Shown here: piece by piece, positions 1-64,000 of the stretch | Layout: every line of letters starts with the position of its first letter | Position numbering within the stretch: the first letter of the stretch is position 1 | Source of the DNA: a virus | Taxonomy: Duplodnaviria; Heunggongvirae; Uroviricota; Caudoviricetes | Length of the DNA stretch: 64,000 nucleotides | Reading direction: 5' to 3' (one strand) | Virus record (IMG/VR): IMGVR_UViG_2675903278_000002 | Program-made: the position numbers and the translations under genes | The notes under the pieces: generated by a model | Told to the model about the DNA's origin: nothing | Databases searched by the model: none | What the model saw: the letters and a program-made list of their open reading frames with translations, nothing else

Positions 1-26
1 GGTGGTTCAAACTGGCTACGGTTACC

Positions 27-3000
27 ATGCCACAAGCGAGTTCCATCGTTTACATCGCATTGATTGGTGGCGCTGGTTACAACGTCGGTTCCCCACATCA
101 GGCAGGCATTTCAGAACTGGTTCTACGAGCAGGCAATGGAAACCCCAAAGGAATTACCGGGGCTTTGTGGAAGCGTACAGCCGTCGGATTAACGAATTTC
201 GCCTGGATCAACACATCCGGCGATACATATGATATTTACGTTGAGATTGGCAATTATGCGACGAGTGTAAATATCCATTGGGATTGTACTGCAAATGCGA
301 CAGTTTCTATTTATACATCGCCAACATATTCAGCGAGTAAGCCTTCCAGCGTTACCGATGGTGTTGTTTATACGATGTATAGCACACATCAGAAACCGAC
401 GCCGTTAGATATTGGAGCACTGCCAACAACCGGAGGAACAGTTTCAGGTCCGTTGTCTGTTACAGGTGGATTAACTGGTTCATTGAATGGTAATGCAAGT
501 ACAGCCACGAAATTGCAGACGGCAAGAACTATCGGCGGCGTGAGCTTTGATGGTACTGCGAATATTAATTTGCCAGGTGTTAATACGACTGGTAATCAGA
601 ATACAACGGGCAACGCTGCAACCGCTACAAAACTACAGACAGCGCGTACAATCAACGGTGTTAAGTTTGATGGTTCTGCGGACATAACGCTGACTCCTGC
701 GAACCTTGACGTATACAGCAAAAGCGAAATAGACAATAAAAAAGGGATGAGAAAATACACTTTTTCAGCGCCTGCAAATGCAGTAAGCGGTAAGTGGTAT
801 CCTATAGTCTTTCGCCGATCTGGAGGCAATACCGATGAATTAGCCTCACGAGTTGTGATAACTACTTATTCCTCAGCTGGCGGATACGCCATGAATAATT
901 GTGAATTTAATGGGTTTGTTATGCCTGGCGGTTGGTCTGATCGCGGTTCATATGCGGCTGGTTTTTTCTCAATATATTCTACTGCTGAGCGAGCTATACA
1001 CTCGATTATTTCAGGTGTGAAAGATGACGATTTGTGTAGTGTATTTTACGTTGAAGCCAGAGCATTCCCTATCAAGATATTTGCTGAGGAGGGCTTGAAC
1101 GTAATTGTTCCAACGGCTGATTATGCAGTTGGTCAAACCACTTATAAGTGGGGGGCAACTGATCCTTTATCAGAAAGTACGAATGCACAGATAATTTTGG
1201 ACTTTAAAAATGGACGAGGTTATTACTGTTCACATCCATTTATTTCAAGTCTTTCAGGAAATGCTGCTACAGCAACGAAATTGCAGACTGCAAGAACTAT
1301 CGGCGGCGTGGCCTTCGATGGATCTGCGAACATAAATTTGCCTGGTGTAAACACGGCAGGTAATCAGAATACAACGGGCAACGCGGCTACTGCTACGAAG
1401 TTGCAAACAGCGAGAAACATCAATGGTGTTAAGTTTGATGGCTCAGGCGATATCAACATTAATACACTGGTATCTCGTGGCCGAGTTACGGCGTTAAGCG
1501 GCTCTACTCAAGGCACTGCTGGCATTCAAATGTATGAGGCGTACAACAATAGCTACCCGACCATGTATGGCAACGTATTGCACATGAAAGGTGCGAGTGC
1601 TTCTGGTGAGGGCGAGATGCTTGTTGGCTGGAGCGGAACGGATGGTGCTCATGCACCGGTTTATGTTCGTTCACGCCGTGATACTTCGACAGCGAACTGG
1701 TCTGGCTGGGCGCAGATCTACACAACTGCTCATAAACCCACAGCGAAAGATGTTGGGGCCGCGCAAGCGTTTAGCGCGTCTTACAGCACAGGGGCTGGCA
1801 ATTGGACTACCGCTGAATTTATCGCATGGCTGAAGGAGCGTGGTGCTTTCGAAGTGCCGTACTGGATGATGAAGGGTTCCTGGTCATATGCCGACAATAA
1901 AATTATCACTGATACAGGTGTCGGCAATATCTGTCTTGCTGGTGCGGTTATCGAGGTTTTAGGTACCGAAGGCGCAATGACCATCCGAGTTACTACGCCT
2001 ACAACGACGACCGGTGGTGGGATTGCCTGTGCTCAGTTCACCTATATTAATCACGGTAGCGCGTATGCCCCTGCCTGGCGCAGAGATTACAACACGACTC
2101 TCAAACCCACTGCGGCTGATGTCGGTGCGTTGCCGAGCGGTGGCGGCACACTTTCCGGCGCACTCACATTATCTATGGCTGCGCCAAGTGTCCAGTTACG
2201 AGGGCAAGGTACGGACACCAGACAGTACATCATGGCTTACAGAACCGATGGCGCTACATCATGGTATGTGGGCAAGGCTAACAACGGCTCCGATAATGCG
2301 ATGTTCTGGAACTATACCGGCTCCAACGGAATTGAATTGGCTGCCGATGGCAATGTGCGTATTAATGCGAAGGGTAAACAGTTTACGTTCGCAAACAATG
2401 GGAACTTAGGTCTTGTTGCTTCGTTGGATCAGAGTTCAGTTCCACAGGGTACTTACCATCAAGTAGCTCTTAACACTGGCACTGTTGGTGGTAAATCGTA
2501 CCTTCGAAAATTCCGCGGCGGCAACACAGACACCATTTGGCATGAGACGGTTCAGGGCGGCTTCCTTCGTTGGGCAACCGGCAATGCTGATGAGCAAGAA
2601 GAACTGTCTATCAGTACTGGCTATGGTGTTCGAGCAAGAGGTGAAATCACTTCCCTTAGCGCCAATGGTCTAAGAGTGGCTTACGGGAATTACGGCTTCT
2701 TTATTCGCAATGATGGCGGAACAACTTACTTCTTGCTGACTGCTTCTGGCGACAAGTTCGGAAGCTGGAATGCTTTGCGTCCAATGTACATTAACAACGC
2801 TTCAGGCGCGGTTACGATGGGGAACGGGTTGTCGCTTGCCGGTGGCTTAAATGTCACGAGCGGAAATATCCGAATCCCGACGTCGAGTACATCTTGGATC
2901 GACATGAGAAACAATGCCGCTCTGTCTAACAGTTCTGCGGTTGCCACTTCCTCTGCATCGGCCATTATTCGTCAGGAGCACGCCGATCGTCATTATTTTG

Positions 3001-3437
3001 TTGGTGGTTTAGGCAACTCTCAGTTCGGGTTCTACATGATTAACAAGTCACGAACCGCGAACGGCACGGATGCGAACGCATACCTCCAGAATGACGGTAC
3101 TTGGGTTTGCGGCGGTAATGGCAGCTTTAATGACGTTTATATCCGTTCTGACCGCCGTAGTAAGCGCAATATTCGCAAGATTGACCGGGCGCTCGACAAG
3201 CTGGAGCAGATCGAAGGTGTTCTCTACGAGATTCAGGTCTGTGGCCGTTATGAGCAGTCTGGTGGCCTCATCGCTCAGGATGTCCAGAATGTTCAACCTG
3301 AACTGGTAACGGTCGACCATAACGATCAGTCAGGAGAGCCTCGTCTGCGTCTTAACTACAACGGCGTTATCGGCATGTTGGTTGAGGCTGTCAAAGAGTT
3401 GCGCGAGGAAGTGCGCGAACTGAAGGCAAAAATGTAA
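27..3437 (+). CDS. Phage tail fiber protein with fiber repeats and C-terminal intramolecular chaperone (peptidase S74-like) domain; reading frame is open upstream to the window edge, so probably 5' partial
   Basis: 1136 aa ORF; duplicated NAATATKLQTARTIGGV(S/A)FDG(T/S)ANINLPGVNT motif typical of phage tail fiber repeats; C-terminal SDRRSKRNI ... LVEAVKELREEVRELKAKM resembles the autoproteolytic chaperone domain of endosialidase and L-shaped tail fibers; no stop codon between position 3 and the ATG at 27. Confidence 0.8.
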   Translation: MPQASSIVYIALIGGAGYNVGSPHQAGISELVLRAGNGNPKGITGALWKRTAVGLTNFAWINTSGDTYDIYVEIGNYATSVNIHWDCTANATVSIYTSPTYSASKPSSVTDGVVYTMYSTHQKPTPLDIGALPTTGGTVSGPLSVTGGLTGSLNGNASTATKLQTARTIGGVSFDGTANINLPGVNTTGNQNTTGNAATATKLQTARTINGVKFDGSADITLTPANLDVYSKSEIDNKKGMRKYTFSAPANAVSGKWYPIVFRRSGGNTDELASRVVITTYSSAGGYAMNNCEFNGFVMPGGWSDRGSYAAGFFSIYSTAERAIHSIISGVKDDDLCSVFYVEARAFPIKIFAEEGLNVIVPTADYAVGQTTYKWGATDPLSESTNAQIILDFKNGRGYYCSHPFISSLSGNAATATKLQTARTIGGVAFDGSANINLPGVNTAGNQNTTGNAATATKLQTARNINGVKFDGSGDININTLVSRGRVTALSGSTQGTAGIQMYEAYNNSYPTMYGNVLHMKGASASGEGEMLVGWSGTDGAHAPVYVRSRRDTSTANWSGWAQIYTTAHKPTAKDVGAAQAFSASYSTGAGNWTTAEFIAWLKERGAFEVPYWMMKGSWSYADNKIITDTGVGNICLAGAVIEVLGTEGAMTIRVTTPTTTTGGGIACAQFTYINHGSAYAPAWRRDYNTTLKPTAADVGALPSGGGTLSGALTLSMAAPSVQLRGQGTDTRQYIMAYRTDGATSWYVGKANNGSDNAMFWNYTGSNGIELAADGNVRINAKGKQFTFANNGNLGLVASLDQSSVPQGTYHQVALNTGTVGGKSYLRKFRGGNTDTIWHETVQGGFLRWATGNADEQEELSISTGYGVRARGEITSLSANGLRVAYGNYGFFIRNDGGTTYFLLTASGDKFGSWNALRPMYINNASGAVTMGNGLSLAGGLNVTSGNIRIPTSSTSWIDMRNNAALSNSSAVATSSASAIIRQEHADRHYFVGGLGNSQFGFYMINKSRTANGTDANAYLQNDGTWVCGGNGSFNDVYIRSDRRSKRNIRKIDRALDKLEQIEGVLYEIQVCGRYEQSGGLIAQDVQNVQPELVTVDHNDQSGEPRLRLNYNGVIGMLVEAVKELREEVRELKAKM
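481..700 (+). repeat. Copy 1 of an approx 210 bp intragenic duplication in the tail fiber gene (second copy at 1260..1470)
   Basis: Near-identical nucleotide and peptide segments encoding GNA(S/A)TATKLQTARTIGGV.FDG.ANINLPGVNT.GNQNTTGNAATATKLQTAR.INGVKFDGS. Confidence 0.7.
1260..1470 (+). repeat. Copy 2 of the tail fiber intragenic duplication
   Basis: Direct comparison with 481..700 in the sequence. Confidence 0.7.
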
Positions 3438-3503
3438 TCAAGGTGAATGGTGAGGGGCCACCCTCACCAATTCAGGATATTCACATCAAAAAGGAGATTA
3501 GAT

Positions 3504-4286
3504 GTGCCAATTGTCGGTGTTCCCGGTTGGATTGGGTCTTCGGCTGTCAGTGTGACAGGCCAGAGATGGATGAGTGCGGCTCGAACGGCGGTGCAACTGC
3601 CAGCGGCTGGTTCAATGTCTCAAATGGCCGGGCGATCTAAAGAAGTTCAGTACAGCATCGGTGCGAATCATAACTACAACAAAGACACACTGATCAACTA
3701 TTTAAAATCCCAGGGGGCGACGCCAGTCGTTGTTACCATTACAGGGGATCTGGTGTCGTCCAGTAGCGGCGTGCCATGTTTAGATTTCCCGAGTTCACTT
3801 ACCAACTCTTATATCAGCCTTGTAATCAACGCAGGTGTGACTGTCTATGGACGCGGTGGCAATGGTGGTAGTAACGCTGCCGGTGCTGCTGGTGGTAACG
3901 CAATTAATAATGGCATCGGTACACGCTTGCGTATTACGAATAATGGTGCAATCGCTGGAGGTGGTGGCGGCGGTGGCGGTGGTAACAGGGGTAAACTAAT
4001 ATTTGGTGGTGGCGGTGGTCGCCCATTCGGTGCTGGTGGGTCTTCCTCTCATATGAGTTCCGGTGCAACTGCTGGTACTATTTCCGCTCCTGGTAAAGGA
4101 TCTGTTGGTGAGGGGTCTCTTAGTGCATATACAGGCGGTTCGGGTGGTAATGTCGGTGCTGCTGGAGGAAGATGTAATACTCAAGGTAACGGTACAGAAT
4201 ATAACGGCGGGGCAGCTGGTAAAGCCGTAACTGGCAACGCGCCTACATGGACTAAAGCTGGGGCAATTTACGGCGCTCATGTGTAA
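3504..4286 (+). CDS. Glycine-rich hypothetical protein, possibly tail-fiber associated; proposed GTG start
   Basis: ORF 3447..4286; AAGGAG at 3491..3496 sits 7 nt upstream of GTG 3504; long poly-Gly tracts (GGGGGGGGGN, GGGGG); lies between tail fiber and lysis genes. Confidence 0.45.
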   Translation: MPIVGVPGWIGSSAVSVTGQRWMSAARTAVQLPAAGSMSQMAGRSKEVQYSIGANHNYNKDTLINYLKSQGATPVVVTITGDLVSSSSGVPCLDFPSSLTNSYISLVINAGVTVYGRGGNGGSNAAGAAGGNAINNGIGTRLRITNNGAIAGGGGGGGGGNRGKLIFGGGGGRPFGAGGSSSHMSSGATAGTISAPGKGSVGEGSLSAYTGGSGGNVGAAGGRCNTQGNGTEYNGGAAGKAVTGNAPTWTKAGAIYGAHV

Positions 4287-4360
4287 GTACTTACCTACCA
4301 AGTGTGGGCGTTTTATGATATAAAACCGCCATCCCGATTTGACTTTTCATGGAGGAAAAC

Positions 4361-4684
4361 ATGTCGAACGAGATGGCGGGCGTTACAACAGAGCAAGTTG
4401 AGCGTATTGCCGCGATCGTTGCTCGGGAGGTTGTTGGCAAATTAGGTAAAGAGCTACGTGAAGAAATTGGCCAGGAGGTCAATGATCAGCTGAAAACCTA
4501 CTTTGGTGATATGACCCCGGCGCAACATAGTATTCAACACTCCAATCTGGACAAACTCCTTAACCGGTTAGATTCCATCTCAAGTGGGTTCTTTGGCGGC
4601 ATTGTTTCTAAAATAACGTCGTTCATTATTACCGCACTGCTTTTGGGGTTAGCCGCGTATGGCGTAAAAAGTGGACTGCAATAA
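4361..4684 (+). CDS. Small membrane protein, holin candidate
   Basis: GGAGG RBS before ATG 4361; hydrophobic C-terminal segment ITSFIITALLLGLAAYGV; immediately upstream of the putative endolysin. Confidence 0.4.
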   Translation: MSNEMAGVTTEQVERIAAIVAREVVGKLGKELREEIGQEVNDQLKTYFGDMTPAQHSIQHSNLDKLLNRLDSISSGFFGGIVSKITSFIITALLLGLAAYGVKSGLQ

Positions 4685-4697
4685 CAGGAGATCAAGG

Positions 4698-5390
4698 ATG
4701 AAAACTCCGAGAGGCATTCGTAATAACAACCCTGGCAACCTCGACAAAGGTTCGCCGTGGCAGGGGCTAATCGACAACCCTGCCGAACCGCGCTTTTGCA
4801 CGTTTAAAGACCCTGTTTGGGGGATTCGTGCGCTGGCGGTGACTCTAATTACCTACCACGACAAACGTCGCGCAAAAGACGGCTCAAGTATCGATACCAT
4901 TCGTGAAGTTATTGAACGTTGGGCACCGCCGAATGAAAACAATACTGACGCCTACATTAATGAGGTGTCTAAAGCCGTTGGTGTAACCGCAGACATGATT
5001 ATCGATCTGCATGATTACGACATTCTTCGACCTTTGGTTGAGGCAATCATTCGCCATGAGAATGGGCGAGGTCCGCTAAAAACGCTGAACACCTGGTATG
5101 CGGCAGAAGTTATTGAGGAAGGTCTGCGTCGAGCTGGCGTTGTTAAGCCGGCGAAAACCGTGAAGGCTGTTCCTGTAACTAAAGAAACCGCAGGCGCAAC
5201 TGTTACAGCAGGTATTGGTCTGGCGCAGCTGGCCGATGTTATGCCGCAGGTTTCCGCTGCTATGGATAAAGCACAAGGTCATATCTCTAGCGGGGATACA
5301 GTACGCATCATCTTCGGTATTGCCACTATTGTTGTGGCAGGATTCATTGCCTGGTCGCAGGTAAGAAAACACCAGAAAGGGATGGTCTAA
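4698..5390 (+). CDS. Putative endolysin or peptidoglycan hydrolase (family not assigned)
   Basis: AGGAG RBS before ATG 4698; N-terminal GIRNNNPGNL motif; gene order small membrane protein - this gene - i-spanin - o-spanin matches a canonical lysis cassette; C-terminal hydrophobic segment is atypical. Confidence 0.45.
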   Translation: MKTPRGIRNNNPGNLDKGSPWQGLIDNPAEPRFCTFKDPVWGIRALAVTLITYHDKRRAKDGSSIDTIREVIERWAPPNENNTDAYINEVSKAVGVTADMIIDLHDYDILRPLVEAIIRHENGRGPLKTLNTWYAAEVIEEGLRRAGVVKPAKTVKAVPVTKETAGATVTAGIGLAQLADVMPQVSAAMDKAQGHISSGDTVRIIFGIATIVVAGFIAWSQVRKHQKGMV

Positions 5391-5391
5391 T

Positions 5392-5643
5392 ATGCTAGGC
5401 AGCCTGATGACAAAGCTAAAAGTTGCTTTGATTACGCTGGCTGCCGTTCTTTTCGTTCTTGTCGGCGCTTACACGATGGGCGGGAATGCGGCGCGACGAG
5501 CAATGGAAGAGAAGGCAAAACAGGAAGACAGAAAACGACTTCAAAACACAGTGAAAGTGGTGAATGAGACGAGCAGTAAAATACGTCAGAAAGATGCTTC
5601 TGCCGTTCATCGTGAGTTGTATGATAAGTGGGTGCGTCATTAA
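5392..5643 (+). CDS. i-spanin (Rz-like inner membrane spanin subunit)
   Basis: N-terminal transmembrane helix LKVALITLAAVLFVLVGAY followed by a charged coiled-coil-like region; start overlaps the upstream stop; contains the o-spanin gene in another frame. Confidence 0.6.
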   Translation: MLGSLMTKLKVALITLAAVLFVLVGAYTMGGNAARRAMEEKAKQEDRKRLQNTVKVVNETSSKIRQKDASAVHRELYDKWVRH

Positions 5644-5779
5644 ACCACAAACAGCCAGCGTGTTGTTCTGCGATGGGGCTGAGCCTATCTATATCAGCAA
5701 TAATGATGTAATGACTGAAGAAACCGAACGCCAAATCCTTTTTCACAATACGATGGGAGAGAGGGTTTGTGGTTGGTGA
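5594..5779 (+). CDS. o-spanin (Rz1-like outer membrane lipoprotein), overlapping the 3' end of the i-spanin gene
   Basis: MLLPFIVSCMISGC signal peptide with lipobox cysteine; out-of-frame overlap with 5392..5643, the classic Rz/Rz1 arrangement. Confidence 0.55.
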   Translation: MLLPFIVSCMISGCVIKPQTASVLFCDGAEPIYISNNDVMTEETERQILFHNTMGERVCGW

Positions 5780-5811
5780 TGTCGAAGTTCCCCTCAAATG
5801 AGGGGAACACA

Positions 5812-6333
5812 TTATTCTTCGAACAATTTTTCGATAGATTTTGTAGGATAGAACAAAGAACGCTCGTTGTTACCAACCAGCTGGATAAAGCCTAAACTTT
5901 TATAAAACGCCTTGGCTTTGTCATTTAACGCCTCAACGAAAAGTCCATGAATGCCTACAGCAAGAGATGCATTGTACACAACGCGCATTGCATGTGTTAC
6001 AAGCATTGAGCCAAATCCTTGACCTTGAAGGGACTTGTCCAAAGCCAGCCTACCCAAAGTAACACTTGGAACATTCCGATAAGGAACCTTCTTTTGTTTG
6101 CTTCTTGAAGGTAAGGACTCCTTTTCAAAACAACTACCTGACAAAGTGTAATATCCTAACACTTTTGGCCTTTCTTCTTGAGTGCAAAGCACATAAGCAC
6201 GAAGAATTTTTCCCTCATGCTGCCTTTTTAAGTGGTTGGCTAAAAAGGCGTTTAGTGACTCTTCGCCGCAATCAAAACCGTTTAGATCATAATCTTTCTC
6301 TCCAGAGAAAATCTCTATCGTTGTATTGCTCAC
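5812..6333 (-). CDS. GNAT-family N-acetyltransferase toxin (TacT-like)
   Basis: 173 aa; acetyltransferase-like core (QGQGFGSMLV, FY motif); directly downstream of and co-oriented with a DUF1778-like antitoxin gene. Confidence 0.7.
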   Translation of the reverse strand: MSNTTIEIFSGEKDYDLNGFDCGEESLNAFLANHLKRQHEGKILRAYVLCTQEERPKVLGYYTLSGSCFEKESLPSRSKQKKVPYRNVPSVTLGRLALDKSLQGQGFGSMLVTHAMRVVYNASLAVGIHGLFVEALNDKAKAFYKSLGFIQLVGNNERSLFYPTKSIEKLFEE

Positions 6334-6340
6334 GAGTAAA

Positions 6341-6610
6341 CTACTCCATGCTTTTCAGACGATCAGCAGCTCGTTTCAGCTTGTCGTTCGGTGCCGGAGG
6401 ATTGCTTATAGCGTCCATAACCAGATTCCAGGATTCTTCATTCAGAACTAGTCTACGGTGTTGCTCTATAACTTTCACGGCACGTTCAGATGCACTGCTA
6501 ACCATAAACTGAGTAATGCTCTGGTTAGACATTGCGGCAGCTTCCTCGATGATGCTTTTATCGTCATCGGTTAATCTCAAATCGATGCGCTGCTTTTTTA
6601 GTGCTGACAT
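6341..6610 (-). CDS. DUF1778 (TacA-like) ribbon-helix-helix antitoxin
   Basis: MSALKKQRIDLRLTDDDKSIIEEAAA... matches DUF1778 antitoxins; GGAGG RBS before the ATG at 6610; 7 nt gap to the toxin gene. Confidence 0.7.
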   Translation of the reverse strand: MSALKKQRIDLRLTDDDKSIIEEAAAMSNQSITQFMVSSASERAVKVIEQHRRLVLNEESWNLVMDAISNPPAPNDKLKRAADRLKSME

Positions 6611-6928
6611 GTATTCCTCCTGATGGCCGTGATGTAGGAAGGCCATCAATCTCCTCTGTTCAAACTGAGTTTTCGACTCAAAAATTACTTTAAAAGGCTA
6701 TAGCCCATTACGTGTGCATTATCAAATTGTGTACGGCATATCACCGTACTTGTAATATAGAGGTCATTGTTACTTTTTTCAACAGACAAATACAAGCTAT
6801 GATTGCCAATTGTTAATCACAACCTACCATTTAACCTTTACACCGCAGCCGTAGGCATTTAGGCTATATCACATATAAGAAAACAAGTTGTTTCAGACGA
6901 TAATTATATACGCAAAGGGAACTCTCCA

Positions 6929-7597
6929 ATGACCAAGATCTTTGTGGTTGGCGGCACAAAGGGCGGGCCTGGCAAATCCACCGTTGCCCAGCAAATTGCC
7001 GTTTGCCTGAAAGTCAAAAAGAAGAAGAAGGTTTATATTACCGATATAGATATTCAGCGCACGACAACGAGCTGGTGTGAAGACCGTCGACAGAACGAAG
7101 ACCTTGAGCTGATTCCTTTTGCATACGTTCAGGATGACATCATTAAGCACCTAAAATCGCTTCAGGGTAGAGCTGAGTTTGTAGTGGTAGATGCTGGTGG
7201 CTTCGACTCCGAAATTCAGCGACAAGCGATGCTGATGGCTGACGTTATCATTATCCCGCTGCGTCCTAAGCGTCGTGATTTGAAATCTTTACGTGACATC
7301 GATCCTATTATCGACAATGTTCGCAATGTAAACGATAAAGTGAAGGTCCGCGCGGTCATGAACCAGTGCCCGGCTTTGCCATCACAAGTGTCTCGCATTC
7401 TGGCGGCTAAAGAGATTGTTGAGACGTTTGGAATCGAGTCTGCGCCAGTCAATCTATATAACCGCAACGTCTATGATGATGCGGAAGAGTCTGGTCGTTC
7501 TATCTTTGAAATGACCGGTAGCGAGCGCGACAAAAAGGCGGAAGCCGAGTTTGAAGAATTTGTAGATTATCTGTTGAGTCTGGAGGAAGAAGAATAA
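6929..7597 (+). CDS. parA: ParA-family partition ATPase (small type Ib)
   Basis: Deviant Walker A GGTKGGPGKST; 222 aa; followed by a small RHH protein gene. Confidence 0.85.
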   Translation: MTKIFVVGGTKGGPGKSTVAQQIAVCLKVKKKKKVYITDIDIQRTTTSWCEDRRQNEDLELIPFAYVQDDIIKHLKSLQGRAEFVVVDAGGFDSEIQRQAMLMADVIIIPLRPKRRDLKSLRDIDPIIDNVRNVNDKVKVRAVMNQCPALPSQVSRILAAKEIVETFGIESAPVNLYNRNVYDDAEESGRSIFEMTGSERDKKAEAEFEEFVDYLLSLEEEE

Positions 7598-7956
7598 TGT
7601 CCATGAAAATGGGTGACCTAGCAAAGCGCAAAGAGCCTGATGCACCGGCTAAGAACACAACTCCTTTGCGCCAACCAGTCAGACCACAGGGACGCCCGAC
7701 TCGTGGCAAAGAGAAAATTAAAAGCCGCACAATGTCACTGGAGGACGAATACTTCGAACTGCTGGAGATGATGAAGTTCATCCCTCGCTTCGAGAAGTTC
7801 ACTCGTTCTGACGTGATTCGAGCAGCCATTTTCCATCTGGCAGAGAAGTCACCGCAGGAAATCGAGGACATCGTGAAATTGAATGAGGCGATCACCGCTG
7901 CCGATGTCACGATGCGTACCGATGAAATTAAACGCGAGTTGATGAAGAAAGGGTGA
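7597..7956 (+). CDS. Partition centromere-binding protein (ParG/ParB-like, ribbon-helix-helix)
   Basis: Start overlaps parA stop; basic disordered N-terminus plus C-terminal RHH-like segment MSLEDEYFELLEMM...RSDVIRAAIFHLAE. Confidence 0.5.
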   Translation: MSMKMGDLAKRKEPDAPAKNTTPLRQPVRPQGRPTRGKEKIKSRTMSLEDEYFELLEMMKFIPRFEKFTRSDVIRAAIFHLAEKSPQEIEDIVKLNEAITAADVTMRTDEIKRELMKKG

Positions 7957-8007
7957 TTATATTGGGCGTTTGTTACGCCCAATATATGAGTTGAAGGATA
8001 GACACCA

Positions 8008-9714
8008 ATGGAATCGATAGAAGTATTTTTAAAAAATTTTTTGGACTCAGATCATCGGGTTGCTGTCATAAAAGGAAATTGGGGAGTAGGTAAAACGCAT
8101 TATTGGAATAGCTTTTATACTAAACATTCTAAAAAATTAGATTTTAATGCATATTCATATGTTTCTTTGTTTGGAATAAATTCTATTGGAGACATTAAAA
8201 AAGCTCTTTATCATTGTGCCACACCAATTAATGAAAAGAAATATAAAGAACTGATTTTATCTGAAACGGATCGAACTATGATTCGTTATAGAAATGGGTT
8301 TTGGGGATGGTTGAAATACAACTCCTTGTCAAAATTTTTAATACATTTTGGAAAGAACGATTTTTTTGGGTTCAAAACTGATAATCTGCTGTCATCTCTT
8401 GAGTATAAATTTGTTAATAATTATTTGGTTTGCATTGATGATATTGAACGAAAAGGTAGTGCGCTAGAAATTAAAGAGATTATGGGGGTAATTGATGAGT
8501 TGGCAAGAAGAAAAAATTGCAAGGTTGTTCTAATATTAAATGAAGATAACTTACATGAAGAAACTGCACAACAACAGTTTTTAGAGTATAGAGAAAAAAT
8601 AATTGATGTGGAAATAAAATACGATCCCACGCCTGAGAAAAACTTAAGAAAAGTTTTTTATGAGACTGACCCTGATTTTCTTTTGTTAAAAAACCTAGTA
8701 AATGATTTAAACATCAAAAACATTAGAATATTAAATAAAATAAAATCATCTCTAGTTATATTTAGAGATGTGCTAAAGTTAGCAGAGGATAAGGTTAGAG
8801 AAAGTTTTATTAATAGATTGGTCTTATTTTCAGTGGTTTACTATTTTGGTGTTCCTAGCGTTGATTATGCTTCATTTAAGGAGTCAATCAAAAATATACA
8901 TGCATTCGACTATATGTTAGATGATAAAGATGAAAAGGAAGAAGTTAACTCTGTATATTCATTTGTTAATAGCCTTGATGTTATTTATGAACGAGCAGAA
9001 AGTGCTTTCGATGATGATATAGATTTTTACCTTAAGAACGGTTATGTTTCTTCTGAAAGCAATATTCTAAATATAATAAAAGAAAAAAATGAACAATATA
9101 GAGATAATAGGGTTTTATGTGAGGTTTATAAAATTTGGGATGTTTTTAGAAACTCTTTTAAAGATAATGAATCAGAGTTTATTTTTCAAATTGAGCGCGT
9201 AATTAACGATAGTCTGTTGCGTATACCAATTGGACAGTTCGTAGGTTTAATAAATGTCCTAATTAAATTGGATAGAGATTGTAATAATATTATAGAGGCA
9301 TATGCAGATGCTTTTGTTAATAAAGACAATGCGTATGCTACATTTAATTCTTTGCGAGTAGAGATCTTCGGAAATGAAGAATTAGGTTTCAGAATTGAAA
9401 AAAAATTGAAAGATAGAAATCCAGATGACTATAACTTAGATAAAATTATAAAAAAAATAGCTGGTGGAAGATTTAACCATAGTGATGTGAATATTCTTAA
9501 CAGTTTTTCTAAAGATGATTACGTAAACTGGATATTATCCTGTGATCAGGATGCTTTGAATTTAGTAGAAGAGACTATGCTCAAGTTCAAGGGTATGCAA
9601 CACCCGACAGACGAACAGAAGAGCATCACTGATAAAGCAATAGAAGCTTTGGAGGAAGTTGCTTCAAAATCAACACTTAATAAGCTGCGTGTTAATAAAA
9701 TACTCAATCATTAA
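8008..9714 (+). CDS. KAP-family P-loop NTPase
   Basis: Walker A GNWGVGKTHYW near the N-terminus, diagnostic of KAP NTPases; 568 aa; coding sequence visibly far more AT-rich than neighbours. Confidence 0.75.
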   Translation: MESIEVFLKNFLDSDHRVAVIKGNWGVGKTHYWNSFYTKHSKKLDFNAYSYVSLFGINSIGDIKKALYHCATPINEKKYKELILSETDRTMIRYRNGFWGWLKYNSLSKFLIHFGKNDFFGFKTDNLLSSLEYKFVNNYLVCIDDIERKGSALEIKEIMGVIDELARRKNCKVVLILNEDNLHEETAQQQFLEYREKIIDVEIKYDPTPEKNLRKVFYETDPDFLLLKNLVNDLNIKNIRILNKIKSSLVIFRDVLKLAEDKVRESFINRLVLFSVVYYFGVPSVDYASFKESIKNIHAFDYMLDDKDEKEEVNSVYSFVNSLDVIYERAESAFDDDIDFYLKNGYVSSESNILNIIKEKNEQYRDNRVLCEVYKIWDVFRNSFKDNESEFIFQIERVINDSLLRIPIGQFVGLINVLIKLDRDCNNIIEAYADAFVNKDNAYATFNSLRVEIFGNEELGFRIEKKLKDRNPDDYNLDKIIKKIAGGRFNHSDVNILNSFSKDDYVNWILSCDQDALNLVEETMLKFKGMQHPTDEQKSITDKAIEALEEVASKSTLNKLRVNKILNH

Positions 9715-9722
9715 TAGATTAT

Positions 9723-9789
9723 GACCTGCTTCCGTATGTATTTAATAAGTTACTTATTATTTGTATATACAGAAGCAGGTCTTTTAAAG
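9723..9789. terminator. Large hairpin (10 bp stem GACCTGCTTC/GAAGCAGGTC, AT-rich 39 nt loop) followed by TTTTAAAG; putative terminator; same stem sequence recurs at 56751..56815
   Basis: Inverted repeat read directly in sequence downstream of the KAP NTPase stop. Confidence 0.4.
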
Positions 9790-9895
9790 ACACCCACCAG
9801 AACAAGTCCCTTCCGTTTCCACTTCCAAAAACTGCCACCAGTCGCTATCATCCGCTCATTGTGATAAGTAAGTAACTACCTACCAGGTGAGCCAC

Positions 9896-10636
9896 ATGAG
9901 CCAAATCTTTTTCGATACCATCGACAACGACCAGTACGACTTCATGACAGAGTGGAATACCGCTGTTATGGACAAGTGGGTTGCTGAAAACATTGGTTTG
10001 TCGCGCTGCAAAGACGAGGCTGAACTGTTTGAGACGAAGTGGTTTGATTACCGCGATATGCATCCTCTCATGGCCACCTGTCTGTTTACGGAGGCATACA
10101 AACGTCAGTACTCAAATATCATGCTGACGCACGGTCGTGAACACTTTGAAACAGCTCCGTTCACCACCGGGTTAAAACGCTTGCCTTATCAGGAGTTGTC
10201 GACTGCTAATAAAACGTCGCTATGGAAAGCACGCCAGTTTGCGGATCGCTATTGCTGCTCATACGACTACTTTATCTCCACTGTTCTTTCCGCAGCTGCA
10301 CGACGTCTGTGGGACAAGCTGCCTCGCCCACAGCATTTGTGGCAGCCAGAACTGATTGAGATATTTGAAGAGAAATTAGCCAGACGCGCAACAACCCGTC
10401 TGGATGACTCTCTGGTTAGCTTTAAGCATATGGGAGACATGCAGTTCAACCCGATTCAGGAAAGCTATTTTGAGTGGATTCTGGAGCGTTTGCGCACCAT
10501 CCCTCGCAGCAAGCGCATACGCGCAATTTTCTCCGCTATCTGGCTAATGGAAATCGTTCCAGAGCGCCTTATTTCCGACCACTTTCCAGAAGAACTGGAA
10601 GAAGCACGGCGGTTTATTGATCCCCTATCTAATTAA
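9896..10636 (+). CDS. Hypothetical protein
   Basis: ORF 9887..10636; AGGTGA RBS-like sequence 5 nt before ATG 9896. Confidence 0.5.
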   Translation: MSQIFFDTIDNDQYDFMTEWNTAVMDKWVAENIGLSRCKDEAELFETKWFDYRDMHPLMATCLFTEAYKRQYSNIMLTHGREHFETAPFTTGLKRLPYQELSTANKTSLWKARQFADRYCCSYDYFISTVLSAAARRLWDKLPRPQHLWQPELIEIFEEKLARRATTRLDDSLVSFKHMGDMQFNPIQESYFEWILERLRTIPRSKRIRAIFSAIWLMEIVPERLISDHFPEELEEARRFIDPLSN

Positions 10637-10679
10637 CTAATACTAGAAAACAATTTGTTTAAAAAACAAAGGAAAGCAC

Positions 10680-12020
10680 ATGACCGAACTTTGCCATACA
10701 GGACGCGGGCTGTCCGAAGAGTTTGATGAAGATTTCCAGAACAGACTGACGGCATATTTTTGTCGTGATCACGAGTTTCTTACTCGTGCGGGAGATCTGG
10801 TTGTGCCTAGCCAATTTGCCAATGCGGCCAATGCCATATTGGTTAATATGGTTTCGGGCTATTACCGTATGTACAAGAGCGCGCCCTCTTCATCTGCAAT
10901 TCTGGATATGCTTAAGCGTGCGAAACGCGATAAGACTATCCGTGAGGAACTATTCGCCGATGTTGTTGCTGCGTTTAAGCGCATCCTTGCAGAAAAATTG
11001 TCCGATACCTCGTACATGGTTGACCAGGTATCAACCTTCGCAAAAAGCGTAGCGTTTGATGATGCTCTGATTAAGGCTGCTGAACTGAAAGAGAAGGGCG
11101 ACTTTCAGGGGGCGATGGCAATCATGGCCAAGGTTCAGCAGATTGGATCGAACGAAGCGACCGGAATCTATGACTACTACACCTCCGCAAGTGAGCGATT
11201 GAAAGCGCGTGAATATGAGGCTTCAGAGGAGTATGTACCAAACAGTATTACAACTGGACTCCCTCTTCTCGATAGGTTGCTGTACCAAAAAGGCTGGGCA
11301 AAGCGCGAAATGGTGCTCTTCATGGGGTTCGCTAAATCCGGTAAATCGACCGCAATGGGTGAGTTTTCCATAAACGCAACGCTTGCTGGCTACAATGTTC
11401 TGTATCTCTCGCTGGAGGTTCACACCAACATTTTGTCCGACCGTTTTGATGCAAGATTGTCGGAGACGGAAATGTCCAAGTTGGTGGAACGGCGCGATGA
11501 AGTTCATCGTAAGTTGGCAGAGTTGGGAGCCTCTAAGGGGATTGGTAGTTTGTGGGTTGTTGAGCGTCCGTCAGGAAGTATGTCACCGGCAGATCTGGAC
11601 CGTATGCTTAACAGCATGAAAGCCAACGGCATGGTGCCTGATATGGTTGTTGTCGACTACGCAGATTTGATGCGTGCCAGTTATGACCTTCGTGATGATC
11701 GCGCCAACATTCGTAGTATCTACACCGATTTACGTGCTCTTTATGACAAACATAACGTTGCTGGAATCACGGCATCGCAGACAAACCGTGAAGGTGGCGC
11801 GTCAGAAGTTGCCACAATGATGCACGCCGCCGATAACATCGAAAAAGTACGTATTGCTGACCTGGTAATAACGATCAACAAAACCGAAGAAGAAGAAGCG
11901 AAAGGAGAGGCTCGTCTCTACTTTGCTGGTTCACGTAACCAGCAGGGTGGGATCAGCATTCGCGTTAAACAAAACCTCGAACAAATGCGTTTCATTGAGC
12001 GAATCTTAGACGTTACCTAA
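10680..12020 (+). CDS. DnaB-like replicative DNA helicase
   Basis: Walker A GFAKSGKST in a RecA-like C-terminal domain; 446 aa; adjacent to primase. Confidence 0.8.
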   Translation: MTELCHTGRGLSEEFDEDFQNRLTAYFCRDHEFLTRAGDLVVPSQFANAANAILVNMVSGYYRMYKSAPSSSAILDMLKRAKRDKTIREELFADVVAAFKRILAEKLSDTSYMVDQVSTFAKSVAFDDALIKAAELKEKGDFQGAMAIMAKVQQIGSNEATGIYDYYTSASERLKAREYEASEEYVPNSITTGLPLLDRLLYQKGWAKREMVLFMGFAKSGKSTAMGEFSINATLAGYNVLYLSLEVHTNILSDRFDARLSETEMSKLVERRDEVHRKLAELGASKGIGSLWVVERPSGSMSPADLDRMLNSMKANGMVPDMVVVDYADLMRASYDLRDDRANIRSIYTDLRALYDKHNVAGITASQTNREGGASEVATMMHAADNIEKVRIADLVITINKTEEEEAKGEARLYFAGSRNQQGGISIRVKQNLEQMRFIERILDVT

Positions 12021-12101
12021 AAAATAAGCGTGGAGAACACCTCCACGCTTGATTCATTTGTGAAACAACTTTTCTTTTGCCAAACCACAAAAGAAAAACA
12101 C

Positions 12102-13280
12102 ATGAGCCTTTATGTTATATCAACATTTAGGTTGGTCACAATATTGCCTGTTAAAAGTGGAATTATCGTGAGCGAACTGAAAGAGCTAATTACCGAATTA
12201 GATTTTGAACAATGGTTGGACACTGAAGGTATCGTTTATCGACGTGGAGGCGTGAGTGCTCGCGGTCGTGAAGTGAATATCAAGGAGTGTCCGGTATGCG
12301 GCAGCTCCAACTGGAAGGTATATTTCAATCTGACCAGTGGCGTAGGCAAATGCTTCGCTGGTGATCATCCCGAAGAGATTCAGTTCAATAAGCTGGTCTT
12401 CCTCAAGCACTACAGCGGCAAATCACGACGACAGTTCGAGGAATATGTGCAGAACGCTCTTCTTTCCCAGGGGTGGGCACCAAAGAAAGAAGAGATAGTG
12501 CTTGCAAGCACAGTCGAGTTAGAGGGACCACTTGCACTCCCTCGTCATTACGAACTTCCTATAGATGGTCGTCTTCCAGACTATCTGGTTGAACGAAACA
12601 TATCGCCTGAAATGGCAAAGTATTTTGACCTACGATACTGCGTCGAAGGCAAGCACGCTTATGTAGATCCGTATACAGATCAGGTTAAAGGACAGATATT
12701 CGATATGCGAATACTGATACCGGTTTACGATCTGGATGGGGTAATGAAGACATTTCAGGGGCGAGACATTACCGGTACAGCTGAACGTCGCTACCTCTTT
12801 CCTATGCAGCTTCCAGCTTCAGGTAAGTTTCTCTACAACGGCCATAATGCGGTCGGCAAACAGACTGTAGTTGTCTGTGAGGGGGCGTTCGATGTTATGG
12901 GGGTTAAACGAGCTATTTTTGATGAAGAAACATTACGTGATTACGTGGAACCGATAGGAACGTTCGGGATGCATCTATCTGGTAACACCACTCAGGATGC
13001 AGAAGATCAGTTAGGCGCGTTCCTGACGCTCAAGGCGCGTGGGTTACGTAATGTGATCATGATGTGGGATAGTGAAAAGCAAGCTATACGTAATACGATG
13101 GCCGCAGCCAGGCGACTGACCAGTATTGGTCTTAATGTCAAAGTGGCGTGTTTGGGCGAGGAAGGACTCGACCCGGGCGATGCAACGCCAGAGCAAATCA
13201 TCAAAGCCTATTATCGGGCAAAACCGTATACCAAGCAGTTGGAGTTACAAAGCAAGGTTTTGGGCATTAAGGCTCTATGA
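12102..13280 (+). CDS. DNA primase (zinc-binding domain plus TOPRIM)
   Basis: CPVCGSSNWKVYFNLTSGVGKCFAG zinc ribbon; TOPRIM-like VVVCEGAFDVMGV; ATG 12102 is preceded by the recurrent AAAAACACATG context; the longer GTG 12030 start lies inside a hairpin. Confidence 0.75.
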   Translation: MSLYVISTFRLVTILPVKSGIIVSELKELITELDFEQWLDTEGIVYRRGGVSARGREVNIKECPVCGSSNWKVYFNLTSGVGKCFAGDHPEEIQFNKLVFLKHYSGKSRRQFEEYVQNALLSQGWAPKKEEIVLASTVELEGPLALPRHYELPIDGRLPDYLVERNISPEMAKYFDLRYCVEGKHAYVDPYTDQVKGQIFDMRILIPVYDLDGVMKTFQGRDITGTAERRYLFPMQLPASGKFLYNGHNAVGKQTVVVCEGAFDVMGVKRAIFDEETLRDYVEPIGTFGMHLSGNTTQDAEDQLGAFLTLKARGLRNVIMMWDSEKQAIRNTMAAARRLTSIGLNVKVACLGEEGLDPGDATPEQIIKAYYRAKPYTKQLELQSKVLGIKAL

Positions 13281-13358
13281 TAACAATCACCTTTAAAATA
13301 AGTAGATGATTACTTATCTTTCTGTGAGAATACTTTCATCTGTTAGCTAGGAGTTGGT

Positions 13359-14135
13359 ATGAAAGACGAAATTCAGAAATTAGCCTGCGACATCATTGAT
13401 AAAACTGGTTTAGAAATCAGCGAGAGCAATCGGCTAGACATCATTGAAAAAGCCGTAAAAACAGCAATGGATCATATCGCCACTCGTTTGGTCGAGATCC
13501 CGCTACCAGGGCTACCTTATCTGAAAGTTGAGTTACACGTATGGGGTGAACCTTCTTGTTCACGGCGTTCTGCATTAGTTGTTTTTATTAGCAAAGAAAA
13601 CCCGCTCAGTCTTAAAGTGCAGGTTGGTGCATGGATGGATGGAAAAGTGATCTACACAAATACCGTTTTTTGTCTTTCAAACGACGAAACTATTGAAGCG
13701 GCCATTCAAGAAGCAGTTCTAGCAATGCGCAGCAGCGGTTTGATGAAGAATAACTACGAAGAGTACTTGCGTTCGATAAGTGGTGAAAAGACATTATCTC
13801 TGAAAGCAGATTTCGTTACCCCGAAAAATCTGTTGGAAGTCTTGCTTAATAAAGGGGCTAATGATGCCGTAAATGTAATCAGAGAGAGTGAGTATGCGTC
13901 TCTTTGCGACATGTGCAAAAGCCAGTTGGATCTGGTGCATATCGTTATTGATGCTGGGAAGGCATGTGATGGCGTAATGGCGGAATTTGCTTGGAAGGTG
14001 GTCAGGATTGCTAACGAATTACCGATGATAGAGCAAGAGGCCAAATCATACGCCACCAATCATGTCACAGAGCTTCTTGTCCCCTATCGCTTAGAAAGCA
14101 ATCAGCGCAAGATGGTTAGCTGGGGAAGTTGGTAA
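13359..14135 (+). CDS. Hypothetical protein
   Basis: 258 aa ORF with GGAG RBS upstream. Confidence 0.5.
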   Translation: MKDEIQKLACDIIDKTGLEISESNRLDIIEKAVKTAMDHIATRLVEIPLPGLPYLKVELHVWGEPSCSRRSALVVFISKENPLSLKVQVGAWMDGKVIYTNTVFCLSNDETIEAAIQEAVLAMRSSGLMKNNYEEYLRSISGEKTLSLKADFVTPKNLLEVLLNKGANDAVNVIRESEYASLCDMCKSQLDLVHIVIDAGKACDGVMAEFAWKVVRIANELPMIEQEAKSYATNHVTELLVPYRLESNQRKMVSWGSW

Positions 14136-14190
14136 TCTCTCCGCGCGTCGTTTTTTACGCAAATAACGATAGGTAAGTACAAGATTATTT

Positions 14191-14673
14191 ATGGCGGTAG
14201 TTGTGAAAGCTGATTTGTCAAAAATCCCTTCTATTTCAGGAAATAACGGTTATTCACTTCGTTGTGAGGAAGTAAAGATAAACGGTGAGTCGGCATATTG
14301 CAGCTATTCCGTTTGCCAGCACACCATTCTTGCCTTCAAAGAAAACCGTCTTCCTCGAACTTCTTTCCAGTCGTGCGCAACCGCTATTAAAGCAGGCAAA
14401 TGCAAGGCGTTAAAAATGATGGTTGAAGAGATTCGTAAAGGAGAATCTCTGTATTTCGAAGATATGACCGCGCTCATTAAGGAGGTTGAAGAACGGAATA
14501 AACAAGCCAGAACTATAAAACGAAAACGTGACAGTGTAACGATTAATAGCATGGTTAAGAAGAGCACCACATCACAAACAGCGATCACTGACGTGTATGC
14601 GGCGTTGCTTGAAGAAACAACAAAAGAAACACATGAGCAAATCGATCAACATATGGAGGCAAAACAACAATGA
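14191..14673 (+). CDS. Hypothetical protein
   Basis: 160 aa ORF; stop overlaps the ligase start. Confidence 0.5.
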   Translation: MAVVVKADLSKIPSISGNNGYSLRCEEVKINGESAYCSYSVCQHTILAFKENRLPRTSFQSCATAIKAGKCKALKMMVEEIRKGESLYFEDMTALIKEVEERNKQARTIKRKRDSVTINSMVKKSTTSQTAITDVYAALLEETTKETHEQIDQHMEAKQQ

Positions 14674-15992
14674 AAAAGTTGATCGCACTTAAGCATAAGC
14701 TGGACGAAATGAAAGCTATGGGAACCAATGCAAAAAAAGAGGCATTGGCCAACATGGATGACTTCGAGCAAAGCATGGTTTCATTGATGCTCAACCCTTT
14801 CATCCGTTTTGGGGTAAAGAAATACAAAGTGGCAGAGCCGCTTAGTGAGTCCGTCCCAAGTGACGAAAAAGCCATTGATATACTGAATAAGCTGGCCTCT
14901 CGCGAGCTGACGGGGAACGCAGCAATAGCTGCTGTTGAGTCTATCGTGGCGTCAATGTGCGCCGATGGGCAGGACGTGTTCCGTCGTTTCCTCTTAAAAG
15001 ATCCGAAAGCTGGCGTTGGGATTAGCCTATGCAACAAGGTTTTTGAAAATCCCATTCCGAAATTTGAGGTGCAGCTGGCGTCACCGTATAAAGAAAAAGG
15101 CGACAAATACCCCTTCAAGCCAAATCCTAAAGCCAAATGGCCGATGATTGGCAGCCTTAAGCTCGATGGTTTGCGAGTAATTTGTGAGGTTATTGTTGAC
15201 GAGGAAGAGGTGAACTTCCTTTCTCGTACTGGTAATCCAATCACGTCTCTCGATCACCTAAAGCCAGCCATGCTCGAATTAGGCAAACTTTCAGGCCACA
15301 AACACATCTTCTTCGATGGTGAAGGAACAGCCGGTTCATTTAACCAGTCCGTATCTGCATTGCGCAAAAAGAACGTGCAGGCAATTGGCGCTATTTATCA
15401 TGTTTTCGACTTCTTCCTACCGGAATGGCGGGCACAGGCTAAATCCAAAGAGTATGCAAAGACAGGTATGAAGCTGAAAGAGCGCCTGGCTATTCTCGTG
15501 GCGTTGTTCAAAAACGATCGCAGTGAAGACTACGCGCAAGACATTCACCTACATCCGTTCTACATCATCCATAGCCACGAAGACTTCATCGAACGCTTCA
15601 TGAAACGCCTGGACGATAACGAAGAAGGGGAGATGGGCAAAGATCCGAACTCTGTTTACGAGTTTAAACGTACCCGCAGCTGGTGGAAGTTAAAAGACGA
15701 AGATTCAGAAGATGGTGAAATTATCGACTTTGAGCCGGGCGACCCGGACTCTGGTTTTGCCAACACACTTGGAAAAATTGTTATTCGTCTTGAAAACGGC
15801 GTCATCGTTCGTGCGAGCGGCATTAAGCATAAATATCTGGACGAGATCTGGAACAACAAAGAGAAGTACCGTGGTCGTATTGTCGAGGTTCATTGTCACG
15901 AGAAAACACCGGACGGCAGCTTACGCCACCCACGACTGAAATGGCCGCGTTGCTTACGCGATACAGAAGATCGAATCGGAGATAAAGAATGA
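14670..15992 (+). CDS. ATP-dependent DNA ligase
   Basis: Adenylation motif KxDG in GSLKLDGLRV; 440 aa. Confidence 0.8.
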   Translation: MKKLIALKHKLDEMKAMGTNAKKEALANMDDFEQSMVSLMLNPFIRFGVKKYKVAEPLSESVPSDEKAIDILNKLASRELTGNAAIAAVESIVASMCADGQDVFRRFLLKDPKAGVGISLCNKVFENPIPKFEVQLASPYKEKGDKYPFKPNPKAKWPMIGSLKLDGLRVICEVIVDEEEVNFLSRTGNPITSLDHLKPAMLELGKLSGHKHIFFDGEGTAGSFNQSVSALRKKNVQAIGAIYHVFDFFLPEWRAQAKSKEYAKTGMKLKERLAILVALFKNDRSEDYAQDIHLHPFYIIHSHEDFIERFMKRLDDNEEGEMGKDPNSVYEFKRTRSWWKLKDEDSEDGEIIDFEPGDPDSGFANTLGKIVIRLENGVIVRASGIKHKYLDEIWNNKEKYRGRIVEVHCHEKTPDGSLRHPRLKWPRCLRDTEDRIGDKE

Positions 15993-16168
15993 TGCTCGGC
16001 TGGATGATTGCATTTTTAGCGGTTGGTTTTTTAATCGGTATTGTGGTGATGTCCAGTTGCATCAATGACTACATTAAAAGCGGTGTTATAGAACGACGCG
16101 GTCGTATTTATCGCATTGTAGAAATAACCCGCACAGTGAAGGAGATTAAGGATGATCGTATTAAGTAA
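15989..16168 (+). CDS. Small membrane protein (59 aa), translationally coupled; not in supplied ORF track (below 60 aa)
   Basis: ATGA overlap with ligase stop; hydrophobic N-terminus MMLGWMIAFLAVGFLIGIVVM then RRGRIYRIVEITRTVKEIK. Confidence 0.35.
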   Translation: MMLGWMIAFLAVGFLIGIVVMSSCINDYIKSGVIERRGRIYRIVEITRTVKEIKDDRIK

Positions 16169-16367
16169 GCGGGAGAAGGAAACGCTTCATGAAATCAGTA
16201 AGTGGCCGGAGTTCCCTGAGTACTGGAAGCCTAAAACGCGAGCTAAGTTAGAGCGTTTAGGGTTGGTTGCAAACGTTTCTGAAACGTGGTGCTCGGCCAA
16301 CTACCAGTTAACTGATAAAGGGAAAGTATTGCTACAGCAATTAGTAGAATCAGGAGTGTTAAAATGA
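16152..16367 (+). CDS. Hypothetical protein
   Basis: 71 aa ORF; overlaps neighbours at both ends. Confidence 0.4.
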   Translation: MIVLSKREKETLHEISKWPEFPEYWKPKTRAKLERLGLVANVSETWCSANYQLTDKGKVLLQQLVESGVLK

Positions 16368-16516
16368 TTCCATACATCTCATTAGCTTTTATGGGTGGCT
16401 TCCTTATCGGCTTCGGCATCTGTCGTGATTTAATTAAGCAGGAACTTAAAACCAAAACACTGTGCATCGGAAAGCGTGTGTATCGGGTAGTTCATGAAAC
16501 AAAGGTTAGAAAATGA
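16364..16516 (+). CDS. Small membrane protein (50 aa), apparent paralog of 15989..16168
   Basis: ATGA overlap at both ends; hydrophobic N-terminus then GKRVYRVVHETKVRK, resembling RRGRIYRIVEITRTVK of the upstream small protein. Confidence 0.3.
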   Translation: MIPYISLAFMGGFLIGFGICRDLIKQELKTKTLCIGKRVYRVVHETKVRK

Positions 16517-16803
16517 GCAATTTAACTTCTTGGGACTGGTGGTTGGCCACCTATTTCTTAGCGGCCGGAGTCGCATTCGCCTTTTACGTAGGTCAGTTAG
16601 TCGTAAAACTGCTGCTGATTAAATTTGCCAGTCATAAACGTATCGATGATGGTCTGTGGCGTCTTGGCACCCTGGTGGAAACTCGCTACGGGCAACTTAA
16701 GGAGAACGAAACCATTACTATCCAAGCGAAACGATTCACTGCCACCATCACAAGAACACCTAGTCGTAGAGTGGCCTTGATCAAAAAAGTTACAACCGAA
16801 TAA
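16513..16803 (+). CDS. Hypothetical small membrane protein
   Basis: 96 aa; N-terminal transmembrane segment WDWWLATYFLAAGVAFAFYVGQLVV. Confidence 0.4.
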   Translation: MSNLTSWDWWLATYFLAAGVAFAFYVGQLVVKLLLIKFASHKRIDDGLWRLGTLVETRYGQLKENETITIQAKRFTATITRTPSRRVALIKKVTTE

Positions 16804-17579
16804 AAATACAATGATAAGTATTTACTTACTTATCTTTTATGTATAAGATGACTTTGTTTTCGTTGAGACGCGACTGTTTGAACTTAAATACAAGTGCAAA
16901 CGAAGAAGTCTATCTGGCAGTAGCCTAATAAGCCAAACACCAGCGAGGTCAGTTTCCAGCCTCGTTACCGAAATGGGACACACTGAGCGAGTGTGATTGC
17001 AGAACGCAGGAGGGAACATGAGTGTTCCCTCCGATGAAGTAACAGAATGGGCGGTCGGTATATTTTCAACTCAATATGACTCCCGGATTCTTAGCCACTG
17101 ACCGCCCATCCTGTTACGTCATTTTGTTCAATTATGTCGTTTATACTGGGTTAAAAAGCGGCGGCGTAGCCCGGCTGGTATGGTTAGCCAGCACACAACG
17201 TTGAGGCCATTACATTTTTATCAATTCTAAGGTTCTATTCACAGAGATACCGGCGAGCGTTGATATGTAACATGTTGGGCAAACATTCAATCGGAGTAGT
17301 GGCCTCAACGTTGTGAAGACAGGATTGTTGTGTAGGTTTAACCACTGTTGCCATTGGTGCCTGTTTTCACAACAAATGATTCCATACATCACATTGTATA
17401 AATTACAAAGTAGGCGCTGTCCTCAAAAACATCATCTACTTAAAGATTTTGTCTTCTATTGAGCGAAGTCGAAAACGTCTGGCACTAACGAAAAGTGCAA
17501 GTAGCGGTGCGTTTCCTGGCAGAAACTAACACCGCCGCGATTGGCACTGTTGAGTAATAAATACTGTCAGTGCTGAATT

Positions 17580-17654
17580 GATGGTGTAGCTCAGCGGTAG
17601 AGCAGTTGGCTGTTAACCAACTGGTCGGTGGTTCGAATCCACCCACCATCGCCA
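17580..17654 (+). tRNA. tRNA-Asn (anticodon GTT)
   Basis: Manual fold: 7 bp acceptor stem GATGGTG/CACCATC, D-arm TAGCTCAGCGGTAGAGC, anticodon loop CTGTTAA, T-loop GGTGGTTCGAATCCACC, 3' GCCA. Confidence 0.75.
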
Positions 17655-17656
17655 AT

Positions 17657-17732
17657 GCCGGTTTAGCTCAGTTGGTAGAGCGCCTGCCTTGTAAGCAGGA
17701 TGTCAGCGGTTCGATCCCGTTAACCGGCACCA
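17657..17732 (+). tRNA. tRNA-Thr (anticodon TGT)
   Basis: Manual fold: acceptor GCCGGTT/AACCGGC, D-arm TAGCTCAGTTGGTAGAGC, anticodon stem CCTGC/GCAGG with loop CTTGTAA, T-loop GGTTCGATCC, 3' ACCA. Confidence 0.75.
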
Positions 17733-18052
17733 ACACAACAGGTAAGAGCATTGGGCGAATCGGCGATACTGACCCACAAGCCCGTAAATCGATAGAGTCA
17801 GACCAGTGCTCTTACCGTTGTGAGGAAGTGCAGCTCTTTGAAGCAACCAGAAGATAAGCATCTGGCTTCACAACACAACGATAAGATCATTACGGTTAAT
17901 CGTCGTTCATGTGCACAATGACTGGTCGAAAGGTAGTGATCTTACCGTTGTGATGAATGCACAGGCTGATGTGCCGCAACTACAGTAGTGCGCGCTTTGC
18001 GGGGCTTGCTACAACCCTGTGTCGGAGTTCAGCACCGACCATCACAATAGCT

Positions 18053-18139
18053 GGAGAGTAGGGAGCATGGTGCTCAAGCGGTCTTGAAATCCGTCCCATT
18101 GTGCAAACGATGATGGTTCGATTCCATTACTCTCCGCCA
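18053..18139 (+). tRNA. Class II tRNA with long variable arm, most likely tRNA-Ser (anticodon TGA); anticodon stem imperfect
   Basis: Acceptor GGAGAGT/ACTCTCC, T-loop GGTTCGATTCC, 3' GCCA, long variable region; anticodon loop CTTGAAA only with a mismatched closing pair. Confidence 0.55.
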
Positions 18140-18292
18140 GACACAGCGTTGAGCGGTTTGGCCTTTTAATCACCCAGATTAAGACTCCGCTAACATAAAC
18201 CAGACCGCTCAACGCTGTGATAGACAATTACGGCAGACGTTCTTAACCATAGCTTGCTAACATCCTAGCAACACTTTTTTCAGCGCAAAATT

Positions 18293-18318
18293 CAAAGGGG
18301 CTTCGGCCCCTTTTTTAC
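18293..18318 (+). terminator. Rho-independent terminator downstream of the tRNA island
   Basis: GGGGC-TTCG-GCCCC hairpin followed by TTTTTT. Confidence 0.7.
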
Positions 18319-18442
18319 TGGGTTGACTCCAGAATATTTCCAGGTATGGTTTTACCACTTTTGGTCTTCATTTAGCAACGGCAGCATTAGACTGCCTGCA
18401 TGTGGGTGACAGGATGTGGCAGAAAAACATGGAGATAAGCCA

Positions 18443-18997
18443 ATGAATAAGCGCAACCTCAATATTCTTGCCTCTCTGGTGATCATGCTCGCTCTGACGG
18501 GATGTAACGAATCGGAGATCGACAAAATTACCTTAATAGGTAGAGATAAAAGCGATCTTGCACAGAACTATAAAGCCCAGTTCCAAGAGCAAACACCCAG
18601 TATTGAGGTATTCGCTCTTCAAGATAAAAATGCACCGAATGAACAGGAACCACATACGTATGGAAATCTCATTGATGGAAAGGTTGAATCGTCTTTAACG
18701 ACAAATGTCGGTAAGTATACGTTCATGCAGATCGGTGAAATGCTGACAAGGGAGTACGGAAAACCGGTAGCAACGAAAGACAGAATTTTCGACCAAGAAG
18801 CTATCTCAGGTATGGACTGTATTGAGACAAAGACCTGTGGTGCAGGCAAGTATTATGAAGTCTATCGAGGGAAGGATCGTTTAGTAATGGTGATTAACGG
18901 TGCAGGCTTTGTGAACGAAAAAGAGGGTGTAACATTGCTTTCTATCACCGATAAGATGATTAAAGTTTCACGCTTGAAAGAAGACAAACGCAAATAG
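18443..18997 (+). CDS. Putative lipoprotein
   Basis: MNKRNLNILASLVIMLALTGC signal peptide with lipobox; GGAG RBS before ATG 18443. Confidence 0.55.
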   Translation: MNKRNLNILASLVIMLALTGCNESEIDKITLIGRDKSDLAQNYKAQFQEQTPSIEVFALQDKNAPNEQEPHTYGNLIDGKVESSLTTNVGKYTFMQIGEMLTREYGKPVATKDRIFDQEAISGMDCIETKTCGAGKYYEVYRGKDRLVMVINGAGFVNEKEGVTLLSITDKMIKVSRLKEDKRK

Positions 18998-29600: not shown

Positions 29601-30200
29601 ATGGGCAATCTCATCATTGACGCTGTTAAAGCATCACGTCCGTTCGAAATGAATCCTAAGCGTTCTGCCGAAATCAACGTACTCATGACACGTATGGCGG
29701 CTGAAATGGGCTTGGGTGAGGAGTTGATACGCCCGACTATTGGTATTAAACCCAAAATCATGATCATTCTGGACAATGCGAACGGCAATGACGCTCGTAC
29801 CGGCTACTTCATGGAGAACGGATACGACGACTTTAAGGCAAAACTACTGACAGTTGGAGATCTGCGCATGGGCGATCTTTATGTCACGGGTGTTTGTAAG
29901 AAGGTTAAAGACAAAGAGAAAGACTATACCAAAGACGAGATAGGCCAGTTCACAGACTTTATGCGGGAAGAAATTAATCTTGTACGACCAACCTACATTT
30001 TGACGTGTGGTAGTCGTTCAACCGCACTATTTAACAATAAGAGTAAACCATCAGATCTGATTGGTCGTAAGGAGTACTTCCCAGAGCTTGATGCAACCGT
30101 CTTCTACGGATTTAACCCGAATATCCTGTACTTCCGACCGGAAGAAGGAGAGCGACTGGAGGCCATTCTGGCTGATATCGCGGAGACAATAAATAAGTAA
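26682..30200 (+). CDS. dnaE: DNA polymerase III alpha subunit (DnaE-type) with N-terminal PHP domain
   Basis: 1172 aa; catalytic-core motif GRGSSAGSLVAWCIGITNVDP and FERFINPER characteristic of DnaE; ATG preceded by AAAAACACATG. Confidence 0.9.
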   Translation: MKALMVRTDFSLGESALKAENAVKIAREAGYTAVISADSMNIASVIPLQRAAGDDMAVICGVKLNIVDDPTYEHRAKLAKESMRCMESLERGRNYSFTALIKNEQGYRDICELMTAANTREQFYFVPRLSLEQLVSTYAKGNIILLTSDIGSVFQRNDFAKIISTLITAGGKDNFYSVVYPHPTPFYDQINVRAMKVASALKIEPVAFYPAYYESIDDADIKDIAHMVTNNIKIDQPHRLRIPHQRDNAVNGRRHLLEALKAFSVRMDVPVTAAMASTTQDTIIDSCTWRWHELPPALPKMADDEPATLMKLAVAGLRKRLTTKEFGYTPPASENRVYVERLKYEMDTLTRLGFCGYFLMVRDLMNHSRETGIPVGPGRGSSAGSLVAWCIGITNVDPIRHGLLFERFINPERLDLPDADLDFSQARRHEVIEYLNERYGEDYVAGIPNFTYLGAASALRDTARIYGVESADMAVSKELKNAEDDSLPLEELREQLASLDKYATKYPDAFNAACKLQSLMRGFGRHAAGMIVAGVPLTERTPVERRGDARCIAFDKRYCEAMGLIKLDVLGLATLDLLDSAKRYIKENTGEDINLDAISLEDRKVLDGFAAGYTQGVFQLESGPMRKLLKDLGGGIEPMSFKTVVATTALFRPGPIQSGMLDDYVSVAKGFMTPESLHPVLDELTAETNGVILYQEQTMNATRLLAGFTMAEADAVRSAIGKKNMEKMKSMGEKFIVQAQAGWIDVELEDGTTQRIHRAEHFKCEDGTLKTVEEALEHGAKLPINAVRVTASHPGLSEMKAKEIWTAFEKNGAYQFNKSHSVAYSLISYQSMWLKTHYPAEFFAAALTILGEDKHQGLVKDALTYGIRVLPPDVNVSSNRIEIRTLEDGSQALYAPFSAVKGCSENGCQAIMRAREKVGGKFESVAQFDEAVEKRACNSRVRESLHKVGAFASIEPGSLPATDPERLRDQAELMGNLIIDAVKASRPFEMNPKRSAEINVLMTRMAAEMGLGEELIRPTIGIKPKIMIILDNANGNDARTGYFMENGYDDFKAKLLTVGDLRMGDLYVTGVCKKVKDKEKDYTKDEIGQFTDFMREEINLVRPTYILTCGSRSTALFNNKSKPSDLIGRKEYFPELDATVFYGFNPNILYFRPEEGERLEAILADIAETINK

Positions 30201-30205
30201 TAAAG

Positions 30206-30232
30206 AAAACCCGCCTGTTGGCGGGTTTATAA
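30206..30232 (+). terminator. Terminator hairpin downstream of the polymerase gene
   Basis: AACCCGCC-TGTT-GGCGGGTT hairpin followed by T-rich tail. Confidence 0.6.
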
Positions 30233-30503
30233 AGAATTATGGCGCTTGTTGAGGAAGTCACTCCTCTTACGCACTTTGTTTTGCCATGCCGGCAGTTAGC
30301 TTCTGCCTTTGACTATTCATGCGGCAACCCCGCATTTCGCCACAATGGGCAATTCACTTTTATGGAATAAACTGGCCGTTGTGTCGATTTAATTAGCATG
30401 GCCTTACCATGCTAATTTATTCAACTTGTACAATCCTGCAAATCTATCCACTCAGGCTTACACCGTCTTCGTTATTGTAGAAATGAGGATCATCAGCGTT
30501 GAA

Positions 30504-30719
30504 TCAGCTTAGAGCAACGACATTTGCTGCTGCTGGGCCTTTAGCCCCATTCTCGATAGAGAATTCGACCTGCTGGCCTTCTTCCAAAGTGCGGAAATTA
30601 TTACTCTGAATTGCCGAAAAATGTACAAAAACATCTTTACTGCCATCAGCAGGAGAAATAAAGCCAAAGCCTTTATCAGAGTTAAACCATTTTACTAAAC
30701 CAGTCATTTTATTAGACAT
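30504..30719 (-). CDS. cspA: Cold-shock protein (CspA family)
   Basis: [21 protein letters not shown]... RNP1-like motif; 71 aa from the internal ATG at 30719. Confidence 0.85.
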
Positions 30720-31048
30720 AGATATTACCTTCTTAATTTTGTGAGCCACATAGTGCGGCGAGAATTTGATCTGTATAGATTGGGACTTACTTAGGCACTT
30801 AAGGAGGAGACTCACGAAGAAGGGAAATCAGAAGATAACACTGAACTGAGACTGCTTTACTAAAACTGCTTACATAAGGTCTGTCTTGCAAACCAACGAT
30901 GCTATTAACGCATACCCCTTCTTTTCATGCAACCTTTATTTTTCAAAGATAACTAATTTTTGTCACCATTGGTTTAGTAAACGTTAACGAACCAGACGAT
31001 GCCAGACACCTTTACAGAGAACAGATGCCCGCCAATTGGCGGGCATCA

Positions 31049-31612
31049 TTATGCGCATTTCGCAATATCTTTGCGGCGTTTAATCAGTTTCTCCGCAATT
31101 TGCTCTATTTCGTTGAAATCTTTCGAGACGCTGTTTCGAAGCGCCAGATTCCATTTACTCAAAGTTCGGGCATTTTGGACAATTTGATCGCCCTCTTTAA
31201 GTCGTCCGTTATTCATGAGCCATTCAGCCACATCAGCCCAATCCCAGAGAGGAGACTGGCCTTTTATGCGTTGTACAGGGCAAGGGAAGTCGCCGCTTCC
31301 GCGCTTACCGTCTTTGAGCAACGCCACTGCCTGGCGAGACAGGTCTGTCAGTTCCGCGATATCGCTTAAGCCCACAAGAGCCGAGTCGACGGATTCAACA
31401 ATTGCACCGATACCGGCTGATTCAATATTGTCGACCGCAGATGCGATAGCTGCATCAAGTGATTGTGCTTCGCGGTCAAATTCTACATAGACGGAGTTTC
31501 CATATGCGCAAATTAGCGCATCGTCACAGCCGTTTTGGTACAGCGCGTCTTCCAGTCCTTCCGTCTCATACGATACGCCTGAGAGCGTCAGAGTGAAGTT
31601 ATAAAGCGCCAT
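31049..31612 (-). CDS. Hypothetical protein; second gene of a minus-strand two-gene operon
   Basis: AAGGA RBS 5 nt before the ATG at 31612; no motif assigned with confidence. Confidence 0.45.
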   Translation of the reverse strand: MALYNFTLTLSGVSYETEGLEDALYQNGCDDALICAYGNSVYVEFDREAQSLDAAIASAVDNIESAGIGAIVESVDSALVGLSDIAELTDLSRQAVALLKDGKRGSGDFPCPVQRIKGQSPLWDWADVAEWLMNNGRLKEGDQIVQNARTLSKWNLALRNSVSKDFNEIEQIAEKLIKRRKDIAKCA

Positions 31613-31672
31613 AGTTTTCCTTTGAAGATAGTTGGACAGTTTCTGCAAAAGGCGGCTAATGCCGCCTTGAAA

Positions 31673-31897
31673 TCATTTACAACGATCAACCATTCGTTTG
31701 ATCTGTTTGGCATGGTTTTCGGGATTACCCGGAGTCGACCATACGCTCATTTGGTGAGTTTTGTGTTCACCTTCTGGATTACCGCATCGCAGTCTGCAAA
31801 AACAATGTGCAGCACCACCAGCTGCTACCCAGATCCAGCCTTTACTTAATGCATAGTCAATGGCTGCTTGAATATGCTTATTCGGATGTTGCTTCAT
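31673..31897 (-). CDS. Small protein (74 aa), weakly HicA-like; toxin candidate
   Basis: MKQ... start and segments KGWIWVAAGGAAH / SVWSTPGNP loosely resemble HicA; precedes a larger gene in the same operon. Confidence 0.35.
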   Translation of the reverse strand: MKQHPNKHIQAAIDYALSKGWIWVAAGGAAHCFCRLRCGNPEGEHKTHQMSVWSTPGNPENHAKQIKRMVDRCK

Positions 31898-32150
31898 TCG
31901 CCTCCGATAATAGTATTCTATTCACAGTGTTGACATCTGTCAACGGCGACTGAATTTCATCCGTTCATGCCACACCCCCATCCATCTCATGTATGTGACC
32001 TAAAGATGGTCAGCACAGCTTACCAAAATAAGACAACTAATTATCTTCGGTGATCTCAATATTTCCCCTGAACAAAGTTGACATGACGCCATAAACCCGT
32101 TCTCTGTTTGATATAATTGATACAGATTTTATAAGTAGGAACCTATTAGA

Positions 32151-32582
32151 GTGAACACTGATATTTTTTCTAAAATCATGGCCGATCTGGAGTTCGACCG
32201 CGACAACCTTGAGGAAGTATGGCGTAAACAGCCACGGCTTTTAATGGAGTATGGGTCAAAACTAGCGCAGGCAGATCGAGATGTCGCAGAGGCAAAACTT
32301 AACCTTGAAGCTGTTGAAGCAAAGCTATACGACACAGAGCGTAAGAACTTGAGTATGAACGGCATTAAGTTTAACGAGTCTGTACTGGACGCTAAGGTTA
32401 AAACAAACCCACAGTATCTGTCTAAACGGCAGAAGTTGGATGAAGCACGGCACATCGCAGACATATACAAACATGCTGTCGCCGCCTTTTCGCATCGCCG
32501 AGACATGATCGTTCAGGCGTCAAAGATGGCCATCGTTGAATTAGAGCGATTAGGCTCTGAACGCTTTATTACTCCCCGTTGA
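32151..32582 (+). CDS. Hypothetical coiled-coil protein (GTG start)
   Basis: 143 aa ORF; charged helical composition. Confidence 0.4.
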   Translation: MNTDIFSKIMADLEFDRDNLEEVWRKQPRLLMEYGSKLAQADRDVAEAKLNLEAVEAKLYDTERKNLSMNGIKFNESVLDAKVKTNPQYLSKRQKLDEARHIADIYKHAVAAFSHRRDMIVQASKMAIVELERLGSERFITPR

Positions 32583-32699
32583 TTTTTGATAGATAATAAG
32601 TAAGTACTGATCTATCATCTAACAGCTCGAAAGAGCCACGAATGAACGAAAGCCCAACGCGCATAGCGCCATCGGCCAAATCACAACAAGGAGAAACAC

Positions 32700-33728
32700 A
32701 TGTCTAAGACATTACTTGATTTGCTTAACAAAACTCGTGAAGACATTGCCGCCAAACGTGGCAACAACGTTGATCTGACTCGCTTAAAAGACGGCGTCAA
32801 CTATATCCGCATCTTCCCGAATAAAGACGACCCAAACGGTAAGTTCTTCCAGACTTTCGGTATGCACTACGTTAAGTATCAGAACGAGGAAGGTAAAGAA
32901 GCAACCAACGCTTATATTTGTGAGCAACATACTCACGGTCGCGCTTGTCAGCTATGCGAAATGGTTATGGAAGGTCGCGCTCGTCACAAGGGTAACAAAG
33001 CAATGGAAGAACGCATCGGTCAAATGCGTGCCACTCCTCGCTACCTGGTCAACGGCATTCTTTCTGCTCGTGAGGATTTCGCAGATGCTGAGAAATGCCA
33101 GTTAATCGAGCTGCCGTCTACTGTATTCGATGATATCTGCAAAGCAATCACCGAAGACATCGCTGATGATATCGGCAATCCACTGAGCAAAGAGGAAGGC
33201 TACGCATTCCTGATTAAACGTACTGGCTCTGGTCGCGATACCAAATATGACGTCTCGCCTAAGCGTAAAGTCTACAAAGGCGATATCGAAGATAAATTCT
33301 GGAACACCCAGCATGATCTGATCGCATACGCAAATCAGGCTGATGAAACTCGTCTTCTGTCGACAGTTCGCACTATGGGTCGTCTGATTGGCATCGCTGC
33401 ACCAACTGCCGCAGCATCTGCACCAGCAATTTCCTCAACCGCGAAAACATCGGCTGCGGCACTACCTGGATTTGGCTCTGTCACTGGTCATACGGAGGGT
33501 GCGACTGCTGTAGCAACCGCTCACACCCCAGCTTCTGAACCAACCAGTCTGGTTGATGAAGAAATCCTCCGTGCCGTTGAAACTGAATTTAAACCAGAAG
33601 CAAGTTCCGCTGCCGTTGCCGTATCAGTCAAAGAGTCTGAAGCAGTCGCAGCGACATCTGTAGCAGCCGCATCTGCGACGGAAGACGAAGGTCTGGATGA
33701 CCTACTGAGAGAGCTGGACTCTCTGTAA
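32700..33728 (+). CDS. Single-stranded DNA-binding protein, T4 gp32-like
   Basis: NYIRIFPNKDDPNGKFFQTFGMHYVK and His/Cys cluster CEQHTHGRACQLCE resemble the gp32 core and zinc site; Ala/Ser-rich acidic C-terminal tail. Confidence 0.65.
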   Translation: MSKTLLDLLNKTREDIAAKRGNNVDLTRLKDGVNYIRIFPNKDDPNGKFFQTFGMHYVKYQNEEGKEATNAYICEQHTHGRACQLCEMVMEGRARHKGNKAMEERIGQMRATPRYLVNGILSAREDFADAEKCQLIELPSTVFDDICKAITEDIADDIGNPLSKEEGYAFLIKRTGSGRDTKYDVSPKRKVYKGDIEDKFWNTQHDLIAYANQADETRLLSTVRTMGRLIGIAAPTAAASAPAISSTAKTSAAALPGFGSVTGHTEGATAVATAHTPASEPTSLVDEEILRAVETEFKPEASSAAVAVSVKESEAVAATSVAAASATEDEGLDDLLRELDSL

Positions 33729-33743
33729 TCCCATTACGTGACC

Positions 33744-33775
33744 AGTAAGGCGTCTACGGACGCCTTACTTTTTGG
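33744..33775 (+). terminator. Rho-independent terminator (GTAAGGCGTC-TACG-GACGCCTTAC + TTTTT)
   Basis: Read directly; member of a shared AGGCGTC...GACGCCT terminator family with 36079..36108 and 37217..37246. Confidence 0.7.
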
Positions 33776-33787
33776 AAGGAATGTACC

Positions 33788-34733
33788 GGTGAATTATCTC
33801 TTCGTAGATGGCAATAGCCTGGGTTATTACCACCAACAATCTGACAAATTGCACAACGGCGAAATGGAAGTACAGGCTGCTTTCGGCTTTGTTAAGAACG
33901 TCCGTCGTTATGCCTCCATCCTCCATGCCCGACCTATGATTCTTTGGGATGGATTTAGTGACAAGCGTCGCGACTTTTACCCGGACTACAAAGCAAATCG
34001 CGACGACGATCCTGATATGAAAAAGATGAAGGAAGGCTTTGCTATCCAGAAGCCATACATCCTCAAAATGATGACCGCGCTTGGAGTTACCCAACTCATT
34101 GCAAAAGATGCAGAAGCGGATGATCTGGCCGGGCTGCTGGTATCCCGCATGGCACCGCAGCCAACCGTTGAACACATCTATCTGTTAACAGGCGATAGCG
34201 ACTGGCTTCAGTTAGTTCGTGAAAACGTAAGCTGGGTAAGCCTGCGTGAAGACGCCAAAAACAAGCAGGTTAATTTTGAGCAATTTGCGGAGCTGACAGG
34301 ATTCGCCACGCCTCGCGCATTTTTGGAAGCAAAAGCATTACAAGGCGATAACTCGGACAACATTAGCGGTGTTGGTGGCATTGGTGCTGGCGGTGCGAAA
34401 GAGCTGCTGCATGAATGGGGAAGTGTCGCAACGATGGTACGCGGCATCAACGACGGCTCAATCGTGGTTAATAAAGGGCGTCATAAGACCGCCTTCAACA
34501 AACTAGCGAAGAATGCCTTCAACGAGAAAACAGGCTGTCGAATGCTCGAAGCGTTCAAGAGAAACATCACGCTAATGAACCTGATTGAGACGAAGTTTCC
34601 GCCTACCGAAATCGAAACAATCAAAGGCAATCGTGACGTGAAAGCATTCGAGCAACTGTGCTACGAGCTGAATTTCCGTTCGTTCCTTGAAGACCTTGAA
34701 GTGTTTGTTCTTCCATTCGAAAGGTATTGCTAA
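33788..34733 (+). CDS. 5'-3' exonuclease / flap endonuclease (FEN, T4 RNase H / T5 D15-like)
   Basis: PIN-like motifs DGNSLGYY, AEADDLAG, LTGDSDWLQL and H3TH-like GVGGIGAGGAKELL; GTG 33788 chosen because the annotated ATG 33738 lies upstream of and runs through the terminator hairpin. Confidence 0.7.
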
Positions 34734-34999
34734 TGCTTAAATCGATTATCAATGGCGCTACAACCACCCCTGCCCAACTGGCAAAAGAGATTGTCTTTTA
34801 TCACGGTGAGTACGCTGTCATCGCACTGCCGTCAATTCTAGGCGCTGCCGGAATGAAAGCGACAGATCGCGAGTTTGGATTAGTCAGCGAGCAGGTCGTA
34901 AAAATCCTCGCTCGTGTATCCAGACTCCTTAACCACGATGCGATTGTATTCGATGAATCCGCCGCTTTAAAACGAATCAACGAAACAAAAGGAGCCTGA
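34727..34999 (+). CDS. Hypothetical protein
   Basis: 90 aa ORF overlapping the FEN stop. Confidence 0.4.
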   Translation: MLMLKSIINGATTTPAQLAKEIVFYHGEYAVIALPSILGAAGMKATDREFGLVSEQVVKILARVSRLLNHDAIVFDESAALKRINETKGA

Positions 35000-35001
35000 T
35001 C

Positions 35002-36075
35002 ATGGCAAAAGGAAAATCCGCACTGGCACTTGCTCTGAAAAAGAAAATCGGTAGCAACGACGAAATTCAGAAAGTAACTCATTGGATTGATACAGGCTTT
35101 CCACCGTTAAACAAAGCTATTTCTGGTCGTTACGATGGCGGCTTCCCATGTGGTCGTATCGTCGAAGTATTCGGTCCTCCAAGTGCAGGGAAAACGTTCC
35201 TTGCAACAGCAGCGATGATCTCCGCTCAAAAACAAGATGGTCTGGCGGTATTCCTCGATCATGAAAACAGTTTTGACGTTGGCCTGGCTGTAGCCAATGG
35301 CCTGAACGCAGATGAGGATGACGGTCAGTGGGTATACAAGCAGCCAGATACCTTCGAAGACTCTGTAGAGTTGATCGGCACAATACTTAAATTGGTTCGT
35401 GATGAAGAGCTTATCCCCGAATCAGCACCTATCTGTATCGTGGCTGACTCTCTTGCGTCTATGGTTCCGAACTCCAAAGCCGAGAAGTTCGAAAAGATGG
35501 CTGAAGGCACTGCCAAAGACAAAGATCAGCTAAACATGAACGACAATACGGCACTGGCTCGTGCGACGAGTGCGAACTTCCCTACTCTGGCTTTGTGGGC
35601 ACGCAAATACAACGCCTGCATCATCTTCTTGAATCAGGTTCGCACAAAAATCGGTGTAATGTTTGGCGACCCTACTACGTCGCCAGGTGGAGATTCACCG
35701 AAGTTCTACGCTTCTGTACGTATCCGTCTTGGTGCATCGGTGATGAAGGATGGTAAAGAGAAGATCGGCCAGGACGTAGGCGCAGAATGCATCAAAAACA
35801 AAGTTGCACCACCGTATGGCAAATGCACCTGGAAATTCTACTTCGATCCTACTCGTGGCCTCGACGTTATCGAATCGCTCGTCGAGTACATGCTGGAAGA
35901 AGGATACCTGCCAAAGAACGCCAGCGGGCGAGTTGAAATTGGTGACAAGAAATACACCAAATCGCAGATCGTTGAGATGTATCGGGAGAAGCCACTGGCT
36001 GAAATCATTGCGGCTTTGCAGGCAATCGACGACCGAAGAGCAAAAGACAACCCCACCGAGTCAGTAGAAGAGTAA
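35002..36075 (+). CDS. RecA-family recombinase (RecA/UvsX-like)
   Basis: Walker A GPPSAGKTFLA and RecA-like core; 357 aa. Confidence 0.8.
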   Translation: MAKGKSALALALKKKIGSNDEIQKVTHWIDTGFPPLNKAISGRYDGGFPCGRIVEVFGPPSAGKTFLATAAMISAQKQDGLAVFLDHENSFDVGLAVANGLNADEDDGQWVYKQPDTFEDSVELIGTILKLVRDEELIPESAPICIVADSLASMVPNSKAEKFEKMAEGTAKDKDQLNMNDNTALARATSANFPTLALWARKYNACIIFLNQVRTKIGVMFGDPTTSPGGDSPKFYASVRIRLGASVMKDGKEKIGQDVGAECIKNKVAPPYGKCTWKFYFDPTRGLDVIESLVEYMLEEGYLPKNASGRVEIGDKKYTKSQIVEMYREKPLAEIIAALQAIDDRRAKDNPTESVEE

Positions 36076-36078
36076 ACA

Positions 36079-36108
36079 CAAGGCGTCCACAGGACGCCTT
36101 TTTTATCT
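36079..36108 (+). terminator. Rho-independent terminator
   Basis: AAGGCGTCC-ACAG-GACGCCTT + TTTTAT. Confidence 0.75.
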
Positions 36109-36167
36109 CTTGAAAATATATAAGTACTTACTTATTATTTTCGCATAACAACCACATAGGAAAACAC

Positions 36168-36368
36168 ATGATCAAAATCTATCTATTGGCAGTAACCACA
36201 GGCCTTTCAGTGGCTCTCATCTACGGTTTACTGGTTCCGTCGCTGATTTCTACCAAGAGTGATTTAGCCGTCATGTTTGGAGTTATCGTTGGTTTTGGTG
36301 CTCCTGTAATCGGTCTTATTGCTGGTCGTAAGTTTATCAACTCATTAATCAAAGCAAAGGGGAAATAA
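36168..36368 (+). CDS. Small two-helix membrane protein
   Basis: 66 aa hydrophobic ORF; ATG preceded by GGAAAACACATG. Confidence 0.45.
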   Translation: MIKIYLLAVTTGLSVALIYGLLVPSLISTKSDLAVMFGVIVGFGAPVIGLIAGRKFINSLIKAKGK

Positions 36369-36371
36369 GTA

Positions 36372-37202
36372 ATGAAGAAAGGTTTACTTGCAGTTGCTCT
36401 GGCGGCTATTTGCACAATGGGTCTTACTGGCTGCGATCGCGTGGAGCCTGGATACGTTGGCATCAAAGTAAACAAATTAGGTGAAGACAAAGGGATTGGT
36501 GAAGTGGTTGGCGTTGGTCGCCAATGGACAGGTCTTAACACCGAACTTTACGTATTCCCGACCTTCAAACAAATGAAGACCTACGACGAGCCGTTCACAT
36601 TCCAGATGAGTGACGGTACTGCTATTGGTCACAAAATTGGCGTTGCGTATCTGGTTAATCGTGACAAGGTAACGACGGTGTTCCAGACCTATCGCAAAGG
36701 CGTAGACGATATCACCGAATCAGATCTGCGTCAGAAAATTGCCGACTCTCTAAACCGTTTGGCCAGCCGTATGACCACTGACTCATTTATCGACGGTGGT
36801 AAGGCACAATTGCTGGACAACGCACTGAAAGATATTCAGAAAGAGATGTCTCCGGTTGGTATTGAGGTACTGAGCCTGTCATGGGTTGGAAAGCCTGATT
36901 ACCCAAAAACTGTCATTGAATCTATTAACGCCAAAGTAACGGCTAACCAGCGTACTCTGCAACGTCAGCAGGAAGTTGAACAACGTAAAGCTGAGGCGAA
37001 TATGCTACGTGAACAGGCTAATGGTGAAGCTGATGCTATCCGTGCTCGTGCGCAAGCAGAAGCAGACGCCATTCGTCTGCGCGGTGAAGCTCTGCGTCAA
37101 AACCCGAACGTTATGGAACTGGAAGCCATCAATAAATGGAATGGCCAGTTACCGCAGTACATGACTCAAGGGGCTAACACTCCTTTCATTACAGTGAAAT
37201 AA
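36372..37202 (+). CDS. SPFH/band-7 domain lipoprotein
   Basis: Signal peptide with lipobox LTGC; SPFH-like core and C-terminal coiled coil rich in EA/RA repeats. Confidence 0.6.
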   Translation: MKKGLLAVALAAICTMGLTGCDRVEPGYVGIKVNKLGEDKGIGEVVGVGRQWTGLNTELYVFPTFKQMKTYDEPFTFQMSDGTAIGHKIGVAYLVNRDKVTTVFQTYRKGVDDITESDLRQKIADSLNRLASRMTTDSFIDGGKAQLLDNALKDIQKEMSPVGIEVLSLSWVGKPDYPKTVIESINAKVTANQRTLQRQQEVEQRKAEANMLREQANGEADAIRARAQAEADAIRLRGEALRQNPNVMELEAINKWNGQLPQYMTQGANTPFITVK

Positions 37203-37216
37203 CTCCCCTAAAAAGT

Positions 37217-37246
37217 TCAGGCGTCCAGTTGGACGCCTTTTTTATC
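37217..37246 (+). terminator. Rho-independent terminator
   Basis: CAGGCGTCC-AGTT-GGACGCCT + TTTTTTAT. Confidence 0.75.
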
Positions 37247-37293
37247 GCAATTATCTTATTAAGAAAACAATTTGTTTAAAAGGATAAGAAAAC

Positions 37294-37719
37294 ATGACAG
37301 CTATTAAGAAACTCTACGATGCCGCAAACGTGGCTCTGGATGTTATTGATGATGAAGTAGCAAAAGGCTTTCCTGAACCTGATTGGGCGCATCAGCTACG
37401 AAACGCTATCGCAGAAATGACCCCACCAGATCCAACCCCCGACGAGACAGACTGGCAGCGATTCATCCGTATGTACGCTCAGGAAATAGGTCCAACGCCA
37501 ACGGCAGAGCAGGCAATGCTGCTGAAATACTTCAAAGAGGCGGGAGAGGATTTACCAATTGATGACTCAGCATATTGGTTCCACTGCGCATGGCGTAAGT
37601 ATGACGTGATATTCACACAAGGCATGGGAAGCAAAGATATGGTTGTGTGGCATCTACTCCATATAGACACAGCCGTTGACAGAGTTATTGAACAGTTTTT
37701 CCCTAAACAAGAAGATTGA
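37294..37719 (+). CDS. Hypothetical protein
   Basis: 141 aa ORF; upstream AAACAATTTGTTT palindrome and AAAACATG start context. Confidence 0.5.
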   Translation: MTAIKKLYDAANVALDVIDDEVAKGFPEPDWAHQLRNAIAEMTPPDPTPDETDWQRFIRMYAQEIGPTPTAEQAMLLKYFKEAGEDLPIDDSAYWFHCAWRKYDVIFTQGMGSKDMVVWHLLHIDTAVDRVIEQFFPKQED

Positions 37720-37774
37720 TCGCCTATTCATAACTAACAAAATAAGTAAACACTAACCACAAAAGGAAAAACAC

Positions 37775-38050
37775 ATGAGAGTTTTAGTTCGAATCGTTAC
37801 CAGCACTGTCTATGACGTGTTTCCGCTTTTTATGGTCAAAGCCGATGGCCTTAACGACGAAGAAACTGACGCGCTGATCCAGCGTATTCTCGTTGAATAT
37901 ACAGGTCATGACGCTGATTCAGTGATGGTTGATGATGATGGTGTTTGTTGGCATAACGGCAACTGTTGGTACGTAGAAGAGACTCAACAAATCAGTGATG
38001 AAGATGCCGAACATCTTGAGCGTATTTTAAGCATCAGCACTTTTGAGTGA
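37775..38050 (+). CDS. Hypothetical acidic protein
   Basis: 91 aa ORF with GGAAAAACACATG start context. Confidence 0.5.
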   Translation: MRVLVRIVTSTVYDVFPLFMVKADGLNDEETDALIQRILVEYTGHDADSVMVDDDGVCWHNGNCWYVEETQQISDEDAEHLERILSISTFE

Positions 38051-38265
38051 GTTTACAGTAAAATTTATATAAGTTAGTATCTACCTATCATGAAGATTTT
38101 TATTGAATACTTGTTACTCATCGTTTCAATAGCTTTTGTCATCGACTGCATTTTCACTGGTGTCATTCGTAAAGTCTTTTCCCCGGTGCACGACGTAGTC
38201 ATAAACGCTTTGGCTATCGTGCTCGTATTTAATTCAGCATTTGATGTAATCAAAGAGGTGGCAGC

Positions 38266-38601
38266 ATGAAGGCCATCCCATTCGCGCTGTTGTTCCTTTC
38301 TTCGATCGTTGTGGCCGACACCACTGTTTATCAGTGTGAAATGTCTGTAGCCGACGTTAAGAATGGCGCTCTTACCGACGTCATAAAAGCACCATATGGA
38401 GCGATGGTCGTAGACAGCGGCGACCAGTTCTATGTTGTGCGTGACGATCGAGTGTTGTCATCCCCATATCTCACAAATCGTAATGGCAAATTAACCGGCG
38501 TCGGAGAAGACCACTTCGTATACAACAAATACAAGGGCTTCTATGGCGTTCACGCTTCTCAGCAAAGCTACCTTTTCGATGACTGCAAGGAGGTTGGATA
38601 A
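38266..38601 (+). CDS. Hypothetical secreted protein
   Basis: N-terminal signal-peptide-like MKAIPFALLFLSSIVVA. Confidence 0.45.
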   Translation: MKAIPFALLFLSSIVVADTTVYQCEMSVADVKNGALTDVIKAPYGAMVVDSGDQFYVVRDDRVLSSPYLTNRNGKLTGVGEDHFVYNKYKGFYGVHASQQSYLFDDCKEVG

Positions 38602-38813
38602 TGGCATTAACACTGGCAGGTCTGGAAATCGAGAAAACAAGCGGCTACTGGCGTGCTAAGGGTTTCAAGCAGCCTGGCATTCTTGAGCGTCTGGAACGTG
38701 AAGATGGGTATATCGTCCACCAGCGGCGTGAATGGCGTATGTACGATCCAGAAACAGGAAAACTGACTACAAAAGCCGGAACACTTTGGGGTCTGTTGAA
38801 GAAAATACACTAA
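38601..38813 (+). CDS. Hypothetical protein
   Basis: 70 aa ORF with start overlapping the upstream stop. Confidence 0.35.
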   Translation: MALTLAGLEIEKTSGYWRAKGFKQPGILERLEREDGYIVHQRREWRMYDPETGKLTTKAGTLWGLLKKIH

Positions 38814-38821
38814 TAGCACCA

Positions 38822-39300
38822 ACCACTGCGGTGAGTAGTCTGCTCACCGCATTCGTATCCAGCTCATTATCCACTGTAGTCAGTAACAAAACCTTCCTAC
38901 ATATCTGCTAACCACTGTAGCGAGTAGACAGCCTTTCATTCGCATCAAACAACCACTATGGTGAGTATTGGAGTGAGATGTCCAGCGGGTATCCACTATG
39001 GTGAGTAAGCCTTTGCTGTTTTCAGTGGATATCCACTCGCCACAGTGGATACGCTCAAAGATGAGGGCGACAACAACCACTATAGACAGTAAATTTTCCA
39101 AGATACCCAGTGACCACTAACCTCGCAGCCCTTGTTTCATCAGTGTTAGTGATCACTAACATTTAATTCAGTATTTGCATTCTACTGCCTACAGTGGTTA
39201 TCAACAGATAACGATACTCACTATAGTGGATAGCGAATTACAGATATAAGTAAGGCTCACTACAGTGGATAGTGAGCCTTACTACTAACTACAGTGGTTG
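38822..39300. repeat. Iteron array downstream of the rep gene (copy-control, incA-like): roughly ten copies of CTATAGTGGAT / CCACTATAG-type repeats in both orientations
   Basis: Direct reading: CCACTGTAGTGAGTAG, CCACTATGGTGAGTA, ATCCACTATGGTGAGTAAG, CTCACTATAGTGGATAGCG, CTCACTACAGTGGATAGTGAG and others. Confidence 0.75.
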
Positions 39301-39302
39301 GG

Positions 39303-40358
39303 CTATTTGCGAGTCTTTGCCTTGCGCAACTCTTCGAGAAGCGCCAGTTCTTCTTTACTCAACATGACCATTTTGCCTTCTTTTTCGTCAGGCACAACGT
39401 CGATAATGTCATCTTGATTCTCATCTGGGAGGCTATATTCCGTCTCATCATTATCGATTTTTGTTGATATTTGTGCCTGGCGTAACTTTGGCCGCCTATA
39501 GTGGATGACGAAGTAGACCGAGTTTCCGCGCTTAACTTCCGTGTAATCGAGATATCCTATCTCTCGCAGCTGTTCCATAGCCTTTCTTACCGTCGCATTC
39601 TGAGTAATAGTGCGACTTGTCAGATTAAGTCTGGCGCGTAAACGGGCTAGTGATATTGGTGCCGGATCAGGCGGCAAACTTTCAATAAAAGTATAAAGCG
39701 CCTGAGCGGATTCTTTTCTTGAGAGTTCGTTTATAGCCCGGAGTTGCAGAAGAACCTTTTTGTCGAACTGGTAGAGTTCGAAAATCTTGGGATCTGCTTT
39801 CAGTTCGACCGTATCGTGCTTGACACTATATTTTGCCGTTTGCACAAGATGCGTTACGTAAAACTCATCAGAGCCTTTGCTACGGAACGAGATGGTATTT
39901 GTGGCAATACGGCTTAGCGAACTGTCCAGGCGTTTGCGTAACTTCGCTGATGACCTGGCGGTCGGAATGCCACACAGCCTTACAAACTCAACGAACGGCA
40001 ACGTGACAGTATCGCCAACGACCTTGTGTTTGGCAAACGCGTGGATTATTCCCACCCACGTTTTAAAGTCGTTATCCATATCAAGCCGAAGGCCAGAGAT
40101 CCTTATGTCTTCGTACCCTTCGGCTTTTGCCAGAGACAGCTGTTTGAGTTCAGCAGAGGCATCCATAGAGACCATTTGCCCCTTTCTTCCTCTGGATGTC
40201 GATTTCAGCGTCGGAACGAAGAGGCCCAGACGCATCAAAGCAACAGGCTGAACAGTGTTATTAGTGTTAGGAACCAACGTAACAACTTCGCCTGTCTTTT
40301 TATCTGTTTCTGAAAATGCTTCAACGATCGCTATGTTTTTATTGCCGTTTTCGCTCAT
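39303..40358 (-). CDS. repA: Iteron-binding plasmid replication initiator (RepA-like)
   Basis: 351 aa ORF flanked on both sides by iteron arrays, with DnaA boxes and an AT-rich stretch upstream. Confidence 0.75.
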
Positions 40359-40384
40359 TCCAAATGTCTCTTGTTATTCGACGG

Positions 40385-41000
40385 CTTTGGTGGCCTTTGC
40401 TGATTACAGTGGATAGTAGCACTCATCACAGCGGTTATCCTACCGTCTATAGTGGTTTTTCTCCTCTCTATAGTGGTTGCTTTGCTCCCTATAGTGGATT
40501 ATTCGCTCTCTATAGTGGATATCGATCATGTCTGAAGGCAGATGGCACAACGGTTTGAGGTGGGCGGGGATCTTATTGGGTCTTTATGGGTCTCTTTGGT
40601 TCTCTTTGTGATCTGAATTACTGGATCGGGCCTGTGGATAAAAATCAGAGGATTTCAAGAACAGGTAACTCTACTCTTCTGTGGATATTTAAGGACATAA
40701 GAATCATGACTAAGAGTAGAGTTTAAAATATATCTATGTATATCAGTATGTTAATGAAGAATTAAGTCATTAAGTTATCCATAAAAGACAATGTGCTCTA
40801 CTCTCTACAGTGGATATATACAGCTCTCCAGAGTGGTTGTTTTACTCTTCATAGCGGTTATTCAGCTCTCTACAGAGGTTTCTTTGCTCTCCATAGTGGA
40901 TGGCAACACCCTTTCAGACCAGTAACCGCAACGGCTAGAGGCGATCGGGGATCTCTTTGGATCTTCTATTTGATCTTACTTGGGATCTCTTATTTGGATC
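40385..41000. promoter_or_regulatory. Putative plasmid replication origin: two clusters of approx 21-22 bp iterons (40385..40525 and 40795..40920), DnaA box TGTGGATAA at 40633..40641, AT-rich segment 40690..40790 and GGATCTCTTT-type repeats
   Basis: Tandem CTCTATAGTGGAT(T/A) repeats at regular spacing; DnaA-box matches; position immediately upstream of repA. Confidence 0.7.
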
Positions 41001-41101
41001 TATCCAGTGGATAACTGGGATAAGTAAAACAGGCAAATGCAGATTAAGGTATGCCTAATGAGTTATCGTAGCATCGGCCAATAACTACTGAAAAAACGAT
41101 T

Positions 41102-41746
41102 ATGGATCTAAAACGCACGCGCTGGGTTCGTCGTCTTGAGGACGGCTCCTACACTATCGAATCAAATTCCAACCTGAATAAGCAGAAGTTACTTTGTGAT
41201 ATCTGCGGTATAGCGGCGAAGTGCCCGATCTACGAAACCAGAATTAAACTTGATAAGGCTGGTGTGAACTTTCATTTGAATAGTTGTATCAGGTACGTTC
41301 CATTGCTCGCATTTCGTAAACCGATCATCGGATTGGATGCGCCCTACTTCAACACACTCCGTTCAGGAGTAACGTGGCGAGATCGTTTATCACCAGACAA
41401 ACTGATTTGCCTTGTATCCGCAGATACAGGAAAAATCATTCGTTTTGGGAAAGTAGACAAGGTTTACTCAGGCCCAGTTGACGAGATGTTGCGGAAACAC
41501 AGCCGGTTTAATCACCTCTGCATGGGTGGTGAGAAAATCGAGAAGGTTGAAGAAGTGATCCGCAAATCCTACGGACACTTCCTGACCAAAGATAGCCTGC
41601 TCACTGCAATCTACATCAGACATGTAAAACGTGAGTTCGACCTTGAATACCATAGCGAAGAAGAACTGAACCTTGTCGATCCACGTCCTAAAGCTGGCGT
41701 CATAAGCATAAATGCAGCGCGTAAAAAGCCCACTGACGCGCTGTAA
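41102..41746 (+). CDS. Hypothetical protein
   Basis: 214 aa ORF; no motif recognised. Confidence 0.45.
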   Translation: MDLKRTRWVRRLEDGSYTIESNSNLNKQKLLCDICGIAAKCPIYETRIKLDKAGVNFHLNSCIRYVPLLAFRKPIIGLDAPYFNTLRSGVTWRDRLSPDKLICLVSADTGKIIRFGKVDKVYSGPVDEMLRKHSRFNHLCMGGEKIEKVEEVIRKSYGHFLTKDSLLTAIYIRHVKREFDLEYHSEEELNLVDPRPKAGVISINAARKKPTDAL

Positions 41747-42000
41747 CCCTCCAGATCGTATATTGGCGTAGATAGAATCTACGCCCCCTCAAAATAGCTC
41801 TCATAGCGTTCTACAGTGATCCAGTCTTATTTTTAGTCATACAGACAAGCAAAGTTGCGCCACGATAAATAGGTATATACTTACTTATAAATTTTGTATA
41901 TTAAGGCGCTCGTTTCATTCCTAACATACCGTTATGCATAGTTGTTTACCTCCTCATTGCTCTTAGAATTTGTATCAAAATAACCACAAAGGAAAAACAC

Positions 42001-43086
42001 ATGACTTTGCCATACGGCGTCATTTCTGACTGCCACTACCACAAATGGGATGCGTTCTCCACGACGAACGCTGAGGGGCTTAACTCCAGACTTGAAATAC
42101 AGTTGGAAGCAACGAAAGAAGCAGCCATCGCCATGAAGAAGGCCGGTTGTAAGTACATGTTGGTTGCCGGTGATACATTTCACGTCCGAGGAACTGTGTC
42201 CCCTTCTGTTTTGCATTACGTAACTGAAACGTACAAGTGGATTATCAACGAGCTTGATCTGACAGTAGTAATGCTGGCCGGTAATCACGATCTTGAAACC
42301 AACGATTCAGTATATAGCGCCAACGCAGCAGCATCGCTGAGTTCTATCGGCGTGGTAATCGTATGTGGCAAGCGCCCACACTCAATAAAAATTGGTGATG
42401 TGACTGTCCACCTGATTAGCTGGCGTAACAATCATGCGGAGCTTATCAGCGATCTGAAAGCATTACGTAAGAGCGTAGAAGGTGATAATCATGACGTTGT
42501 TATCCATACATCCATTAACAAAGCCATTCCAACAATGCCTGACGTCGGTATCGATGCGCAGGAGTTAAAGGATATCGGCTTTCGTCTCGTGCTTAGTGGG
42601 CATTACCACAACCACAAAGAGGTCATTCCTGGAGTTATCAGTGTCGGTGCACTGACTCATCAAAATTGGGGAGATGTTGGATCTCTGGCTGGCTACATGA
42701 TCGTAAACCCGGACGGCAGTTTCAGTCACTACGAAACCAGTGCGCCTAAATTCATTAACCTGGAAGATGATGTTGCTGATGACCAAATTCGCGGCAACTA
42801 CGTGCGTTTCCGCGCCGTAATTGAGAACGATGAAGAAGGCATTAAGTACCAGAACATCCTCAAAACAATGGGTGCAAAAGGTGTCGTGTGCAACTTCATC
42901 CGTAAGTCATCAATGATGGAAGGTACAGCCAGCACAACTGAAACCAGCAAAATCGATAGCCTGGGAGAGTCGGTATCTGCTTATTGCAAGATTGTCCACG
43001 ATACTGACGGCGGATTTGATCTGAGCAAATTGGATATTTTGTGTCAGGAAATCCTCACCGAAGCGGAGAGTTCGGAGGCTGTGTGA
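42001..43086 (+). CDS. sbcD: SbcD/Mre11-like nuclease (calcineurin-like phosphoesterase)
   Basis: Metallophosphatase motifs GVISDCHYH, LVAGDTFH, MLAGNHD; followed by the SbcC-like ATPase gene. Confidence 0.8.
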   Translation: MTLPYGVISDCHYHKWDAFSTTNAEGLNSRLEIQLEATKEAAIAMKKAGCKYMLVAGDTFHVRGTVSPSVLHYVTETYKWIINELDLTVVMLAGNHDLETNDSVYSANAAASLSSIGVVIVCGKRPHSIKIGDVTVHLISWRNNHAELISDLKALRKSVEGDNHDVVIHTSINKAIPTMPDVGIDAQELKDIGFRLVLSGHYHNHKEVIPGVISVGALTHQNWGDVGSLAGYMIVNPDGSFSHYETSAPKFINLEDDVADDQIRGNYVRFRAVIENDEEGIKYQNILKTMGAKGVVCNFIRKSSMMEGTASTTETSKIDSLGESVSAYCKIVHDTDGGFDLSKLDILCQEILTEAESSEAV

Positions 43087-43315
43087 AGCAAAGTCGTTAT
43101 GGGAGCTTTCGAGACTTTGCCATCACGATGAAAAGACTTGAACGAGGCCAGACGGTGATGTTTCACAAGCCCTACCCGCCACAAGGAAATCCCGTAGCGT
43201 TTTATCTTGGAAGGTTAACAAGAAAAGGCGTATTGAGGCGCAGATCCTTCCCGGCGCATACGGAGTTCAGATTGAAAGAAGGCCAAAAGCTAACACGCGG
43301 TATCAGAGGTGTTAT

Positions 43316-45232
43316 ATGAAGTTTTTAAAGCTCCAGGTTGAGAATTTTATGGCTATCGCCAGCGCGGAGGTCGAGTTAGATCAGCGTGGTTTAGTGCTTA
43401 TTCAGGGTGTTAATAGTGATGATAGTTCCGCATCAAGTAATGGCTCTGGAAAGTCAACTCTAATGAATAGCCTGATGTGGTGTCTTTATGGCGAAACAGC
43501 TCATGGTGTGAAGGGTGACGATGTGTTGTCTACCGACCATGAAAAGAACTGTCGTGTTGCAGTAACCATCGAGGATGAAGGCAAGAGATACGCAATCATT
43601 CGTCACCGTAAACACAAAGAGTTCAAAAATCGTCTTATCGTTCGTGGTGAAGATGGCGATATGACGAAAGGCAAAGATGCGCTGACGCAGGAGTTCGTCG
43701 AGCGTCTGATCGGTGCATCTAAAGAGGTTTTCATGGCTTCCATCTATGCGAGCCAAGAAGCTATGCCAGATTTACCTGGAATGTCCGACAAAAACCTCAA
43801 AACCATCGTAGAAGAAGCCGCTGGCGTTGACAGACTGACACGCGCCTACGCTATTGCTCGTGAGCGAGCTAATGCAGCTGCCGCACGTATGGATGTGGTT
43901 AAAACCAAATTGGAGTCGACAATCTCGACCATTGAGGCAACACAGTCAGAAATTGAGTCAGCGAAAGCCTCCTCTGAATCATGGGAGCAAGAGCGTTCTA
44001 AACGTTATGACGATGCCCTGGCTGGGCTGGCCAGTGCCGAAGTTGAGTTAACGGAAGTTGAACTTGAGATCCGCACTCTTCCCGAACAGATACGTGATAC
44101 CGAGAAGGCAATCGAAAGTGAGCGCAAAAAGTTAGCCTCAAAAGAAGAACATGACGCCAAGTTGCTCAAAGTTCGTGGTGCGATAACTGATATTCGGGCA
44201 AGCATCAAAGCTACAGAAAATAGTCAGGCTGATGCAATGAACCGCGCGCGTAATTTTAAGACCAAAGCAGAAGAGGTTGGTACTAAAGTGGGATCACCAT
44301 GCCCTACTTGTGGCAAAGCCTACTGCGAAGAAGATCTATCAACGGTGAAGGAGAGTTTCATTGAACAAGCACGTCAGGAAATTGGTCAGGCGAAGACACT
44401 TGCAGAGGCAATGGCTAAACACAAAACGAATCTTGAGAAAGCGTTAAGCATTGAGTCTGCCCTTGTTAAAACGACACCTGATGTAACGGCTATCATTGCC
44501 CGGATTGAAGAGCTTACGAAACAACTCTCATCTTTGCGTCATCGTGAGAAGGAGGTTGTTGCTATTGAGTCTCTTGTGACTCGTGCTCGTACTGAGGTCG
44601 ATCGTATATCAAAAGAGATTAATCCGTTTATTGCTCTTATCGCCAGACACGAAGATAACTTGGTATCCAGTAAGTCTACCTTCAAGTCCTTAAAAGATGA
44701 GTCGAAGGCTATTCAGGAACAAACGTTGCTATTGGAAAAAGCTCGTCAGGTCTACTCTCCTGCCGGGGTGCGTTCTCATATTTTGACGTCTGTTACGCCT
44801 TTCCTGAATACACGCACTGCCGAGTATCTCAATACGTTGTCTGACGGGAATATTACTGCTGAGTGGTCGACGATGGATGTCACTAAAAAAGGTGAGTATC
44901 GCGACAAATTCAACATTAGTGTGCAGAAGAAAGGTTCAAGTAAGTCGTTCCAGACCCTCTCTGGTGGTGAGAAGCGGAAGGTTCGCATTGCGTGTTCTTT
45001 GGCATTGCAGGATCTGGTTAGTAACCGGGCGAGTAAAAACATCGATTTGTTTATCGGCGACGAAATTGACGATGCACTCGATACAGCCGGTCTTGAACGC
45101 CTCATGGGTATTCTGGAGTCCAAAGCTCGCGAGCGAGGTACTGTGCTGATTATCTCCCATAAAGAGATGAAGTCATGGTTCCGGGAAACTATTACGCTGG
45201 AAGTTAAAGAGGGGCGCAGCTATGTCGTTTAA
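43316..45232 (+). CDS. sbcC: SbcC/Rad50-like ATPase
   Basis: N-terminal Walker A GSGKSTLMNS, central coiled coil with CPTC zinc hook, C-terminal signature LSGGEKRKV and D-loop. Confidence 0.85.
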   Translation: MKFLKLQVENFMAIASAEVELDQRGLVLIQGVNSDDSSASSNGSGKSTLMNSLMWCLYGETAHGVKGDDVLSTDHEKNCRVAVTIEDEGKRYAIIRHRKHKEFKNRLIVRGEDGDMTKGKDALTQEFVERLIGASKEVFMASIYASQEAMPDLPGMSDKNLKTIVEEAAGVDRLTRAYAIARERANAAAARMDVVKTKLESTISTIEATQSEIESAKASSESWEQERSKRYDDALAGLASAEVELTEVELEIRTLPEQIRDTEKAIESERKKLASKEEHDAKLLKVRGAITDIRASIKATENSQADAMNRARNFKTKAEEVGTKVGSPCPTCGKAYCEEDLSTVKESFIEQARQEIGQAKTLAEAMAKHKTNLEKALSIESALVKTTPDVTAIIARIEELTKQLSSLRHREKEVVAIESLVTRARTEVDRISKEINPFIALIARHEDNLVSSKSTFKSLKDESKAIQEQTLLLEKARQVYSPAGVRSHILTSVTPFLNTRTAEYLNTLSDGNITAEWSTMDVTKKGEYRDKFNISVQKKGSSKSFQTLSGGEKRKVRIACSLALQDLVSNRASKNIDLFIGDEIDDALDTAGLERLMGILESKARERGTVLIISHKEMKSWFRETITLEVKEGRSYVV

Positions 45233-45965
45233 ATTAAGCCGCTCGCAGTTTTTGCAGGTATTTGCAGTGATGCAGTCGATAAAACTGATCAATGGGCATA
45301 CTTCCAATGGTGCGGCTCCACGTATTCTGTGGGGCAGCAACAATATTGACGGAGTACAATTCGCCGCGTTGCTTGGTCTAATATCCGAGACGCCATTGAT
45401 GCAAAGTTTGAAATCACTACCACCTGGATGTATTGCGCCGATCCTGATTAATCCTTTTGTTGAGGGGGGATATCTTCCCAACGTCGGGCCTGGGTTTATT
45501 GCATCCCATGAAACTGAAGATCTTAACATTAATAGCGAAGGGTTCTTTGGGGGAATGGGTGCGCATCACTGTATGGCTTTCACGAACCTTATTCGACTTG
45601 CCAATAAGCGGGTGGATAGTTTGGCATCGCCAGGTGATGCTTTTACTGGTTTCCTTATCCAAAGGAGGGATAAAAAGTACAGTGCGGACAAACTACAGTT
45701 TGTTGGTAAGTATGGAGAAATGGTAGAAATCGAACTTCAGCTCCCTCATGTTTTAGCAAACGATAGTGCAGACAGTCGGAGGCTATTGGGCATCATGCGT
45801 CATTTCATAGCAAGTGGTGTTAAACATGCCGCAGATAAACGTGTCACGCAGGAAAATGAGTATTCAGACTTTGCAAACTATCCCCAACCAACGTTGCAAA
45901 CGGCAATAGTAGCCAATTCGTTGGAGGCGAGATTATTGGAAAACCCTATATGGGGAACATGGTAA
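45222..45965 (+). CDS. Hypothetical protein
   Basis: 247 aa ORF overlapping the sbcC stop. Confidence 0.45.
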   Translation: MSFKLSRSQFLQVFAVMQSIKLINGHTSNGAAPRILWGSNNIDGVQFAALLGLISETPLMQSLKSLPPGCIAPILINPFVEGGYLPNVGPGFIASHETEDLNINSEGFFGGMGAHHCMAFTNLIRLANKRVDSLASPGDAFTGFLIQRRDKKYSADKLQFVGKYGEMVEIELQLPHVLANDSADSRRLLGIMRHFIASGVKHAADKRVTQENEYSDFANYPQPTLQTAIVANSLEARLLENPIWGTW

Positions 45966-45974
45966 GGAGACTAT

Positions 45975-46544
45975 ATGAGTAAAAAAATCAGCGTAGTTGG
46001 TGTTGATCCCTCAATGAGCAACTTTGGGCTTGCTGTGGGCACTTTAGACCTTGAGACGGACGAACTTGAGATTCACGGCCTTACTCTTGTTGAGACTAAA
46101 GCGGGGAGTAACAAAAAGACCGTTCGTGTGAACAGTGACGATCTGCGCCGCGCCAGTGAAATATGGCGTGTTGCGAAGCCAATCATTGATAAGGCAAATA
46201 TGGTTTTTTGTGAGCTACCGGTTGGGAGCCAAAACTCTCGTTCGCAGACGTCTTACGGTATTTGTATCGGTGTACTTGCGTGTGTGGATAAGCCATTGAT
46301 CCAGGTTACTCCAAACGAAATCAAGCATTTTGTCGGCAATAAACTTACTACATCGAAAGAAGAGATTATCCAGTGGGCTACGAAAAAACACCCTAAAGCA
46401 CCGTGGCTGCGTCGTAAGCAATCTGGACAGGATGTTCTCGTGAACAAAAACGAACATTTGGCTGATGCGGTGGCTGCCATCCATACCGGTATGCAAACAG
46501 ATCAGTTCCGCCAGGTGCGCGATGTTCTTAAGTCTCTCATTTGA
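45975..46544 (+). CDS. RuvC-like Holliday junction resolvase
   Basis: N-terminal VVGVDPSMSNFGLAV and C-terminal HLADAVAAIHTG resemble the RuvC catalytic motifs. Confidence 0.55.
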   Translation: MSKKISVVGVDPSMSNFGLAVGTLDLETDELEIHGLTLVETKAGSNKKTVRVNSDDLRRASEIWRVAKPIIDKANMVFCELPVGSQNSRSQTSYGICIGVLACVDKPLIQVTPNEIKHFVGNKLTTSKEEIIQWATKKHPKAPWLRRKQSGQDVLVNKNEHLADAVAAIHTGMQTDQFRQVRDVLKSLI

Positions 46545-46577
46545 TTTCATTGATAGGTAAGTGCTTATCTATTAACA

Positions 46578-46610
46578 TGGGCCACTATATTTAGTGGCCC
46601 TCTTTATTTG
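46578..46610 (+). terminator. Terminator-like hairpin between the RuvC-like gene and nrdA
   Basis: GGGCCACT-ATATTT-AGTGGCCC followed by TCTTTATTT. Confidence 0.55.
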
Positions 46611-46617
46611 GTGATAC

Positions 46618-48933
46618 ATGATAAGCATCGTAAAACGTAACGGCCAAACAGAGCCGTTATCCGAAGAAAAATACAACCGCGTCGTAATGTATGGCGTAGA
46701 AGGCATTCGTGGTGTAAGCGCATCCGCTGTAGCAATGGGAGCTGCGGCCAGCATTTTTGATGGGATTACCACCAGCCAGTTGCATGAGGCTTTGGTTAAA
46801 TCTGCCGCTGATTTGATCTCACCAGAAGCACCAAATTACTCACAGGTGGCTGCCCGCCTGAACATTTTTAAAATCCGCAAAGATGCCTTCGGTCGTTACG
46901 ACTATCCGAACTTCTACCAACACATTGTCAAGAACGTTAACAAGGGCGTTTATGACAAGGATTTGCTGACACATTATTCGTTTGAAGAGATCGAAGAACT
47001 CGGCAATTACATTAAGCCGAAACGTGACGATCTTTTTGGCTATGCAGCTACGGTGCAGTTGCAAAGCAAATACCTCGTTCAAAACCGTGTTACTGGTGAG
47101 ATTCATGAGGGGCCGCAACATATCTATATGCTGGTAGGCATGTGTCTGTTCCAGAATTGGGAAGACGACTGCGCTGGCAAAACACGTATGGAGATGGTCA
47201 AAGGTTTCTATGACGTTACAAGTACGTTCAAACTGTCTCTGCCCACACCAATCATGGCCGGCGTCCGTACTCCAACCCGTCAGTTCTCCAGTTGTGTGCT
47301 GATTGAGTCTGGCGATAGTCTGAAAGGGATTAGTGCAGCTTCAGCCGCAATTATCGACTACGTTTCACGTCGTGCTGGAATTGGTATTGGTTTTGGCCGT
47401 ATCCGTGCGCTGGGCAGCGAGATCCGCAATGGTGAAGCCACCCATACCGGAGTTATTCCATTCCTGAAGCATTTCCAGACGGCTGTTAAATCTTGTTCGC
47501 AAGGTGGTGTTCGTGGTGGCGCAGCAACAGCGTTTTACCCGATCTGGCATCTTGAAGTTGAAAGTCTGCTGGTGGTGAAAAATAACCGTGGTATTGATGA
47601 AAACCGCGTTCGCCATCTTGATTACGGCGTCATGAGTAACCGTCTAATGTACCGTCGACTCGTCAGAAGCGAGAACATCACTCTGTTCAGCCCGCATGAT
47701 GTGCCTGATATGTACGAAGCCTTCTTCACAGACCAGGAGCTGTTTGAAAAGCTGTACCATAAATACGAAGCCGATGATTCAATTCGCAAGAAGTCAGTAC
47801 CTGCCATTGAGCTGTTCTCATCTCTGATGCAGGAACGAGCGTCCACGGGCCGAATTTATATTGCGAACGTCGATCATATTAACGAGCATGGCGCTTTCAT
47901 TCCTGCTCTTGCACCTGTTCGCCAGTCAAACCTGTGCATGGAGATCACTCTACCCACTCGTCCACTGGCATTTACCGACGACCCGAACGGTGAGATCGCG
48001 CTATGCACTTTATCCGCTTTTAACCTCGGAGCCATCCGTTCACTGGAGTCTCTTAAAGAGGTGGCGTTCTATGCCGTTGCTGCACTGGATTCGTTACTGG
48101 ATTATCAAGACTATCCGATGGAGGCAGCCGAAGTGCCTGCCAAAGCTCGTCGTAGCTTGGGAATTGGTGTAACCAACTTTGCTTATTACCTGGCAAAGAA
48201 TGGCGTTCGTTATTCTGATACCGCTGGCAATAAACTGGTGCATGAAACGTTCGAAGCTATCCAGTATTACCTTCTTGATGCCAGCTGCCGACTTGCTGAA
48301 GCAAAAGGTGAGTGTGACTGGTTTGAGCAGACCAAGTACGCAATTGGTCAGTTGCCGATCGACCATTACCGTTCTTCATTAGACGAAAGTGGCGAAACCA
48401 ACTTTGAGTTAAAGATGCCGTGGGAAGAACTGCGTGAACGTATTGCAAAATACGGCCTTCGCAACTCCACACTGACGGCACAAATGCCATGCGAGACTTC
48501 CAGCCAGATCACTAATTCCACCAACGGCATCGAACCGCCTCGTGGACCGGTGTCGGTGAAATCTTCTAAGGACGGCATCGTTAAGATGGTCGTGCCTGAG
48601 TTTGAAAAACTGAAGGAACAGTATGAATACCTGTGGGATATGCCGGACAACCGCGGCTATCTGACAAAGGTGGCGATCATCCAGAAGTTCTTTGACCAGG
48701 CTATTTCAGCCAATACCAACTATGACCCTTCTCGCTTTGAAGGCGATAAAGTCCCAATGATGACGCTACTGTCAGATTTGCTTCTCGCCTACAAGATGGG
48801 AGTTAAAACGCTTTACTACCACAACACCAGAGATGGGGCAGGAAAGCGTGATGACGACGAACCGCAGAATCCACTGACGCAAGCTGTAGCCGTCGAGCCA
48901 GAAGATGAGTGCGACGGAGCCTGCAAAATCTGA
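46618..48933 (+). CDS. nrdA: Ribonucleotide reductase class Ia alpha subunit (NrdA) with N-terminal ATP cone
   Basis: 771 aa; ATP-cone start MISIVKRNGQTEPLSEEKYNRV; catalytic-core motifs including NLCMEI and C-terminal Cys pair. Confidence 0.9.
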   Translation: MISIVKRNGQTEPLSEEKYNRVVMYGVEGIRGVSASAVAMGAAASIFDGITTSQLHEALVKSAADLISPEAPNYSQVAARLNIFKIRKDAFGRYDYPNFYQHIVKNVNKGVYDKDLLTHYSFEEIEELGNYIKPKRDDLFGYAATVQLQSKYLVQNRVTGEIHEGPQHIYMLVGMCLFQNWEDDCAGKTRMEMVKGFYDVTSTFKLSLPTPIMAGVRTPTRQFSSCVLIESGDSLKGISAASAAIIDYVSRRAGIGIGFGRIRALGSEIRNGEATHTGVIPFLKHFQTAVKSCSQGGVRGGAATAFYPIWHLEVESLLVVKNNRGIDENRVRHLDYGVMSNRLMYRRLVRSENITLFSPHDVPDMYEAFFTDQELFEKLYHKYEADDSIRKKSVPAIELFSSLMQERASTGRIYIANVDHINEHGAFIPALAPVRQSNLCMEITLPTRPLAFTDDPNGEIALCTLSAFNLGAIRSLESLKEVAFYAVAALDSLLDYQDYPMEAAEVPAKARRSLGIGVTNFAYYLAKNGVRYSDTAGNKLVHETFEAIQYYLLDASCRLAEAKGECDWFEQTKYAIGQLPIDHYRSSLDESGETNFELKMPWEELRERIAKYGLRNSTLTAQMPCETSSQITNSTNGIEPPRGPVSVKSSKDGIVKMVVPEFEKLKEQYEYLWDMPDNRGYLTKVAIIQKFFDQAISANTNYDPSRFEGDKVPMMTLLSDLLLAYKMGVKTLYYHNTRDGAGKRDDDEPQNPLTQAVAVEPEDECDGACKI

Positions 48934-48938
48934 CATAT

Positions 48939-48973
48939 GGTGGGGGATATCCCCACCTTCTCTTTGATTTGTA
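48939..48973 (+). terminator. Terminator-like hairpin downstream of nrdA
   Basis: GGTGGGG-ATAT-CCCCACC followed by T-rich tail. Confidence 0.55.
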
Positions 48974-49039
48974 AGCCTTGTTTAAACACATAAGATAACA
49001 ACTTGTTTAAACGCACCAAAAAAGAAAAAGGAAAAACAC

Positions 49040-50182
49040 ATGTCATATTCAACGTTCCGTTTGGGTGCTAATGATGCAACCAAAGAGCCTATGTTCCTCG
49101 GACAATCTGTCAACGTGGCACGTTACGATCAGCAAAAATACCGTGATTTTGAAAAGTTGATTGAACGTCAATTGTCTTTCTTCTGGCGGCCGGAAGAAGT
49201 TGATATTTCGAGCGATCGTATCGACTTCAACACGAAGCTGCGGGACCACGAACGTCACATTTTTCTGAGCAATCTCCGTTATCAAACGTTACTCGATTCA
49301 GTTCAGGGACGTAGTCCAAATGCAACGCTGCTGCCGCTTATCTCTATTCCTGAACTGGAAACGTGGGTTGAAACGTGGTCTTTCTCTGAGACTATCCATA
49401 GCCGCAGCTACACCCACATTATTCGTGGCATGGTGGACGATCCGAGCATTGTTTTTGACGGTATTGTTACGGATGAAGAAATCATCAACCGAGCGATCAG
49501 TATCTCTGCTGAATATGACAGGCTTTATGGGATGACCTGCGAGCGCCAGTCGTTAGGTGAGAAGGAATTTGAGCGTCTGTACGTAAATGAATATGGCTGG
49601 GAGCCATACCCTTTGCACCGTCAGCTTTTCCGCACGTTGGTGTCCATTAATGCGCTTGAGGCGATCCGTTTCTATGTAAGTTTTGCATGTACGTTTGCCT
49701 TTGGCGAACGGAAGTTGCTTGAGGGTAACACCAAAATTATGCGCTTTATTGCCCGTGATGAAGCTCTGCATTGCGAAGGAACTGAACGCATGATCCGCTT
49801 CATGCGTACCGGTCGCGAAGGTTTATTGTGGAAAGAGATTGCTGCTGATGAAGAAAACGTCATTTACGACACCATGAAATCAGTCGCCGAACAAGAAATG
49901 AACTGGGCAGACTATCTCTTCAAAGACGGTTCGATGATTGGTTTAAACGCGGATATTCTCAAAACCTATGTAAAATACCGCACCAATCTGGCTATGAATC
50001 GTCTTGGCCTGAAGGCTTTATTTCCAGAGGTTACCACCGATCCGCTGGTCTGGATGAACAAGTGGTTGTTAACCGACACACTGCAAATTGCACCACAAGA
50101 GGCAGAGCAAAGCACATATCTGGTAGGTCAGATCGATTCTACCGTGGATAAGGCTTCTCTAAGCCAGTTTGCAGACCTGTAA
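49040..50182 (+). CDS. nrdB: Ribonucleotide reductase beta subunit (NrdB)
   Basis: 380 aa; di-iron ferritin-like motifs ([20 protein letters not shown]); adjacent to nrdA. Confidence 0.9.
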
Positions 50183-50259
50183 ACCGATACAAAGCATTAT
50201 GTGGCCTGGCAACGCTGGGCCACAATGGATCACAAGAATTAAGAAGGAACAAAACTAGC

Positions 50260-51129
50260 ATGAACTTTACCAAACTGACTGACCACCTGAAACTTGCCAC
50301 CGATCGACTCATTGGATTTAAGCCAGAACCATATGAGTTGCATGAAGGCCATGGTGTAGCCACTGAAAGTATTTACAAGATGGTCGATCAGTTTCATGAA
50401 CTCTTCCAGCATCCGAGACGCGTTATGCCGACACCAGAGCTGCTTCGTCTCCGTGCAAGCCTGATTCATGAAGAAGCTGTAGTGGAAGGTATTCCAGCCG
50501 CAATGAATGGGGATATTGAGCAACTGCTGGATGCAATGGCCGACTTTTTATACGTTGGTGTTGGTACGATGGTCGCCATCAAAGGTGGTATTTCTACCGG
50601 CATGACCTATTACACGCAGGAACAGAGCATTGATCGCTTTATGCAGACAATTTTTGTGCCCGGTAACACTGTTTTCGATGATATGGCAATGCCATTTCAG
50701 GAAGCTCGTGAGGCGTCATGTATGCTCGAAGAGCTGGCAGATAAACTTGAGAACAAGACTGTTAAGGATTCTGAGCTGATTCAGGAACTGCGCCGTGTCA
50801 TGAACAAAATCTATGTGGCGTGCATGATGACCTATCGACTGGCTGATTTCCTCGGTATCAATGTAGTCGAGCTGGTTGGCGAAATTCATCGGTCTAACAT
50901 GACAAAATTATGGCCTGCTGATGTTGAGGAACGTCGCCAGGCTGTGGCCAACTGCAAATACGACTCTTCAGATCTGGGATTCCGCCATGCTGATGGCACC
51001 GATAAGATGATCGGTTTTCGAATTTCCGATGGAAAGATTCTGAAGTCTCCAACCTATAGTGATGTCGATTTATCCTCCTTTGTTGAGCAAGCTAAAGCCT
51101 CAGCAATGTACGGAATGATCAAAAAATAA
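50260..51129 (+). CDS. Hypothetical protein, possibly MazG-like nucleotide pyrophosphohydrolase
   Basis: Helical EE/D-rich segments (LIHEEAVVEG, LEELADKLE) reminiscent of all-alpha NTP pyrophosphatases; weak. Confidence 0.35.
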   Translation: MNFTKLTDHLKLATDRLIGFKPEPYELHEGHGVATESIYKMVDQFHELFQHPRRVMPTPELLRLRASLIHEEAVVEGIPAAMNGDIEQLLDAMADFLYVGVGTMVAIKGGISTGMTYYTQEQSIDRFMQTIFVPGNTVFDDMAMPFQEAREASCMLEELADKLENKTVKDSELIQELRRVMNKIYVACMMTYRLADFLGINVVELVGEIHRSNMTKLWPADVEERRQAVANCKYDSSDLGFRHADGTDKMIGFRISDGKILKSPTYSDVDLSSFVEQAKASAMYGMIKK

Positions 51130-51198
51130 TTGTAGGTAGTTATCTATCTGTGTATATTGCGTTGGCGCGTTAAATTTCTGAAACAACTATTCGTTTTT

Positions 51199-51224
51199 GG
51201 TGGCCTATGGCCACCATTTTTTTA
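51199..51224 (+). terminator. Rho-independent terminator
   Basis: GGTGGCC-TAT-GGCCACC followed by ATTTTTTTA. Confidence 0.7.
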
Positions 51225-51300
51225 TCTGTCTGGTCTTGTTCTCTCAATAAATGTAAACTCACGCAATGAATAAGTGGTTACTTATCTTTGTGAGGTTTTT

Positions 51301-52404
51301 GTGTCACTCCTTTTGAATCGTGAGCATACGAACGGTCAGGTAACAAACGCATCGTATGCAAAAGTTATTGAGACGGTGCTTAAAAGCGGCGTGCAGGCTG
51401 ATGATCGCACAGGCACTGGTACTTTAAGCACCTGCTACGTTCCCTCTTACTACATGCTTACTGGTGGGACTGTGCCGCTTATTTCTGGAAAGGCGGTAAA
51501 TCTTAAGCCACTGCTTGTCGAACTTGAGTGGTATCTGAAAGGCACGGGCAACATCCAATTTCTCAAGGATAACGGCGTTAAGATTTGGGATGCATGGGCC
51601 GATGAGAATGGCGATTTGGGGCCGGTTTACGGTAAGCAGTGGCGTCGATGGGAAGATACCCGCATCGTGAGCCATAGTGAATATCTGAGCAAGATCGCTA
51701 CTTTCCGTGAACGCGGGTACAAAGTCGAGGGATACCTGGGTATCAGTGAAGATCGCGTAGTGCTGTCCCGTGAAATCGATCAGCTACAGCGTATTGTCGA
51801 TACACTGCGCACGAACCCTACCGATCGTCGCATCATGCTTAACGCATGGAACGTAGGCGAGCTTGAGGATATGAAACTGCCACCTTGCCACTTTGTCTTC
51901 TCTTTGTGGAGTCGTGAGCTGGATTTTGAAACCCGTTTAACGATGGCAACTGACATTGGTCTTCAACACAGTCGCCTCGGTTATGAGTCTATCTACACCA
52001 AGATGCTATACGATCTGGAGATGGACGGCAGTGTTACTGAAACTGAACTGGATGAACTTGGAATCCCCAAACGCATCCTCAACTCCTGCCTCGTACAGCG
52101 TAGCGTAGACACTTTTGTTGGTATGCCATTCAATATTGCTGGCTATGGCATTCTCACTCATTTTCTCGCGAAGATTACGGGTCACATGGCCGGTGCATTT
52201 GTGCATTTTGGCTTTGACGTGCATTTATACAATAACCACATGGAAAGTGTGTGTGAGCTAATGAAACGACAGGCTCCAGAGCATTCAGATCCGGTCGTTA
52301 TTTTCCCTCATGAATGGTCTGAGCTGGATGATTTCAAATGGGACGATATTCTGATTCTTGGCTATGACCCTCTACCGTGGATCAAGGTTCCAGTGGCGGT
52401 GTGA
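51301..52404 (+). CDS. thyA: Thymidylate synthase family enzyme (ThyA-like, with insertions; dCMP/dUMP hydroxymethylase not excluded)
   Basis: Motifs DRTGTGT, GPVYGKQWR, catalytic PPCH, QRSVDTFVGMPFNIAGY; start set at GTG 51301. Confidence 0.75.
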   Translation: MSLLLNREHTNGQVTNASYAKVIETVLKSGVQADDRTGTGTLSTCYVPSYYMLTGGTVPLISGKAVNLKPLLVELEWYLKGTGNIQFLKDNGVKIWDAWADENGDLGPVYGKQWRRWEDTRIVSHSEYLSKIATFRERGYKVEGYLGISEDRVVLSREIDQLQRIVDTLRTNPTDRRIMLNAWNVGELEDMKLPPCHFVFSLWSRELDFETRLTMATDIGLQHSRLGYESIYTKMLYDLEMDGSVTETELDELGIPKRILNSCLVQRSVDTFVGMPFNIAGYGILTHFLAKITGHMAGAFVHFGFDVHLYNNHMESVCELMKRQAPEHSDPVVIFPHEWSELDDFKWDDILILGYDPLPWIKVPVAV

Positions 52405-52405
52405 T

Positions 52406-52819
52406 ATGGCAAGAGGTATGTATGTCTTATGCGAAATTGAAGGTGTGCTGGCAAATGCCAGCCATCGTAAATCAGTATCTGACGCGGATGCAGGCCAGCT
52501 CATTGCCGGTGATGAACTCATTTTCCCCACCAGCCGTATGTTGCGTGGTTTTGCTCGCTCAGGGGCTGAAGTGGTGCTTATCAGTAGCCGCTCTGAAACT
52601 CTTGAAGCGCCAACTAAACGATGGCTGAAAGATTTTGGCGTTGATTATGACTGGCTTCATCTCGTACCGAATGGCACCAGTTATGAGAAGCATATTAAGC
52701 GCACATTAGCGGAGCATAAAGGCGATCTGCTTATCGCTGCGCTGGTGCACGATCCTCGACTCCGTGCCGCTTTAGCCGACTCTCACCATCGACCGGTCAT
52801 CTATGAGGTGAGCAAATGA
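52406..52819 (+). CDS. Hypothetical protein
   Basis: ATG 52406 just after the thyA stop; stop overlaps the DHFR start. Confidence 0.4.
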   Translation: MARGMYVLCEIEGVLANASHRKSVSDADAGQLIAGDELIFPTSRMLRGFARSGAEVVLISSRSETLEAPTKRWLKDFGVDYDWLHLVPNGTSYEKHIKRTLAEHKGDLLIAALVHDPRLRAALADSHHRPVIYEVSK

Positions 52820-53292
52820 AGATGATCGCTGCTGTTGGCCGTAACTATGAGATCGGCATAGCGAATGAACTCCCCTGGCGTTGTTCTACCGATCTGAAGC
52901 TATTTAAGAGACTCACCAAAAACGCCACTGTCGTTATGGGGCGTAAAACGATGGAAAGTCTCAAACGCCCTCTTCCAGAGCGTCATAACCTCGTTTTGAC
53001 GCGCTCTCATGGCTTTGTACCAAATGGATTCTACCCTGCTGGTGTGGATGATGTGTTGCGATTACCAGAGCCTGTGTGGGTGATTGGCGGGGAACAAATT
53101 TACTCGCTATTCATGCCGCATGTTGAAGAGATTTGGCTCTCCCACATCGGCGTTGATGTGCCAAACGCCGATGCATTCTTCCCGGCAAGCATGATGCGTA
53201 ATTTAGGCTTTGTGCCTGTTGAAACAGCTTATACCCAACGAGCCAGCGAGGAAGAGCCTGGCTTTTCGCAGATCGTATACAGAAGGTCGTAA
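52816..53292 (+). CDS. folA: Dihydrofolate reductase
   Basis: MKMIAAVGRNYEIGIANELPW, VVMGRKT, VWVIGGEQIY motifs; 158 aa. Confidence 0.85.
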   Translation: MKMIAAVGRNYEIGIANELPWRCSTDLKLFKRLTKNATVVMGRKTMESLKRPLPERHNLVLTRSHGFVPNGFYPAGVDDVLRLPEPVWVIGGEQIYSLFMPHVEEIWLSHIGVDVPNADAFFPASMMRNLGFVPVETAYTQRASEEEPGFSQIVYRRS

Positions 53293-53936
53293 TGGATTAC
53301 CGGATTGGGATCACTGGTGCTCAGGGCAGTGGGAAAACAACCCTGGCTAAATATATCGACAAACATTACGGAATCCCTTACGTGGATGCTGGTGTCGGAA
53401 GTTTGATGAGCCGCCTCGGTGTTCGAGTAGGTGATTCTATGCCTCTATATGAGCGGCTTCAGATTCAAATGGAAATAGCAAAGCATATAGAGCTACTTAC
53501 GCGTGGTGTTGAAGGCTTTGTTATCGATCGCACACCTGCTGATGTTATGGCCTACACGTTGGATTTGGTCGGCCATACAAATGAAGATCGGTGTATTGAG
53601 TTAGCCCTCGATATCGAAAAGTTTTGCCACAAAACTGCTATTTCAAACTTTAACGCCATTGCTGGCTTACGCCCGGGAGTCGCTCTCTCAGAGCGAGATT
53701 ACTTGCGATCACAACGAGCATCATTAGACCGTCTGTATGTCGCTCGTATTGATGCGTTGATGTGCGGGGAACTGACAAAAATTCACCTGCATCCGCAAAG
53801 GGGAGATCTGCAAACCTTCGTCGTTTCCAACCGATATCGCACGGTTGAAGCAAGAGCCAGATCAGTGATGAGAATGCTAGATAACGCTGTAGAAAAGATA
53901 GAAAACCGGTTCTGTGGCCGAGTGACCGTTCATTAG
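53292..53936 (+). CDS. P-loop nucleotide/nucleoside kinase (dNMP kinase-like)
   Basis: Walker A ITGAQGSGKTT at the N-terminus; 214 aa; within the nucleotide metabolism block. Confidence 0.5.
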   Translation: MDYRIGITGAQGSGKTTLAKYIDKHYGIPYVDAGVGSLMSRLGVRVGDSMPLYERLQIQMEIAKHIELLTRGVEGFVIDRTPADVMAYTLDLVGHTNEDRCIELALDIEKFCHKTAISNFNAIAGLRPGVALSERDYLRSQRASLDRLYVARIDALMCGELTKIHLHPQRGDLQTFVVSNRYRTVEARARSVMRMLDNAVEKIENRFCGRVTVH

Positions 53937-53997
53937 AAATTGTTCGCCTCTTCGACATTGCGACAATAAAACTCTCAAAATGGGTTAAGGATAAAAA

Positions 53998-54417
53998 ATG
54001 TTTAGTGAAATGTTGCTTGAAGATGAACTGGATCGGAAAACAACAGAGGCTTTGATTCGTGTAGCGGACGAACATTCCCGGTCGCTTATGAGCGATCGAG
54101 AGGCTCGTCTGGCTATTCGTGCCATATTCGAAACTGCGCAGGGGCTTGTTGGTACACAAGTGGGTGAAGCCATTAACATCGCCATGTCTCAGTTCAGTGA
54201 AGGCAGTAAAAAGCCTCTGTTTCCTATGCATTTGATGCTGGCTGGTGGCTCGGTGCTTTATATCTCTGTTTGTCTGGATAGCAACCAAATCAATATTCTC
54301 AACACTGTGTCAGGTAAGTGGAAAGATCCGATTGTCTGTGAAACCAGTGAAGAAACTTTGAAAAAAGCGGCTCAATTTGTACGTAGCGCACTACTTAAGG
54401 GCGCTAAGAAGTTGTAA
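53998..54417 (+). CDS. Hypothetical protein
   Basis: 139 aa ORF. Confidence 0.45.
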   Translation: MFSEMLLEDELDRKTTEALIRVADEHSRSLMSDREARLAIRAIFETAQGLVGTQVGEAINIAMSQFSEGSKKPLFPMHLMLAGGSVLYISVCLDSNQINILNTVSGKWKDPIVCETSEETLKKAAQFVRSALLKGAKKL

Positions 54418-54426
54418 GGAGTTCTG

Positions 54427-54984
54427 ATGACAACGATTGTTGCAGGCATCGATATCGAGTCTACGGGACTGGATTTCCTTGCTGGTCATAAAATTATTGA
54501 AATCGCAATTACCCGCTATGAACTGGAGACACAGAGACATATTGATAGTCTGGAGATGCGTTTTAACCCTCGCAGAAACATAGATCCGAAAGCTCAAGCC
54601 GTTCATGGCATTTCATTGGAACAGCTCGCAGCTGAACCTTTGTTGTCAAATCATGCCAGCGAAATTGGCGCTTATATGGGGGCATGTAGTGTGTGGGTTG
54701 CTCATAACGGCGAAGCATTTGATATACCATTTATTCGACACGAGTTTTCAGGGTATGGAGTAAGACTGCCAGAAGTTCCTGTTATAGATACTATGTTATC
54801 GGGATTGTGGGCCACAGAAGACGGTAAACGTCCCCGCCTTGAAGAGTTGGCCTTCTCTCTTGGCTTTATATACGATCATGCCAAAGCACATAGTGCCTTA
54901 TATGACACAAACTTAATGATGCAATGCTTCTTTAAGGCACGTAATAAGTACGGATTTTTTAAATTACCCTCTGAAATTGTGTAA
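54427..54984 (+). CDS. DnaQ-like 3'-5' exonuclease (DEDDh family)
   Basis: Exo motifs GIDIESTGL, WVAHNGEAFDIPF, HSALYDT. Confidence 0.75.
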   Translation: MTTIVAGIDIESTGLDFLAGHKIIEIAITRYELETQRHIDSLEMRFNPRRNIDPKAQAVHGISLEQLAAEPLLSNHASEIGAYMGACSVWVAHNGEAFDIPFIRHEFSGYGVRLPEVPVIDTMLSGLWATEDGKRPRLEELAFSLGFIYDHAKAHSALYDTNLMMQCFFKARNKYGFFKLPSEIV

Positions 54985-54988
54985 AACA

Positions 54989-55027
54989 AAAGCCTACTTT
55001 AAAAAGTTTAAAGTAGGCTTTCTTTTA
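54989..55027 (+). terminator. Rho-independent terminator
   Basis: AAGCCTACTTTAAA-AAG-TTTAAAGTAGGCTT followed by TCTTTT. Confidence 0.7.
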
Positions 55028-55142
55028 AAGAACAGTCGCCTTTCAATCATTTCCTGCCTGTATTTAATACTTTTCCGCCTGATAGGTTTAGTCAAAATGT
55101 AGCCATCGAAACGCAAATGTAACCAAACAGAAGGAGACTTAC

Positions 55143-55952
55143 ATGAGTTCGGTTGAAAATGTAATGACAAATGATGATCTGGACGAGCTGACAGCCATGT
55201 TGCAATCACTTGATGAACCAGTAAAAAAAGCTGCACAGGTTGAAAATACTGATGATATTGACGATCTGCTGCTCGGCCTAGATGCTGGCGTAGCCATGAG
55301 TTCTGATGATGTTGCCGAAGAACTGTTCAATGAAGAAAAAGCAGGTGATTTCAGCTCTGCTTTAAATGAGTTGGAGTTAGCGCATGAGCCTATAAACGTA
55401 ATTAACGCTGAAAGTGTTGAAGCTGCCGAAAACGAGCCAGAACAATTGGGATTTATTGAGGTTGAAGAGTGTGTTGAGGTTAATGATGAATTAAAAGTTC
55501 AACAGTCAAATGATAGCAATACAAATAAAAAAGCTCGTGCTGCAAGAGGTCCTCGTTTTACTTTAAGTGATAAAGATGATTCGTTTTTCAATAAAGCGGG
55601 CTTAGAAAAAGATATTTTCTTAGACGCTTACGATAACGCGCCTGTCAAAGCAAAGGATAAGATATTAAACCTTCTTAATTGGTTTAGCGGAGGTCCAGAT
55701 ATTAGTGTTTACACGGTAATTTCCATGAGACACCTTCTCACAGAAAAGAAGGCTACAAGTAATAGTATTAAGATTGCTTTAATGAGCAATCCAGAAAAAC
55801 CGTATCCGCTTAACACTGCGTCAACTCAGGCTGGGCAAATGATGGCTGTATTTCCAGCGACAGGAATTGCCGTTAGAGGCGGTGGAAATCTAACATTGAA
55901 CGAAGAATCACCGATCGTTAAGAAGTTTGTCGCGGAGTACACTATTGGATGA
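55143..55952 (+). CDS. Highly acidic hypothetical protein
   Basis: 269 aa, N-terminal half dominated by Asp/Glu. Confidence 0.45.
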   Translation: MSSVENVMTNDDLDELTAMLQSLDEPVKKAAQVENTDDIDDLLLGLDAGVAMSSDDVAEELFNEEKAGDFSSALNELELAHEPINVINAESVEAAENEPEQLGFIEVEECVEVNDELKVQQSNDSNTNKKARAARGPRFTLSDKDDSFFNKAGLEKDIFLDAYDNAPVKAKDKILNLLNWFSGGPDISVYTVISMRHLLTEKKATSNSIKIALMSNPEKPYPLNTASTQAGQMMAVFPATGIAVRGGGNLTLNEESPIVKKFVAEYTIG

Positions 55953-56135
55953 CGTTCCCCTACTGAAAATAAAGCCCATAGAGAGCTTTATAGTGCTGGG
56001 TAAGCCAATCACATACCCAGCACCACAAAAACGCGCCAGAGAGCTTCTCGTTTGCATTTCTGGCGCGTTTTATTTGATTGCCAGACATAAAATCAAATGC
56101 AAAAATAGGTATTTACTTACCTATCGAGAAAGAAG

Positions 56136-56729
56136 ATGATTGCAGCCGAAAAAATCAAACAGCGAAAGCGCGACAACTCTCTTCGTGACCTCTGGAGAAC
56201 ACCTGACTGGCTGTTTTCTGCCATTCAACGTTATCTTGGAGTGACATTTGATGTTGACGTTGCCTGCAACAAGGACAATGCAAAGCTGCCTAATTTCATA
56301 GGCGTTGAGCGTGATGCTTTGAAATCTGAATGGGGACAGCCAGGTACAATTGCCTTCCTCAATCCACCCTACTCCAAAATCTCCCCCTGGATTGATGCGG
56401 CTATACGTGAGCAGGCTCGCGGAGTTACAACAGTGATGCTAATTCCTCAATCCCTAGATACAAAGTGGTATGAGCGTGCAACAGAGTGTGCGAATGAGAC
56501 GATTATTCTGTCTGGTGGCCGCGTAGCGTTTGTCGAGCCTGACGTCAATCTGGGTCAGGTAGAAGTAAACATCAACCCAGGTGGCAGTATGCTCGTTGTT
56601 TTTCGAGGATTCTGTCAGGACGCTGGGCACTCTATAAGCAAGATCCCTTTGGACGTCATGAAAAGTCTGGGAGGGTATGATCCTGCGAATGTGATCAGGA
56701 AAAAAAGACCATCAAAGAAGGCTGCTTAG
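56136..56729 (+). CDS. Phage-type DNA N6-adenine methyltransferase (orphan, Dam-like)
   Basis: WRTPDWLF N-terminal motif and catalytic NPPYS; 197 aa. Confidence 0.7.
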   Translation: MIAAEKIKQRKRDNSLRDLWRTPDWLFSAIQRYLGVTFDVDVACNKDNAKLPNFIGVERDALKSEWGQPGTIAFLNPPYSKISPWIDAAIREQARGVTTVMLIPQSLDTKWYERATECANETIILSGGRVAFVEPDVNLGQVEVNINPGGSMLVVFRGFCQDAGHSISKIPLDVMKSLGGYDPANVIRKKRPSKKAA

Positions 56730-56750
56730 TTTGTTCTGGCGTCTGTAATT

Positions 56751-56815
56751 AGCCTGCTTCTGTATATATAAATAACTACATATTAATTATTAATATACGG
56801 AAGCAGGCTGTTTTG
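56751..56815. terminator. Long hairpin (approx 17 bp stem AGCCTGCTTCTGTATAT / ATATACGGAAGCAGGCT, AT-rich loop) followed by GTTTTG; second copy of the element at 9723..9789
   Basis: Read directly downstream of the methyltransferase stop. Confidence 0.45.
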
Positions 56816-56890
56816 TATCAGAGACTCCAGACCTGAACATCACTACAGAATCCACTAGAACCCCTTCCCAGACGCTTTAAAATCGATTTT

Positions 56891-57145
56891 ATGAATCACT
56901 TTAAGGAAACTAACATGTCATACCCGACTAATGTCGTTGCGCTCGTAGAGAGCGATTTTCTGGCCCAGGCCCGTGAAATGATGAAAGATCGCGAGCAGGC
57001 TTTCAACTTGTACGAATGGGCAATTAAGTGCTTGCATCTTGGGGAGCATCGCGAACTTGTTGAACAGCTTTTAGGTGAGTTGATTAACGAGGTGTTTGCC
57101 TTGAATGTTCAACTACATGGTCGAGAAAATAATCAATCGAAATGA
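56891..57145 (+). CDS. Hypothetical protein
   Basis: 84 aa ORF. Confidence 0.4.
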   Translation: MNHFKETNMSYPTNVVALVESDFLAQAREMMKDREQAFNLYEWAIKCLHLGEHRELVEQLLGELINEVFALNVQLHGRENNQSK

Positions 57146-57179
57146 TAGATAAGTACAAACTATTCATAAAGTGAATTGT

Positions 57180-57700
57180 AAGTGCTAAGATCTGATAGTT
57201 TCCAGTCGTAGACTGGAGACTCGACCTGATGGGTGGGGGTAAGCGTCACTGGCGTCAGGTTTAAAAAAGCTCACTACCAGCGTAGAACCGGTGCCGTTTA
57301 GGTGTCGGGGAAGGGGGAACCAAAGTGAGCGGAGACAAGGGTCACTTTATGATTGTCGAGTCTGGGGTGTTTCGAGAGGTTGAATCCAGTACTCCCCTTC
57401 ATAAAGTGTGGGAAGATCTCGGTTCTGGGGTGCTGTCATCCATAACTTCCCAAGTCTAAGCTGGCAGTAGACTTAGGCCATAACTTTTCAGGTTATGAAA
57501 CGACCAGGTTGGTGAGGGATTTTTATACTCACCTCCCTGGGAGAGTATTACCTGAAAAGACAACCTCTCACTTCGTTCGAGGTGAACTTCACTCACTTCG
57601 TTCGTTCAGTTCAGGTTTATAAAAACCTGTTCTGGGAAGTAATTTGTTTATTTTAATAATTATTAACACGCACGCGTGTGCGCACGCGCGAGGAAAAAAA
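57180..57700 (+). ncRNA. Structured non-coding region (candidate ncRNA or secondary/lytic origin); strand unassigned
   Basis: About 500 bp without a credible ORF; nested inverted repeats (CTTTTCAGGTTA...TACCTGAAAAG; GGTGAG...CTCACC), direct repeats TCACTCACTTCGTTCG x2, alternating purine-pyrimidine tract CACGCACGCGTGTGCGCACGCGCG. Confidence 0.25.
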
Positions 57701-57729
57701 TCGGCGCGGCGCTTGATTCAGGAGTTTAT

Positions 57730-58323
57730 ATGACGACGAAGACACCAGCCCGATCGCAAGAAAAAACTCGCAAAAAAGCCAAAAACAAAAATTCTCCCCG
57801 CACCAATTCCACAACGCCTGTCGTAGAGTTCAATCCCCAGCTTAAAACCGTGAAAATCTTCAGTGATGGCTCTTGCCTTAAAAATCCGGGTGGCCCGGGC
57901 GGTTACGGTATAGTTCTCCAGTATCGTGGTGAGGAACGCGAGTTCTCAGATGGTTTTCATAGCACCACCAATAACCGCATGGAGATGATGGGGGCACTTA
58001 TCGGGCTGGAGCGTTTGAAATATCCATGCAACGTTATTTTGCACTCTGATAGCCAGTATCTGAAAAACGGCATGACACAGTGGATGAAATGGTGGAAACG
58101 CAATGGATGGGTGACTTCTGACAAAAAACCGGTAAAGAATGTTGATCTGTGGAAGCGTCTGGATGAGGCTGCAAGTCGACATAATGTTCGCTGGAAGTGG
58201 GTTAAAGGTCACGCCGGGCATCGTGAAAATGAAATATGTGATCGACTCGCGAAGATCGCAGCTTTTTCCGCAGCAGATATGCCTCACAAGAAAGATATTG
58301 GTTTTGTTTACAACAAGCAGTAA
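57730..58323 (+). CDS. rnhA: Ribonuclease HI
   Basis: RNase H motifs [43 protein letters not shown]; AGGAG RBS before ATG 57730; basic N-terminal extension. Confidence 0.85.
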
Positions 58324-58468
58324 GTAAGTGTTTACCTATCATTTTAAATCATGTATCTTATCAGCGTCAGGATGACAATGTGTCGGTAAGACACAGTTCC
58401 AGGATGGAACGAGAAAGGCGGCTGGCAATCGCCAGCCGCAACTCTTTCTGACACTGGATGGAGTCCAC

Positions 58469-58963
58469 ATGGCACGTCAAACCTATTTCACTTCTGCAAC
58501 TAAACGTCCTCGTTCACTACGTCAAATTTTGGCCGAATTATTTAGCGGTCGTGTTCTGTCACGTCTTGATGAACTAGAGACTGCCGTTCGGTTGCTGAAT
58601 GAACGTTTAGATAAGCAAGCGTCAGTTGTTGCGAACGTGGGGGCGATTGTTACCTCTGGTTCTTCACGCGAAGCGAAAAGTACACGGCCTTTAGTGAAGG
58701 AGAAAAACAACAAGGACAGTTCGAATGGAAAATTTTCAAAGAAAGAGGCTGAAACCAATGGCCTACGTTCTCATTATAGTTTCACTGGCGACGATAGCCG
58801 TTCCAGCCGGCCAGAGCCTTTTGATGCCGGGTTCATCCATCACCACACCTCCGTCGACGACAATTACCACCACTCCAGTAGAGCGTCCTGTCACTCTGGA
58901 TGGGATGACGGTGGATGCGATACCTCAAGTTCATCCAGTTACTCAGGATCATGCTGTGACTAA
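58469..58963 (+). CDS. Hypothetical protein (C-terminal half low-complexity; true extent uncertain)
   Basis: 164 aa ORF; overlaps an alternative frame encoding a signal-peptide protein (58758..58976). Confidence 0.25.
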   Translation: MARQTYFTSATKRPRSLRQILAELFSGRVLSRLDELETAVRLLNERLDKQASVVANVGAIVTSGSSREAKSTRPLVKEKNNKDSSNGKFSKKEAETNGLRSHYSFTGDDSRSSRPEPFDAGFIHHHTSVDDNYHHSSRASCHSGWDDGGCDTSSSSSYSGSCCD

Positions 58964-58972
58964 GGCGGTTGT

Positions 58973-59161
58973 ATGAACTGGTTTTCAAATCACTTTGGAA
59001 AAATTTGGCTGGCAATTCTTGCCCTCATGGCCGCCGGTTGGGTATCGAACATTATAAAACTTGTTTGCTCTGGCGATCTCCAGTTTCAGGCTGGTATGAC
59101 CTTGGCTCGTGTTGTTGGGATTTTTGTTTTTCCAGTTGGTTCGGTACTTGGTTATTTCTGA
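58973..59161 (+). CDS. Small membrane protein
   Basis: 62 aa with two hydrophobic segments; ATGA start/stop overlap. Confidence 0.3.
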   Translation: MNWFSNHFGKIWLAILALMAAGWVSNIIKLVCSGDLQFQAGMTLARVVGIFVFPVGSVLGYF

Positions 59162-59254
59162 CGGCTGTTAGTGCATATGCATTGACCATCTCTGCGTAAG
59201 CAATTTATGTAATTAGAAAACAACTTGTTTTGACAAATAATAAAAGGAAAACAC

Positions 59255-59680
59255 ATGTTAGGTTTCTTCAAAAAGAAAACTCGTAAAGCTGTTATCGAAG
59301 TCAAAAAAATGGAGAACCGTGATGCGGTTGAGGCCACCGTGTGGGGCGCGTACATGATCTCCTATGCCGACGGCACATGTGACGCAAAAGAAATTGCCAT
59401 TCTTGAGAAGACAATTGCAGCTCTGCCTGCGTTTTCTCCGTTTGCTGGTGAAATTGCCCAAATGAGCGCCAATATCCGTGCTCGTTACGAAGCGTCCCCT
59501 CGTTCTGCTAATGCACAGGCTATTCGTGAGCTGTCTGATATTGCGGGTACTCCAGAGGCGGTCGATGTTCTGTGTCTGTGCCTTGATATTGCCGACCAAG
59601 ACGGTATTGGCGAACAAGAAGAGCTGGCCCTGAAAAAGATCGCACAGGCGCTTCAGTTGTCACTGGATGCTTATCTCTAA
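59255..59680 (+). CDS. Hypothetical protein, possibly TerB-like
   Basis: 141 aa; segment VDVLCLCLDIADQDGIGEQEELALKKIAQALQL resembles TerB-type helical domains; GGAAAACACATG start context and upstream AAACAACTTGTTT palindrome. Confidence 0.4.
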   Translation: MLGFFKKKTRKAVIEVKKMENRDAVEATVWGAYMISYADGTCDAKEIAILEKTIAALPAFSPFAGEIAQMSANIRARYEASPRSANAQAIRELSDIAGTPEAVDVLCLCLDIADQDGIGEQEELALKKIAQALQLSLDAYL

Positions 59681-59838
59681 TGCTTGAGAGATTCCGGCTT
59701 GTGACCGTCATTGCTCTTCTGGTGATGGCGGTGTTGGTGGATTTTACGGGAAAGATGATGTCTGTCATTTCTGATGGCGTCCTCATTGGTCTGGCGATCT
59801 ACTTCGCTTATCCGCTAGTCCGTAAAGCAACGTGTTAA
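59680..59838 (+). CDS. Small membrane protein (52 aa), not in ORF track
   Basis: ATG overlapping the upstream stop; two hydrophobic segments; followed by a terminator. Confidence 0.3.
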   Translation: MLERFRLVTVIALLVMAVLVDFTGKMMSVISDGVLIGLAIYFAYPLVRKATC

Positions 59839-59841
59839 TGA

Positions 59842-59870
59842 CAAGGGCCAAATGGCCCTTGTGTTTCGTT
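59842..59870 (+). terminator. Rho-independent terminator
   Basis: CAAGGGCC-AAAT-GGCCCTTG followed by TGTTTCGTT. Confidence 0.65.
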
Positions 59871-59977
59871 GACCGAAATAGAGAGTTTGCACCTTTACGT
59901 TTAGCTTGCTCCCCTTTTATGCCACATCACAATAAAGCCAATAAGAAAACAACTTGTTTAAGCATTAGGAAAAACAC

Positions 59978-60547
59978 ATGTGCAAGAAATGCAAAGCGAT
60001 AGCTGATGAACAAAACGCCTTATTCGAAGAAATGGATGCTAATGAACTGGTCAAAATGTTAGCCATTCTTCGAGGAATAGAAGACGTTTCCATATTTGAG
60101 AGAGTGGTTACAGCACTTAATTTTGAGTCCACCTTTGAAGAGCCAACTCAGGTTGTAGCTTTAGCACATCATTTCGGTGTTCATTATCTTGCTGAAAAAG
60201 AGCGCGCTGATAAGTTGCAGGCGACTTTGGATATGGTGAGCGAGACTCAACGAACTGATGACACTAACAAGAGTGAGGCGATTATTGCCAGCAAAGATCG
60301 TGAAATTGCTGGGCTTAAATCCTCTCTAACGATGTTGATGTCTGCGTTCAATCTTATGTCTTCTCAGGCGGGTTATAAAATGCCATCACTAAACAGCGAT
60401 GATCCGATGGCCGTTCGTCAGCTTTTGGGAGCAATGGCCGACCAACTCGACGACACAAAGAGTCGGCTTGAAGACATGATGCGTGAGTTAAGCCATCGAC
60501 ATAACCTCGCAACACAGCCACACAAAGCCTTTCAAAGCTCTAATTGA
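59978..60547 (+). CDS. Hypothetical protein
   Basis: 189 aa ORF with GGAAAAACACATG start context. Confidence 0.5.
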   Translation: MCKKCKAIADEQNALFEEMDANELVKMLAILRGIEDVSIFERVVTALNFESTFEEPTQVVALAHHFGVHYLAEKERADKLQATLDMVSETQRTDDTNKSEAIIASKDREIAGLKSSLTMLMSAFNLMSSQAGYKMPSLNSDDPMAVRQLLGAMADQLDDTKSRLEDMMRELSHRHNLATQPHKAFQSSN

Positions 60548-60602
60548 TCTGATATGGCCGCATGATCGGCCATATTGTGTTGATAAAAAACAAGGATGAA
60601 AA

Positions 60603-60884
60603 ATGGCATACGGTACAGGGATTTACAACAATAAAGGAATTAACGTTACTGGCTTCCTTACTCCTATTTTTTTTCTTGATCGATTTACTGCGTCATCAGG
60701 CTCTAAGACGTACTCCAATCCGCCACCGGGTAAATCGCTACATGCCGTGTGGTCATTGATGCCTCTTAACAACGACAACTACATTAATTTACCTGTTCCA
60801 ACAGTTACTATTAATGGAAATACGGTTAGTTGGTCAAATTTATATACGGGGCTTGGTTCTTACATATACACATACTGGGGATAA
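60603..60884 (+). CDS. Hypothetical protein
   Basis: 93 aa ORF in an AT-rich segment. Confidence 0.35.
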   Translation: MAYGTGIYNNKGINVTGFLTPIFFLDRFTASSGSKTYSNPPPGKSLHAVWSLMPLNNDNYINLPVPTVTINGNTVSWSNLYTGLGSYIYTYWG

Positions 60885-60886
60885 TT

Positions 60887-61501
60887 ATGTTCGGGATGTC
60901 AATTACTCAATCAGATGGAAGTTTGTGGATGAGTCCAGAATTTACTCCGCAAAATCTGATTAATAAAGGGACAATGTCTACATCTAAAGGTTCTGTTTTT
61001 CAAACATCAATCCCATCAAACAAATCATGCTTTTTCTTCATAAAAAGCAGTAATAAGGCGAACATGATGTTTATTCATGAGCATAGTAACGGATACAATG
61101 CTCTCAGATTGCATCAGGTAAATGGTAGCCCCGGAACAATAACAGTTTATGCTTTTTCTGATATGGTGTTACCACATTCTGGCTATGGCATTGCCATGTA
61201 TAACAGCGCAGGCGCAATGGTGTATCACGGTGAGATGATGCCCCTTGATGCGAAACTTATCACTATTTCTGACCCTCAATTTACAATAGATATGGGGTAT
61301 CCATGTGCGGTAATGCCTGCTATGGTTGGGGTATATAACTATAGACGAACCGATTACGACAGACCTGTCTATGTAACAATGACAGGTGCAACTGGAAACC
61401 AAGTATATAACGGTCAATGGTATTCCGGTAATGTCACATGGGATATTAAGAAGATTTATACAAACAAAATTCTGGTGATAAATACCTCCAAGTATGATTA
61501 G
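60887..61501 (+). CDS. Hypothetical protein (possibly secreted or membrane)
   Basis: ORF 60830..61501; ATG 60887 follows a GGGGA RBS and the upstream stop; AT-rich. Confidence 0.4.
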   Translation: MFGMSITQSDGSLWMSPEFTPQNLINKGTMSTSKGSVFQTSIPSNKSCFFFIKSSNKANMMFIHEHSNGYNALRLHQVNGSPGTITVYAFSDMVLPHSGYGIAMYNSAGAMVYHGEMMPLDAKLITISDPQFTIDMGYPCAVMPAMVGVYNYRRTDYDRPVYVTMTGATGNQVYNGQWYSGNVTWDIKKIYTNKILVINTSKYD

Positions 61502-61604
61502 CCAATGCCTTTATTTGAAGGATTGCCTGTTTATTTCTATTTAGTACCTTTTCATTTTTGAAATAATTGCACCATTAAACAAATCACTTCTTAATGGTGC
61601 AATT

Positions 61605-63290
61605 ATGAATACAGCCCTTTCCATCATCGACGATGCCAACTCAAACACTGCTATCGACTATCGGCAGGAAATGAACGTCATCCACGAAATTGTGGCCGAG
61701 TGCGAGAAAGAGATCGCCTTCATGTATCAGGTACACGACTTCGTTTATGGCGACGAACGCCACAACATGATTAATCGCCTGCTGAGACTAAACCATCGAC
61801 CAGATGAAGATCGCTCGCGTTTAAATCGAGGTTGGTTGGATAAAGTCGATCTGGAATGGGTGAAACAGAATATTTGGGCCGAGTACTGGAGGAAGGTCAC
61901 GGACATGACTAACGTTTTGCTGATCATGCCAGCTTCCCGTCGAGATGAGTGGCGCGAGCAGTTTATAGAGGGCAAACAGGAAGTCATCAAAACTGACAGA
62001 ACCGGCTACCAGATGAAGGTTAAAGAGTTCGTTGGTGTACCGGAGTTCAAAGCAGAAACGGTCATACCCACGATGCTTAATTTGCTGAATGACAGGCACA
62101 AATATCTCTCTGAGCGCGTGTATGGCTTGTTTAAGGCGCTGAGTCCTGCGCACAAGACAAATAAGACAAACGGTTTCAGCGAACGTCTGATAATCGCTGA
62201 CTGCATTTCTGATTTCTGGCGGGACAGCGTTAGTGTGAACTATCGCAAAGAGGACTATATCGACGATCTGCGTGTCTTGCTTCATTTCTTCGCGCACAAA
62301 GAATTTATTACCATCAACCGCACTGCTGAGGTGCTATCAGCTGCGTATCGGGCAAACGACTGCCAGACCGGTGACTGGATGAACGTCGATGGAAATCTAA
62401 TGCGCGTGAAGATGTTCAAGAACGGCAACGTTCACTTTGAAATACATCCTGACGTGGCCTGGAAGTTGAATGAGGTGCTGGCTTACAGTATGCCTGCTGC
62501 AATCCCCGCGCCATGTCGCACCGCGCCAAAAACACGGGCACCAAAGCAGTTCGGGTTAATCCAGAAGACGATCTCCGTGCCGGTTCGCACTGCGCTTCGT
62601 GACGGGCGATTAAGCAAAGACAAAGGCGTATGGTACTTCTCTGATTCAGCTCTCCAGAAGTCGCAGGTGGAAGAGCTTGAGCGCACACTGAGCTTCATTG
62701 GCGGCGTGCAGGAGAAAAAGCACTGGCAGTTCCCGTATGAGATCGGCCATACGCTAAATACGATTGTGGCTACCGGATTAATACCGGATACAAAATCACA
62801 CCAGTTCTACCCTACCCCACGCTTGATTGCTGAGTACGTTGCCAGAGCCACTGAATTGAAGTCTGGTGAGAAGCTGCTGGAGCCTCAAGCCGGACGTGGG
62901 GATCTTCTGGCCTATATCAACGCCGATCTGGAAGATGTTACCTGCATAGAAATCGCACCTCTCTTCGCTGATATCCTGCGCGGAAAAGGGTATACGAACA
63001 CGATTTGCTGCGACTTCATAAAGTGGTCTGAGGACAACGTAGGTTATCAGTTCGACAAAATCGTTATGAACCCGCCGTACTCGCTTGGTCGTCATAGAGA
63101 GCACACGCTGGCTGCGCTGGGGCATCTGAAAGTCGGCGGGCGTCTTGTAGCAGTATTGCCGGGCACTGCGCCAATACTGGACTGGATGACGATGGATAAT
63201 TACGTTTATGCCAGAGGGAAGTCGTTTACCAACGAGTTTGAAGACACAGGGATCACAGTCAGCGTATACGTTTTCAAACGCGTTAAATGA
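61605..63290 (+). CDS. Large protein with C-terminal DNA methyltransferase domain (N6-adenine or N4-cytosine class) and an uncharacterised N-terminal domain of about 400 aa
   Basis: C-terminal SAM-binding-like LEPQAGRGDL and catalytic NPPYS. Confidence 0.55.
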   Translation: MNTALSIIDDANSNTAIDYRQEMNVIHEIVAECEKEIAFMYQVHDFVYGDERHNMINRLLRLNHRPDEDRSRLNRGWLDKVDLEWVKQNIWAEYWRKVTDMTNVLLIMPASRRDEWREQFIEGKQEVIKTDRTGYQMKVKEFVGVPEFKAETVIPTMLNLLNDRHKYLSERVYGLFKALSPAHKTNKTNGFSERLIIADCISDFWRDSVSVNYRKEDYIDDLRVLLHFFAHKEFITINRTAEVLSAAYRANDCQTGDWMNVDGNLMRVKMFKNGNVHFEIHPDVAWKLNEVLAYSMPAAIPAPCRTAPKTRAPKQFGLIQKTISVPVRTALRDGRLSKDKGVWYFSDSALQKSQVEELERTLSFIGGVQEKKHWQFPYEIGHTLNTIVATGLIPDTKSHQFYPTPRLIAEYVARATELKSGEKLLEPQAGRGDLLAYINADLEDVTCIEIAPLFADILRGKGYTNTICCDFIKWSEDNVGYQFDKIVMNPPYSLGRHREHTLAALGHLKVGGRLVAVLPGTAPILDWMTMDNYVYARGKSFTNEFEDTGITVSVYVFKRVK

Positions 63291-63351
63291 TAGGTAAATA
63301 CTTACCTAATTTGTGTAAGAATGTAGTTACTAAACGATAAGAGAAAAACAC

Positions 63352-64000
63352 ATGAACAACCTCCAGTTAGAGCATTTTAACGTCACAGGCCATTCTGATT
63401 TTCCTTTCAAGTTTACATTGAAAGGTTATGCAGAGGATGCGGTAGGCCAGATCATTATTGATAAAGGCATCGTTAAGTTTGAGGGGGATTTTGATGAATC
63501 CGCGAAAACATTCATAGACTTCGTTGCCAAACGTTGGAGCGAGCAATGGAAAAACCTGGAAAAGCGCGCCAATGAGTTTGATCGGTTCATGGATGCAATG
63601 GATACAGCAAAAGAGGCTCTTGATGCCGGGACTCCGTTAGATCTGGAGTCACTTTTCAACGGCGAAGTGGCCTCTGCGATGTTCGCCACCATGTTCGCGG
63701 GTGAGTTCGTCCGCAGCGGTGCCAAAAACTACCTTGAGCTGGATTACAACGTCCCTGCAATTGGCGATTTCGTCGTTACCATCCAACGCAAAGAAGGTAA
63801 GACGCCAGGTGAACGCGTCGCAGAACTTGAGGCTGTTGTGGATCAGCGTAACGGAGAGTGTGACCGTTTGATCAACGAGCTTCATGCACTTCGGGAAGAA
63901 AGAATATGCGCGGGTAGCAATACACGTAATGCAGCGGATATCTACTTCCAGTTAGTTGAGGAATGCCAGATTCCACCAGGCGGCTCTCTTGTCGATTACG
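63352..64000 (+). CDS. Hypothetical protein, 3' partial (runs off the window)
   Basis: Open frame from ATG 63352 to the window end with GAAAAACACATG start context; absent from the ORF track, presumably because no stop lies in the window. Confidence 0.45.
   Translation, partial: MNNLQLEHFNVTGHSDFPFKFTLKGYAEDAVGQIIIDKGIVKFEGDFDESAKTFIDFVAKRWSEQWKNLEKRANEFDRFMDAMDTAKEALDAGTPLDLESLFNGEVASAMFATMFAGEFVRSGAKNYLELDYNVPAIGDFVVTIQRKEGKTPGERVAELEAVVDQRNGECDRLINELHALREERICAGSNTRNAADIYFQLVEECQIPPGGSLVDY

Follow-up and report, generated by a model that had tools for sequence, protein, structure and literature searches.

Several type II toxin-antitoxin (TA) modules, MqsRA and HigBA among them, place the toxin gene first and are autoregulated, the HTH domain of the antitoxin repressing the operon through a palindrome that overlaps the promoter. 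A zinc-stabilised small TA protein would have a precedent in MqsA, with its metal-binding Cys/His site, and the N-terminal domain of HicB is a partial (degraded) RNase-H-like fold which binds the toxin. Among the defence candidates catalogued by PADLOC, PDC-M06 was nominated because it lies embedded in loci of BREX, DISARM or type I RM, and the cassette table gives 497 beside its name (Payne et al. 2024, bioRxiv 10.1101/2024.01.29.577857). The gene pair described here has a published label as well: the record of the Escherichia phage-plasmid Cyrano and Misson et al. 2023 already name its members HicA and HicB (PMC9928086). The idea that the pair is a toxin-antitoxin module is thus not new, as these labels precede the present analysis. 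In a literature search on PDC-M06 and on HicA in phage-plasmids or pHCM2, nothing relevant came up other than the Cyrano paper and the preprint from PADLOC.

The window, i.e. the whole stretch of DNA analysed (64,000 nucleotides), is essentially Cyrano (pLF82, SSU5-like). It carries three consecutive minus-strand genes at 30504-31897, as the first-pass annotation had reported and the open reading frame (ORF) list bears out; the description of the remaining genome as plus-strand applies to most of it, since two further minus-strand islets exist (tacAT-like and rep; Table 1). These also hold genes for plasmid life, which was counted in favour of the explanation proposed below. On one side, the islet is preceded by a dnaE-like gene ending at 30200 and by a GC-rich hairpin which is probably a bidirectional terminator bounding it. 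The islet is composed of two independent transcription units, a cold-shock (csp) unit and an operon of two genes, here called A and B, set apart from the csp unit by the hairpin that follows B. The explanation that accounts best for the whole, to which we assign a probability of roughly 0.55, is that the csp gene is ordinary cargo and that A-B is a self-repressing, toxin-antitoxin-like cassette.

Table 1. Features of the minus-strand islet and its surroundings, with the two further minus-strand islets.
Feature	Coordinates	Strand	Basis or remark
TacA antitoxin and GNAT-toxin pair	5812..6649	-	other minus-strand islet
GC-rich hairpin AAACCCGCC-loop-GGCGGGTTT, separating the dnaE end from the islet	30207..30228	.	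terminator scan
AT-rich perfect hairpin, downstream of csp gene	30389..30422	.	sequence inspection
CspA-family cold-shock gene, 71 aa from ATG, closest to CspG/CspB	30504..30719	-	Pfam CSD, NCBIfam CspG
Long 5' leader of csp mRNA, cspA thermoregulator	30720..30897	-	Rfam RF01766
Terminator-like hairpin GATGCCCGCC-AATT-GGCGGGCATC, directly 3' of B	31024..31047	-	terminator scan
Gene B, 187 aa, putative antitoxin and autorepressor	31049..31612	-	ORF list
Stem-loop AAGGCGGC-AUUA-GCCGCCUU in the A-B spacer	31649..31668	-	MFE -16.1 kcal/mol, z -1.8
Gene A, 74 aa, putative toxin	31673..31897	-	ORF list
GGAGG ribosome-binding site before A	31905..31901	-	
Sigma-70 promoter of A-B: -35 TTGACA, 17-nt spacer, -10 TAGAAT	31943..31938 (-35); 31920..31915 (-10)	-	promoter scan
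Candidate operator palindrome GTTGACATCTGTCAAC (GTTGAC-ATCT-GTCAAC), overlapping the -35 hexamer	31929..31944	.	
Rep3 initiator	39303..40358	-	other minus-strand islet

The assignment of the first unit to the CspA family, made in the first-pass annotation, is correct. Its product contains a cold-shock domain (Pfam CSD, 1.4e-33, 115 bits) and scores at the level of CspA and CspG in NCBIfam (CspG 146.6 bits, cutoff 144; CspA 140.2 bits, cutoff 130), and its transcript includes the full cspA thermoregulator RNA (RF01766 over 30479..30897, model positions 1-428, 185.7 bits, E 1.3e-50, gathering score 78). The gene also has an upstream region to itself. The frame in the ORF list reaches further, to a GTG at 30815. 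The AT-rich hairpin downstream of the gene may mark where the csp transcript ends; its sub-threshold match to mir-2187 is spurious. With cspA, cspB, cspG and cspI of E. coli, this gene shares a CSD protein of ~70 aa and a long thermosensing 5' leader; it differs from them in being linked, within the Cyrano group, to the A-B pair, and in sharing only ~74% DNA identity with the nearest chromosomal csp genes of E. coli. An identical plasmid gene is named cspG in RefSeq, and in the Cyrano phage record the gene is unannotated. Prophage-borne copies of the Tritos/Qin type resemble it as cargo of a temperate element; prophage Tritos of LF82, the same strain as that of Cyrano, bears cspB and cspI (PMC9928086). 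A functional tie between the two units was dropped: across the homologous loci compared, csp adjoins A-B in no elements but those of the Cyrano group, which are near-identical, and other SSU5-like elements have different cargo after B. The csp gene is ordinary cargo, its slot being a variable one among SSU5-like phage-plasmids, and adds little interest to the islet.

Genes A and B, in this order and with a 60-nt spacer between them, read as one operon with a single promoter and a terminator-like hairpin after B, i.e. as the two small, adjacent and co-oriented genes generally seen in type II TA loci; in one distant relative the two genes even overlap. The promoter is near-consensus (11/12 matches in the promoter scan), and homologous loci keep a -10-like hexamer at an equal distance. 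Among the distinct A-B spacers that are 45 nt or longer (57 in all), 51 have a GC-rich hairpin, in comparison to 14% of shuffles, and in 41 different sequences. It is probably a partial attenuator or an mRNA-stability element; a canonical intrinsic terminator was rejected because only 6 of these 51 hairpins have a T-rich tail. In the LF82 lysogen, A is transcribed 30-fold and B 14-fold above the prophage background (PMC9928086). The excess of A mRNA over B mRNA, together with a hairpin before B, is at odds with a simple model of antitoxin in excess.

The palindrome which the first-pass annotation had noticed at 31931..31946 is real, albeit 2 nt away from that position (Table 1), and is very likely an operator, as its conservation suggests. 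Of 93 distinct upstream regions, drawn from many genera, 84 carry it without a change, 41-67 nt before the start of A, with 37 versions of the 4-nt centre and unrelated flanks across loci, so that the two half-sites over the -35 hexamer are kept as their surroundings vary. Related loci totalling 1.4 Mb contain GTTGAC-N4-GTCAAC 117 times against an estimated expectation of ~0.1, far beyond chance, and in all cases just upstream of the cassette. It otherwise precedes A, and in five cases lies directly upstream of an orphan B; the palindrome at the -35 hexamer therefore goes with B even without A, which at the level of sequence argues strongly for autoregulation by B. Within the 64-kb window, a search that tolerated one mismatch gave this match alone, and the visible target of B here would thus be its own promoter. 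Control by B of the divergent uvsY/gp32/exo/recA operon through a GTTGAC half-site at 32077..32082 was considered and rejected, since the half-site is missing in other SSU5-like elements and the window has no second full palindrome.

Protein A is a small His/Cys-rich protein with an alpha-beta-beta-beta-alpha arrangement whose fold is weakly HicA-like, and its family comprises 714 clusters at 50% identity. Its conserved histidines are H4, H31 and H62; H31 is invariant, stands immediately before beta2 (residues 32-38) and is placed by hhalign, at a probability of 22-45%, with an offset of one residue relative to the leading His of the GSHH(H) motif of HicA. Cys/His is further conserved at C38, H45/H48 (or Cys) and C73, which suggests a zinc site, and A, which also has an N-terminal HPNK motif, is probably zinc-stabilised, to judge by these residues. 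H4, K7, H31 and H62 are candidate catalytic residues. The proposed likeness of A to HicA was borne out at the level of the fold to a small extent: A profiles, aligned by hhalign to one of verified HicA members in its local, greedy and global modes, gave probabilities of 22-45%, with 45% as the best value. Pfam HicA_toxin (PF07927) matched, at E up to 1, neither A of the window nor any of 128 distant relatives, which were taken from an exhaustive HMM search and scanned with Pfam for a bridge to HicA, and a Foldseek search of the A model against PDB gave nothing significant and no HicA. An alignment of HPNK with PHPKK obtained in global mode was discarded as spurious. In Pfam, NCBIfam and PDB sequences, A and B matched no TA family, the only matches being at chance level (RuBisCO small chain, lectins, CagE).

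Protein B is organised in a ferredoxin-like N-domain (residues 1-77), an AlpA/excisionase-like HTH (~80-135) and two long C-terminal helices (143-186). The DNA-binding region suggested as possible at the C-terminus by the first-pass annotation is therefore to be moved: the signal is central, from PHROG excisionase families at residues 71-150 and weak Phage_AlpA matches in 9 of 36 members, and in the model this HTH has low confidence (pLDDT 45-62 over ~residues 85-125). Likewise, B was not recovered as a HicB-type antitoxin, since Pfam profiles of HicB or HicB-like proteins, at E up to 1, matched neither B of the window nor 36 homologues. It has no C-terminal RHH or Xre domain, and in place of the RNase-H-like toxin-binding N-domain of HicB the model predicts a ferredoxin-like one.

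Both proteins match the models of PDC-M06, A that of PDC-M06A (1.2e-19) and B that of PDC-M06B (1.3e-32), adjacent and in the same order, and the A-B cassette, as its profile matches indicate, belongs to the same family as this candidate. The two genes are tightly linked. In loci chosen through B, A stands shortly upstream in ~120 of 137, with tblastn gaps of 31-106 nt in most of them. Selection through A gave 58 loci, all of which have B behind A, even where B is only ~40% identical; this latter sample is redundant and consists mostly of phage-plasmids. Decay is asymmetric, as in type II TA modules: every one of these 58 A loci has B, and 14 of 80 species-level loci chosen through B are without a functional A (66 intact, seven nonsense or truncated by different lesions, seven absent), B being full-length or nearly so in most of these 14. 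The same pattern, with A gone and B kept, is also compatible with A being a dispensable co-factor instead of a toxin. In SSU5-like elements, the cassette occupies the same slot between dnaE and uvsY; elsewhere it is found on a Providencia chromosome, in an integrase/IS island, near ssb/uvrA, next to Phd/YoeB in a P2-like prophage and inside a lambda-like tail module. In PLSDB it is present in 286 plasmids, of which 63 are Yersinia records, Y. pestis pMT1 among them. The cassette is a portable insert of phage-plasmids, prophages and chromosomes, and by this distribution, its linkage and its decay, the pair holds up in comparison as TA-like.

Taking as its ground the observed gene layout, promoter, operator conservation, linkage, asymmetric decay, mobility and lysogen transcription, this reading takes the cassette as probably a new family, either type II TA-like or of the abortive-infection kind, in which B would act as autorepressor. 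A-B is transcribed in the plasmid (lysogenic) state from the strong sigma-70 promoter. B would dimerise, perhaps via its C-terminal helices, and its HTH would sit on the two GTTGAC half-sites over the -35 hexamer and repress its own operon, while the ferredoxin-like N-domain would bind and neutralise A. A would be the harmful partner, and the proximity of its fold to the HicA mRNA interferases makes RNA cleavage its likeliest activity. When B is lost or degraded, by plasmid loss or infection stress, A would be freed and the cell arrested or killed, with stabilisation of the phage-plasmid, abortion of superinfection or both as the expected result.

The same pair could be a regulatory module which poisons nothing, with B as an autoregulated transcription factor carrying a ligand-sensing ferredoxin/ACT-like domain and A as a small zinc-binding co-regulator or anti-repressor of B. 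A conserved operator is a sign of regulation, not of toxicity, and the more abundant A mRNA, the ability of B to stand alone with its operator and the missing toxin-family match of A, by sequence or by Foldseek, all agree with such a module. However, the confinement of the palindrome to the cassette, in the 64-kb window as in the 1.4 Mb of loci, leaves no wider regulon visible, A has been repeatedly struck by nonsense mutations with B retained, and the pair travels as a bare two-gene insert into tail modules, variable regions of P2-like prophages and chromosomes, and is also embedded in defence systems. Such hopping and embedding in defence loci are typical of selfish or defence modules and not of regulators tied to a target, and we regard a purely regulatory role as rather unlikely.

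The main role of the cassette could also be to defend the lysogen against other phages, B sensing infection and A serving as abortive-infection effector, with addiction absent or secondary. The PDC-M06 matches, the embedding behind that nomination, the table count, the prophage insert positions beside other TA or defence genes and expression from the prophage state all speak for it; yet PDC-M06 is a candidate only, by its authors' own listing, and the syntenic, near-core position of the cassette in low-copy SSU5-like phage-plasmids, including pMT1, makes addiction equally natural. As the main function, defence appears rather unlikely to us. The two roles are compatible, so that this account is a variant of the self-repressing cassette more than a true alternative to it. 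It is, finally, very improbable that A-B is a bona fide HicAB pair, with A as HicA mRNA interferase and B as HicB antitoxin: the published names, the toxin-first order and the hicAB-like protein sizes point that way, but the Pfam, NCBIfam and Foldseek searches given above stand against it, and hhalign gave at best 45% probability with PF07927 members.

If A is a toxin and B an antitoxin that binds the operator, the self-repressing cassette would enlarge the repertoire of type II TA and defence systems by a new family, found on clinically relevant elements such as the phage-plasmid of AIEC LF82, Y. pestis pMT1 and phage-plasmids of Enterobacter, Klebsiella and Citrobacter, and the HicAB label in the literature would have to be corrected. 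The operator, invariant across B proteins down to ~40% identity, is a convenient tool for genetic work and for the search for further members. In its boldest form, which we put forward tentatively, A-B would be the founder of a widespread new type II TA or abortive-infection family, combining a zinc-stabilised nuclease of HicA-like fold, an antitoxin of new architecture (ferredoxin-like domain, AlpA-type HTH, helical dimeriser) and the common operator GTTGAC-N4-GTCAAC, used by SSU5-like phage-plasmids, including pMT1, to persist and to exclude competing phages.

Set beside known systems, A-B resembles HicAB in its gene order, a small toxin-like gene ahead of a larger partner that is predicted to bind DNA, in the invariant His where beta2 begins, in a palindrome at the promoter as candidate operator, and in a partner made of an N-terminal globular domain and a DNA-binding part. 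It differs in that no sequence relationship to HicAB is detectable (Pfam negative, hhalign 22-45%); HicA lacks the HPNK motif and the extra Cys/His of A, and HicB joins an RNase-H-like fold to an RHH or Xre domain, whereas B joins a ferredoxin-like domain to an AlpA/excisionase-like HTH. In spite of the public annotation, A-B is, on its profile comparisons, very probably not a true HicAB pair. With MqsRA and HigBA it would share the reverse gene order, an HTH antitoxin and a palindrome at the promoter; MqsR/MqsA and HigB/HigA gave no sequence or fold match in any search made, and the metal site of MqsA lies in the antitoxin, whereas the putative zinc site of A-B lies in the toxin-like partner. 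PDC-M06, to whose family the cassette belongs, is a catalogue entry made by genomic embedding, whereas the operator and the structural description come from the A-B cassette; if the proposed roles of A and B are true, PDC-M06 would gain a concrete, testable mechanism with a defined 16-bp operator.

Over the 2 kb at 30300..32300, the window shares 99.7% identity with Escherichia phage Cyrano (OV696614.1, 108 kb), which is pLF82, the SSU5-like phage-plasmid carried by LF82, an adherent-invasive E. coli strain (PMC9928086). The ORF listing and a reading of the sequence confirmed three minus-strand genes in this islet: A (putative toxin), B (putative antitoxin and autorepressor) and csp (CspA-family cold-shock gene). 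The Cyrano record names A 'HicA toxin protein' (CYRAN_51) and B 'putative antitoxin HicB' (CYRAN_50), and leaves csp unannotated. The dnaE gene (1172 aa, uninterrupted) ends at 30200 and is followed by a GC-rich hairpin at 30207..30228; between this terminator and the csp 3' end lies a 43-aa ORF (30239..30370, plus strand) with no Pfam match and no sign of being a gene. The first-pass annotation had considered the genome outside the islet to be plus-strand, which is not purely so: a TacA-antitoxin/GNAT-toxin pair and a Rep3 initiator are also on the minus strand, and plasmid-life genes therefore appear to occupy the minus-strand islets of this element. The second islet probably corresponds to the KacT/antitoxin genes given for Cyrano in PMC9928086.

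Minus-strand genes and A-B operon signals in the window
Feature	Position	Strand	Details
csp	30504..30719	-	71 aa; ORF listing and sequence reading
B	31049..31612	-	187 aa; ORF listing and sequence reading
A	31673..31897	-	74 aa; ORF listing and sequence reading
A-B operon promoter	31943..31915	-	TTGACA-17-TAGAAT, near-consensus (11/12 matches), upstream of A
Terminator-like hairpin after B	31047..31024	-	
Second minus-strand islet	5432..6649	-	three genes; TacA/GNAT pair = 5812..6649
TacA-type antitoxin	6341..6649	-	Pfam TacA1, 8.6e-26
GNAT acetyltransferase toxin-like gene	5812..6333	-	
126-aa gene without assignment	5432..5812	-	
Rep3-family replication initiator	39303..40358	-	Rep3_N 1.3e-10, Rep3_C 1.3e-4

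We favour, with a probability of about 0.55, the reading of A-B as an autoregulated type II toxin-antitoxin-like or abortive-infection cassette, in which A would be harmful, possibly an RNase, and B would serve as antitoxin and repressor. The toxin-antitoxin idea is already public, through the Cyrano annotation and PADLOC; new here are the failure of the HicAB label for B and its unproven state for A, a putative universal 16-bp operator, the asymmetric decay of A and B, the distribution of the cassette and a set of candidate residues.

The palindrome noticed earlier at the A-B promoter, GTTGACATCTGTCAAC, is real and lies at 31929..31944, 2 nt off from its first placement; the -35 hexamer falls within it, and no second GTTGAC-N4-GTCAAC is present in the window with one mismatch allowed. 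B relatives in 80 species genomes and on 57 viral contigs supplied the loci from which the region upstream of A was taken. Among the 93 distinct sequences of this region, the motif is exact in 84, at a distance of 41-67 nt (median 47) from the A start codon; the remaining nine carry it at the same place with one to three bases changed. There are 37 variants of the four bases at its centre, and its flanks are unrelated; a -10-like hexamer follows it at constant spacing across related loci. In 1.4 Mb of related loci, the motif is found 117 times against an estimated chance expectation of ~0.1; five of these sites precede, by 60-135 nt, a B gene whose A is lost, and all the others lie upstream of A. 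As it precedes B even where A is lost, the motif travels with B. This comparative evidence argues strongly for B as a sequence-specific autorepressor of its own operon; we infer binding, with B probably acting as a dimer.

Further elements were observed nearby. The sequence ACAAAGTTGACAT at 32072..32084 matches the left arm of the operator (31924..31936) at 11/13 bases, and its one GTTGAC half-site lies upstream of the uvsY promoter. Only the Cyrano group carries this stretch and other SSU5-like elements lack it, so the resemblance is probably due to chance. An extended -10 element, TGATATAAT (32109..32117), which has no good -35 and did not come up in the consensus promoter scan, precedes the uvsY-like gene (32151..32582, plus strand); TGATAAAAT is kept at the matching place in other SSU5-like elements. 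A CTG-GCCGTAGA-CAG motif, absent at the window's own locus, lies upstream of A in 16 distinct relatives, phage-plasmids and chromosomes alike, mostly at 102-115 nt (range 73-115; ~104 nt in locus L012, ~102 nt in L014). The surrounding stems vary yet remain complementary (CAAAAGCTG...CAGCTTTTG vs GCTTTTGCTG...CAGCAAAAGC), and the motif may be an insulating hairpin or a mobile-cassette boundary.

Both genes are transcribed in the LF82 lysogen, 30-fold (A) and 14-fold (B) over the prophage background (Misson et al., PMC9928086). The 60-nt A-B spacer holds an 8-bp GC stem-loop (31649..31668). Of the 57 distinct spacers that reach 45 nt, 51 have such a GC-rich hairpin straight after the A stop codon, vs 14% of shuffles, with 41 different sequences and a T-rich tail in only six; short spacers lack it. 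Taken with the two-fold higher A transcript, the hairpin may attenuate or differentially stabilise the message, and both features fit a simple antitoxin-excess model slightly awkwardly.

A-B is a portable two-gene insert. In SSU5-like phage-plasmids its place is the same dnaE/uvsY slot, and in Providencia stuartii it sits at a fixed chromosomal site next to a variable region that has RM or retron-like genes. It is also found within an integrase/IS110 island (Pseudoalteromonas), in a P2-like prophage adjoining Phd/YoeB, with A and B overlapping (Histophilus), inside a lambda-like tail module (Shewanella) and in an ssb/uvrA neighbourhood (Sodalis). A is present in 286 PLSDB plasmids, mostly non-mobilizable and, among those listed, mostly 95-120 kb, including 63 Yersinia records (Y. 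pestis pMT1 among these); the annotated genes under the match are all called 'hypothetical protein'. A copy at 57% identity is also present in SSU5 itself. The Enterobacter hormaechei SSU5-like plasmids (L139..L141) carry a RecA gene with an intein and LAGLIDADG endonuclease, and an HNH/NUMOD4 homing-endonuclease gene splits their dnaE region, unlike the uninterrupted dnaE of the window.

The cold-shock gene was correctly called: its product consists of a complete cold-shock domain (Pfam CSD, 1.4e-33) above the NCBIfam thresholds for both CspG and CspA, and the gene together with the 178-nt leader aligns to the Rfam cspA thermoregulator over its whole length (185.7 bits vs a gathering score of 78). 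It is its own transcription unit, since the terminator-like hairpin after B parts it from the upstream A-B operon. A perfect 11-bp AT-rich hairpin downstream (30389..30422; AATTAGCATGG-loop-CCATGCTAATT) could mark the 3' end of csp or serve as a plus-strand terminator; a sub-threshold match there to the mir-2187 microRNA family is spurious. Among 5,426 complete E. coli genomes, csp was found at ≥99% identity in 90 records, the example listed being a 108.6-kb plasmid whose gene PGAP calls cspG; chromosomal csp genes are only ~74% identical. Across 137 related loci it adjoins A-B only in the near-identical Cyrano group, and Enterobacter hormaechei relatives have unrelated genes in the slot after B. 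It is ordinary cargo, like cspB and cspI on the temperate prophage Tritos of the same strain, LF82 (PMC9928086).

The main rival to the toxin-antitoxin-like or abortive-infection reading, a harmless regulator pair, is clearly less probable. About 120 of the 137 loci selected through B have A shortly upstream of it (tblastn gaps of 31-106 nt in most), and B follows A in 58/58 A-selected viral loci, including pairs with B only ~40% identical. In the 80 species-level loci, A is intact in 66, absent in seven and disrupted in seven, by internal stops (L019, L028, L030) or truncation (L031, L061, L069, L072), and B is essentially full-length in most loci with A disrupted or absent; in one SSU5-like lineage (L133-L137), A is gone and an N-terminally truncated B adjoins uvsY. 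This asymmetry is the pattern of toxin-antitoxin pairs; a dispensable cofactor would also fit. A defence-only system, scarcely less tenable than the regulator pair, overlaps with the favoured reading. PADLOC lists A and B as PDC-M06A and PDC-M06B, one of 145 candidates nominated for embedding in BREX, DISARM or type I RM loci.

True membership in HicAB is improbable, as defining features of HicB were looked for in B and not found, and A shows those of HicA at best ambiguously. Neither protein gave a family at useful significance in Pfam or NCBIfam, nor a match among PDB sequences. PHROGs assigns B to 'excisionase and transcriptional regulator' and A to an unknown-function family. An exhaustive HMM search for A yielded 714 representatives at 50% identity, with near-invariant H4, A12, A16, W21, H31, C38, T55, P56, A63 and C73; an additional CPx6C...CxH pattern in the wider family suggests a putative structural zinc site. 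The AlphaFold model of A is confident (pLDDT 88.8), with helices at 7-18 and 59-72 and strands at 21-25, 32-38 and 49-53. Foldseek found nothing with it, none of 128 relatives matched Pfam HicA_toxin, and hhalign against the verified PF07927 profile gave a probability of 22-45%, aligning the G-W junction and placing H31 beside the HicA GSHH motif. The loose resemblance to HicA hence holds for topology, with homology unproven. The proposed HicB-type partner is not borne out: HicB was matched by 0/36 B homologues, nine of which gave weak Phage_AlpA hits, and in the model (pLDDT 82) residues 1-77 form a ferredoxin-like N-domain (beta-alpha-beta-beta-alpha-beta), next to an HTH region that is poorly resolved and a pair of long helices at the C-terminus. 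B is no HicB; its sole likeness to one is a globular N-domain combined with a DNA-binding part.

Follow-up and report, generated by a model that had tools for sequence, protein, structure and literature searches.

Three hairpins on one stem

Why should three gene boundaries of a phage-plasmid end in essentially the same hairpin? The question arises in the window analyzed here, a stretch of 64,000 nucleotides from an SSU5-like phage-plasmid with ~98% identity to Escherichia phage Cyrano; a complete relative (99.9% identity) is 111,212 bp in length. Every gene between 32151 and 39120 lies on the + strand. The gene preceding the first hairpin encodes a single-strand DNA-binding protein (SSB), annotated in phage Cyrano as SSB T4 gp32-like. 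The exonuclease gene, a 90-aa ORF and recA together fill 33789..36075, between the first and second hairpins, and the genes of a membrane protein and an SPFH protein separate the second from the third. The hairpins are designated hp1 to hp3, and the features of the region are collected in Table 1. A gene for a CspG-like RNA chaperone is located ~3 kb upstream, and there is an integrase gene elsewhere on the phage-plasmid.

Table 1. Coordinates of the hairpins, genes and motifs of the region, numbered from the first nucleotide of the window.
Feature	Position	Strand	Description
gp32-like SSB gene	32700..33728	+	Pfam PF08804 gp32, E = 1.7e-66; adjoins hp1 upstream
hp1	33744..33773	+	11-bp stem, core GGCGTC/GACGCC; UACG tetraloop closed by C-G; then UUUU
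hp1, 5' arm	33744-33754	+	AGTAAGGCGTC
hp1, loop	33755-33758	+	TACG
hp1, 3' arm	33759-33769	+	GACGCCTTACT
hp1, T-run	33770-33773	+	TTTT
5'-3' exonuclease gene	33789-34733	+	Pfam 5_3_exonuc_N, E = 1.9e-24; GTG start
90-aa ORF	34727-34999	+	Between exonuclease gene and recA
recA	35002-36075	+	Pfam RecA, E = 2.2e-42
hp2	36080..36104	+	9-bp stem, loop ACA, six U in all; also detected by terminator scan
hp2, 5' arm	36080-36088	+	AAGGCGTCC
hp2, loop	36089-36091	+	ACA
hp2, 3' arm	36092-36100	+	GGACGCCTT
hp2, T-run	36101-36104	+	TTTT
Left direct-repeat copy	36081..36107	+	AGGCGTCC (36081-36088) and GGACGCCTTTTTTATC (36092-36107), identical to 37219-37226 and 37231-37246
Predicted sigma-70-like promoter	36110..36138	+	TTGAAA-17-TATTAT, directly after hp2; 10 of 12 consensus positions (promoter scan)
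Accessory cassette	36168..37202	+	Membrane protein and SPFH genes; variably present, boundaries exactly at hp2 and hp3
66-aa membrane protein gene	36168-36368	+	First cassette gene
SPFH/Band-7 protein gene	36372-37202	+	Second cassette gene; Pfam Band_7, E = 2.6e-30
hp3	37219..37243	+	8-bp stem, loop AGTT, six U in all; also detected by terminator scan
hp3, 5' arm	37219-37226	+	AGGCGTCC
hp3, loop	37227-37230	+	AGTT
hp3, 3' arm	37231-37238	+	GGACGCCT
hp3, T-run	37239-37243	+	TTTTT
Palindromic motif	37261..37277	+	AAGAAAACAATTTGTTT, downstream of hp3; one of seven copies in the window
DUF7238 gene	37294-37719	+	Next gene after hp3

An earlier note on this DNA had reported three hairpins with essentially one stem, and all three are present where it placed them. 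The common stem is (A)AGGCGTC(C)/(G)GACGCCT(T), and in each case a run of T follows on the coding strand. The note gave each a different 4-nt loop; this holds for hp1 and hp3, while the loop of hp2 has three nucleotides, or five if its closing C-G pair is opened. The stems are 8–11 bp in length and form perfect palindromes of 20–26 nt, with calculated energies of –19.0 (hp1), –14.1 (hp2) and –14.5 (hp3) kcal/mol. All fold better than shuffled controls, with z scores of –3.7, –6.3 and –4.4, respectively. They begin close behind stop codons, 16 nt after that of the SSB gene (hp1), 4 nt after that of recA (hp2) and 16 nt after that of the SPFH gene (hp3), and their T-tail scores are 3.1, 4.8 and 5.0. 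The description of these elements as terminators at gene boundaries thus agrees with the anatomy of all three, which is that expected of intrinsic terminators; actual termination, like the activity of the promoter, is predicted from the sequence.

The pattern AGGCGTC-N2-8-GACGCCT matches three times in the window, against no match in 100 dinucleotide-preserving shuffles, and the complete 111,212-bp relative has only these three copies. Our scan of that relative finds 37 terminator-like hairpins, among which hp1, hp2 and hp3 are the only triple with common arms of 7–8 nt; they are consecutive, on one strand, and lie within 3.5 kb. A few unrelated pairs of terminators in these genomes also share 7–8 nt. 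There is no Rfam match between 31500 and 38500, and the upstream flanks of the three hairpins have no common sequence able to form an alternative (antiterminator) structure.

The three gene boundaries

hp1 lies between the SSB and exonuclease genes. Its T-run stops 15 nt short of the GTG codon that starts the exonuclease gene and adjoins the ribosome-binding site of that gene, and as a U-tract it is weak, with only four to five U. The promoter scan gives no + strand site between 32618 and 36110. Expression of the exonuclease gene, the 90-aa ORF and recA therefore seems to need read-through of hp1, and for this reason hp1 looks leaky. It is probably a leaky intra-operon terminator or a 3' stabilizer. 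The extra-stable C(UNCG)G tetraloop with few U would bring about partial termination, or would shield the 3' end of the SSB mRNA. A partial stop would leave SSB in excess over exonuclease and RecA, both made only by read-through. The short U-run would also fit a hairpin that serves purely in mRNA stabilization or processing. The core GGCGTC/GACGCC is paired in about 89 of 93 relatives, and core and UNCG loop are kept in nearly all 93. In the relative L003 the core is retained with a UUCG loop although the SSB protein is only ~40% identical, and in L004, where SSB is equally divergent, the core contains G·U pairing (GGGCGTC/GACGCTC). Further afield, an Acinetobacter phage-plasmid has a hairpin, U-run and ribosome-binding site at the SSB–exonuclease junction on an unrelated stem, and the hairpin at this junction in a Piscirickettsiaceae contig is likewise unrelated but lacks a U-run.

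hp2 most probably acts as the terminator that closes the recombination operon after recA. At least 11 loop variants are found in relatives on a near-invariant stem. The spacer of the predicted promoter that follows holds the palindrome ATAAGTA-CT-TACTTAT, and this promoter is conserved in SSU5, pMT1, a K. oxytoca plasmid and Cyrano. The membrane-protein and SPFH genes of the cassette would be transcribed from it. The promoter does not contain the GAAAACAA-N-TTGTTT palindrome that is present at many other promoters, which is only suggestive as regards expression from a repressed prophage. In four lineages (L084, L003 and L186/L189) hp2 is exchanged for unrelated terminators, with hp1 and hp3 unchanged.

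hp3 is the likely terminator of the two-gene cassette. Its orthologues carry the loops AGTT, ACTT, ATT or GAGTTG. Loop and 3' arm together spell TTGGAC, a possible –35 box of the next promoter, and by inspection a –10-like hexamer is found 16–17 nt away in several lineages. hp3 may thus overlap the beginning of the next promoter region. The palindromic motif AAGAAAACAATTTGTTT downstream has seven matches in the window against 0.10 expected, and ~17–20 copies per genome in three lineages, usually 15–40 nt before a start codon and after a –10-like hexamer. The copy that follows hp3 could serve the DUF7238 gene as operator or promoter element.

Conservation and covariation

How well is the arrangement preserved? 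The trio occupies orthologous positions in every enterobacterial SSU5-like phage-plasmid lineage examined. The stem recurs at all three boundaries in SSU5, pMT1, and Klebsiella, Kluyvera and Buttiauxella elements, together with 80 unselected IMG/VR relatives. In 23 distinct variants of hp2 and hp3, 94.7% of cells are paired. Changes on both sides occur at two pairs, one passing from U-A to C-G through U·G and the other from A-U to C-G. Thus GGCGTCC/GGACGCC has become GGCGCCC/GGGCGCC in pMT1 and L004, and the U·G intermediate is seen in L175/L176. The covariation score exceeds those of all 500 shuffles, on a stem most of whose pairs never vary. The loops of hp2 and hp3 vary freely. Free loops and a few compensatory pairs fit RNA hairpins of the sense strand that act as intrinsic terminators. 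Single-sided changes give ~5 variant types with G·U against ~3 with A·C, an excess that would favour the + strand RNA but is small, and by itself is also compatible with a role at the DNA level.

Terminator stems of unrelated sequence in these genomes show the same degree of conservation over the same set of lineages. The base of the hp3 stem is ACGG in the SSU5, K. oxytoca and L175 lineages, where that of hp2 is AAGG, and CAGG in hp3 of the E. coli type; the retention of an hp3 base distinct from that of hp2 argues against homogenization between the copies. Among 2.9 million contigs, unrelated phages also show this stem occasionally, in ~13 contexts.

Probable loss of the cassette between hp2 and hp3

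Beyond what the earlier note described, hp2 and hp3 are direct repeats that bound a deletable cassette. The repeats comprise 8 + 16 nt and are 1,138 bp apart. Searching with tblastn, we found neither cassette protein in 36 of 93 related loci, about one-third of which end soon after recA. The clean cassette-free architecture SSB–hairpin–exonuclease–hypothetical–recA–hairpin–H141 is present in 24 of the 93. The hairpin that remains is a hybrid of two kinds. Junctions of the E. coli type (L117, L139, L013, L057 and L065) have the left flank and loop of hp2 with the right flank of hp3, placing the crossover in the right arm and T-run, while those of the SSU5 type (L143, L147, L153, L156 and others) have the left flank of hp2 with the loop and right flank of hp3, placing it in the left arm. 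The exact E. coli-type junction over 98 nt is found in seven of 180 matching PLSDB plasmids.

Every deep lineage has the cassette, the ones at ~70% identity among them, so that cassette-free genomes are most simply derived by loss. The hybrid hairpins mark precise loss of the cassette in several lineages, as read from their junctions, and more than once. Recombination over short homology, or replication slippage, between hp2 and hp3 would cut the cassette out cleanly and leave one hybrid hairpin; this is the mechanism that the junctions suggest. It is conceivable that certain genomes never had the cassette, or that they received the cassette-free state through allelic exchange of the usual kind in the flanking genes instead of through deletion between hairpins. 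The cargo of the slot after hp2 varies from lineage to lineage and includes one candidate defence gene.

Origin of the common stem

We put at about three in four the probability that hp1–hp3 are sense-strand Rho-independent terminators, read by host RNA polymerase and copied from one hairpin before the lineages diverged, and that the hp2 and hp3 repeats delete the cassette. A single ancestral hairpin would have been copied before the divergence of the enterobacterial SSU5-like phage-plasmids, and the three copies would split the T4-like recombination block into expression units. The earlier note had proposed that a terminator module was duplicated, and this gives the best account of the common stem, with the trio orthologous in each of the enterobacterial lineages examined; for elements so short, common descent is probable rather than proven. 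Three independent terminators might instead have converged by chance on the same good G+C-rich stem. The sequence space for terminator stems is small, other pairs in these genomes also have 7–8 nt in common, and stem plus T-run is present in unrelated phage contigs. Convergence is nevertheless unlikely, given that shuffling never reproduced the pattern, that the trio is unique among the 37 candidates and clustered on one strand, and that in hp2 and hp3 the identity extends through the TTTTTTATC that follows, to 16 nt on the right. Continuing gene conversion by the UvsX/UvsY/gp32-type system of the element could keep the copies identical without selection on each hairpin; a full recombination module is encoded beside the repeats, and recombination between hp2 and hp3 demonstrably occurs. 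Yet the bases of the hp2 and hp3 stems have stayed distinct, and neither GGCGCCC in hp2 of pMT1 nor GGCGCC in hp3 of L003 has spread to its sister copies, making this the least probable of the explanations considered.

The earlier note had also suggested selection for a hairpin read by an antiterminator or RNase, and a phage or host factor of this kind, or an RNA-binding regulator, might bind the stem and control the three boundaries jointly. The core GGCGTC(C)/(G)GACGCC is near-invariant at the three sites in lineages down to ~70% DNA identity, the stem persists after an SSB gene whose protein has diverged to ~40% identity, the hp1 loop is restricted to UNCG, and the gene for the CspG-like chaperone is not far upstream. 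Against this, unrelated terminators in the same genomes are just as conserved and hp2 has been replaced in four lineages without alteration of hp1 or hp3, so nothing points to an antiterminator or RNase dedicated to these hairpins. Moreover, the copies change independently and by compensation, stability alone accounts for the UNCG loops, and neither the flanks nor Rfam provide a common regulatory element; we regard joint recognition as distinctly unlikely. It is a long shot that a factor of the phage-plasmid, the CspG-like chaperone or another RNA-binding protein, opens or cleaves exactly these three hairpins, switching the recombination operon, the SPFH cassette and the genes downstream from insulated units in the plasmid state to a single read-through unit in the lytic state, with the stem also serving as portable homology for exchange of accessory or defence cargo after recA. 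Very unlikely, too, is a DNA-level element that mobilizes the cassette, such as a recombinase or nuclease target, a cruciform or an operator site. The palindromes do coincide exactly with the cassette boundaries, the cargo after hp2 differs by lineage and the element has an integrase gene. But the crossover points differ, as they do in homology-driven exchange and not at a fixed cleavage site, the T-run is on the coding strand only in all copies, and U·G intermediates are tolerated. The same SPFH gene is present in P1-like plasmids and phage P88 without this flanking hairpin, and integron attC sites are much longer and less perfect than these hairpins.

Comparison with known systems

As terminators, hp1–hp3 resemble the intrinsic terminators of enterobacteria and their phages in having a G+C-rich stem of 8–11 bp, a loop of 3–4 nt and a direct 3' U-run, on the sense strand just past stop codons, and in the pattern of conserved stem, free loops and compensatory substitutions. 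They differ from the usual kind in the reuse of one stem at three consecutive terminators, and in the situation of hp1, which is inside an operon, with a short U-run, beside the next ribosome-binding site; it probably attenuates rather than stops transcription. Attenuating or stabilizing hairpins within operons give unequal expression within a polycistronic mRNA, a general principle in bacteria. With its very stable tetraloop and weak U-run between the gene of a bulk protein (SSB) and those of enzymes in low demand, hp1 would be of this type, apart from the reuse of its stem sequence at true operon ends. We rejected antitermination sites of the BglG/LicT (RAT) or nut/put type, since the upstream flanks are unrelated and Rfam gives no match, and likewise an integron attC or other site-specific cassette site. 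An attC site is an imperfect palindrome of 57–141 bp carrying R and L boxes as well as extrahelical bases, associated with an integron integrase (PMC9892861), whereas these hairpins are short perfect palindromes with variable crossover points.

The closest parallel to the hp2–hp3 exchange is found in the promoter-early stem-loops (PeSLs) of T4-type phages (Arbiol et al. 2010, PMC2839356; Comeau et al. 2014, PMC4122927), of which there are ~50 per genome (PMC2839356), concentrated in the hyperplastic regions of lytic myoviruses. PeSLs are repeated intergenic stem-loop terminators combined with sigma-70-type promoters, a combination that hp2 and hp3 may have as well, and in both cases recombination between copies generates insertions and deletions of accessory genes, so that the exchange resembles PeSL shuffling at small scale. 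Overlap of the stem-loop with the –35 box, a feature of some PeSL subclasses, seems to occur at hp3 too. By contrast, the copies here number only three, and the element is a temperate siphovirus-type phage-plasmid; the shared part is the terminator stem and not the promoter, and hp1 lacks a promoter. For hp1–hp3 we claim no counterpart of the PeSL mini-circles.

To judge by its gene layout, the cassette is built like a moron, a unit reportedly also defined by Juhala et al. in 2000. The morons of temperate phages are autonomous promoter–gene–terminator units (bioRxiv 10.1101/2022.10.28.514194). Similarly, the membrane-protein and SPFH pair has its own predicted promoter and terminator, lies between backbone genes and is variable among close relatives. 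It departs from the typical moron in ending with a duplicate of the backbone terminator that precedes it, an arrangement that would make the unit self-deleting.

Significance

The main value of this analysis is practical. It provides an operon map of the T4-like recombination module in a widespread family of enterobacterial phage-plasmids that includes Y. pestis pMT1, the S. Typhi pHCM2-type elements, SSU5 and Cyrano, and it places the site of variable cargo, one candidate defence gene among it, in the slot after recA. Twin terminators that double as deletion endpoints offer an account, at the level of base pairs, of why some genomes carry the SPFH cassette and others are cleanly without it. 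This is a small case outside T4 of repeated regulatory hairpins that would promote the modular gain and loss of accessory genes, and it invokes no new mechanism; it is an ordinary example of how phage genomes are assembled and reshuffled.

Three hairpins with a common stem

The window is an SSU5-like phage-plasmid, with ~98% identity to Escherichia phage Cyrano, 99.9% to the E. coli plasmid NZ_CP020118.1 and ~79% to Salmonella phage SSU5. Its T4-like recombination block lies on the + strand and is punctuated by three hairpins, hp1, hp2 and hp3, which follow the SSB, recA and SPFH genes respectively. Direct reading of the sequence confirms all three at the places between 33744 and 37246 where the earlier note had put them, although the loop of hp2 has three nucleotides (ACA) and not the four described there. 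The shared stem is likewise upheld. Three matches to AGGCGTC-N2-8-GACGCCT are present in the window, against none in 100 dinucleotide-preserving shuffles of it. On folding, each hairpin is far more stable than shuffled controls, with energies of -19.0, -14.1 and -14.5 kcal/mol for hp1, hp2 and hp3. In a complete 111-kb relative these are the only copies of the stem; among its 37 terminator-like hairpins they form the sole triple with shared arms of 7-8 nt, and are consecutive on one strand. Thus the trio is a real feature that did not arise by chance.

Features of the window and of related records (window coordinates unless another record is named)
Feature	Position	Strand	Sequence or remark
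CspG-like cold-shock protein gene; HicA/HicB toxin-antitoxin pair	~30504-30815; 31049-31897	-	just upstream of recombination operon
UvsY-like gene	upstream of SSB gene	+	Cyrano annotation; no Pfam match
gp32-like SSB gene	32700-33728	+	precedes hp1
hp1	33744-33773	+	AGTAAGGCGTC-TACG-GACGCCTTACT, then TTTT
5'-3' exonuclease gene	33789-34733	+	after hp1
Small ORF	between exonuclease and recA genes	+	
recA	35002-36075	+	precedes hp2
hp2	36080-36104	+	AAGGCGTCC-ACA-GGACGCCTT, then TTTT
Sigma-70-like promoter	36110-36138	+	TTGAAA-17-TATTAT; after hp2
Promoter palindrome	36120-36135		ATAAGTA-CT-TACTTAT
66-aa membrane protein gene and SPFH/Band-7 gene	36168-37202	+	precede hp3
hp3	37219-37243	+	AGGCGTCC-AGTT-GGACGCCT, then TTTTT
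TTGGAC	37229-37257 region		hp3 loop and 3' arm
DUF7238 gene	37294-37719	+	after hp3
AGAAAACAA-N-TTGTTT	6877-6893, 10644-10660, 23030-23046 (-), 37261-37277, 48992-49008, 59214-59230, 59943-59959		
hp2 with altered U-run	NZ_CP020118.1 81444-81470 (= window 36080-36107)		GGACGCCTTGTTTATC
recA, long form	L001:6004-8343		2.3 kb
Variable cargo after hp2	L178:5013-6605; L186:4284-5060 (-); L003:6255-6980 (-); L125:8534-9274 (-)		
SSB/exonuclease junction, Acinetobacter plasmid	L102:5390-5480		AAAGCCGC-TATAGCT-GCGGCTTT
Same stem, metagenomic group	L015, L018, L029, L031, L055, L061, L068, L073-L075, L083, L087, L089, L090		AAGGCGTCC-TTCG-GGACGCCTT, then T-run
Second duplicated terminator	SSU5 NC_018843.1 ~95664 and ~95913 (-); NZ_CP020118.1 ~13382 (-)		AGCGCCCA-CTA-TGGGCGCT

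Conservation among relatives

Relatives were sampled without selection through the exonuclease protein (80 IMG/VR loci and five genome loci), and annotated plasmids and phages were added; L-numbers are handles of these loci. The five were all that an exonuclease-profile search of genome contigs returned, and contributed little new beyond Kluyvera, Buttiauxella and a distant Piscirickettsiaceae contig. Nearly all of the 93 loci keep the GGCGTC/GACGCC core of hp1 with a UNCG loop (UACG, UGCG or UUCG), the pairing being retained in about 89. The SSB protein of L003 is only ~40% identical, yet the core is kept with a UUCG loop; in L004, whose SSB is as divergent, hp1 is GGGCGTC/GACGCTC with one G.U. 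The stem of hp2 is retained beneath at least 11 different loops, and that of hp3 carries AGTT, ACTT, ATT or GAGTTG.

Substitutions in the stem are rare and mostly preserve pairing. At one position U-A has become C-G in the pMT1 lineage and L004, with a U.G intermediate in L175 and L176, and at the stem base A-U is replaced by C-G or G.U. Among 23 distinct variants pairing holds in 94.7% of cells, and both sides have changed in two pairs. Judged from the alignment, this pattern is the signature expected of a selected hairpin. The tolerated U.G would fit a structure in the sense-strand RNA, the single-side G.U and A.C changes that enter such a strand test being very few. In NZ_CP020118.1 the U-run of hp2 has a T-to-G change, so that termination after recA is expected to be weaker in that isolate.

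Origin of the shared stem

The most satisfactory account of the trio is that the three are paralogous intrinsic terminators and that hp2 and hp3 also serve as deletion endpoints. As terminators they are ordinary. Of the two origins that the earlier note had offered, duplication of a terminator module is favoured; nothing supports selection of the stem for recognition by an antiterminator or RNase. In a comparison of the E. coli type with SSU5 and a Klebsiella lineage of 70% identity, unrelated terminators elsewhere in these genomes are equally conserved, including AAAGGGTGGGC after the capsid gene, GGGCCACTA and TGGTGGCC. The copies also drift independently: the pMT1 change is in hp2 only, and the GGCGCC of L003 in hp3 only. 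The stem base of hp3 is ACGG against AAGG in hp2 in the SSU5, K. oxytoca and L175 lineages, and CAGG in the E. coli type. Moreover, unrelated terminators substitute for hp2 in L084 (GAGGGGTGC-TAAC-GCACCCCTTC), L003 and L186/L189, with hp1 and hp3 retained, and the upstream flanks of the three hairpins have nothing in common. An Rfam search gave no match at E <= 1, and the literature searched yielded nothing on operators or terminators of SSU5, pHCM2 or pMT1. Concerted evolution or gene conversion between the copies is rejected, since derived states are restricted to a single copy.

Nor does the hairpin behave as a widely spread mobile element, for it was found at 92 loci in 2.9 million viral contigs, 65 of them SSU5-like. 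The others comprise a single unrelated group of metagenomic phages, in which the loop is UUCG, and about 12 singletons, so that outside SSU5-like elements the stem is only sporadic in unrelated phages. The metagenomic group (IMG sample 3300045988) has the hairpin once per contig, in what looks like independent use of an identical stem.

The SSB/exonuclease junction of the Acinetobacter plasmid L102 has a hairpin of unrelated stem with a U-run, ribosome-binding site and GTG start. At the same junction the Piscirickettsiaceae contig L110 has another unrelated hairpin, AGAAAGGGTCTC-TTTT-GGGACCCTTTCT, that lacks a following U-run. The placing of a hairpin within the operon is thus much older than the shared stem, and at this depth position and structure are conserved and not stem sequence. 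SSU5 has a second duplicated terminator, its two copies ~250 bp apart with identical loops, showing that local terminator copying is not restricted to the trio.

Direct repeats and probable loss of the SPFH cassette

The hairpins hp2 and hp3 are direct repeats 1,138 bp apart, in which AGGCGTCC and GGACGCCTTTTTTATC are identical, and they bound the promoter-bearing SPFH cassette. Matches by tblastn to either cassette protein are absent from 36 of the 93 loci, about a third of which end shortly past recA; a clean cassette-free architecture (SSB-hp-exo-hyp-recA-hp-H141) is present in 24. At the cassette-free junctions the hairpins are hybrids. In those E. coli-type genomes that otherwise nearly match the window, the left flank and ACA loop of hp2 are joined to the right flank of hp3, with crossover in the right arm or T-run; of 180 matching PLSDB plasmids, seven carry the exact 98-nt junction. 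In the SSU5 type the left flank of hp2 is joined to the ACTT loop and right flank of hp3, placing the crossover in the left arm. Such variation argues against a site-specific enzyme. Since all deep lineages carry the cassette, it has most simply been lost repeatedly, through recombination or slippage between the short repeats.

The hairpin does not travel with the SPFH gene. SPFH genes of 75% identity in the P1-like plasmid L008 and phage P88 (L009) are flanked otherwise, and the repeat is thus part of the backbone and not of the cargo. Cargo in the slot after the recA terminator (36105 onward) differs among relatives. Some have the SPFH cassette or none; elsewhere there is a 530-aa protein with a PADLOC match to the candidate defence family HEC-07 (E = 5.5e-30), a reverse 258-aa protein with weak sub-threshold helix-turn-helix Pfam matches (best E = 1.6e-4), or further reverse ORFs with no family match. 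A second presence/absence polymorphism adjoins hp2: recA measures 1.07 kb in the window, whereas Cyrano and many relatives have a 2.3-kb form whose additional part carries the annotation intein or LAGLIDADG homing endonuclease.

In T4-type phages, indels arise from exchanges between repeated terminator-promoter units, the PeSLs (PMC2839356, PMC4122927). The evolutionary behaviour of hp2 and hp3 is similar, but there are three copies here against about 50, the host phage is of another type, and the copies have a terminator, not a promoter, in common. By its structure the SPFH unit would be a moron. An integron attC is rejected, since its features, compared through PMC9892861, a paper that names SSU5 only in passing, do not fit.

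Proposed working of the terminators

Efficient termination seems likely at hp2 and hp3, each of which has six U and a tail score near 5. The U-run of hp1 has only four to five U (tail score 3.1), and its tetraloop hairpin is very stable. Only 15 nt separate its T-run from the exonuclease start codon, and a promoter scan found no promoter-like site upstream of 36110, so that expression of exonuclease and recA seems to need read-through of hp1. We infer that hp1 may be a partial terminator or 3' stabilizer, which would raise the yield of SSB over that of the enzymes encoded downstream. The CspG-like gene and HicA/HicB pair are in opposite orientation to the operon. Csp proteins can have general antiterminator activity; no link was seen between the CspG-like protein of the window and the hairpins.

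Promoters and a palindromic motif

[quoted passage not shown] L084 has a different palindrome, TAGGTAGGTAACTACCTA, at this position, a swap that points to an operator of the promoter's own. The loop and 3' arm of hp3 form TTGGAC, which becomes CAGGAC at the E. coli-type deletion junction. A -10-like hexamer follows 16-17 nt past TTGGAC (TATCTT in the window, TATTAT in SSU5, TACAAT in L004), so that hp3 and the -35 box of the next promoter may overlap.

The palindrome (A)AGAAAACAA-N-TTGTTT (GAAAACAA-N-TTGTTT) occurs seven times in the window against 0.10 expected, and genomes of the E. coli type, of SSU5 and of the Klebsiella lineage at 70% identity have about 17-20 copies each. Almost all copies are on the coding strand and precede a start codon by 15-40 nt, and the clearest are ~11-12 nt downstream of a -10-like hexamer (GATAAT or TATTAT). 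It resembles an operator through which a global regulator would act on many promoters, comparable to the C1 operators of P1, or else a phage-specific promoter element. In a small-ORF region of NZ_CP020118.1 (~5.9-12.3 kb, outside the window) it is found in repeated promoter/operator cassettes before each gene, strongly resembling PeSLs. We found no published description of this motif in the literature searched, and it may be of more interest than the hairpin trio.

Follow-up and report, generated by a model that had tools for sequence, protein, structure and literature searches.

A predicted P1/RepFIB-type iteron replicon with two tandem origin modules in an SSU5-like phage-plasmid

Phage P1 has separate plasmid and lytic origins, and its copy number is approximately 1. 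The 1998 pMT1 genome paper of Lindler et al. is said to have related the RepA of that plasmid to the RepFIB, P1, and P7 replicons and to have placed the partition locus approximately 36 kb away. The RepA protein of P1 controls initiation and copy number through iterons that flank repA, and incompatibility is determined by these iterons (PMC10999674). Of the iteron blocks in FIB replicons, the upstream one is associated with the origin, and the downstream one is enough by itself to displace a resident FIB plasmid, which fits handcuffing (PMC11983097). IncFIB is the usual replicon type among the SSU5-group phage-plasmids (PMC7969092).

The window, that is, the whole stretch of 64,000 nucleotides analyzed here, is 99.9% identical to Escherichia phage Cyrano/pLF82. 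Many E. coli plasmids of approximately 107 kb are 100% identical to it, and they are typed as IncFIB by MOB-suite according to PLSDB. At the sequence level, the window is an SSU5-like phage-plasmid. We consider it very likely that the locus around repA is the low-copy plasmid-maintenance (theta) replicon of this element, controlled by iterons and belonging to the P1/RepFIB family. Genes for phage replication and recombination surround the locus, and the annotation of the element names no lytic origin. The element itself encodes a Dam-family methyltransferase (56136..56729). At least 335 plasmid records in the searched collection contain the whole upstream region of the locus. The searched literature contained no experimental study of this replicon. 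The copy number of P1 is lower than that of Cyrano, a difference that was counted against a P1/RepFIB-type explanation. Cyrano is present at approximately 5.5 copies per chromosome in overnight cultures (PMC9928086).

The repA gene (39303..40358, minus strand) encodes a 351-aa predicted iteron-binding replication initiator of the Rep_3 family. Members of this family are recognized by an N-terminal WH1 and a C-terminal WH2 winged-helix domain (Pfam PF01051 and PF21205). Both were detected in RepA, as predicted for a Rep_3 protein: Rep3_N with an E value of 1.3e-10 and 42.2 bits against a cut-off of 22.4, and Rep3_C with 22.6 bits against a cut-off of 21.1. A PDB search with RepA returned no chain at E ≤ 1 and NCBIfam gave no match for RepA or its two neighbors, so the family assignment comes from Pfam. 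The protein is 49% identical to P1 RepA (267 residues aligned, E 5e-93), 60% identical to the classic RepFIB RepA (E 2e-142), 69% identical to Rep of the Pantoea plasmid pPag1, and 91% identical to SSU5 RepA. These values point to an initiator homologous to both P1 RepA and RepFIB RepA, as a P1/RepFIB-type replicon should have. Phage Cyrano and plasmid records also annotate the gene as RepA.

The iteron is a repeat of approximately 19 bp, aCTCnCTAyAGTGGwTA, which is present in 24 copies: 12 downstream of repA, one within the gene, and six plus five upstream. Of the 20 exact matches to the core AYAGTGGWT in the 64 kb, 18 fall within 38869..40901; shuffled sequences contained 1.5 ± 1.3 matches per whole window (maximum 5), and the repeats are 12-fold enriched over shuffles. 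Since a loose IUPAC pattern was too permissive, a 23-nt weight matrix was built from 23 copies. These copies score 19–28 bits, a circular result because the matrix was trained on them, and the best score elsewhere in the window is 12.3 bits. The 24th copy, an iteron-like site in the 3' part of repA (39488..39510, plus strand; codons I-H-Y-R-R-P), was not used for training and scores 16.2 bits, which beats every match outside the locus. It is kept at the same place in SSU5, pMT1, pHCM2, Enterobacter, and two diverged E. coli lineages, a conservation inseparable from coding constraint, and it is absent from Pantoea. In seven lineages, 92% of the iteron core positions are invariant, compared with 70% of the low-information positions (Fisher p 6e-6) and 54% of the spacer between the upstream modules (Fisher p 9e-14). 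Conservation between lineages is concentrated on the positions that are also conserved between copies.

The original prediction placed approximately ten mixed-orientation repeats downstream of repA and approximately nine tandem copies of 21–22 bp upstream, along with DnaA boxes and an AT-rich segment. All of these elements are there, at the predicted positions or a few bases off, and far beyond chance. The mixed orientation and the upstream arrays were described correctly, but both counts were too low: there are 12 downstream copies (38817..39303) and 11 upstream copies (6 + 5). Tandem Repeats Finder, which had been suggested as a check, gave period-21 arrays at 40446..40522 and 40801..40899.

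The downstream array (38817..39303, both strands, 12 copies in 23-nt frames) is a predicted incA-like copy-control locus. It forms the second, mixed-orientation iteron array that is expected downstream of repA (incA / EFGHIJ), and it adjoins a convergent cra-like gene. Six copies lie on the minus strand (starts 38817, 38865, 38906, 38947, 38987, and 39071), the first five of which make up the left end (38817..39009), where spacing is approximately 40 bp. The six plus-strand copies comprise two in mid-array (starts 39012 and 39032) and four adjoining repA at 39181..39303 (starts 39181, 39213, 39252, and 39281). The four repA-proximal copies run in the direction of the origin copies; of the eight others, six are inverted. 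The number of downstream copies varies from 12 to 17 between lineages, whereas the upstream arrays are constant. An iteron-free island (39094..39180) with two ACCACTAAC half-iteron-like repeats has 90% mean column identity in five lineages. Within it, the 16-bp palindrome GTTAGTGATCACTAAC (39143..39158) was considered as an operator and rejected, for it belongs to the window lineage only and is palindromic in no relative. Directly after the repA stop codon, a hairpin with a 15-bp stem (39249..39283, minus strand) includes the iteron at 39252..39274. Its RNA fold has a dG of -26.9 kcal/mol (z -5.0), and none of 200 shuffles was equally stable. The hairpin is kept in SSU5, pMT1, and pHCM2, where it is followed by a T-rich tail. 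It is probably the repA terminator, and it is held as a candidate because covariation is minimal.

The upstream region consists of two tandem copies of a complete P1-oriR-like module, each with an iteron array, a GATC run, and a DnaA box. The two modules align end to end with 71% identity (z = 13.6). The two upstream arrays belong to two full origin modules and are not one split incC. In the module nearer to repA, the array (40396..40524, plus strand) has six copies starting at 40396, 40418, 40439, 40460, 40481, and 40502, with spacing of 22, 21, 21, 21, and 21 bp. Six direct iterons at two-helical-turn spacing therefore stand immediately upstream of repA, where approximately five are expected, at a site that corresponds to P1 incC and to the BCDD' repeats of RepFIB. 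Their positions are identical across seven lineages. The array is followed by a T-rich run of 10–12 bp repeats with a perfect DnaA box (40560..40641) and GATC at 40569, 40610, and 40624. Three repeat units of this run have degenerated to GGGTCT or GGTTCT, a loss of GATC found in the SSU5 clade. Invariant columns make up 78% of this T-rich/DnaA region, compared with 54% of the inter-module spacer (40642..40796), which is the least conserved part.

In the distal module, five iterons (40797..40905, plus strand; starts 40797, 40820, 40841, 40862, and 40883) are spaced by 23, 21, 21, and 21 bp and are conserved position by position in seven lineages. They are followed by six Dam sites (40943, 40950, 40960, 40972, 40984, and 40997) within the 58 bp of 40943..41000, at a spacing of approximately one helical turn. 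This is the sole place in the 64-kb window with at least four GATC per 80 bp, and all six sites are unchanged in seven lineages. Tandem DnaA boxes, AGTGGATAA and CTGGGATAA, close the module (41006..41023, minus strand). A GATC cluster with DnaA boxes is thus found at the repA-distal end of the origin, and 40560..40641 is a second, partly degenerate copy of it. Neither the module duplication nor the six-GATC cluster was part of the original prediction. The two-module layout is kept in SSU5, pMT1, pHCM2, Enterobacter, two diverged E. coli lineages, and two Pantoea megaplasmids, and it is absent from P1, classic RepFIB, and the Klebsiella SSU5-like elements. A BLAST match suggested a single-module variant in Pantoea agglomerans, which was rejected when mapping revealed two modules.

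The predicted DnaA boxes are present, although just one is a perfect TGTGGATAA (40633..40641) and the other three, at 40680 and 40775 in the spacer and at 41006, carry one mismatch. In six of six relatives, the perfect box is itself a one-mismatch box. The predicted AT-rich segment is also real (40700..40790, 72–80% A+T). It is poorly conserved and AT-rich in the window lineage only, which makes a role as the unwinding element unlikely. An extended -10 sequence, TGCTACTAT (40413..40421, minus strand), lies between the two iterons nearest repA and is kept in all seven lineages, with the form TAATAT in pMT1 as read from the alignment; at the level of a consensus match, we would guess that it is the repA promoter. 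A scan tool proposed another repA promoter (-35 at 40525, -10 at 40503..40498), which we rejected since its -10 is not kept in SSU5, and the only terminator-like match of the tool (40947..40966) is merely the GATC repeats. Rfam gave no structured RNA match in 38500..41300 at E ≤ 1, which leaves no hint of IncFII-type antisense-RNA control. A 2026 preprint on repA-linked copy-number mutants of a phage-plasmid concerns another, CopA/CopT-controlled family and is not relevant here.

The likeness to P1 that had been predicted for this locus goes beyond analogy and is true homology, as seen at the protein level from the 49% identity of RepA and at the DNA level from the origin. Outside its iterons, the distal module can be aligned to the annotated P1 oriR: the GATC cluster to the five Dam sites of P1, and the tandem boxes to the 18-bp DnaA site of P1, AGTGGATAATGTGGATAA. 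The first distal DnaA box and the 12 nt preceding it are identical to P1, and together they form the 21-mer TTGGATCTATCCAGTGGATAA (40994..41014), which spans the last Dam site and the first half of the DnaA site of P1. Both replicons belong to phages that lysogenize as plasmids, have origin iterons 21–22 bp apart upstream of repA (five in P1 incC), and have, on the outer side of the origin, a Dam cluster followed by tandem DnaA boxes. The orientation of the downstream iterons is also alike, as P1 incA has three co-oriented copies nearest repA and six of six others inverted. In contrast, the iterons themselves are unrelated in sequence to GATGTGTGCTGGAGGGAAA of P1, the origin module is single in P1 and tandem-duplicated here, and the control iterons number 12 at approximately 40 bp here versus nine at approximately 31 bp in P1. 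RepA is 65 aa longer than that of P1, with N- and C-terminal extensions. The parA-parB-parS operon comes immediately after incA in P1, whereas no such operon follows the control array here; the ParA gene of Cyrano is approximately 30 kb away from it. Assignment to IncY calls for iterons nearly identical to those of P1 and for a RepA approximately 72% or more identical to P1 RepA (PMC10999674). With different iterons and 49% identity, the locus falls outside IncY, and IncY incompatibility is not expected.

By the comparison of sequences, the closest relatives of this P1-like locus are the RepFIB replicons, and its exact type is the replicon of SSU5, pHCM2, and pMT1. RepFIB (P307, F, pO157) has the closest characterized initiator, with the identity extending to the C-terminal extension. 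Its rep gene likewise has iteron blocks on both sides, the upstream one associated with the origin and the downstream one with control (PMC11983097), and a GATC cluster and TGTGGATAA come after the upstream iterons. However, classic RepFIB has one origin module, fewer downstream iterons, iterons of the ATATAAGCTGTAGT type, and a CTG start codon (PMC11983097) where repA here has a conserved ATG, and the DNA identity of rep is just ~65%. The loci of SSU5, pHCM2, and pMT1 are 80–83% identical in DNA over their whole length and have identical upstream iteron positions (6 + 5), with the intragenic site, GATC runs, and terminator hairpin in common. They differ from the window lineage in having 13–17 downstream iterons against 12, in the inter-module spacer, which is diverged and AT-rich in the window, in the proximal DnaA box, which has one mismatch in the relatives, and in the distal box, which is the P1-like AGTGGATAA here and TGTGAATAA in the relatives.

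Two more distant groups were also compared. The Pantoea plasmids (pPag1 of P. vagans C9-1 and the P. agglomerans AB378 plasmid) share the iteron sequence, a RepA with 69% identity, and two tandem origin modules, each with iterons, four to five GATC sites, and a DnaA box. They are megaplasmids without a phage backbone rather than phage-plasmids, and they have a much longer downstream array (13–17 iterons in approximately 1.2 kb), no intragenic iteron, and full GATC clusters in both modules. The SSU5-like phage-plasmids of the pKpn type (Klebsiella and Salmonella pSTM_Phi) share the neighborhood of cra-like gene, rep, ASCH-domain gene, and sbcCD, and their GATC and DnaA-box region by the ASCH-domain gene is approximately 79% identical to the distal module of the window. 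Their Rep is approximately 51% identical, their iterons are of the ACCGCTGACAGCATA type, and their origin module is single.

Alongside the anatomy, homology, and conservation observed at the locus, we propose a mechanism in which every functional step, above all the division of labor between the modules, is carried over from P1 and RepFIB by homology. RepA monomers would bind the phased 21–22 bp iterons upstream of repA, and host DnaA would occupy its boxes in the outermost part of the module. Between iterons and boxes, the T-rich, Dam-methylated GATC run would then open, and the host replisome would be loaded. Once initiation has occurred, SeqA would sequester the GATC cluster in its hemimethylated state. 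RepA on the iterons nearest repA would repress its own promoter. The 12 downstream iterons would restrain the copy number by titration of RepA and by RepA-mediated pairing with the origin iterons (handcuffing), and they would be the main incompatibility determinant. As a working assignment, the distal module (40797..41023) would be the main initiation site because the complete Dam cluster and tandem DnaA boxes of the P1 type are found there. The proximal module (40396..40641) would serve as the repA operator and as an auxiliary or partly decayed origin with six extra RepA sites. The marks of an origin are divided in a way that speaks against clear module roles: the proximal module has the origin position of P1/RepFIB and the perfect box, and the distal module has the intact Dam cluster.

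The roles could also be the reverse. It is possible, though doubtful, that the proximal module alone is the working origin and that the distal module is either a negative control or decoy, offering five RepA sites together with DnaA and SeqA sites for titration or handcuffing, or a relic that overlaps the promoter region of the ASCH-domain gene. The position of the proximal array, at the place of P1 incC and the BCDD' repeats, agrees with this, as do the sole perfect DnaA box of the locus and ACTGGATCGGGCCT, which the proximal module has in common with the classic RepFIB origin. The distal GATC region, moreover, is contiguous with the backbone common to the Klebsiella SSU5-like elements, whose RepA and iterons differ. 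However, no change is seen across lineages in the distal iterons or in any of the six GATC sites, where the spacer is only 54% invariant, and it is in three proximal repeat units that GATC has been lost in the SSU5 clade. Pantoea plasmids without the phage backbone retain iterons, GATC runs, and a DnaA box in both modules, so the distal module is unlikely to be a mere relic. The same plasmids, with four to five GATC sites and a DnaA box in each module, would fit a dual or bipartite origin, in which either module fires or the two depend on each other through RepA-mediated looping across the approximately 400 bp between the arrays. Both modules are complete paralogues of the P1 oriR unit and are conserved over a long evolutionary distance. 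We rate this reading slightly below the previous one. The decay of the proximal Dam sites in the SSU5 clade and the existence of single-module relatives (P1, classic RepFIB, and the Klebsiella elements) speak against it; we know of no P1 or RepFIB relative with two active origins, which was also counted against it.

It is improbable that one module is the lytic-cycle origin instead of serving plasmid maintenance, working together with RepA or else with the element's own helicase, primase, and Pol III. The surrounding phage replication and recombination genes and the lack of an annotated lytic origin would suit such a role, and P1 does keep its two origins distinct, but Pantoea megaplasmids that are not phages carry the same two-module layout, and every part has a plasmid-type counterpart in P1 oriR. 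Hardly any credence can be given to the view that the repeats, instead of being protein-binding sites, come from degenerate coding repeats or from chance low complexity; the first of these had been raised in the original prediction itself. Short ORFs of 59–80 aa can be drawn over the arrays, and one record annotates a 141-nt ORF within the downstream array. Yet the arrays occupy the intergenic gaps of convergent or divergent genes, strictly between genes, and the short ORFs crossing them are merely those that the repeats themselves create. The spacing of 21–23 or approximately 40 bp is mostly not frame-preserving, both orientations occur, and the excess over shuffles and the conservation pattern described above also argue against it. 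The repeats, moreover, flank a Rep_3 initiator gene exactly as in P1.

Under the preferred reading of an iteron-controlled plasmid replicon, the locus would maintain SSU5-like phage-plasmids in Escherichia, Salmonella, Enterobacter, and Citrobacter, as well as the plague plasmid pMT1. The exact map of iterons, Dam cluster, and DnaA boxes would be of use in annotation, replicon typing, and incompatibility prediction. It could also aid the design of curing cassettes, for which the downstream iteron block was the active part in the FIB precedent (PMC11983097). Expansion and contraction of the downstream array, with 12–17 copies between lineages, may act as a copy-number rheostat. The replicon family and its mechanism are already known and textbook knowledge, to which the tandem duplication of the origin module adds a modest twist; this conserved duplication is the sole part able to teach something new. 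We tentatively suggest that the second tandem module may be a working part, either as a second initiation site or as a cis-acting decoy origin that sets copy number or timing by means of its five RepA sites, its DnaA boxes, and a Dam cluster open to SeqA. If this is true, the clade of SSU5, pHCM2, pMT1, and the Pantoea megaplasmids would be a natural dual-origin iteron system.

The original prediction placed iteron arrays on both sides of repA (39303..40358, minus strand), and both were found. Twelve copies lie downstream (38817..39303), and upstream there are six proximal copies (40396..40524, spacing 22/21/21/21/21) and five distal copies (40797..40905, spacing 23/21/21/21). Both upstream arrays were detected as period-21 repeats by Tandem Repeats Finder, the check proposed with the prediction. 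The exact core AYAGTGGWT had 20 matches in the 64 kb, 18 of them within 38869..40901, while 1.5 ± 1.3 were expected per whole window from dinucleotide-preserving shuffles. The aligned copies share a bipartite consensus, aCTCnCTAyAGTGGwTA (about 19 bp), with near-invariant positions at the 5' ACT and the 3' AG.GG.T. The weight matrix was trained on 23 copies, and their scores of 19-28 bits are therefore circular. One untrained site inside repA (39488..39510, plus strand, over the IHYRRP codons) scored 16.2 bits, and the maximum elsewhere in the window was 12.3 bits. It is kept in all SSU5-type relatives, not in Pantoea, and could be a regulatory site or a mere by-product of coding constraint.

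The repA product (351 aa) contains Pfam Rep3_N (WH1) and Rep3_C (WH2), both over gathering scores. Its identity was 91% to SSU5 RepA (E 0), 69% to Rep of Pantoea vagans pPag1 (E 4e-177), 60% to the classic RepFIB RepA of an IncF plasmid (E 2e-142), and 49% over 267 residues to P1 RepA (E 5e-93). An acidic C-terminal extension is common to the window RepA and classic RepFIB RepA, within the 60% alignment, whereas P1 RepA is without it.

The predicted P1-like architecture holds in element order, iteron spacing and incA-type orientation, and in a 21-mer identical with oriR. In the GenBank annotation of P1, oriR has five incC iterons with PrepA within, five Dam sites and an 18-bp DnaA site, and is followed by repA and then nine incA iterons. 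The order in the window is the same, and its origin iterons are spaced 21-22 bp, as in P1. In P1 incA, the three iterons nearest repA are in origin orientation and the six distal ones are inverted; in the window, the four nearest are in origin orientation, six of the other eight are inverted, and two are co-oriented mid-array. The non-iteron origin core is homologous to P1 oriR DNA, with distal CGATCGGGGATCTCTTTGGATCT...TTGGATCTATCCAGTGGATAACTGGGATAAGTAAAAC alignable. The identical 21-mer TTGGATCTATCCAGTGGATAA (40994..41014) covers the last Dam site of P1 and runs through the first half of the DnaA site annotated there. In contrast, the iteron sequence is unrelated to that of P1, as co-evolution of RepA with its sites would predict. 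The replicon is not IncY, since its iterons differ and its RepA is just 49% identical. Judged by sequence, the locus has the initiator, the iteron arrays and the origin core of the P1/RepFIB replicon family, and a candidate repA promoter among its origin iterons. Unlike P1, the locus has no adjacent parAB-parS; the ParA gene of Cyrano lies about 30 kb from the replicon. The 1998 pMT1 genome paper reportedly had already described the pMT1 RepA as a relative of the RepFIB, P1 and P7 replicons, with the partition locus at a distance of about 36 kb. The origin core of Klebsiella SSU5-like elements (GATC run and tandem DnaA boxes; L007, 2796..2915, and L004, 4293..4430) was 77-89% identical to P1 oriR. 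Despite this similar core, their Rep proteins and iterons differ. It appears that the origin core forms a conserved framework in which cassettes of Rep and iterons are exchanged.

DnaA boxes had also been predicted. They are present upstream of repA, but in this 743-bp intergenic region only TGTGGATAA at 40633 is perfect, and those at 40680, 40775 and 41006 have one mismatch. The whole window contains 22 perfect and one-mismatch boxes. The original prediction did not mention six GATC sites in 58 bp (40943..41000); nowhere else in the window does the density reach four GATC per 80 bp. All six were invariant in a seven-lineage alignment. A Dam-family N6-adenine methyltransferase gene lies at 56136..56729 on the plus strand (Pfam PF05869, E 2.5e-38), and this putative enzyme may have the element's own origin GATC cluster as a methylation target. 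P1 likewise has its own Dam.

The upstream region consists of two tandem origin modules. The segment spanning the proximal iterons through the perfect DnaA box (40396..40645) aligned end to end with 40797..41018, with 71% identity over 219 positions (z = 13.6 against shuffles). Each module runs from the iteron array through a CAACGG-containing linker and a T-rich run of TTGGATCT-type repeats (10-12 bp) to GGATC...CC.GTGGATAA; three proximal repeat units have GGGTCT or GGTTCT in place of GGATCT. The two-module layout, with equal iteron offsets from repA, was found in SSU5, Y. pestis pMT1, S. Typhi pHCM2, an Enterobacter plasmid and two E. coli lineages with just 77% identity in the region. Two Pantoea megaplasmids, which are not phage-plasmids, have two modules too, each with 4-5 GATC sites and a DnaA box, whereas P1, classic RepFIB and the Klebsiella/pSTM_Phi SSU5-like elements have a single one. 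The non-iteron part of the distal module resembles the Klebsiella element, P1 and the distal module of Pantoea more closely than it does the proximal module of the window; ACTGGATCGGGCCT is common to the proximal module and classic RepFIB. Drawn from short segments, these relationships do no more than suggest an old rather than a recent duplication. No description of the tandem module was found in the searchable literature, whose coverage leaves out older subscription papers, and none of the database records examined for the locus and its relatives annotates iterons or an origin.

In the seven-lineage alignment of the upstream region, 92% of columns were invariant at iteron positions informative between copies, 70% at low-information and inter-iteron positions, 78% in the GATC runs and DnaA boxes, and 54% in the inter-module spacer. 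By Fisher's test, the iteron core differed from low-information positions (p = 6e-6) and from the spacer (p = 9e-14), as did the GATC runs from the spacer (p = 1e-5). No part of the locus is more diverged than the spacer (40642..40796). The predicted AT-rich segment was located here (40700..40790), and the spacer is AT-rich in the window lineage only, which suggests local replacement or a recombination breakpoint.

The upstream arrays were constant at 6 + 5 copies in seven SSU5-type lineages, and the downstream copies, compared between the window and loci L003, L005 and L010-L013, varied from 12 in the window to 17 in E. coli AH04, with 13 in pHCM2 and 14-15 in pMT1, SSU5 and Enterobacter. The variation sits in the inverted block with 40-41-bp spacing (38817..39010 in the window). 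Such variation would arise by unequal exchange within a control array that is dispensable, and downstream iteron number may tune copy number. The copy number of Cyrano is about 5.5 per chromosome in overnight cultures (PMC9928086). An 87-bp iteron-free island (39094..39180), 90% conserved across lineages, carries two ACCACTAAC half-iteron-like repeats; a 16-bp palindrome containing GATC (39143..39158) occurs in the window lineage only. Directly past the repA stop codon is a hairpin (39249..39283, minus strand; 15-bp stem, dG -26.9 kcal/mol, z -5.0), which includes one iteron and is kept in SSU5, pMT1 and pHCM2. Since a T-rich tail TTTTGTTTAT follows it in relatives, it is probably the repA terminator, and because it is partly built of an iteron, RepA binding and termination could interfere mutually. 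Between the two iterons nearest repA lies a conserved extended -10 element, TGCTACTAT (40413..40421, minus strand), which is a candidate autoregulated repA promoter. No Rfam family matched at the locus.

P1 RepA governs initiation and copy number through iterons flanking repA, and these iterons set incompatibility (PMC10999674). In FIB replicons, the upstream iterons go with the origin, and the downstream block suffices on its own for displacement of a resident FIB plasmid, in support of handcuffing (PMC11983097). By homology, the locus would be an iteron-controlled theta replicon, and the proposed P1-type interpretation is supported. On these P1 and FIB precedents, copy control and incompatibility would be assigned to 38817..39303 and RepA loading to the upstream arrays; the GATC runs would be the opening region, sensitive to Dam and SeqA, and the terminal boxes would bind DnaA. 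We lean towards the distal module as the one that fires, on three grounds: it has an intact and invariant Dam cluster, its tandem DnaA boxes are P1-type, and the single module of the Klebsiella elements is its orthologue. On this assignment, the proximal module would serve as an operator and auxiliary site. The opposite assignment, with the proximal module firing, and a dual origin using both modules are live alternatives.

The 2.5 kb around the locus shared 99.9% identity with Escherichia phage Cyrano, which is phage-plasmid pLF82 of E. coli LF82, and 83% with Salmonella phage SSU5. This stretch was 100% identical in many non-mobilizable plasmids of about 107 kb from E. coli and E. albertii, typed as IncFIB by PLSDB/MOB-suite. 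IncFIB is the type of most typable phage-plasmids, mainly of the SSU5 supercommunity (Pfeifer et al., PMC7969092). The neighbours form an SSU5-type backbone, in which recA-like, stomatin-like and cra-like genes are followed by repA, encoded on the other strand, and then by an ASCH-domain gene and sbcCD-like genes. In the window, the recA-like region comprises two ORFs (33738..34733 and 35002..36075, plus strand; gap 268 nt), and the Cyrano record has a single 2,340-nt RecA CDS over the corresponding stretch. No match to an Rfam intron family was found, and the split could reflect two genes, an intervening sequence not yet recognised or an artefact of the annotation. Elsewhere, a match over the full length of the cspA thermoregulator 5'UTR (30479..30897, minus strand; Rfam RF01766, 185.7 bits) implies a cold-shock-protein gene and RNA thermosensor on the phage-plasmid, and three tRNA genes (Asn-GTT, Thr-TGT, Ser-TGA) lie at 17580..18139 on the plus strand. 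Within IncFIB, the locus is of the sub-type already catalogued for SSU5, pHCM2 and pMT1; this kind of replicon is known, and the sequence itself is already in databases. The conserved duplicated origin module is the sole feature that might repay experiments.

Follow-up and report, generated by a model that had tools for sequence, protein, structure and literature searches.

The element analysed here is a functional temperate siphovirus that persists as a plasmid at ~5.5 copies and is induced by ciprofloxacin (PMC9928086), and published work on the SSU5 supergroup counts recombination genes among its persistent genes (PMC7969092). The record of Escherichia phage Cyrano (pLF82, OV696614) already names an SbcD-like protein, an SbcC-like protein, a RuvC resolvase, UvsY, a gp32-like single-stranded-DNA-binding protein (SSB), an exonuclease and RecA. 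The window, meaning the whole 64,000-nucleotide stretch analysed here, is 99.8% identical to Cyrano, matches many E. coli plasmids at 100% identity, and also holds tail-fibre genes and a full replisome. Its source is an SSU5/Cyrano-type phage-plasmid of E. coli, which makes virions and is not an ordinary low-copy plasmid (PMC9928086). The preliminary description regarded a recombination toolkit here as unusual for a low-copy plasmid. Because the element is a virion-making phage-plasmid, the toolkit is instead expected, and it forms part of the published persistent genome (PMC7969092). The T4-like DNA-recombination toolkit is therefore real but ordinary, since this type of phage-plasmid is known and the genes are already annotated in databases.

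Across the recombination block, DNA identity is 99.8% with Cyrano and 76% with Salmonella phage SSU5 (JQ965645), which is grouped with the pHCM2-type phage-plasmids, and gene order is identical (Table 1). The window RecA lacks a 422-aa intein that Cyrano has, the Cyrano annotation places the FEN start codon ~51 nt downstream, and in SSU5 two additional genes precede SbcD. Every open reading frame lies exactly where the preliminary description put it, family-search scores for both blocks are far beyond chance, and profile-HMM searches support the SbcCD, gp32 and RuvC assignments, the last through phrog_159.

Table 1. Features of the two recombination blocks and related loci in the window, with family-search E-values
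Feature	Position	Strand	Evidence and remarks
Protein between primase and ligase, 258 aa	13359..14135	+	S-W-G-S-W end; same C-terminal tail as 247-aa protein
Separate tyrosine recombinase	21015-22118		
Candidate UvsY-like recombination mediator, 143 aa, upstream of gp32	32151..32582	+	phrog_231 'UvsY-like' 1.9e-4, nearly full length
Operator-like palindrome	32596..32615	+	104 nt upstream of gp32-like ATG; inside sigma70-like promoter match
gp32-like SSB, 342 aa	32700..33728	+	Pfam gp32 1.7e-66; phrog_1192 7e-116
5'-3' flap endonuclease, FEN / Pol I 5'-exonuclease type	33738..34733	+	5_3_exonuc_N 2.2e-24; 5_3_exonuc 6.9e-12; phrog_107 4.1e-65
Small conserved ORF between FEN and RecA, 90 aa	34727..34999	+	phrog_2207 5.1e-54; annotated as SSU5_059 in SSU5
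RecA-type recombinase, 357 aa, intein-free allele	35002..36075	+	Pfam RecA 2.2e-42; phrog_97 1.1e-91
Terminator-like hairpin closing gp32-FEN-RecA unit	36080..36100	+	Scan; then operator-like palindrome 36116-36135
Plasmid replicon (context, outside module)	38818..40906	-	RepA 39303-40358: Rep3_N 1.3e-10, phrog_775 6.8e-146; flanked by arrays of ~21-bp iterons, families D1-D8
ASCH-like protein, 214 aa	41102..41746	+	phrog_2105 1.1e-132; annotated ASCH in Cyrano
Operator-like 20-bp palindrome ATAGGTATATACTTACTTAT	41869..41888	+	132 nt upstream of SbcD ATG; ATAGGTAAGTACTTACCTAT match
SbcD / Mre11 / T4 gp47-type nuclease subunit, 361 aa	42001..43086	+	Pfam Metallophos 8.4e-10 (above cutoff); phrog_100 'SbcD-like' 3.2e-93
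Small basic ORF between SbcD and SbcC, 63 aa	43128..43319	+	phrog_37951 9.9e-39; stop codon overlaps SbcC ATG
SbcC / Rad50 / T4 gp46-type ATPase subunit, 638 aa, short coiled coil	43316..45232	+	AAA_23 1.2e-15; SMC_N 7.2e-14; phrog_77 7.3e-164; Rad50 PDB chains 2.7e-11
Hypervariable protein of unknown function, 247 aa	45222..45965	+	phrog_2117 only match; W-G-T-W end; start overlaps SbcC stop by 11 nt
RuvC-fold Holliday-junction resolvase candidate, 189 aa	45975..46544	+	phrog_159 3e-57; AF2/Foldseek
SbcD-RuvC operon boundary ahead of nrdA	46550..46600	+	Palindrome 46553-46572 between -35 TTGATA and -10 TAACAT; then terminator-like hairpin 46579-46600

The T4 gp46/47-like nuclease of the preliminary description stands, with families, motifs and gene order all in agreement. 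SbcD carries phosphoesterase motifs I–V, with DCH, GDTFH, GNHD and GHYH at positions that match both T4 gp47 and E. coli SbcD, and it aligns with the former at 23% identity (E 1.5e-9) and with the latter at E 0.036. SbcC has the NGSGKST, LSGGE, DE and SH motifs and one central CPTC zinc hook at residue 329 of 638, a CxxC kept in 10 lineages, in T4 gp46 and in E. coli SbcC. Aligned over its full length it is 21% identical to T4 gp46 (E 2.5e-19), and the order SbcD, small ORF, SbcC parallels 47-46.2-46.1-46 in T4. Outside the SSU5 lineage the closest SbcC relatives belong to SPO1-like Herelleviridae such as Bacillus phage CampHawk (27% identity, E 1e-66), which share 25–28% identity over the full length, a size of ~640 aa and the order phosphoesterase, small ORFs, SbcC-type gene, but are virulent myoviruses of Firmicutes in which a primase rather than a RuvC-like gene follows SbcC. 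The 1048-aa host (E. coli) SbcC is similar in the N-terminal head only. Judged by these alignments the predicted nuclease is phage-type and not of host origin, being nearer to the T4 gp46/47 pair and the Herelleviridae proteins than to SbcCD of the host. The 63-aa ORF between the two genes corresponds to SSU5_074 (77% amino acid identity; substitutions 14/9/29 by codon position), is without annotation in Cyrano and has no counterpart in L011, L012 and L014, which are more distant relatives.

SbcC also matches the PADLOC model for LmuB (2.1e-22, 78 bits), and a DefenseFinder survey credits elements of the SSU5 group with 'putative' Lamassu-Fam systems (bioRxiv 10.1101/2025.09.12.675607), which would make the gene part of a Lamassu-type anti-phage defence with its neighbours as LmuA and LmuC. 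We regard this as very improbable. LmuB is itself Rad50-like, so such a cross-match is expected, and against the phage SbcC family this protein reaches 549 bits. The SbcD partner is a canonical Mre11-type phosphoesterase that retains every motif, no PADLOC model is matched by SbcD, the small ORF, the 247-aa ORF or RuvC, and both gene order and zinc hook agree with T4 gp47/46.

The presence of RecA, a gp32-like SSB and FEN nearby is likewise confirmed (Table 1). The gp32 match spans the whole Pfam model, and the protein contains a Cys-x8-Cys-x2-Cys cluster, while its C-terminal tail is acidic. The recombinase, previously called UvsX-like, is by sequence RecA-type rather than UvsX-type, aligning with E. 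coli RecA at 32% identity (E 3e-39) as against 22% for UvsX (E 5e-8), and matching bacterial RecA structures at 1e-31 to 1e-35 as against 1e-5 for T4 UvsX. The 143-aa protein upstream of gp32, labelled UvsY in the Cyrano record, may tentatively be a UvsY-like mediator: 7 of 15 close homologues also match phrog_231, Pfam UvsY is matched by 5 of 42 remote homologues (best 7e-5), and hhalign against T4 UvsY gave no significance.

The RuvC-like call is upheld by several lines of evidence. In a Pfam scan the window protein has no match of its own, and Pfam RuvC is matched by 11 of its 30 homologues. D11, E80, H161 and D164 are invariant across those 30. The AF2 model (pLDDT 91) finds bacterial RuvC in all of its top 11 Foldseek PDB matches (E 4e-9, TM 0.71–0.78), and RuvC of Lactococcus phage bIL67 (PDB 4ktw) is among the structural matches (E 4.7e-6). 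The candidate thus appears to share the RNase H-like RuvC fold and acidic/His catalytic tetrad of these proteins, although sequence identity to bacterial and phage RuvC is 13–18%. The surroundings of the gene encode neither RuvA nor RuvB. As modelled, the protein is a RuvC-type resolvase, and its likeness to T4 endonuclease VII is functional only.

Set against the T4 system (gp46/47, gp32, UvsY, UvsX, gp49), the window therefore offers a homologous Mre11-Rad50-type nuclease, a gp32-family SSB, a RecA-superfamily recombinase, a possible UvsY-family mediator and a candidate junction resolvase. Identities to T4 are low (20–23%), however, the recombinase is nearer to cellular RecA, the resolvase has a RuvC fold in place of endonuclease VII, and a Pol III alpha-type polymerase takes the place of a family B enzyme. 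Among the ORFs scanned, neither a gp59-like loader nor a UvsW-like helicase was found, and the element is temperate with a separate plasmid replicon. Beyond what the preliminary description recorded, the toolkit includes a DnaB-like helicase, primase, ligase, Pol III alpha, an epsilon-like exonuclease and the weak UvsY-like candidate.

We propose, with a probability of about 0.6, that the two blocks are a homologous-recombination module of the phage-plasmid that is repressed in the plasmid state and serves the lytic cycle. The module would be silent while the element replicates from its IncFIB-type RepA/iteron replicon and would be switched on in the phage cycle. DNA ends would then be resected by SbcD/SbcC acting as a Mre11-Rad50 nuclease of the phage gp47/gp46 type, single strands would be coated by the gp32-like SSB, and the RecA-type recombinase would be loaded by the possible UvsY-like mediator. 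The resulting D-loops could be taken over by the replisome of the element (DnaB-like helicase, primase, Pol III alpha, epsilon-like exonuclease, FEN and ligase) and give branched concatemers, whose junctions the RuvC-fold nuclease would resolve before packaging. Exactly these roles are assigned to gp46/47, gp32, UvsY and UvsX in the T4 paradigm (PMC3016280), and the literature on Cyrano lysogens does not place the recombination genes among those with high transcription. The comparisons made here establish gene identities, catalytic motifs, fold, operon layout and lineage-wide conservation; from gene content we infer recombination-dependent replication, and the physical order of events is probably as given. 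A search of the accessible literature found no experiment on these recombination genes for any element of the SSU5 type.

Ordinary theta or sigma replication from a lytic origin is a possible alternative to recombination-dependent replication. The enzymes might also act mainly in recombinational repair and genome cyclisation, closing an infecting linear genome into the plasmid circle through its terminally redundant ends and mending breaks from host restriction or CRISPR, while bulk lytic replication starts from a dedicated origin. P22 Erf or host RecA/Cre close the genome ends of P22 and P1. The gene identities fit this equally well, the element needs circularisation before it can be a plasmid and has a separate tyrosine recombinase, and gp59 and UvsW analogues were not found among the scanned ORFs. 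It nevertheless seems unlikely, as the genes are embedded among, and co-oriented with, replisome and nucleotide-synthesis genes, and a full Mre11-Rad50 and RuvC set exceeds the needs of simple redundant-end joining.

The array gp32-FEN-RecA-...-SbcD-SbcC-x-RuvC-NrdAB is kept in relatives whose RuvC is just 46–69% identical. Directly 3' of the block lie nrdA, nrdB, mazG-like, thyX, PNK and DHFR genes, a linkage also kept in relatives, and in T4 the breakdown of host DNA is impaired in 46/47 mutants. SbcCD could on these grounds be chiefly a nuclease for host-DNA degradation and nucleotide salvage that feeds the adjacent NrdAB-MazG-ThyX-DHFR-kinase genes. We find this improbable, since it leaves the coupled RuvC-like gene and the RecA/gp32 block unexplained, and it is compatible with the recombination module rather than exclusive of it. 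The ASCH-like protein is conserved in relatives as part of the array, between RecA and SbcD; L012 has a homologue there. In the window the two recombination blocks are separated by the RepA replicon, while in L012 they are contiguous without it; the plasmid RepA/iteron replicon is thus located within an ancestral phage DNA-metabolism array, an observation that goes beyond existing annotation.

Scattered through the window are 8 copies of an operator-like 20-bp palindrome (matches to ATAGGTAAGTACTTACCTAT at <=3 mismatches), where 0 are expected by chance; this set is likewise new to annotation. Both recombination blocks are headed by a copy, and SSU5 has 4-mismatch copies at the equivalent positions upstream of gp32 and of SbcD. 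The copy ahead of nrdA is kept in SSU5 (L002:18561) with 1 mismatch. Three palindromes, upstream of gp32, after recA and upstream of nrdA, lie between sigma70-like -35/-10 matches; promoter and terminator scans gave no enrichment over shuffles. A repressor may regulate the blocks at these putative operators. The phage-plasmid P1 combines a RepA/iteron plasmid replicon with lytic genes under scattered C1 operators, a functional parallel. Its repA is also flanked by iteron arrays, and in both elements copies of a single operator-like sequence stand ahead of each of the dispersed lytic-cycle operons, although the putative operator of the window differs in sequence and is palindromic. To our knowledge, P1 lacks the SbcCD/RecA/gp32/RuvC set.

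The 247-aa protein between SbcC and RuvC has only 48 homologues, all from enterobacterial SSU5-like elements, and its AF2 model (pLDDT 62) gave no fold match. Its positional counterparts end in [WFY][GA][STM][WF]-COOH in all 10 lineages, with bodies just 13–23% identical. Among 642 long reading frames scanned, the sole other one ending in the motif encodes the 258-aa protein, and comparison found no similarity between the two bodies. Two fast-evolving and otherwise unrelated proteins thus have a conserved W-[GA]-[ST]-W tail at the C-terminus in common, which existing annotation does not record. Homologues of the 258-aa protein from Enterobacter, Y. pestis and Klebsiella (33–42% identity) all end in GWATW.

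The element, which the preliminary description treated as a plain low-copy plasmid, is a phage-plasmid of the SSU5 supergroup, since it encodes tail-fibre genes and a Rep_3-type RepA with flanking 21-bp iteron arrays and since its 4.5-kb block of SbcD, SbcC and RuvC-like genes is 99.8% identical to that of the particle-forming Cyrano (OV696614). A ParA-like ATPase is also encoded. Cyrano is the earlier plasmid pLF82 of E. coli LF82; cells hold it at ~5.5 copies each, genotoxic stress induces it, and it makes siphovirus particles (PMC9928086). Two further Escherichia phage records (CMS-2020a) share 99.1% identity with the block and Salmonella phage SSU5 shares 76% across 72% of its length, while many E. 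coli plasmids are 100% identical to it. The block is matched by 452 plasmid records, which come from Escherichia, Enterobacter, Yersinia, Salmonella, Citrobacter, Shigella, Klebsiella and Cronobacter; 431 of these records are typed as non-mobilizable. What is commonly met in E. coli, Salmonella, Klebsiella, Enterobacter and Yersinia as a "cryptic IncFIB plasmid" is in this sense a phage with its own predicted T4-style recombination and replication machinery, and the presence of a complete predicted recombination system in such clinically widespread elements could have a bearing on the exchange of genes, the capture of resistance genes and bursts in copy number upon induction. The content of the block is already known, being annotated in Cyrano and counted among the core genes of the SSU5 supergroup (PMC7969092), and its confirmation changes little because genome-level annotation and publication already exist. 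A literature search for functional studies or experiments on the recombination genes of SSU5/pHCM2 returned nothing relevant. New, as far as checked, are an operator-like palindrome, a replicon lying inside the gene array and a C-terminal tail shared by two proteins, all modest in scope and unproven.

Positions of the features discussed, in the window unless another record is named
Feature	Position	Strand	Remarks
KAP-family P-loop NTPase gene	8008-9714		GC 0.31
258-aa ORF	13359-14135		between primase and ligase; ends SWGSW
YafO-family toxin gene	20431-20841
Tyrosine recombinase	21015-22118		adjoins the HTH gene
Small HTH protein	22113-22499		on the strand opposite the recombinase
CobT-like VWA and MoxR/CobS-like AAA_5 ATPase genes	23062-26501		directly upstream of Pol III alpha
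UvsY-like candidate, 143 aa	32151-32582		upstream of gp32; called UvsY by the Cyrano annotators
RecA, 357 aa	35002-36075		intein-free
Cyrano RecA, 779 aa	L001 (Cyrano) 5735-8074		contains a 422-aa intein
Terminator-like hairpin	36080-36100		after RecA
Iteron arrays, ~21-bp repeats	38818-39300, 40396-40525, 40797-40906		flank repA
SbcD/Mre11/T4 gp47-type nuclease subunit	42001-43086	+	Pfam Metallophos; phage SbcD family, 3e-93
Small basic ORF, 63 aa	43128-43319		stop overlaps SbcC start
SbcC/Rad50/T4 gp46-type ATPase	43316-45232	+	AAA_23 and SMC_N above cutoffs; phrog_77, 7e-164
247-aa ORF	45222-45965		follows SbcC
nrdA promoter-like site	46550-46617		-10 ends at 46578, directly before the hairpin
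Terminator-like hairpin	46579-46600		after RuvC
Palindrome ATAGGTAAGTACTTACCTAT, 20 bp each	4279, 19281, 32596, 36116, 41869, 46553, 56105, 63290		32596 upstream of gp32; 36116 after RecA; 41869 upstream of SbcD; 46553 upstream of nrdA; 56105 upstream of a methyltransferase gene
Palindromes in SSU5	L002 (SSU5) 6481, 18561, 23297, 28437, 29495, 30690		within the homologous 31 kb

SbcD and SbcC constitute a predicted nuclease complex of the phage gp47/gp46 type. All ORF positions in the preliminary description were confirmed, and both of its assignments were borne out by HMM comparison, with matches to Metallophos, AAA_23, SMC_N and the corresponding PHROGs phage protein families. SbcD (Pfam Metallophos, 39.8 bits; cutoff 21.5) carries motifs I-V of the calcineurin-like phosphoesterases (D-x-H, GD, GNHD, H and GH-x-H), and its DCH10, GDTFH57, GNHD94 and GHYH200 are collinear with those of T4 gp47, E. 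coli SbcD and the SbcD of CampHawk, a SPO1-like Bacillus phage; a direct search of SbcD against the sequences of solved structures gave no match, so that its assignment rests on profile evidence. The SbcC ATPase head motifs NGSGKST, SQ, LSGGE, DLFIGDE and SH can be read in the sequence, both halves of the head align with Rad50 structures, and one CPTC zinc hook lies at residue 329 of 638, the exact middle of the protein. This central CxxC is conserved in 10 lineages, and T4 gp46 and E. coli SbcC likewise have it midway along the chain. SbcD lies upstream of, and adjoins, SbcC, and the pair is retained in all related loci examined (9/9). Between the two genes is a small basic ORF with signatures of purifying selection relative to SSU5, and the order SbcD, small ORF(s), SbcC recurs in T4 (47, 46.2, 46.1, 46) and in CampHawk. 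SbcC aligns with T4 gp46 across residues 1-617 (21% identity, E 2.5e-19) and with CampHawk SbcC over its full length (27%, E 1e-66), whereas its alignment with the 1048-aa E. coli SbcC is limited to the N-terminal head (E 4e-4); the values for SbcD are E 1.5e-9 against T4 gp47 and E 0.036 against E. coli SbcD. Similarity to the K-12 proteins is therefore far below that to the phage homologues, which argues against a host origin of sbcCD and for a phage gp46/47-type nuclease rather than a captured host operon. Homologues of SbcC were found by tblastn in 2273 phage records, those of the Herelleviridae being nearest beyond the SSU5 group.

SbcC is also matched by the PADLOC model of LmuB (78 bits, 2e-22), and putative Lamassu-Fam systems have been called in phage-plasmids of the SSU5 group via DefenseFinder (bioRxiv 10.1101/2025.09.12.675607), which would make SbcC part of a Lamassu defence system. 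This interpretation fails because LmuA and LmuC are absent, with no PADLOC matches on the neighbouring genes, and because the partner of SbcC is a canonical Mre11-type nuclease. Cross-matching of SbcC to LmuB probably explains the published calls. Tools that search for defence systems will probably annotate this SbcC wrongly as a putative LmuB, a label that the evidence here opposes.

The RuvC-like protein is a candidate Holliday-junction resolvase with a predicted RNase H-like fold. It matches phrog_159 ("RuvC-like") at 3e-57, and when its AF2 model (pLDDT 91, pTM 0.88) is compared with the PDB by Foldseek bacterial RuvC structures take the first 11 places (E 4e-9 to 2.5e-7, target TM 0.66-0.78), ahead of MOC1, RuvC of a lactococcal phage and poxvirus resolvase. 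D11, E80, H161 and D164 are invariant among 30 homologues; D11 and E80 align with D7 and E66 of E. coli RuvC, and H161-x-x-D164-A would, by motif inspection only, correspond to the RuvC C-terminal motif. A Pfam scan that included RuvC (PF02075) left the window protein unmatched, whereas 11 of the 30 homologues match the Pfam family at E <= 0.1 (best 1.3e-6). The sequence gave no match in the PDB, its profile reached E 0.044 against PDB RuvC, and hhalign of the profile against the single E. coli RuvC sequence returned a low probability. Given the missing Pfam match and the profile value of 0.044, we class the protein as RuvC-fold or RuvC-like (phrog_159) rather than as orthologous to bacterial RuvC. 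The earlier RuvC-like call is thus sustained by the fold search, phrog_159 and the tetrad despite the Pfam miss. Homologues with 45-49% identity also occur in two N4-like phages with a giant virion RNA polymerase gene nearby (loci L016 and L017), where the gene adjoins an AAA_24 (Sak4-like) gene and not SbcCD.

Within the second block, the gp32-like single-stranded DNA-binding protein proposed in the preliminary description matches PF08804 over the whole model (positions 1-208 of 208, 224.7 bits with the cutoff at 26.8, 1.7e-66). BLASTP and phmmer comparison with T4 gp32 itself was not significant and a sequence search of solved structures found no match; inspection alone shows C73-x8-C82-x2-C85 with several His nearby, a possible zinc-binding cluster, and the acidic C-terminal tail EDEGLDDLLRELDSL. 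Both FEN domains and RecA (2.2e-42) are unambiguous. RecA (Pfam RecA, 145.8 bits; motifs GPPSAGKT and IVADS) matches RecA chains in the PDB at 1e-31 to 1e-35 and UvsX chains at 1e-5 to 2e-9, and is 22% identical to T4 UvsX (E 5e-8) against 32% to E. coli RecA (E 3e-39). The predicted recombinase is RecA-type, and "UvsX-like" describes it functionally only. Capture of recA from the host was considered and rejected, identity to the K-12 protein being only that 32%. The Cyrano RecA corresponds to the window protein plus an intein within the P-loop (GPPSAGK|C...SHN|T), and another relative (L019) has inteins in NrdA. Upstream of gp32, the 143-aa ORF is a weak candidate for a UvsY-like mediator. 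It matches phrog_231 at 1.9e-4 over near full length, as do 7 of 15 close homologues, and Pfam UvsY (PF11056) matches neither it nor 14 close homologues. The wider family comprises 3495 representative clusters; of 42 remote homologues taken from it, five match PF11056 (best 7e-5), the sole family matched by more than one. With the UvsY-like profiles, hhalign returned a probability of at most 3% for T4 UvsY.

Taken together, a resection nuclease, single-stranded DNA-binding protein, recombinase, helicase/primase, polymerase and resolvase are all found in the window, as is a candidate mediator, and the claim of a near-complete toolkit for recombination-dependent replication stands. Its likeness to T4 is upheld for the nuclease and the gp32-like protein; for the RecA-type recombinase and the RuvC-type resolvase, the latter unrelated to T4 endonuclease VII, it is functional only. 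Among ORFs without an assigned function in the neighbourhood of the window's helicase, primase and ligase genes, no gp59-like loader or UvsW-like helicase domain was detected. With the T4 scheme as template (PMC3016280), the best-supported model is that after derepression the gp47/46-type complex would resect DNA ends, the gp32-like protein would cover the single-stranded DNA, and a mediator, possibly UvsY-like, would load the RecA-type recombinase. The replisome encoded by the element would then start DNA synthesis from the D-loops, and the RuvC-like nuclease would debranch concatemers before packaging. The enzymes and their organisation point to this pathway; a literature search for recombination-dependent replication in phage-plasmids and for mutant phenotypes returned nothing relevant. 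A serious alternative is that the same enzymes serve instead, or in addition, to circularise and repair infecting DNA. Breakdown of host DNA by SbcCD for nucleotide salvage, which would fit the adjoining RNR/ThyX genes, is compatible with recombination-dependent replication.

The arrangement of the two blocks is informative as to the history of the element. In a metagenomic relative whose RuvC is 48% identical (L012), both blocks are contiguous in the order gp32-FEN-RecA-(ASCH-like)-(orf)-SbcD-SbcC-(orf)-RuvC-NrdA-NrdB. Comparison of window positions 36100-41100 with positions 1-5600 of this locus shows that ~5 kb separates the blocks in the window, a stretch that holds small ORFs, a gene for a stomatin-like protein and, on the minus strand, repA with its iterons. 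The plasmid replicon therefore appears to have been inserted into an older phage DNA-metabolism array. The order SbcD-SbcC-x-RuvC-RNR holds in Xenorhabdus, Klebsiella, Raoultella, Photobacterium and four metagenomic contigs. Elsewhere the window encodes a DnaB-like helicase, primase, ATP-dependent ligase, Pol III alpha, an epsilon-like exonuclease, NrdAB, ThyX and DHFR, among others.

Terminator-like hairpins follow RecA and RuvC, which suggests two transcription units, gp32-FEN-orf90-RecA and SbcD-orf-SbcC-orf247-RuvC. Promoter and terminator scans by themselves showed no enrichment over shuffled sequence, and only sites coinciding with a conserved palindrome or with operon ends were used. 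The palindrome, found by reading intergenic regions, has the 20-bp consensus ATAGGTAAGTACTTACCTAT and at up to 3 mismatches occurs in eight copies in the window against 0.00 expected. At the checked sites it is intergenic and ahead of plus-strand gene blocks, and three sites lie between sigma70-like -35 and -10 hexamers with 17-nt spacing. SSU5 has six palindromes in the homologous 31 kb and, in front of SbcD and gp32, further copies with 4 mismatches that occupy the corresponding positions. Copy number, promoter overlap and conservation in SSU5 suggest that the palindromes are putative operators of a repressor-controlled lytic regulon, dispersed in the manner of the C1 operators of P1. Candidate repressors are CYRAN_45 and the small HTH protein at 22113-22499. 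A literature search for an operator or repressor of SSU5 returned nothing relevant. At the nrdA promoter-like site, transcription would start ~7 nt past the -10, inside the 5' arm of the hairpin, and it may be speculated that the nrdA transcript could thereby escape the terminator of RuvC read-through.

The 247-aa ORF behind SbcC has homologues only within enterobacterial SSU5-like elements; its AF2 model (pLDDT 62) gave no match in a fold search, and PADLOC and Pfam scans were likewise without a match. Across ten lineages SbcC is always followed by a gene of 142-290 aa that abuts or overlaps its stop. These proteins are 13-23% identical to that of the window, which is noise level, compared with 46-69% for RuvC and 39-63% for SbcC. 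All ten nevertheless end in [WFY]-[GA]-[STM]-[WF]-COOH (by lineage WGTW, WATW, WGMF, WGMF, FGSF, FGSW, FGTW, YGSW, FGSW and FGTW). This motif, defined post hoc after seeing the data, was observed in the window and in loci L011, L012, L014, L015 and L018-L025. It ends 13 of 642 long reading frames in all the DNA analysed, and 12 of the 13 are the post-SbcC gene. The thirteenth is the window's 258-aa ORF, whose homologues in Enterobacter, Y. pestis pFra and Klebsiella (33-42% identity) all end in GWATW. By lineage the tail is present in 10/10 post-SbcC and 5/5 post-primase genes. Neither the 247-aa nor the 258-aa ORF matched the sequences of solved structures, and no similarity was detectable between their bodies or among the lineage counterparts of the former. 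Limitation to two genes and conservation over deep divergence argue for a functional tail. A more doubtful proposal is that it might be a docking peptide, like the C-terminal tip of SSB or clamp-binding motifs, tethering the 247-aa product of the Mre11-Rad50/RuvC operon and the 258-aa protein, as a putative accessory factor of the replisome, to one hub, for example the gp32-like protein, Pol III alpha or the host clamp. If so, tail docking would link the resection of ends physically with replication, and would do so in a widespread lineage of phages and phage-plasmids. Both the palindrome and the tail offer concrete, inexpensive starting points for work on the regulon of lysis and lysogeny and on the network of protein interactions in SSU5-type phage-plasmids.

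Several other genes of the window merit mention. The KAP-family NTPase gene lies in a sharply AT-rich island, against a GC content of ~0.46 elsewhere in the window, and was probably acquired recently as an accessory or defence gene. A pair of CobT-like and MoxR/CobS-like genes precedes Pol III alpha; such pairs are common to many phages and carry the PHROGs label "porphyrin biosynthesis". A YafO-family toxin gene is also present. The tyrosine recombinase is a candidate for a dimer-resolution or Cre-like function, and the small HTH protein encoded beside it is a candidate repressor.
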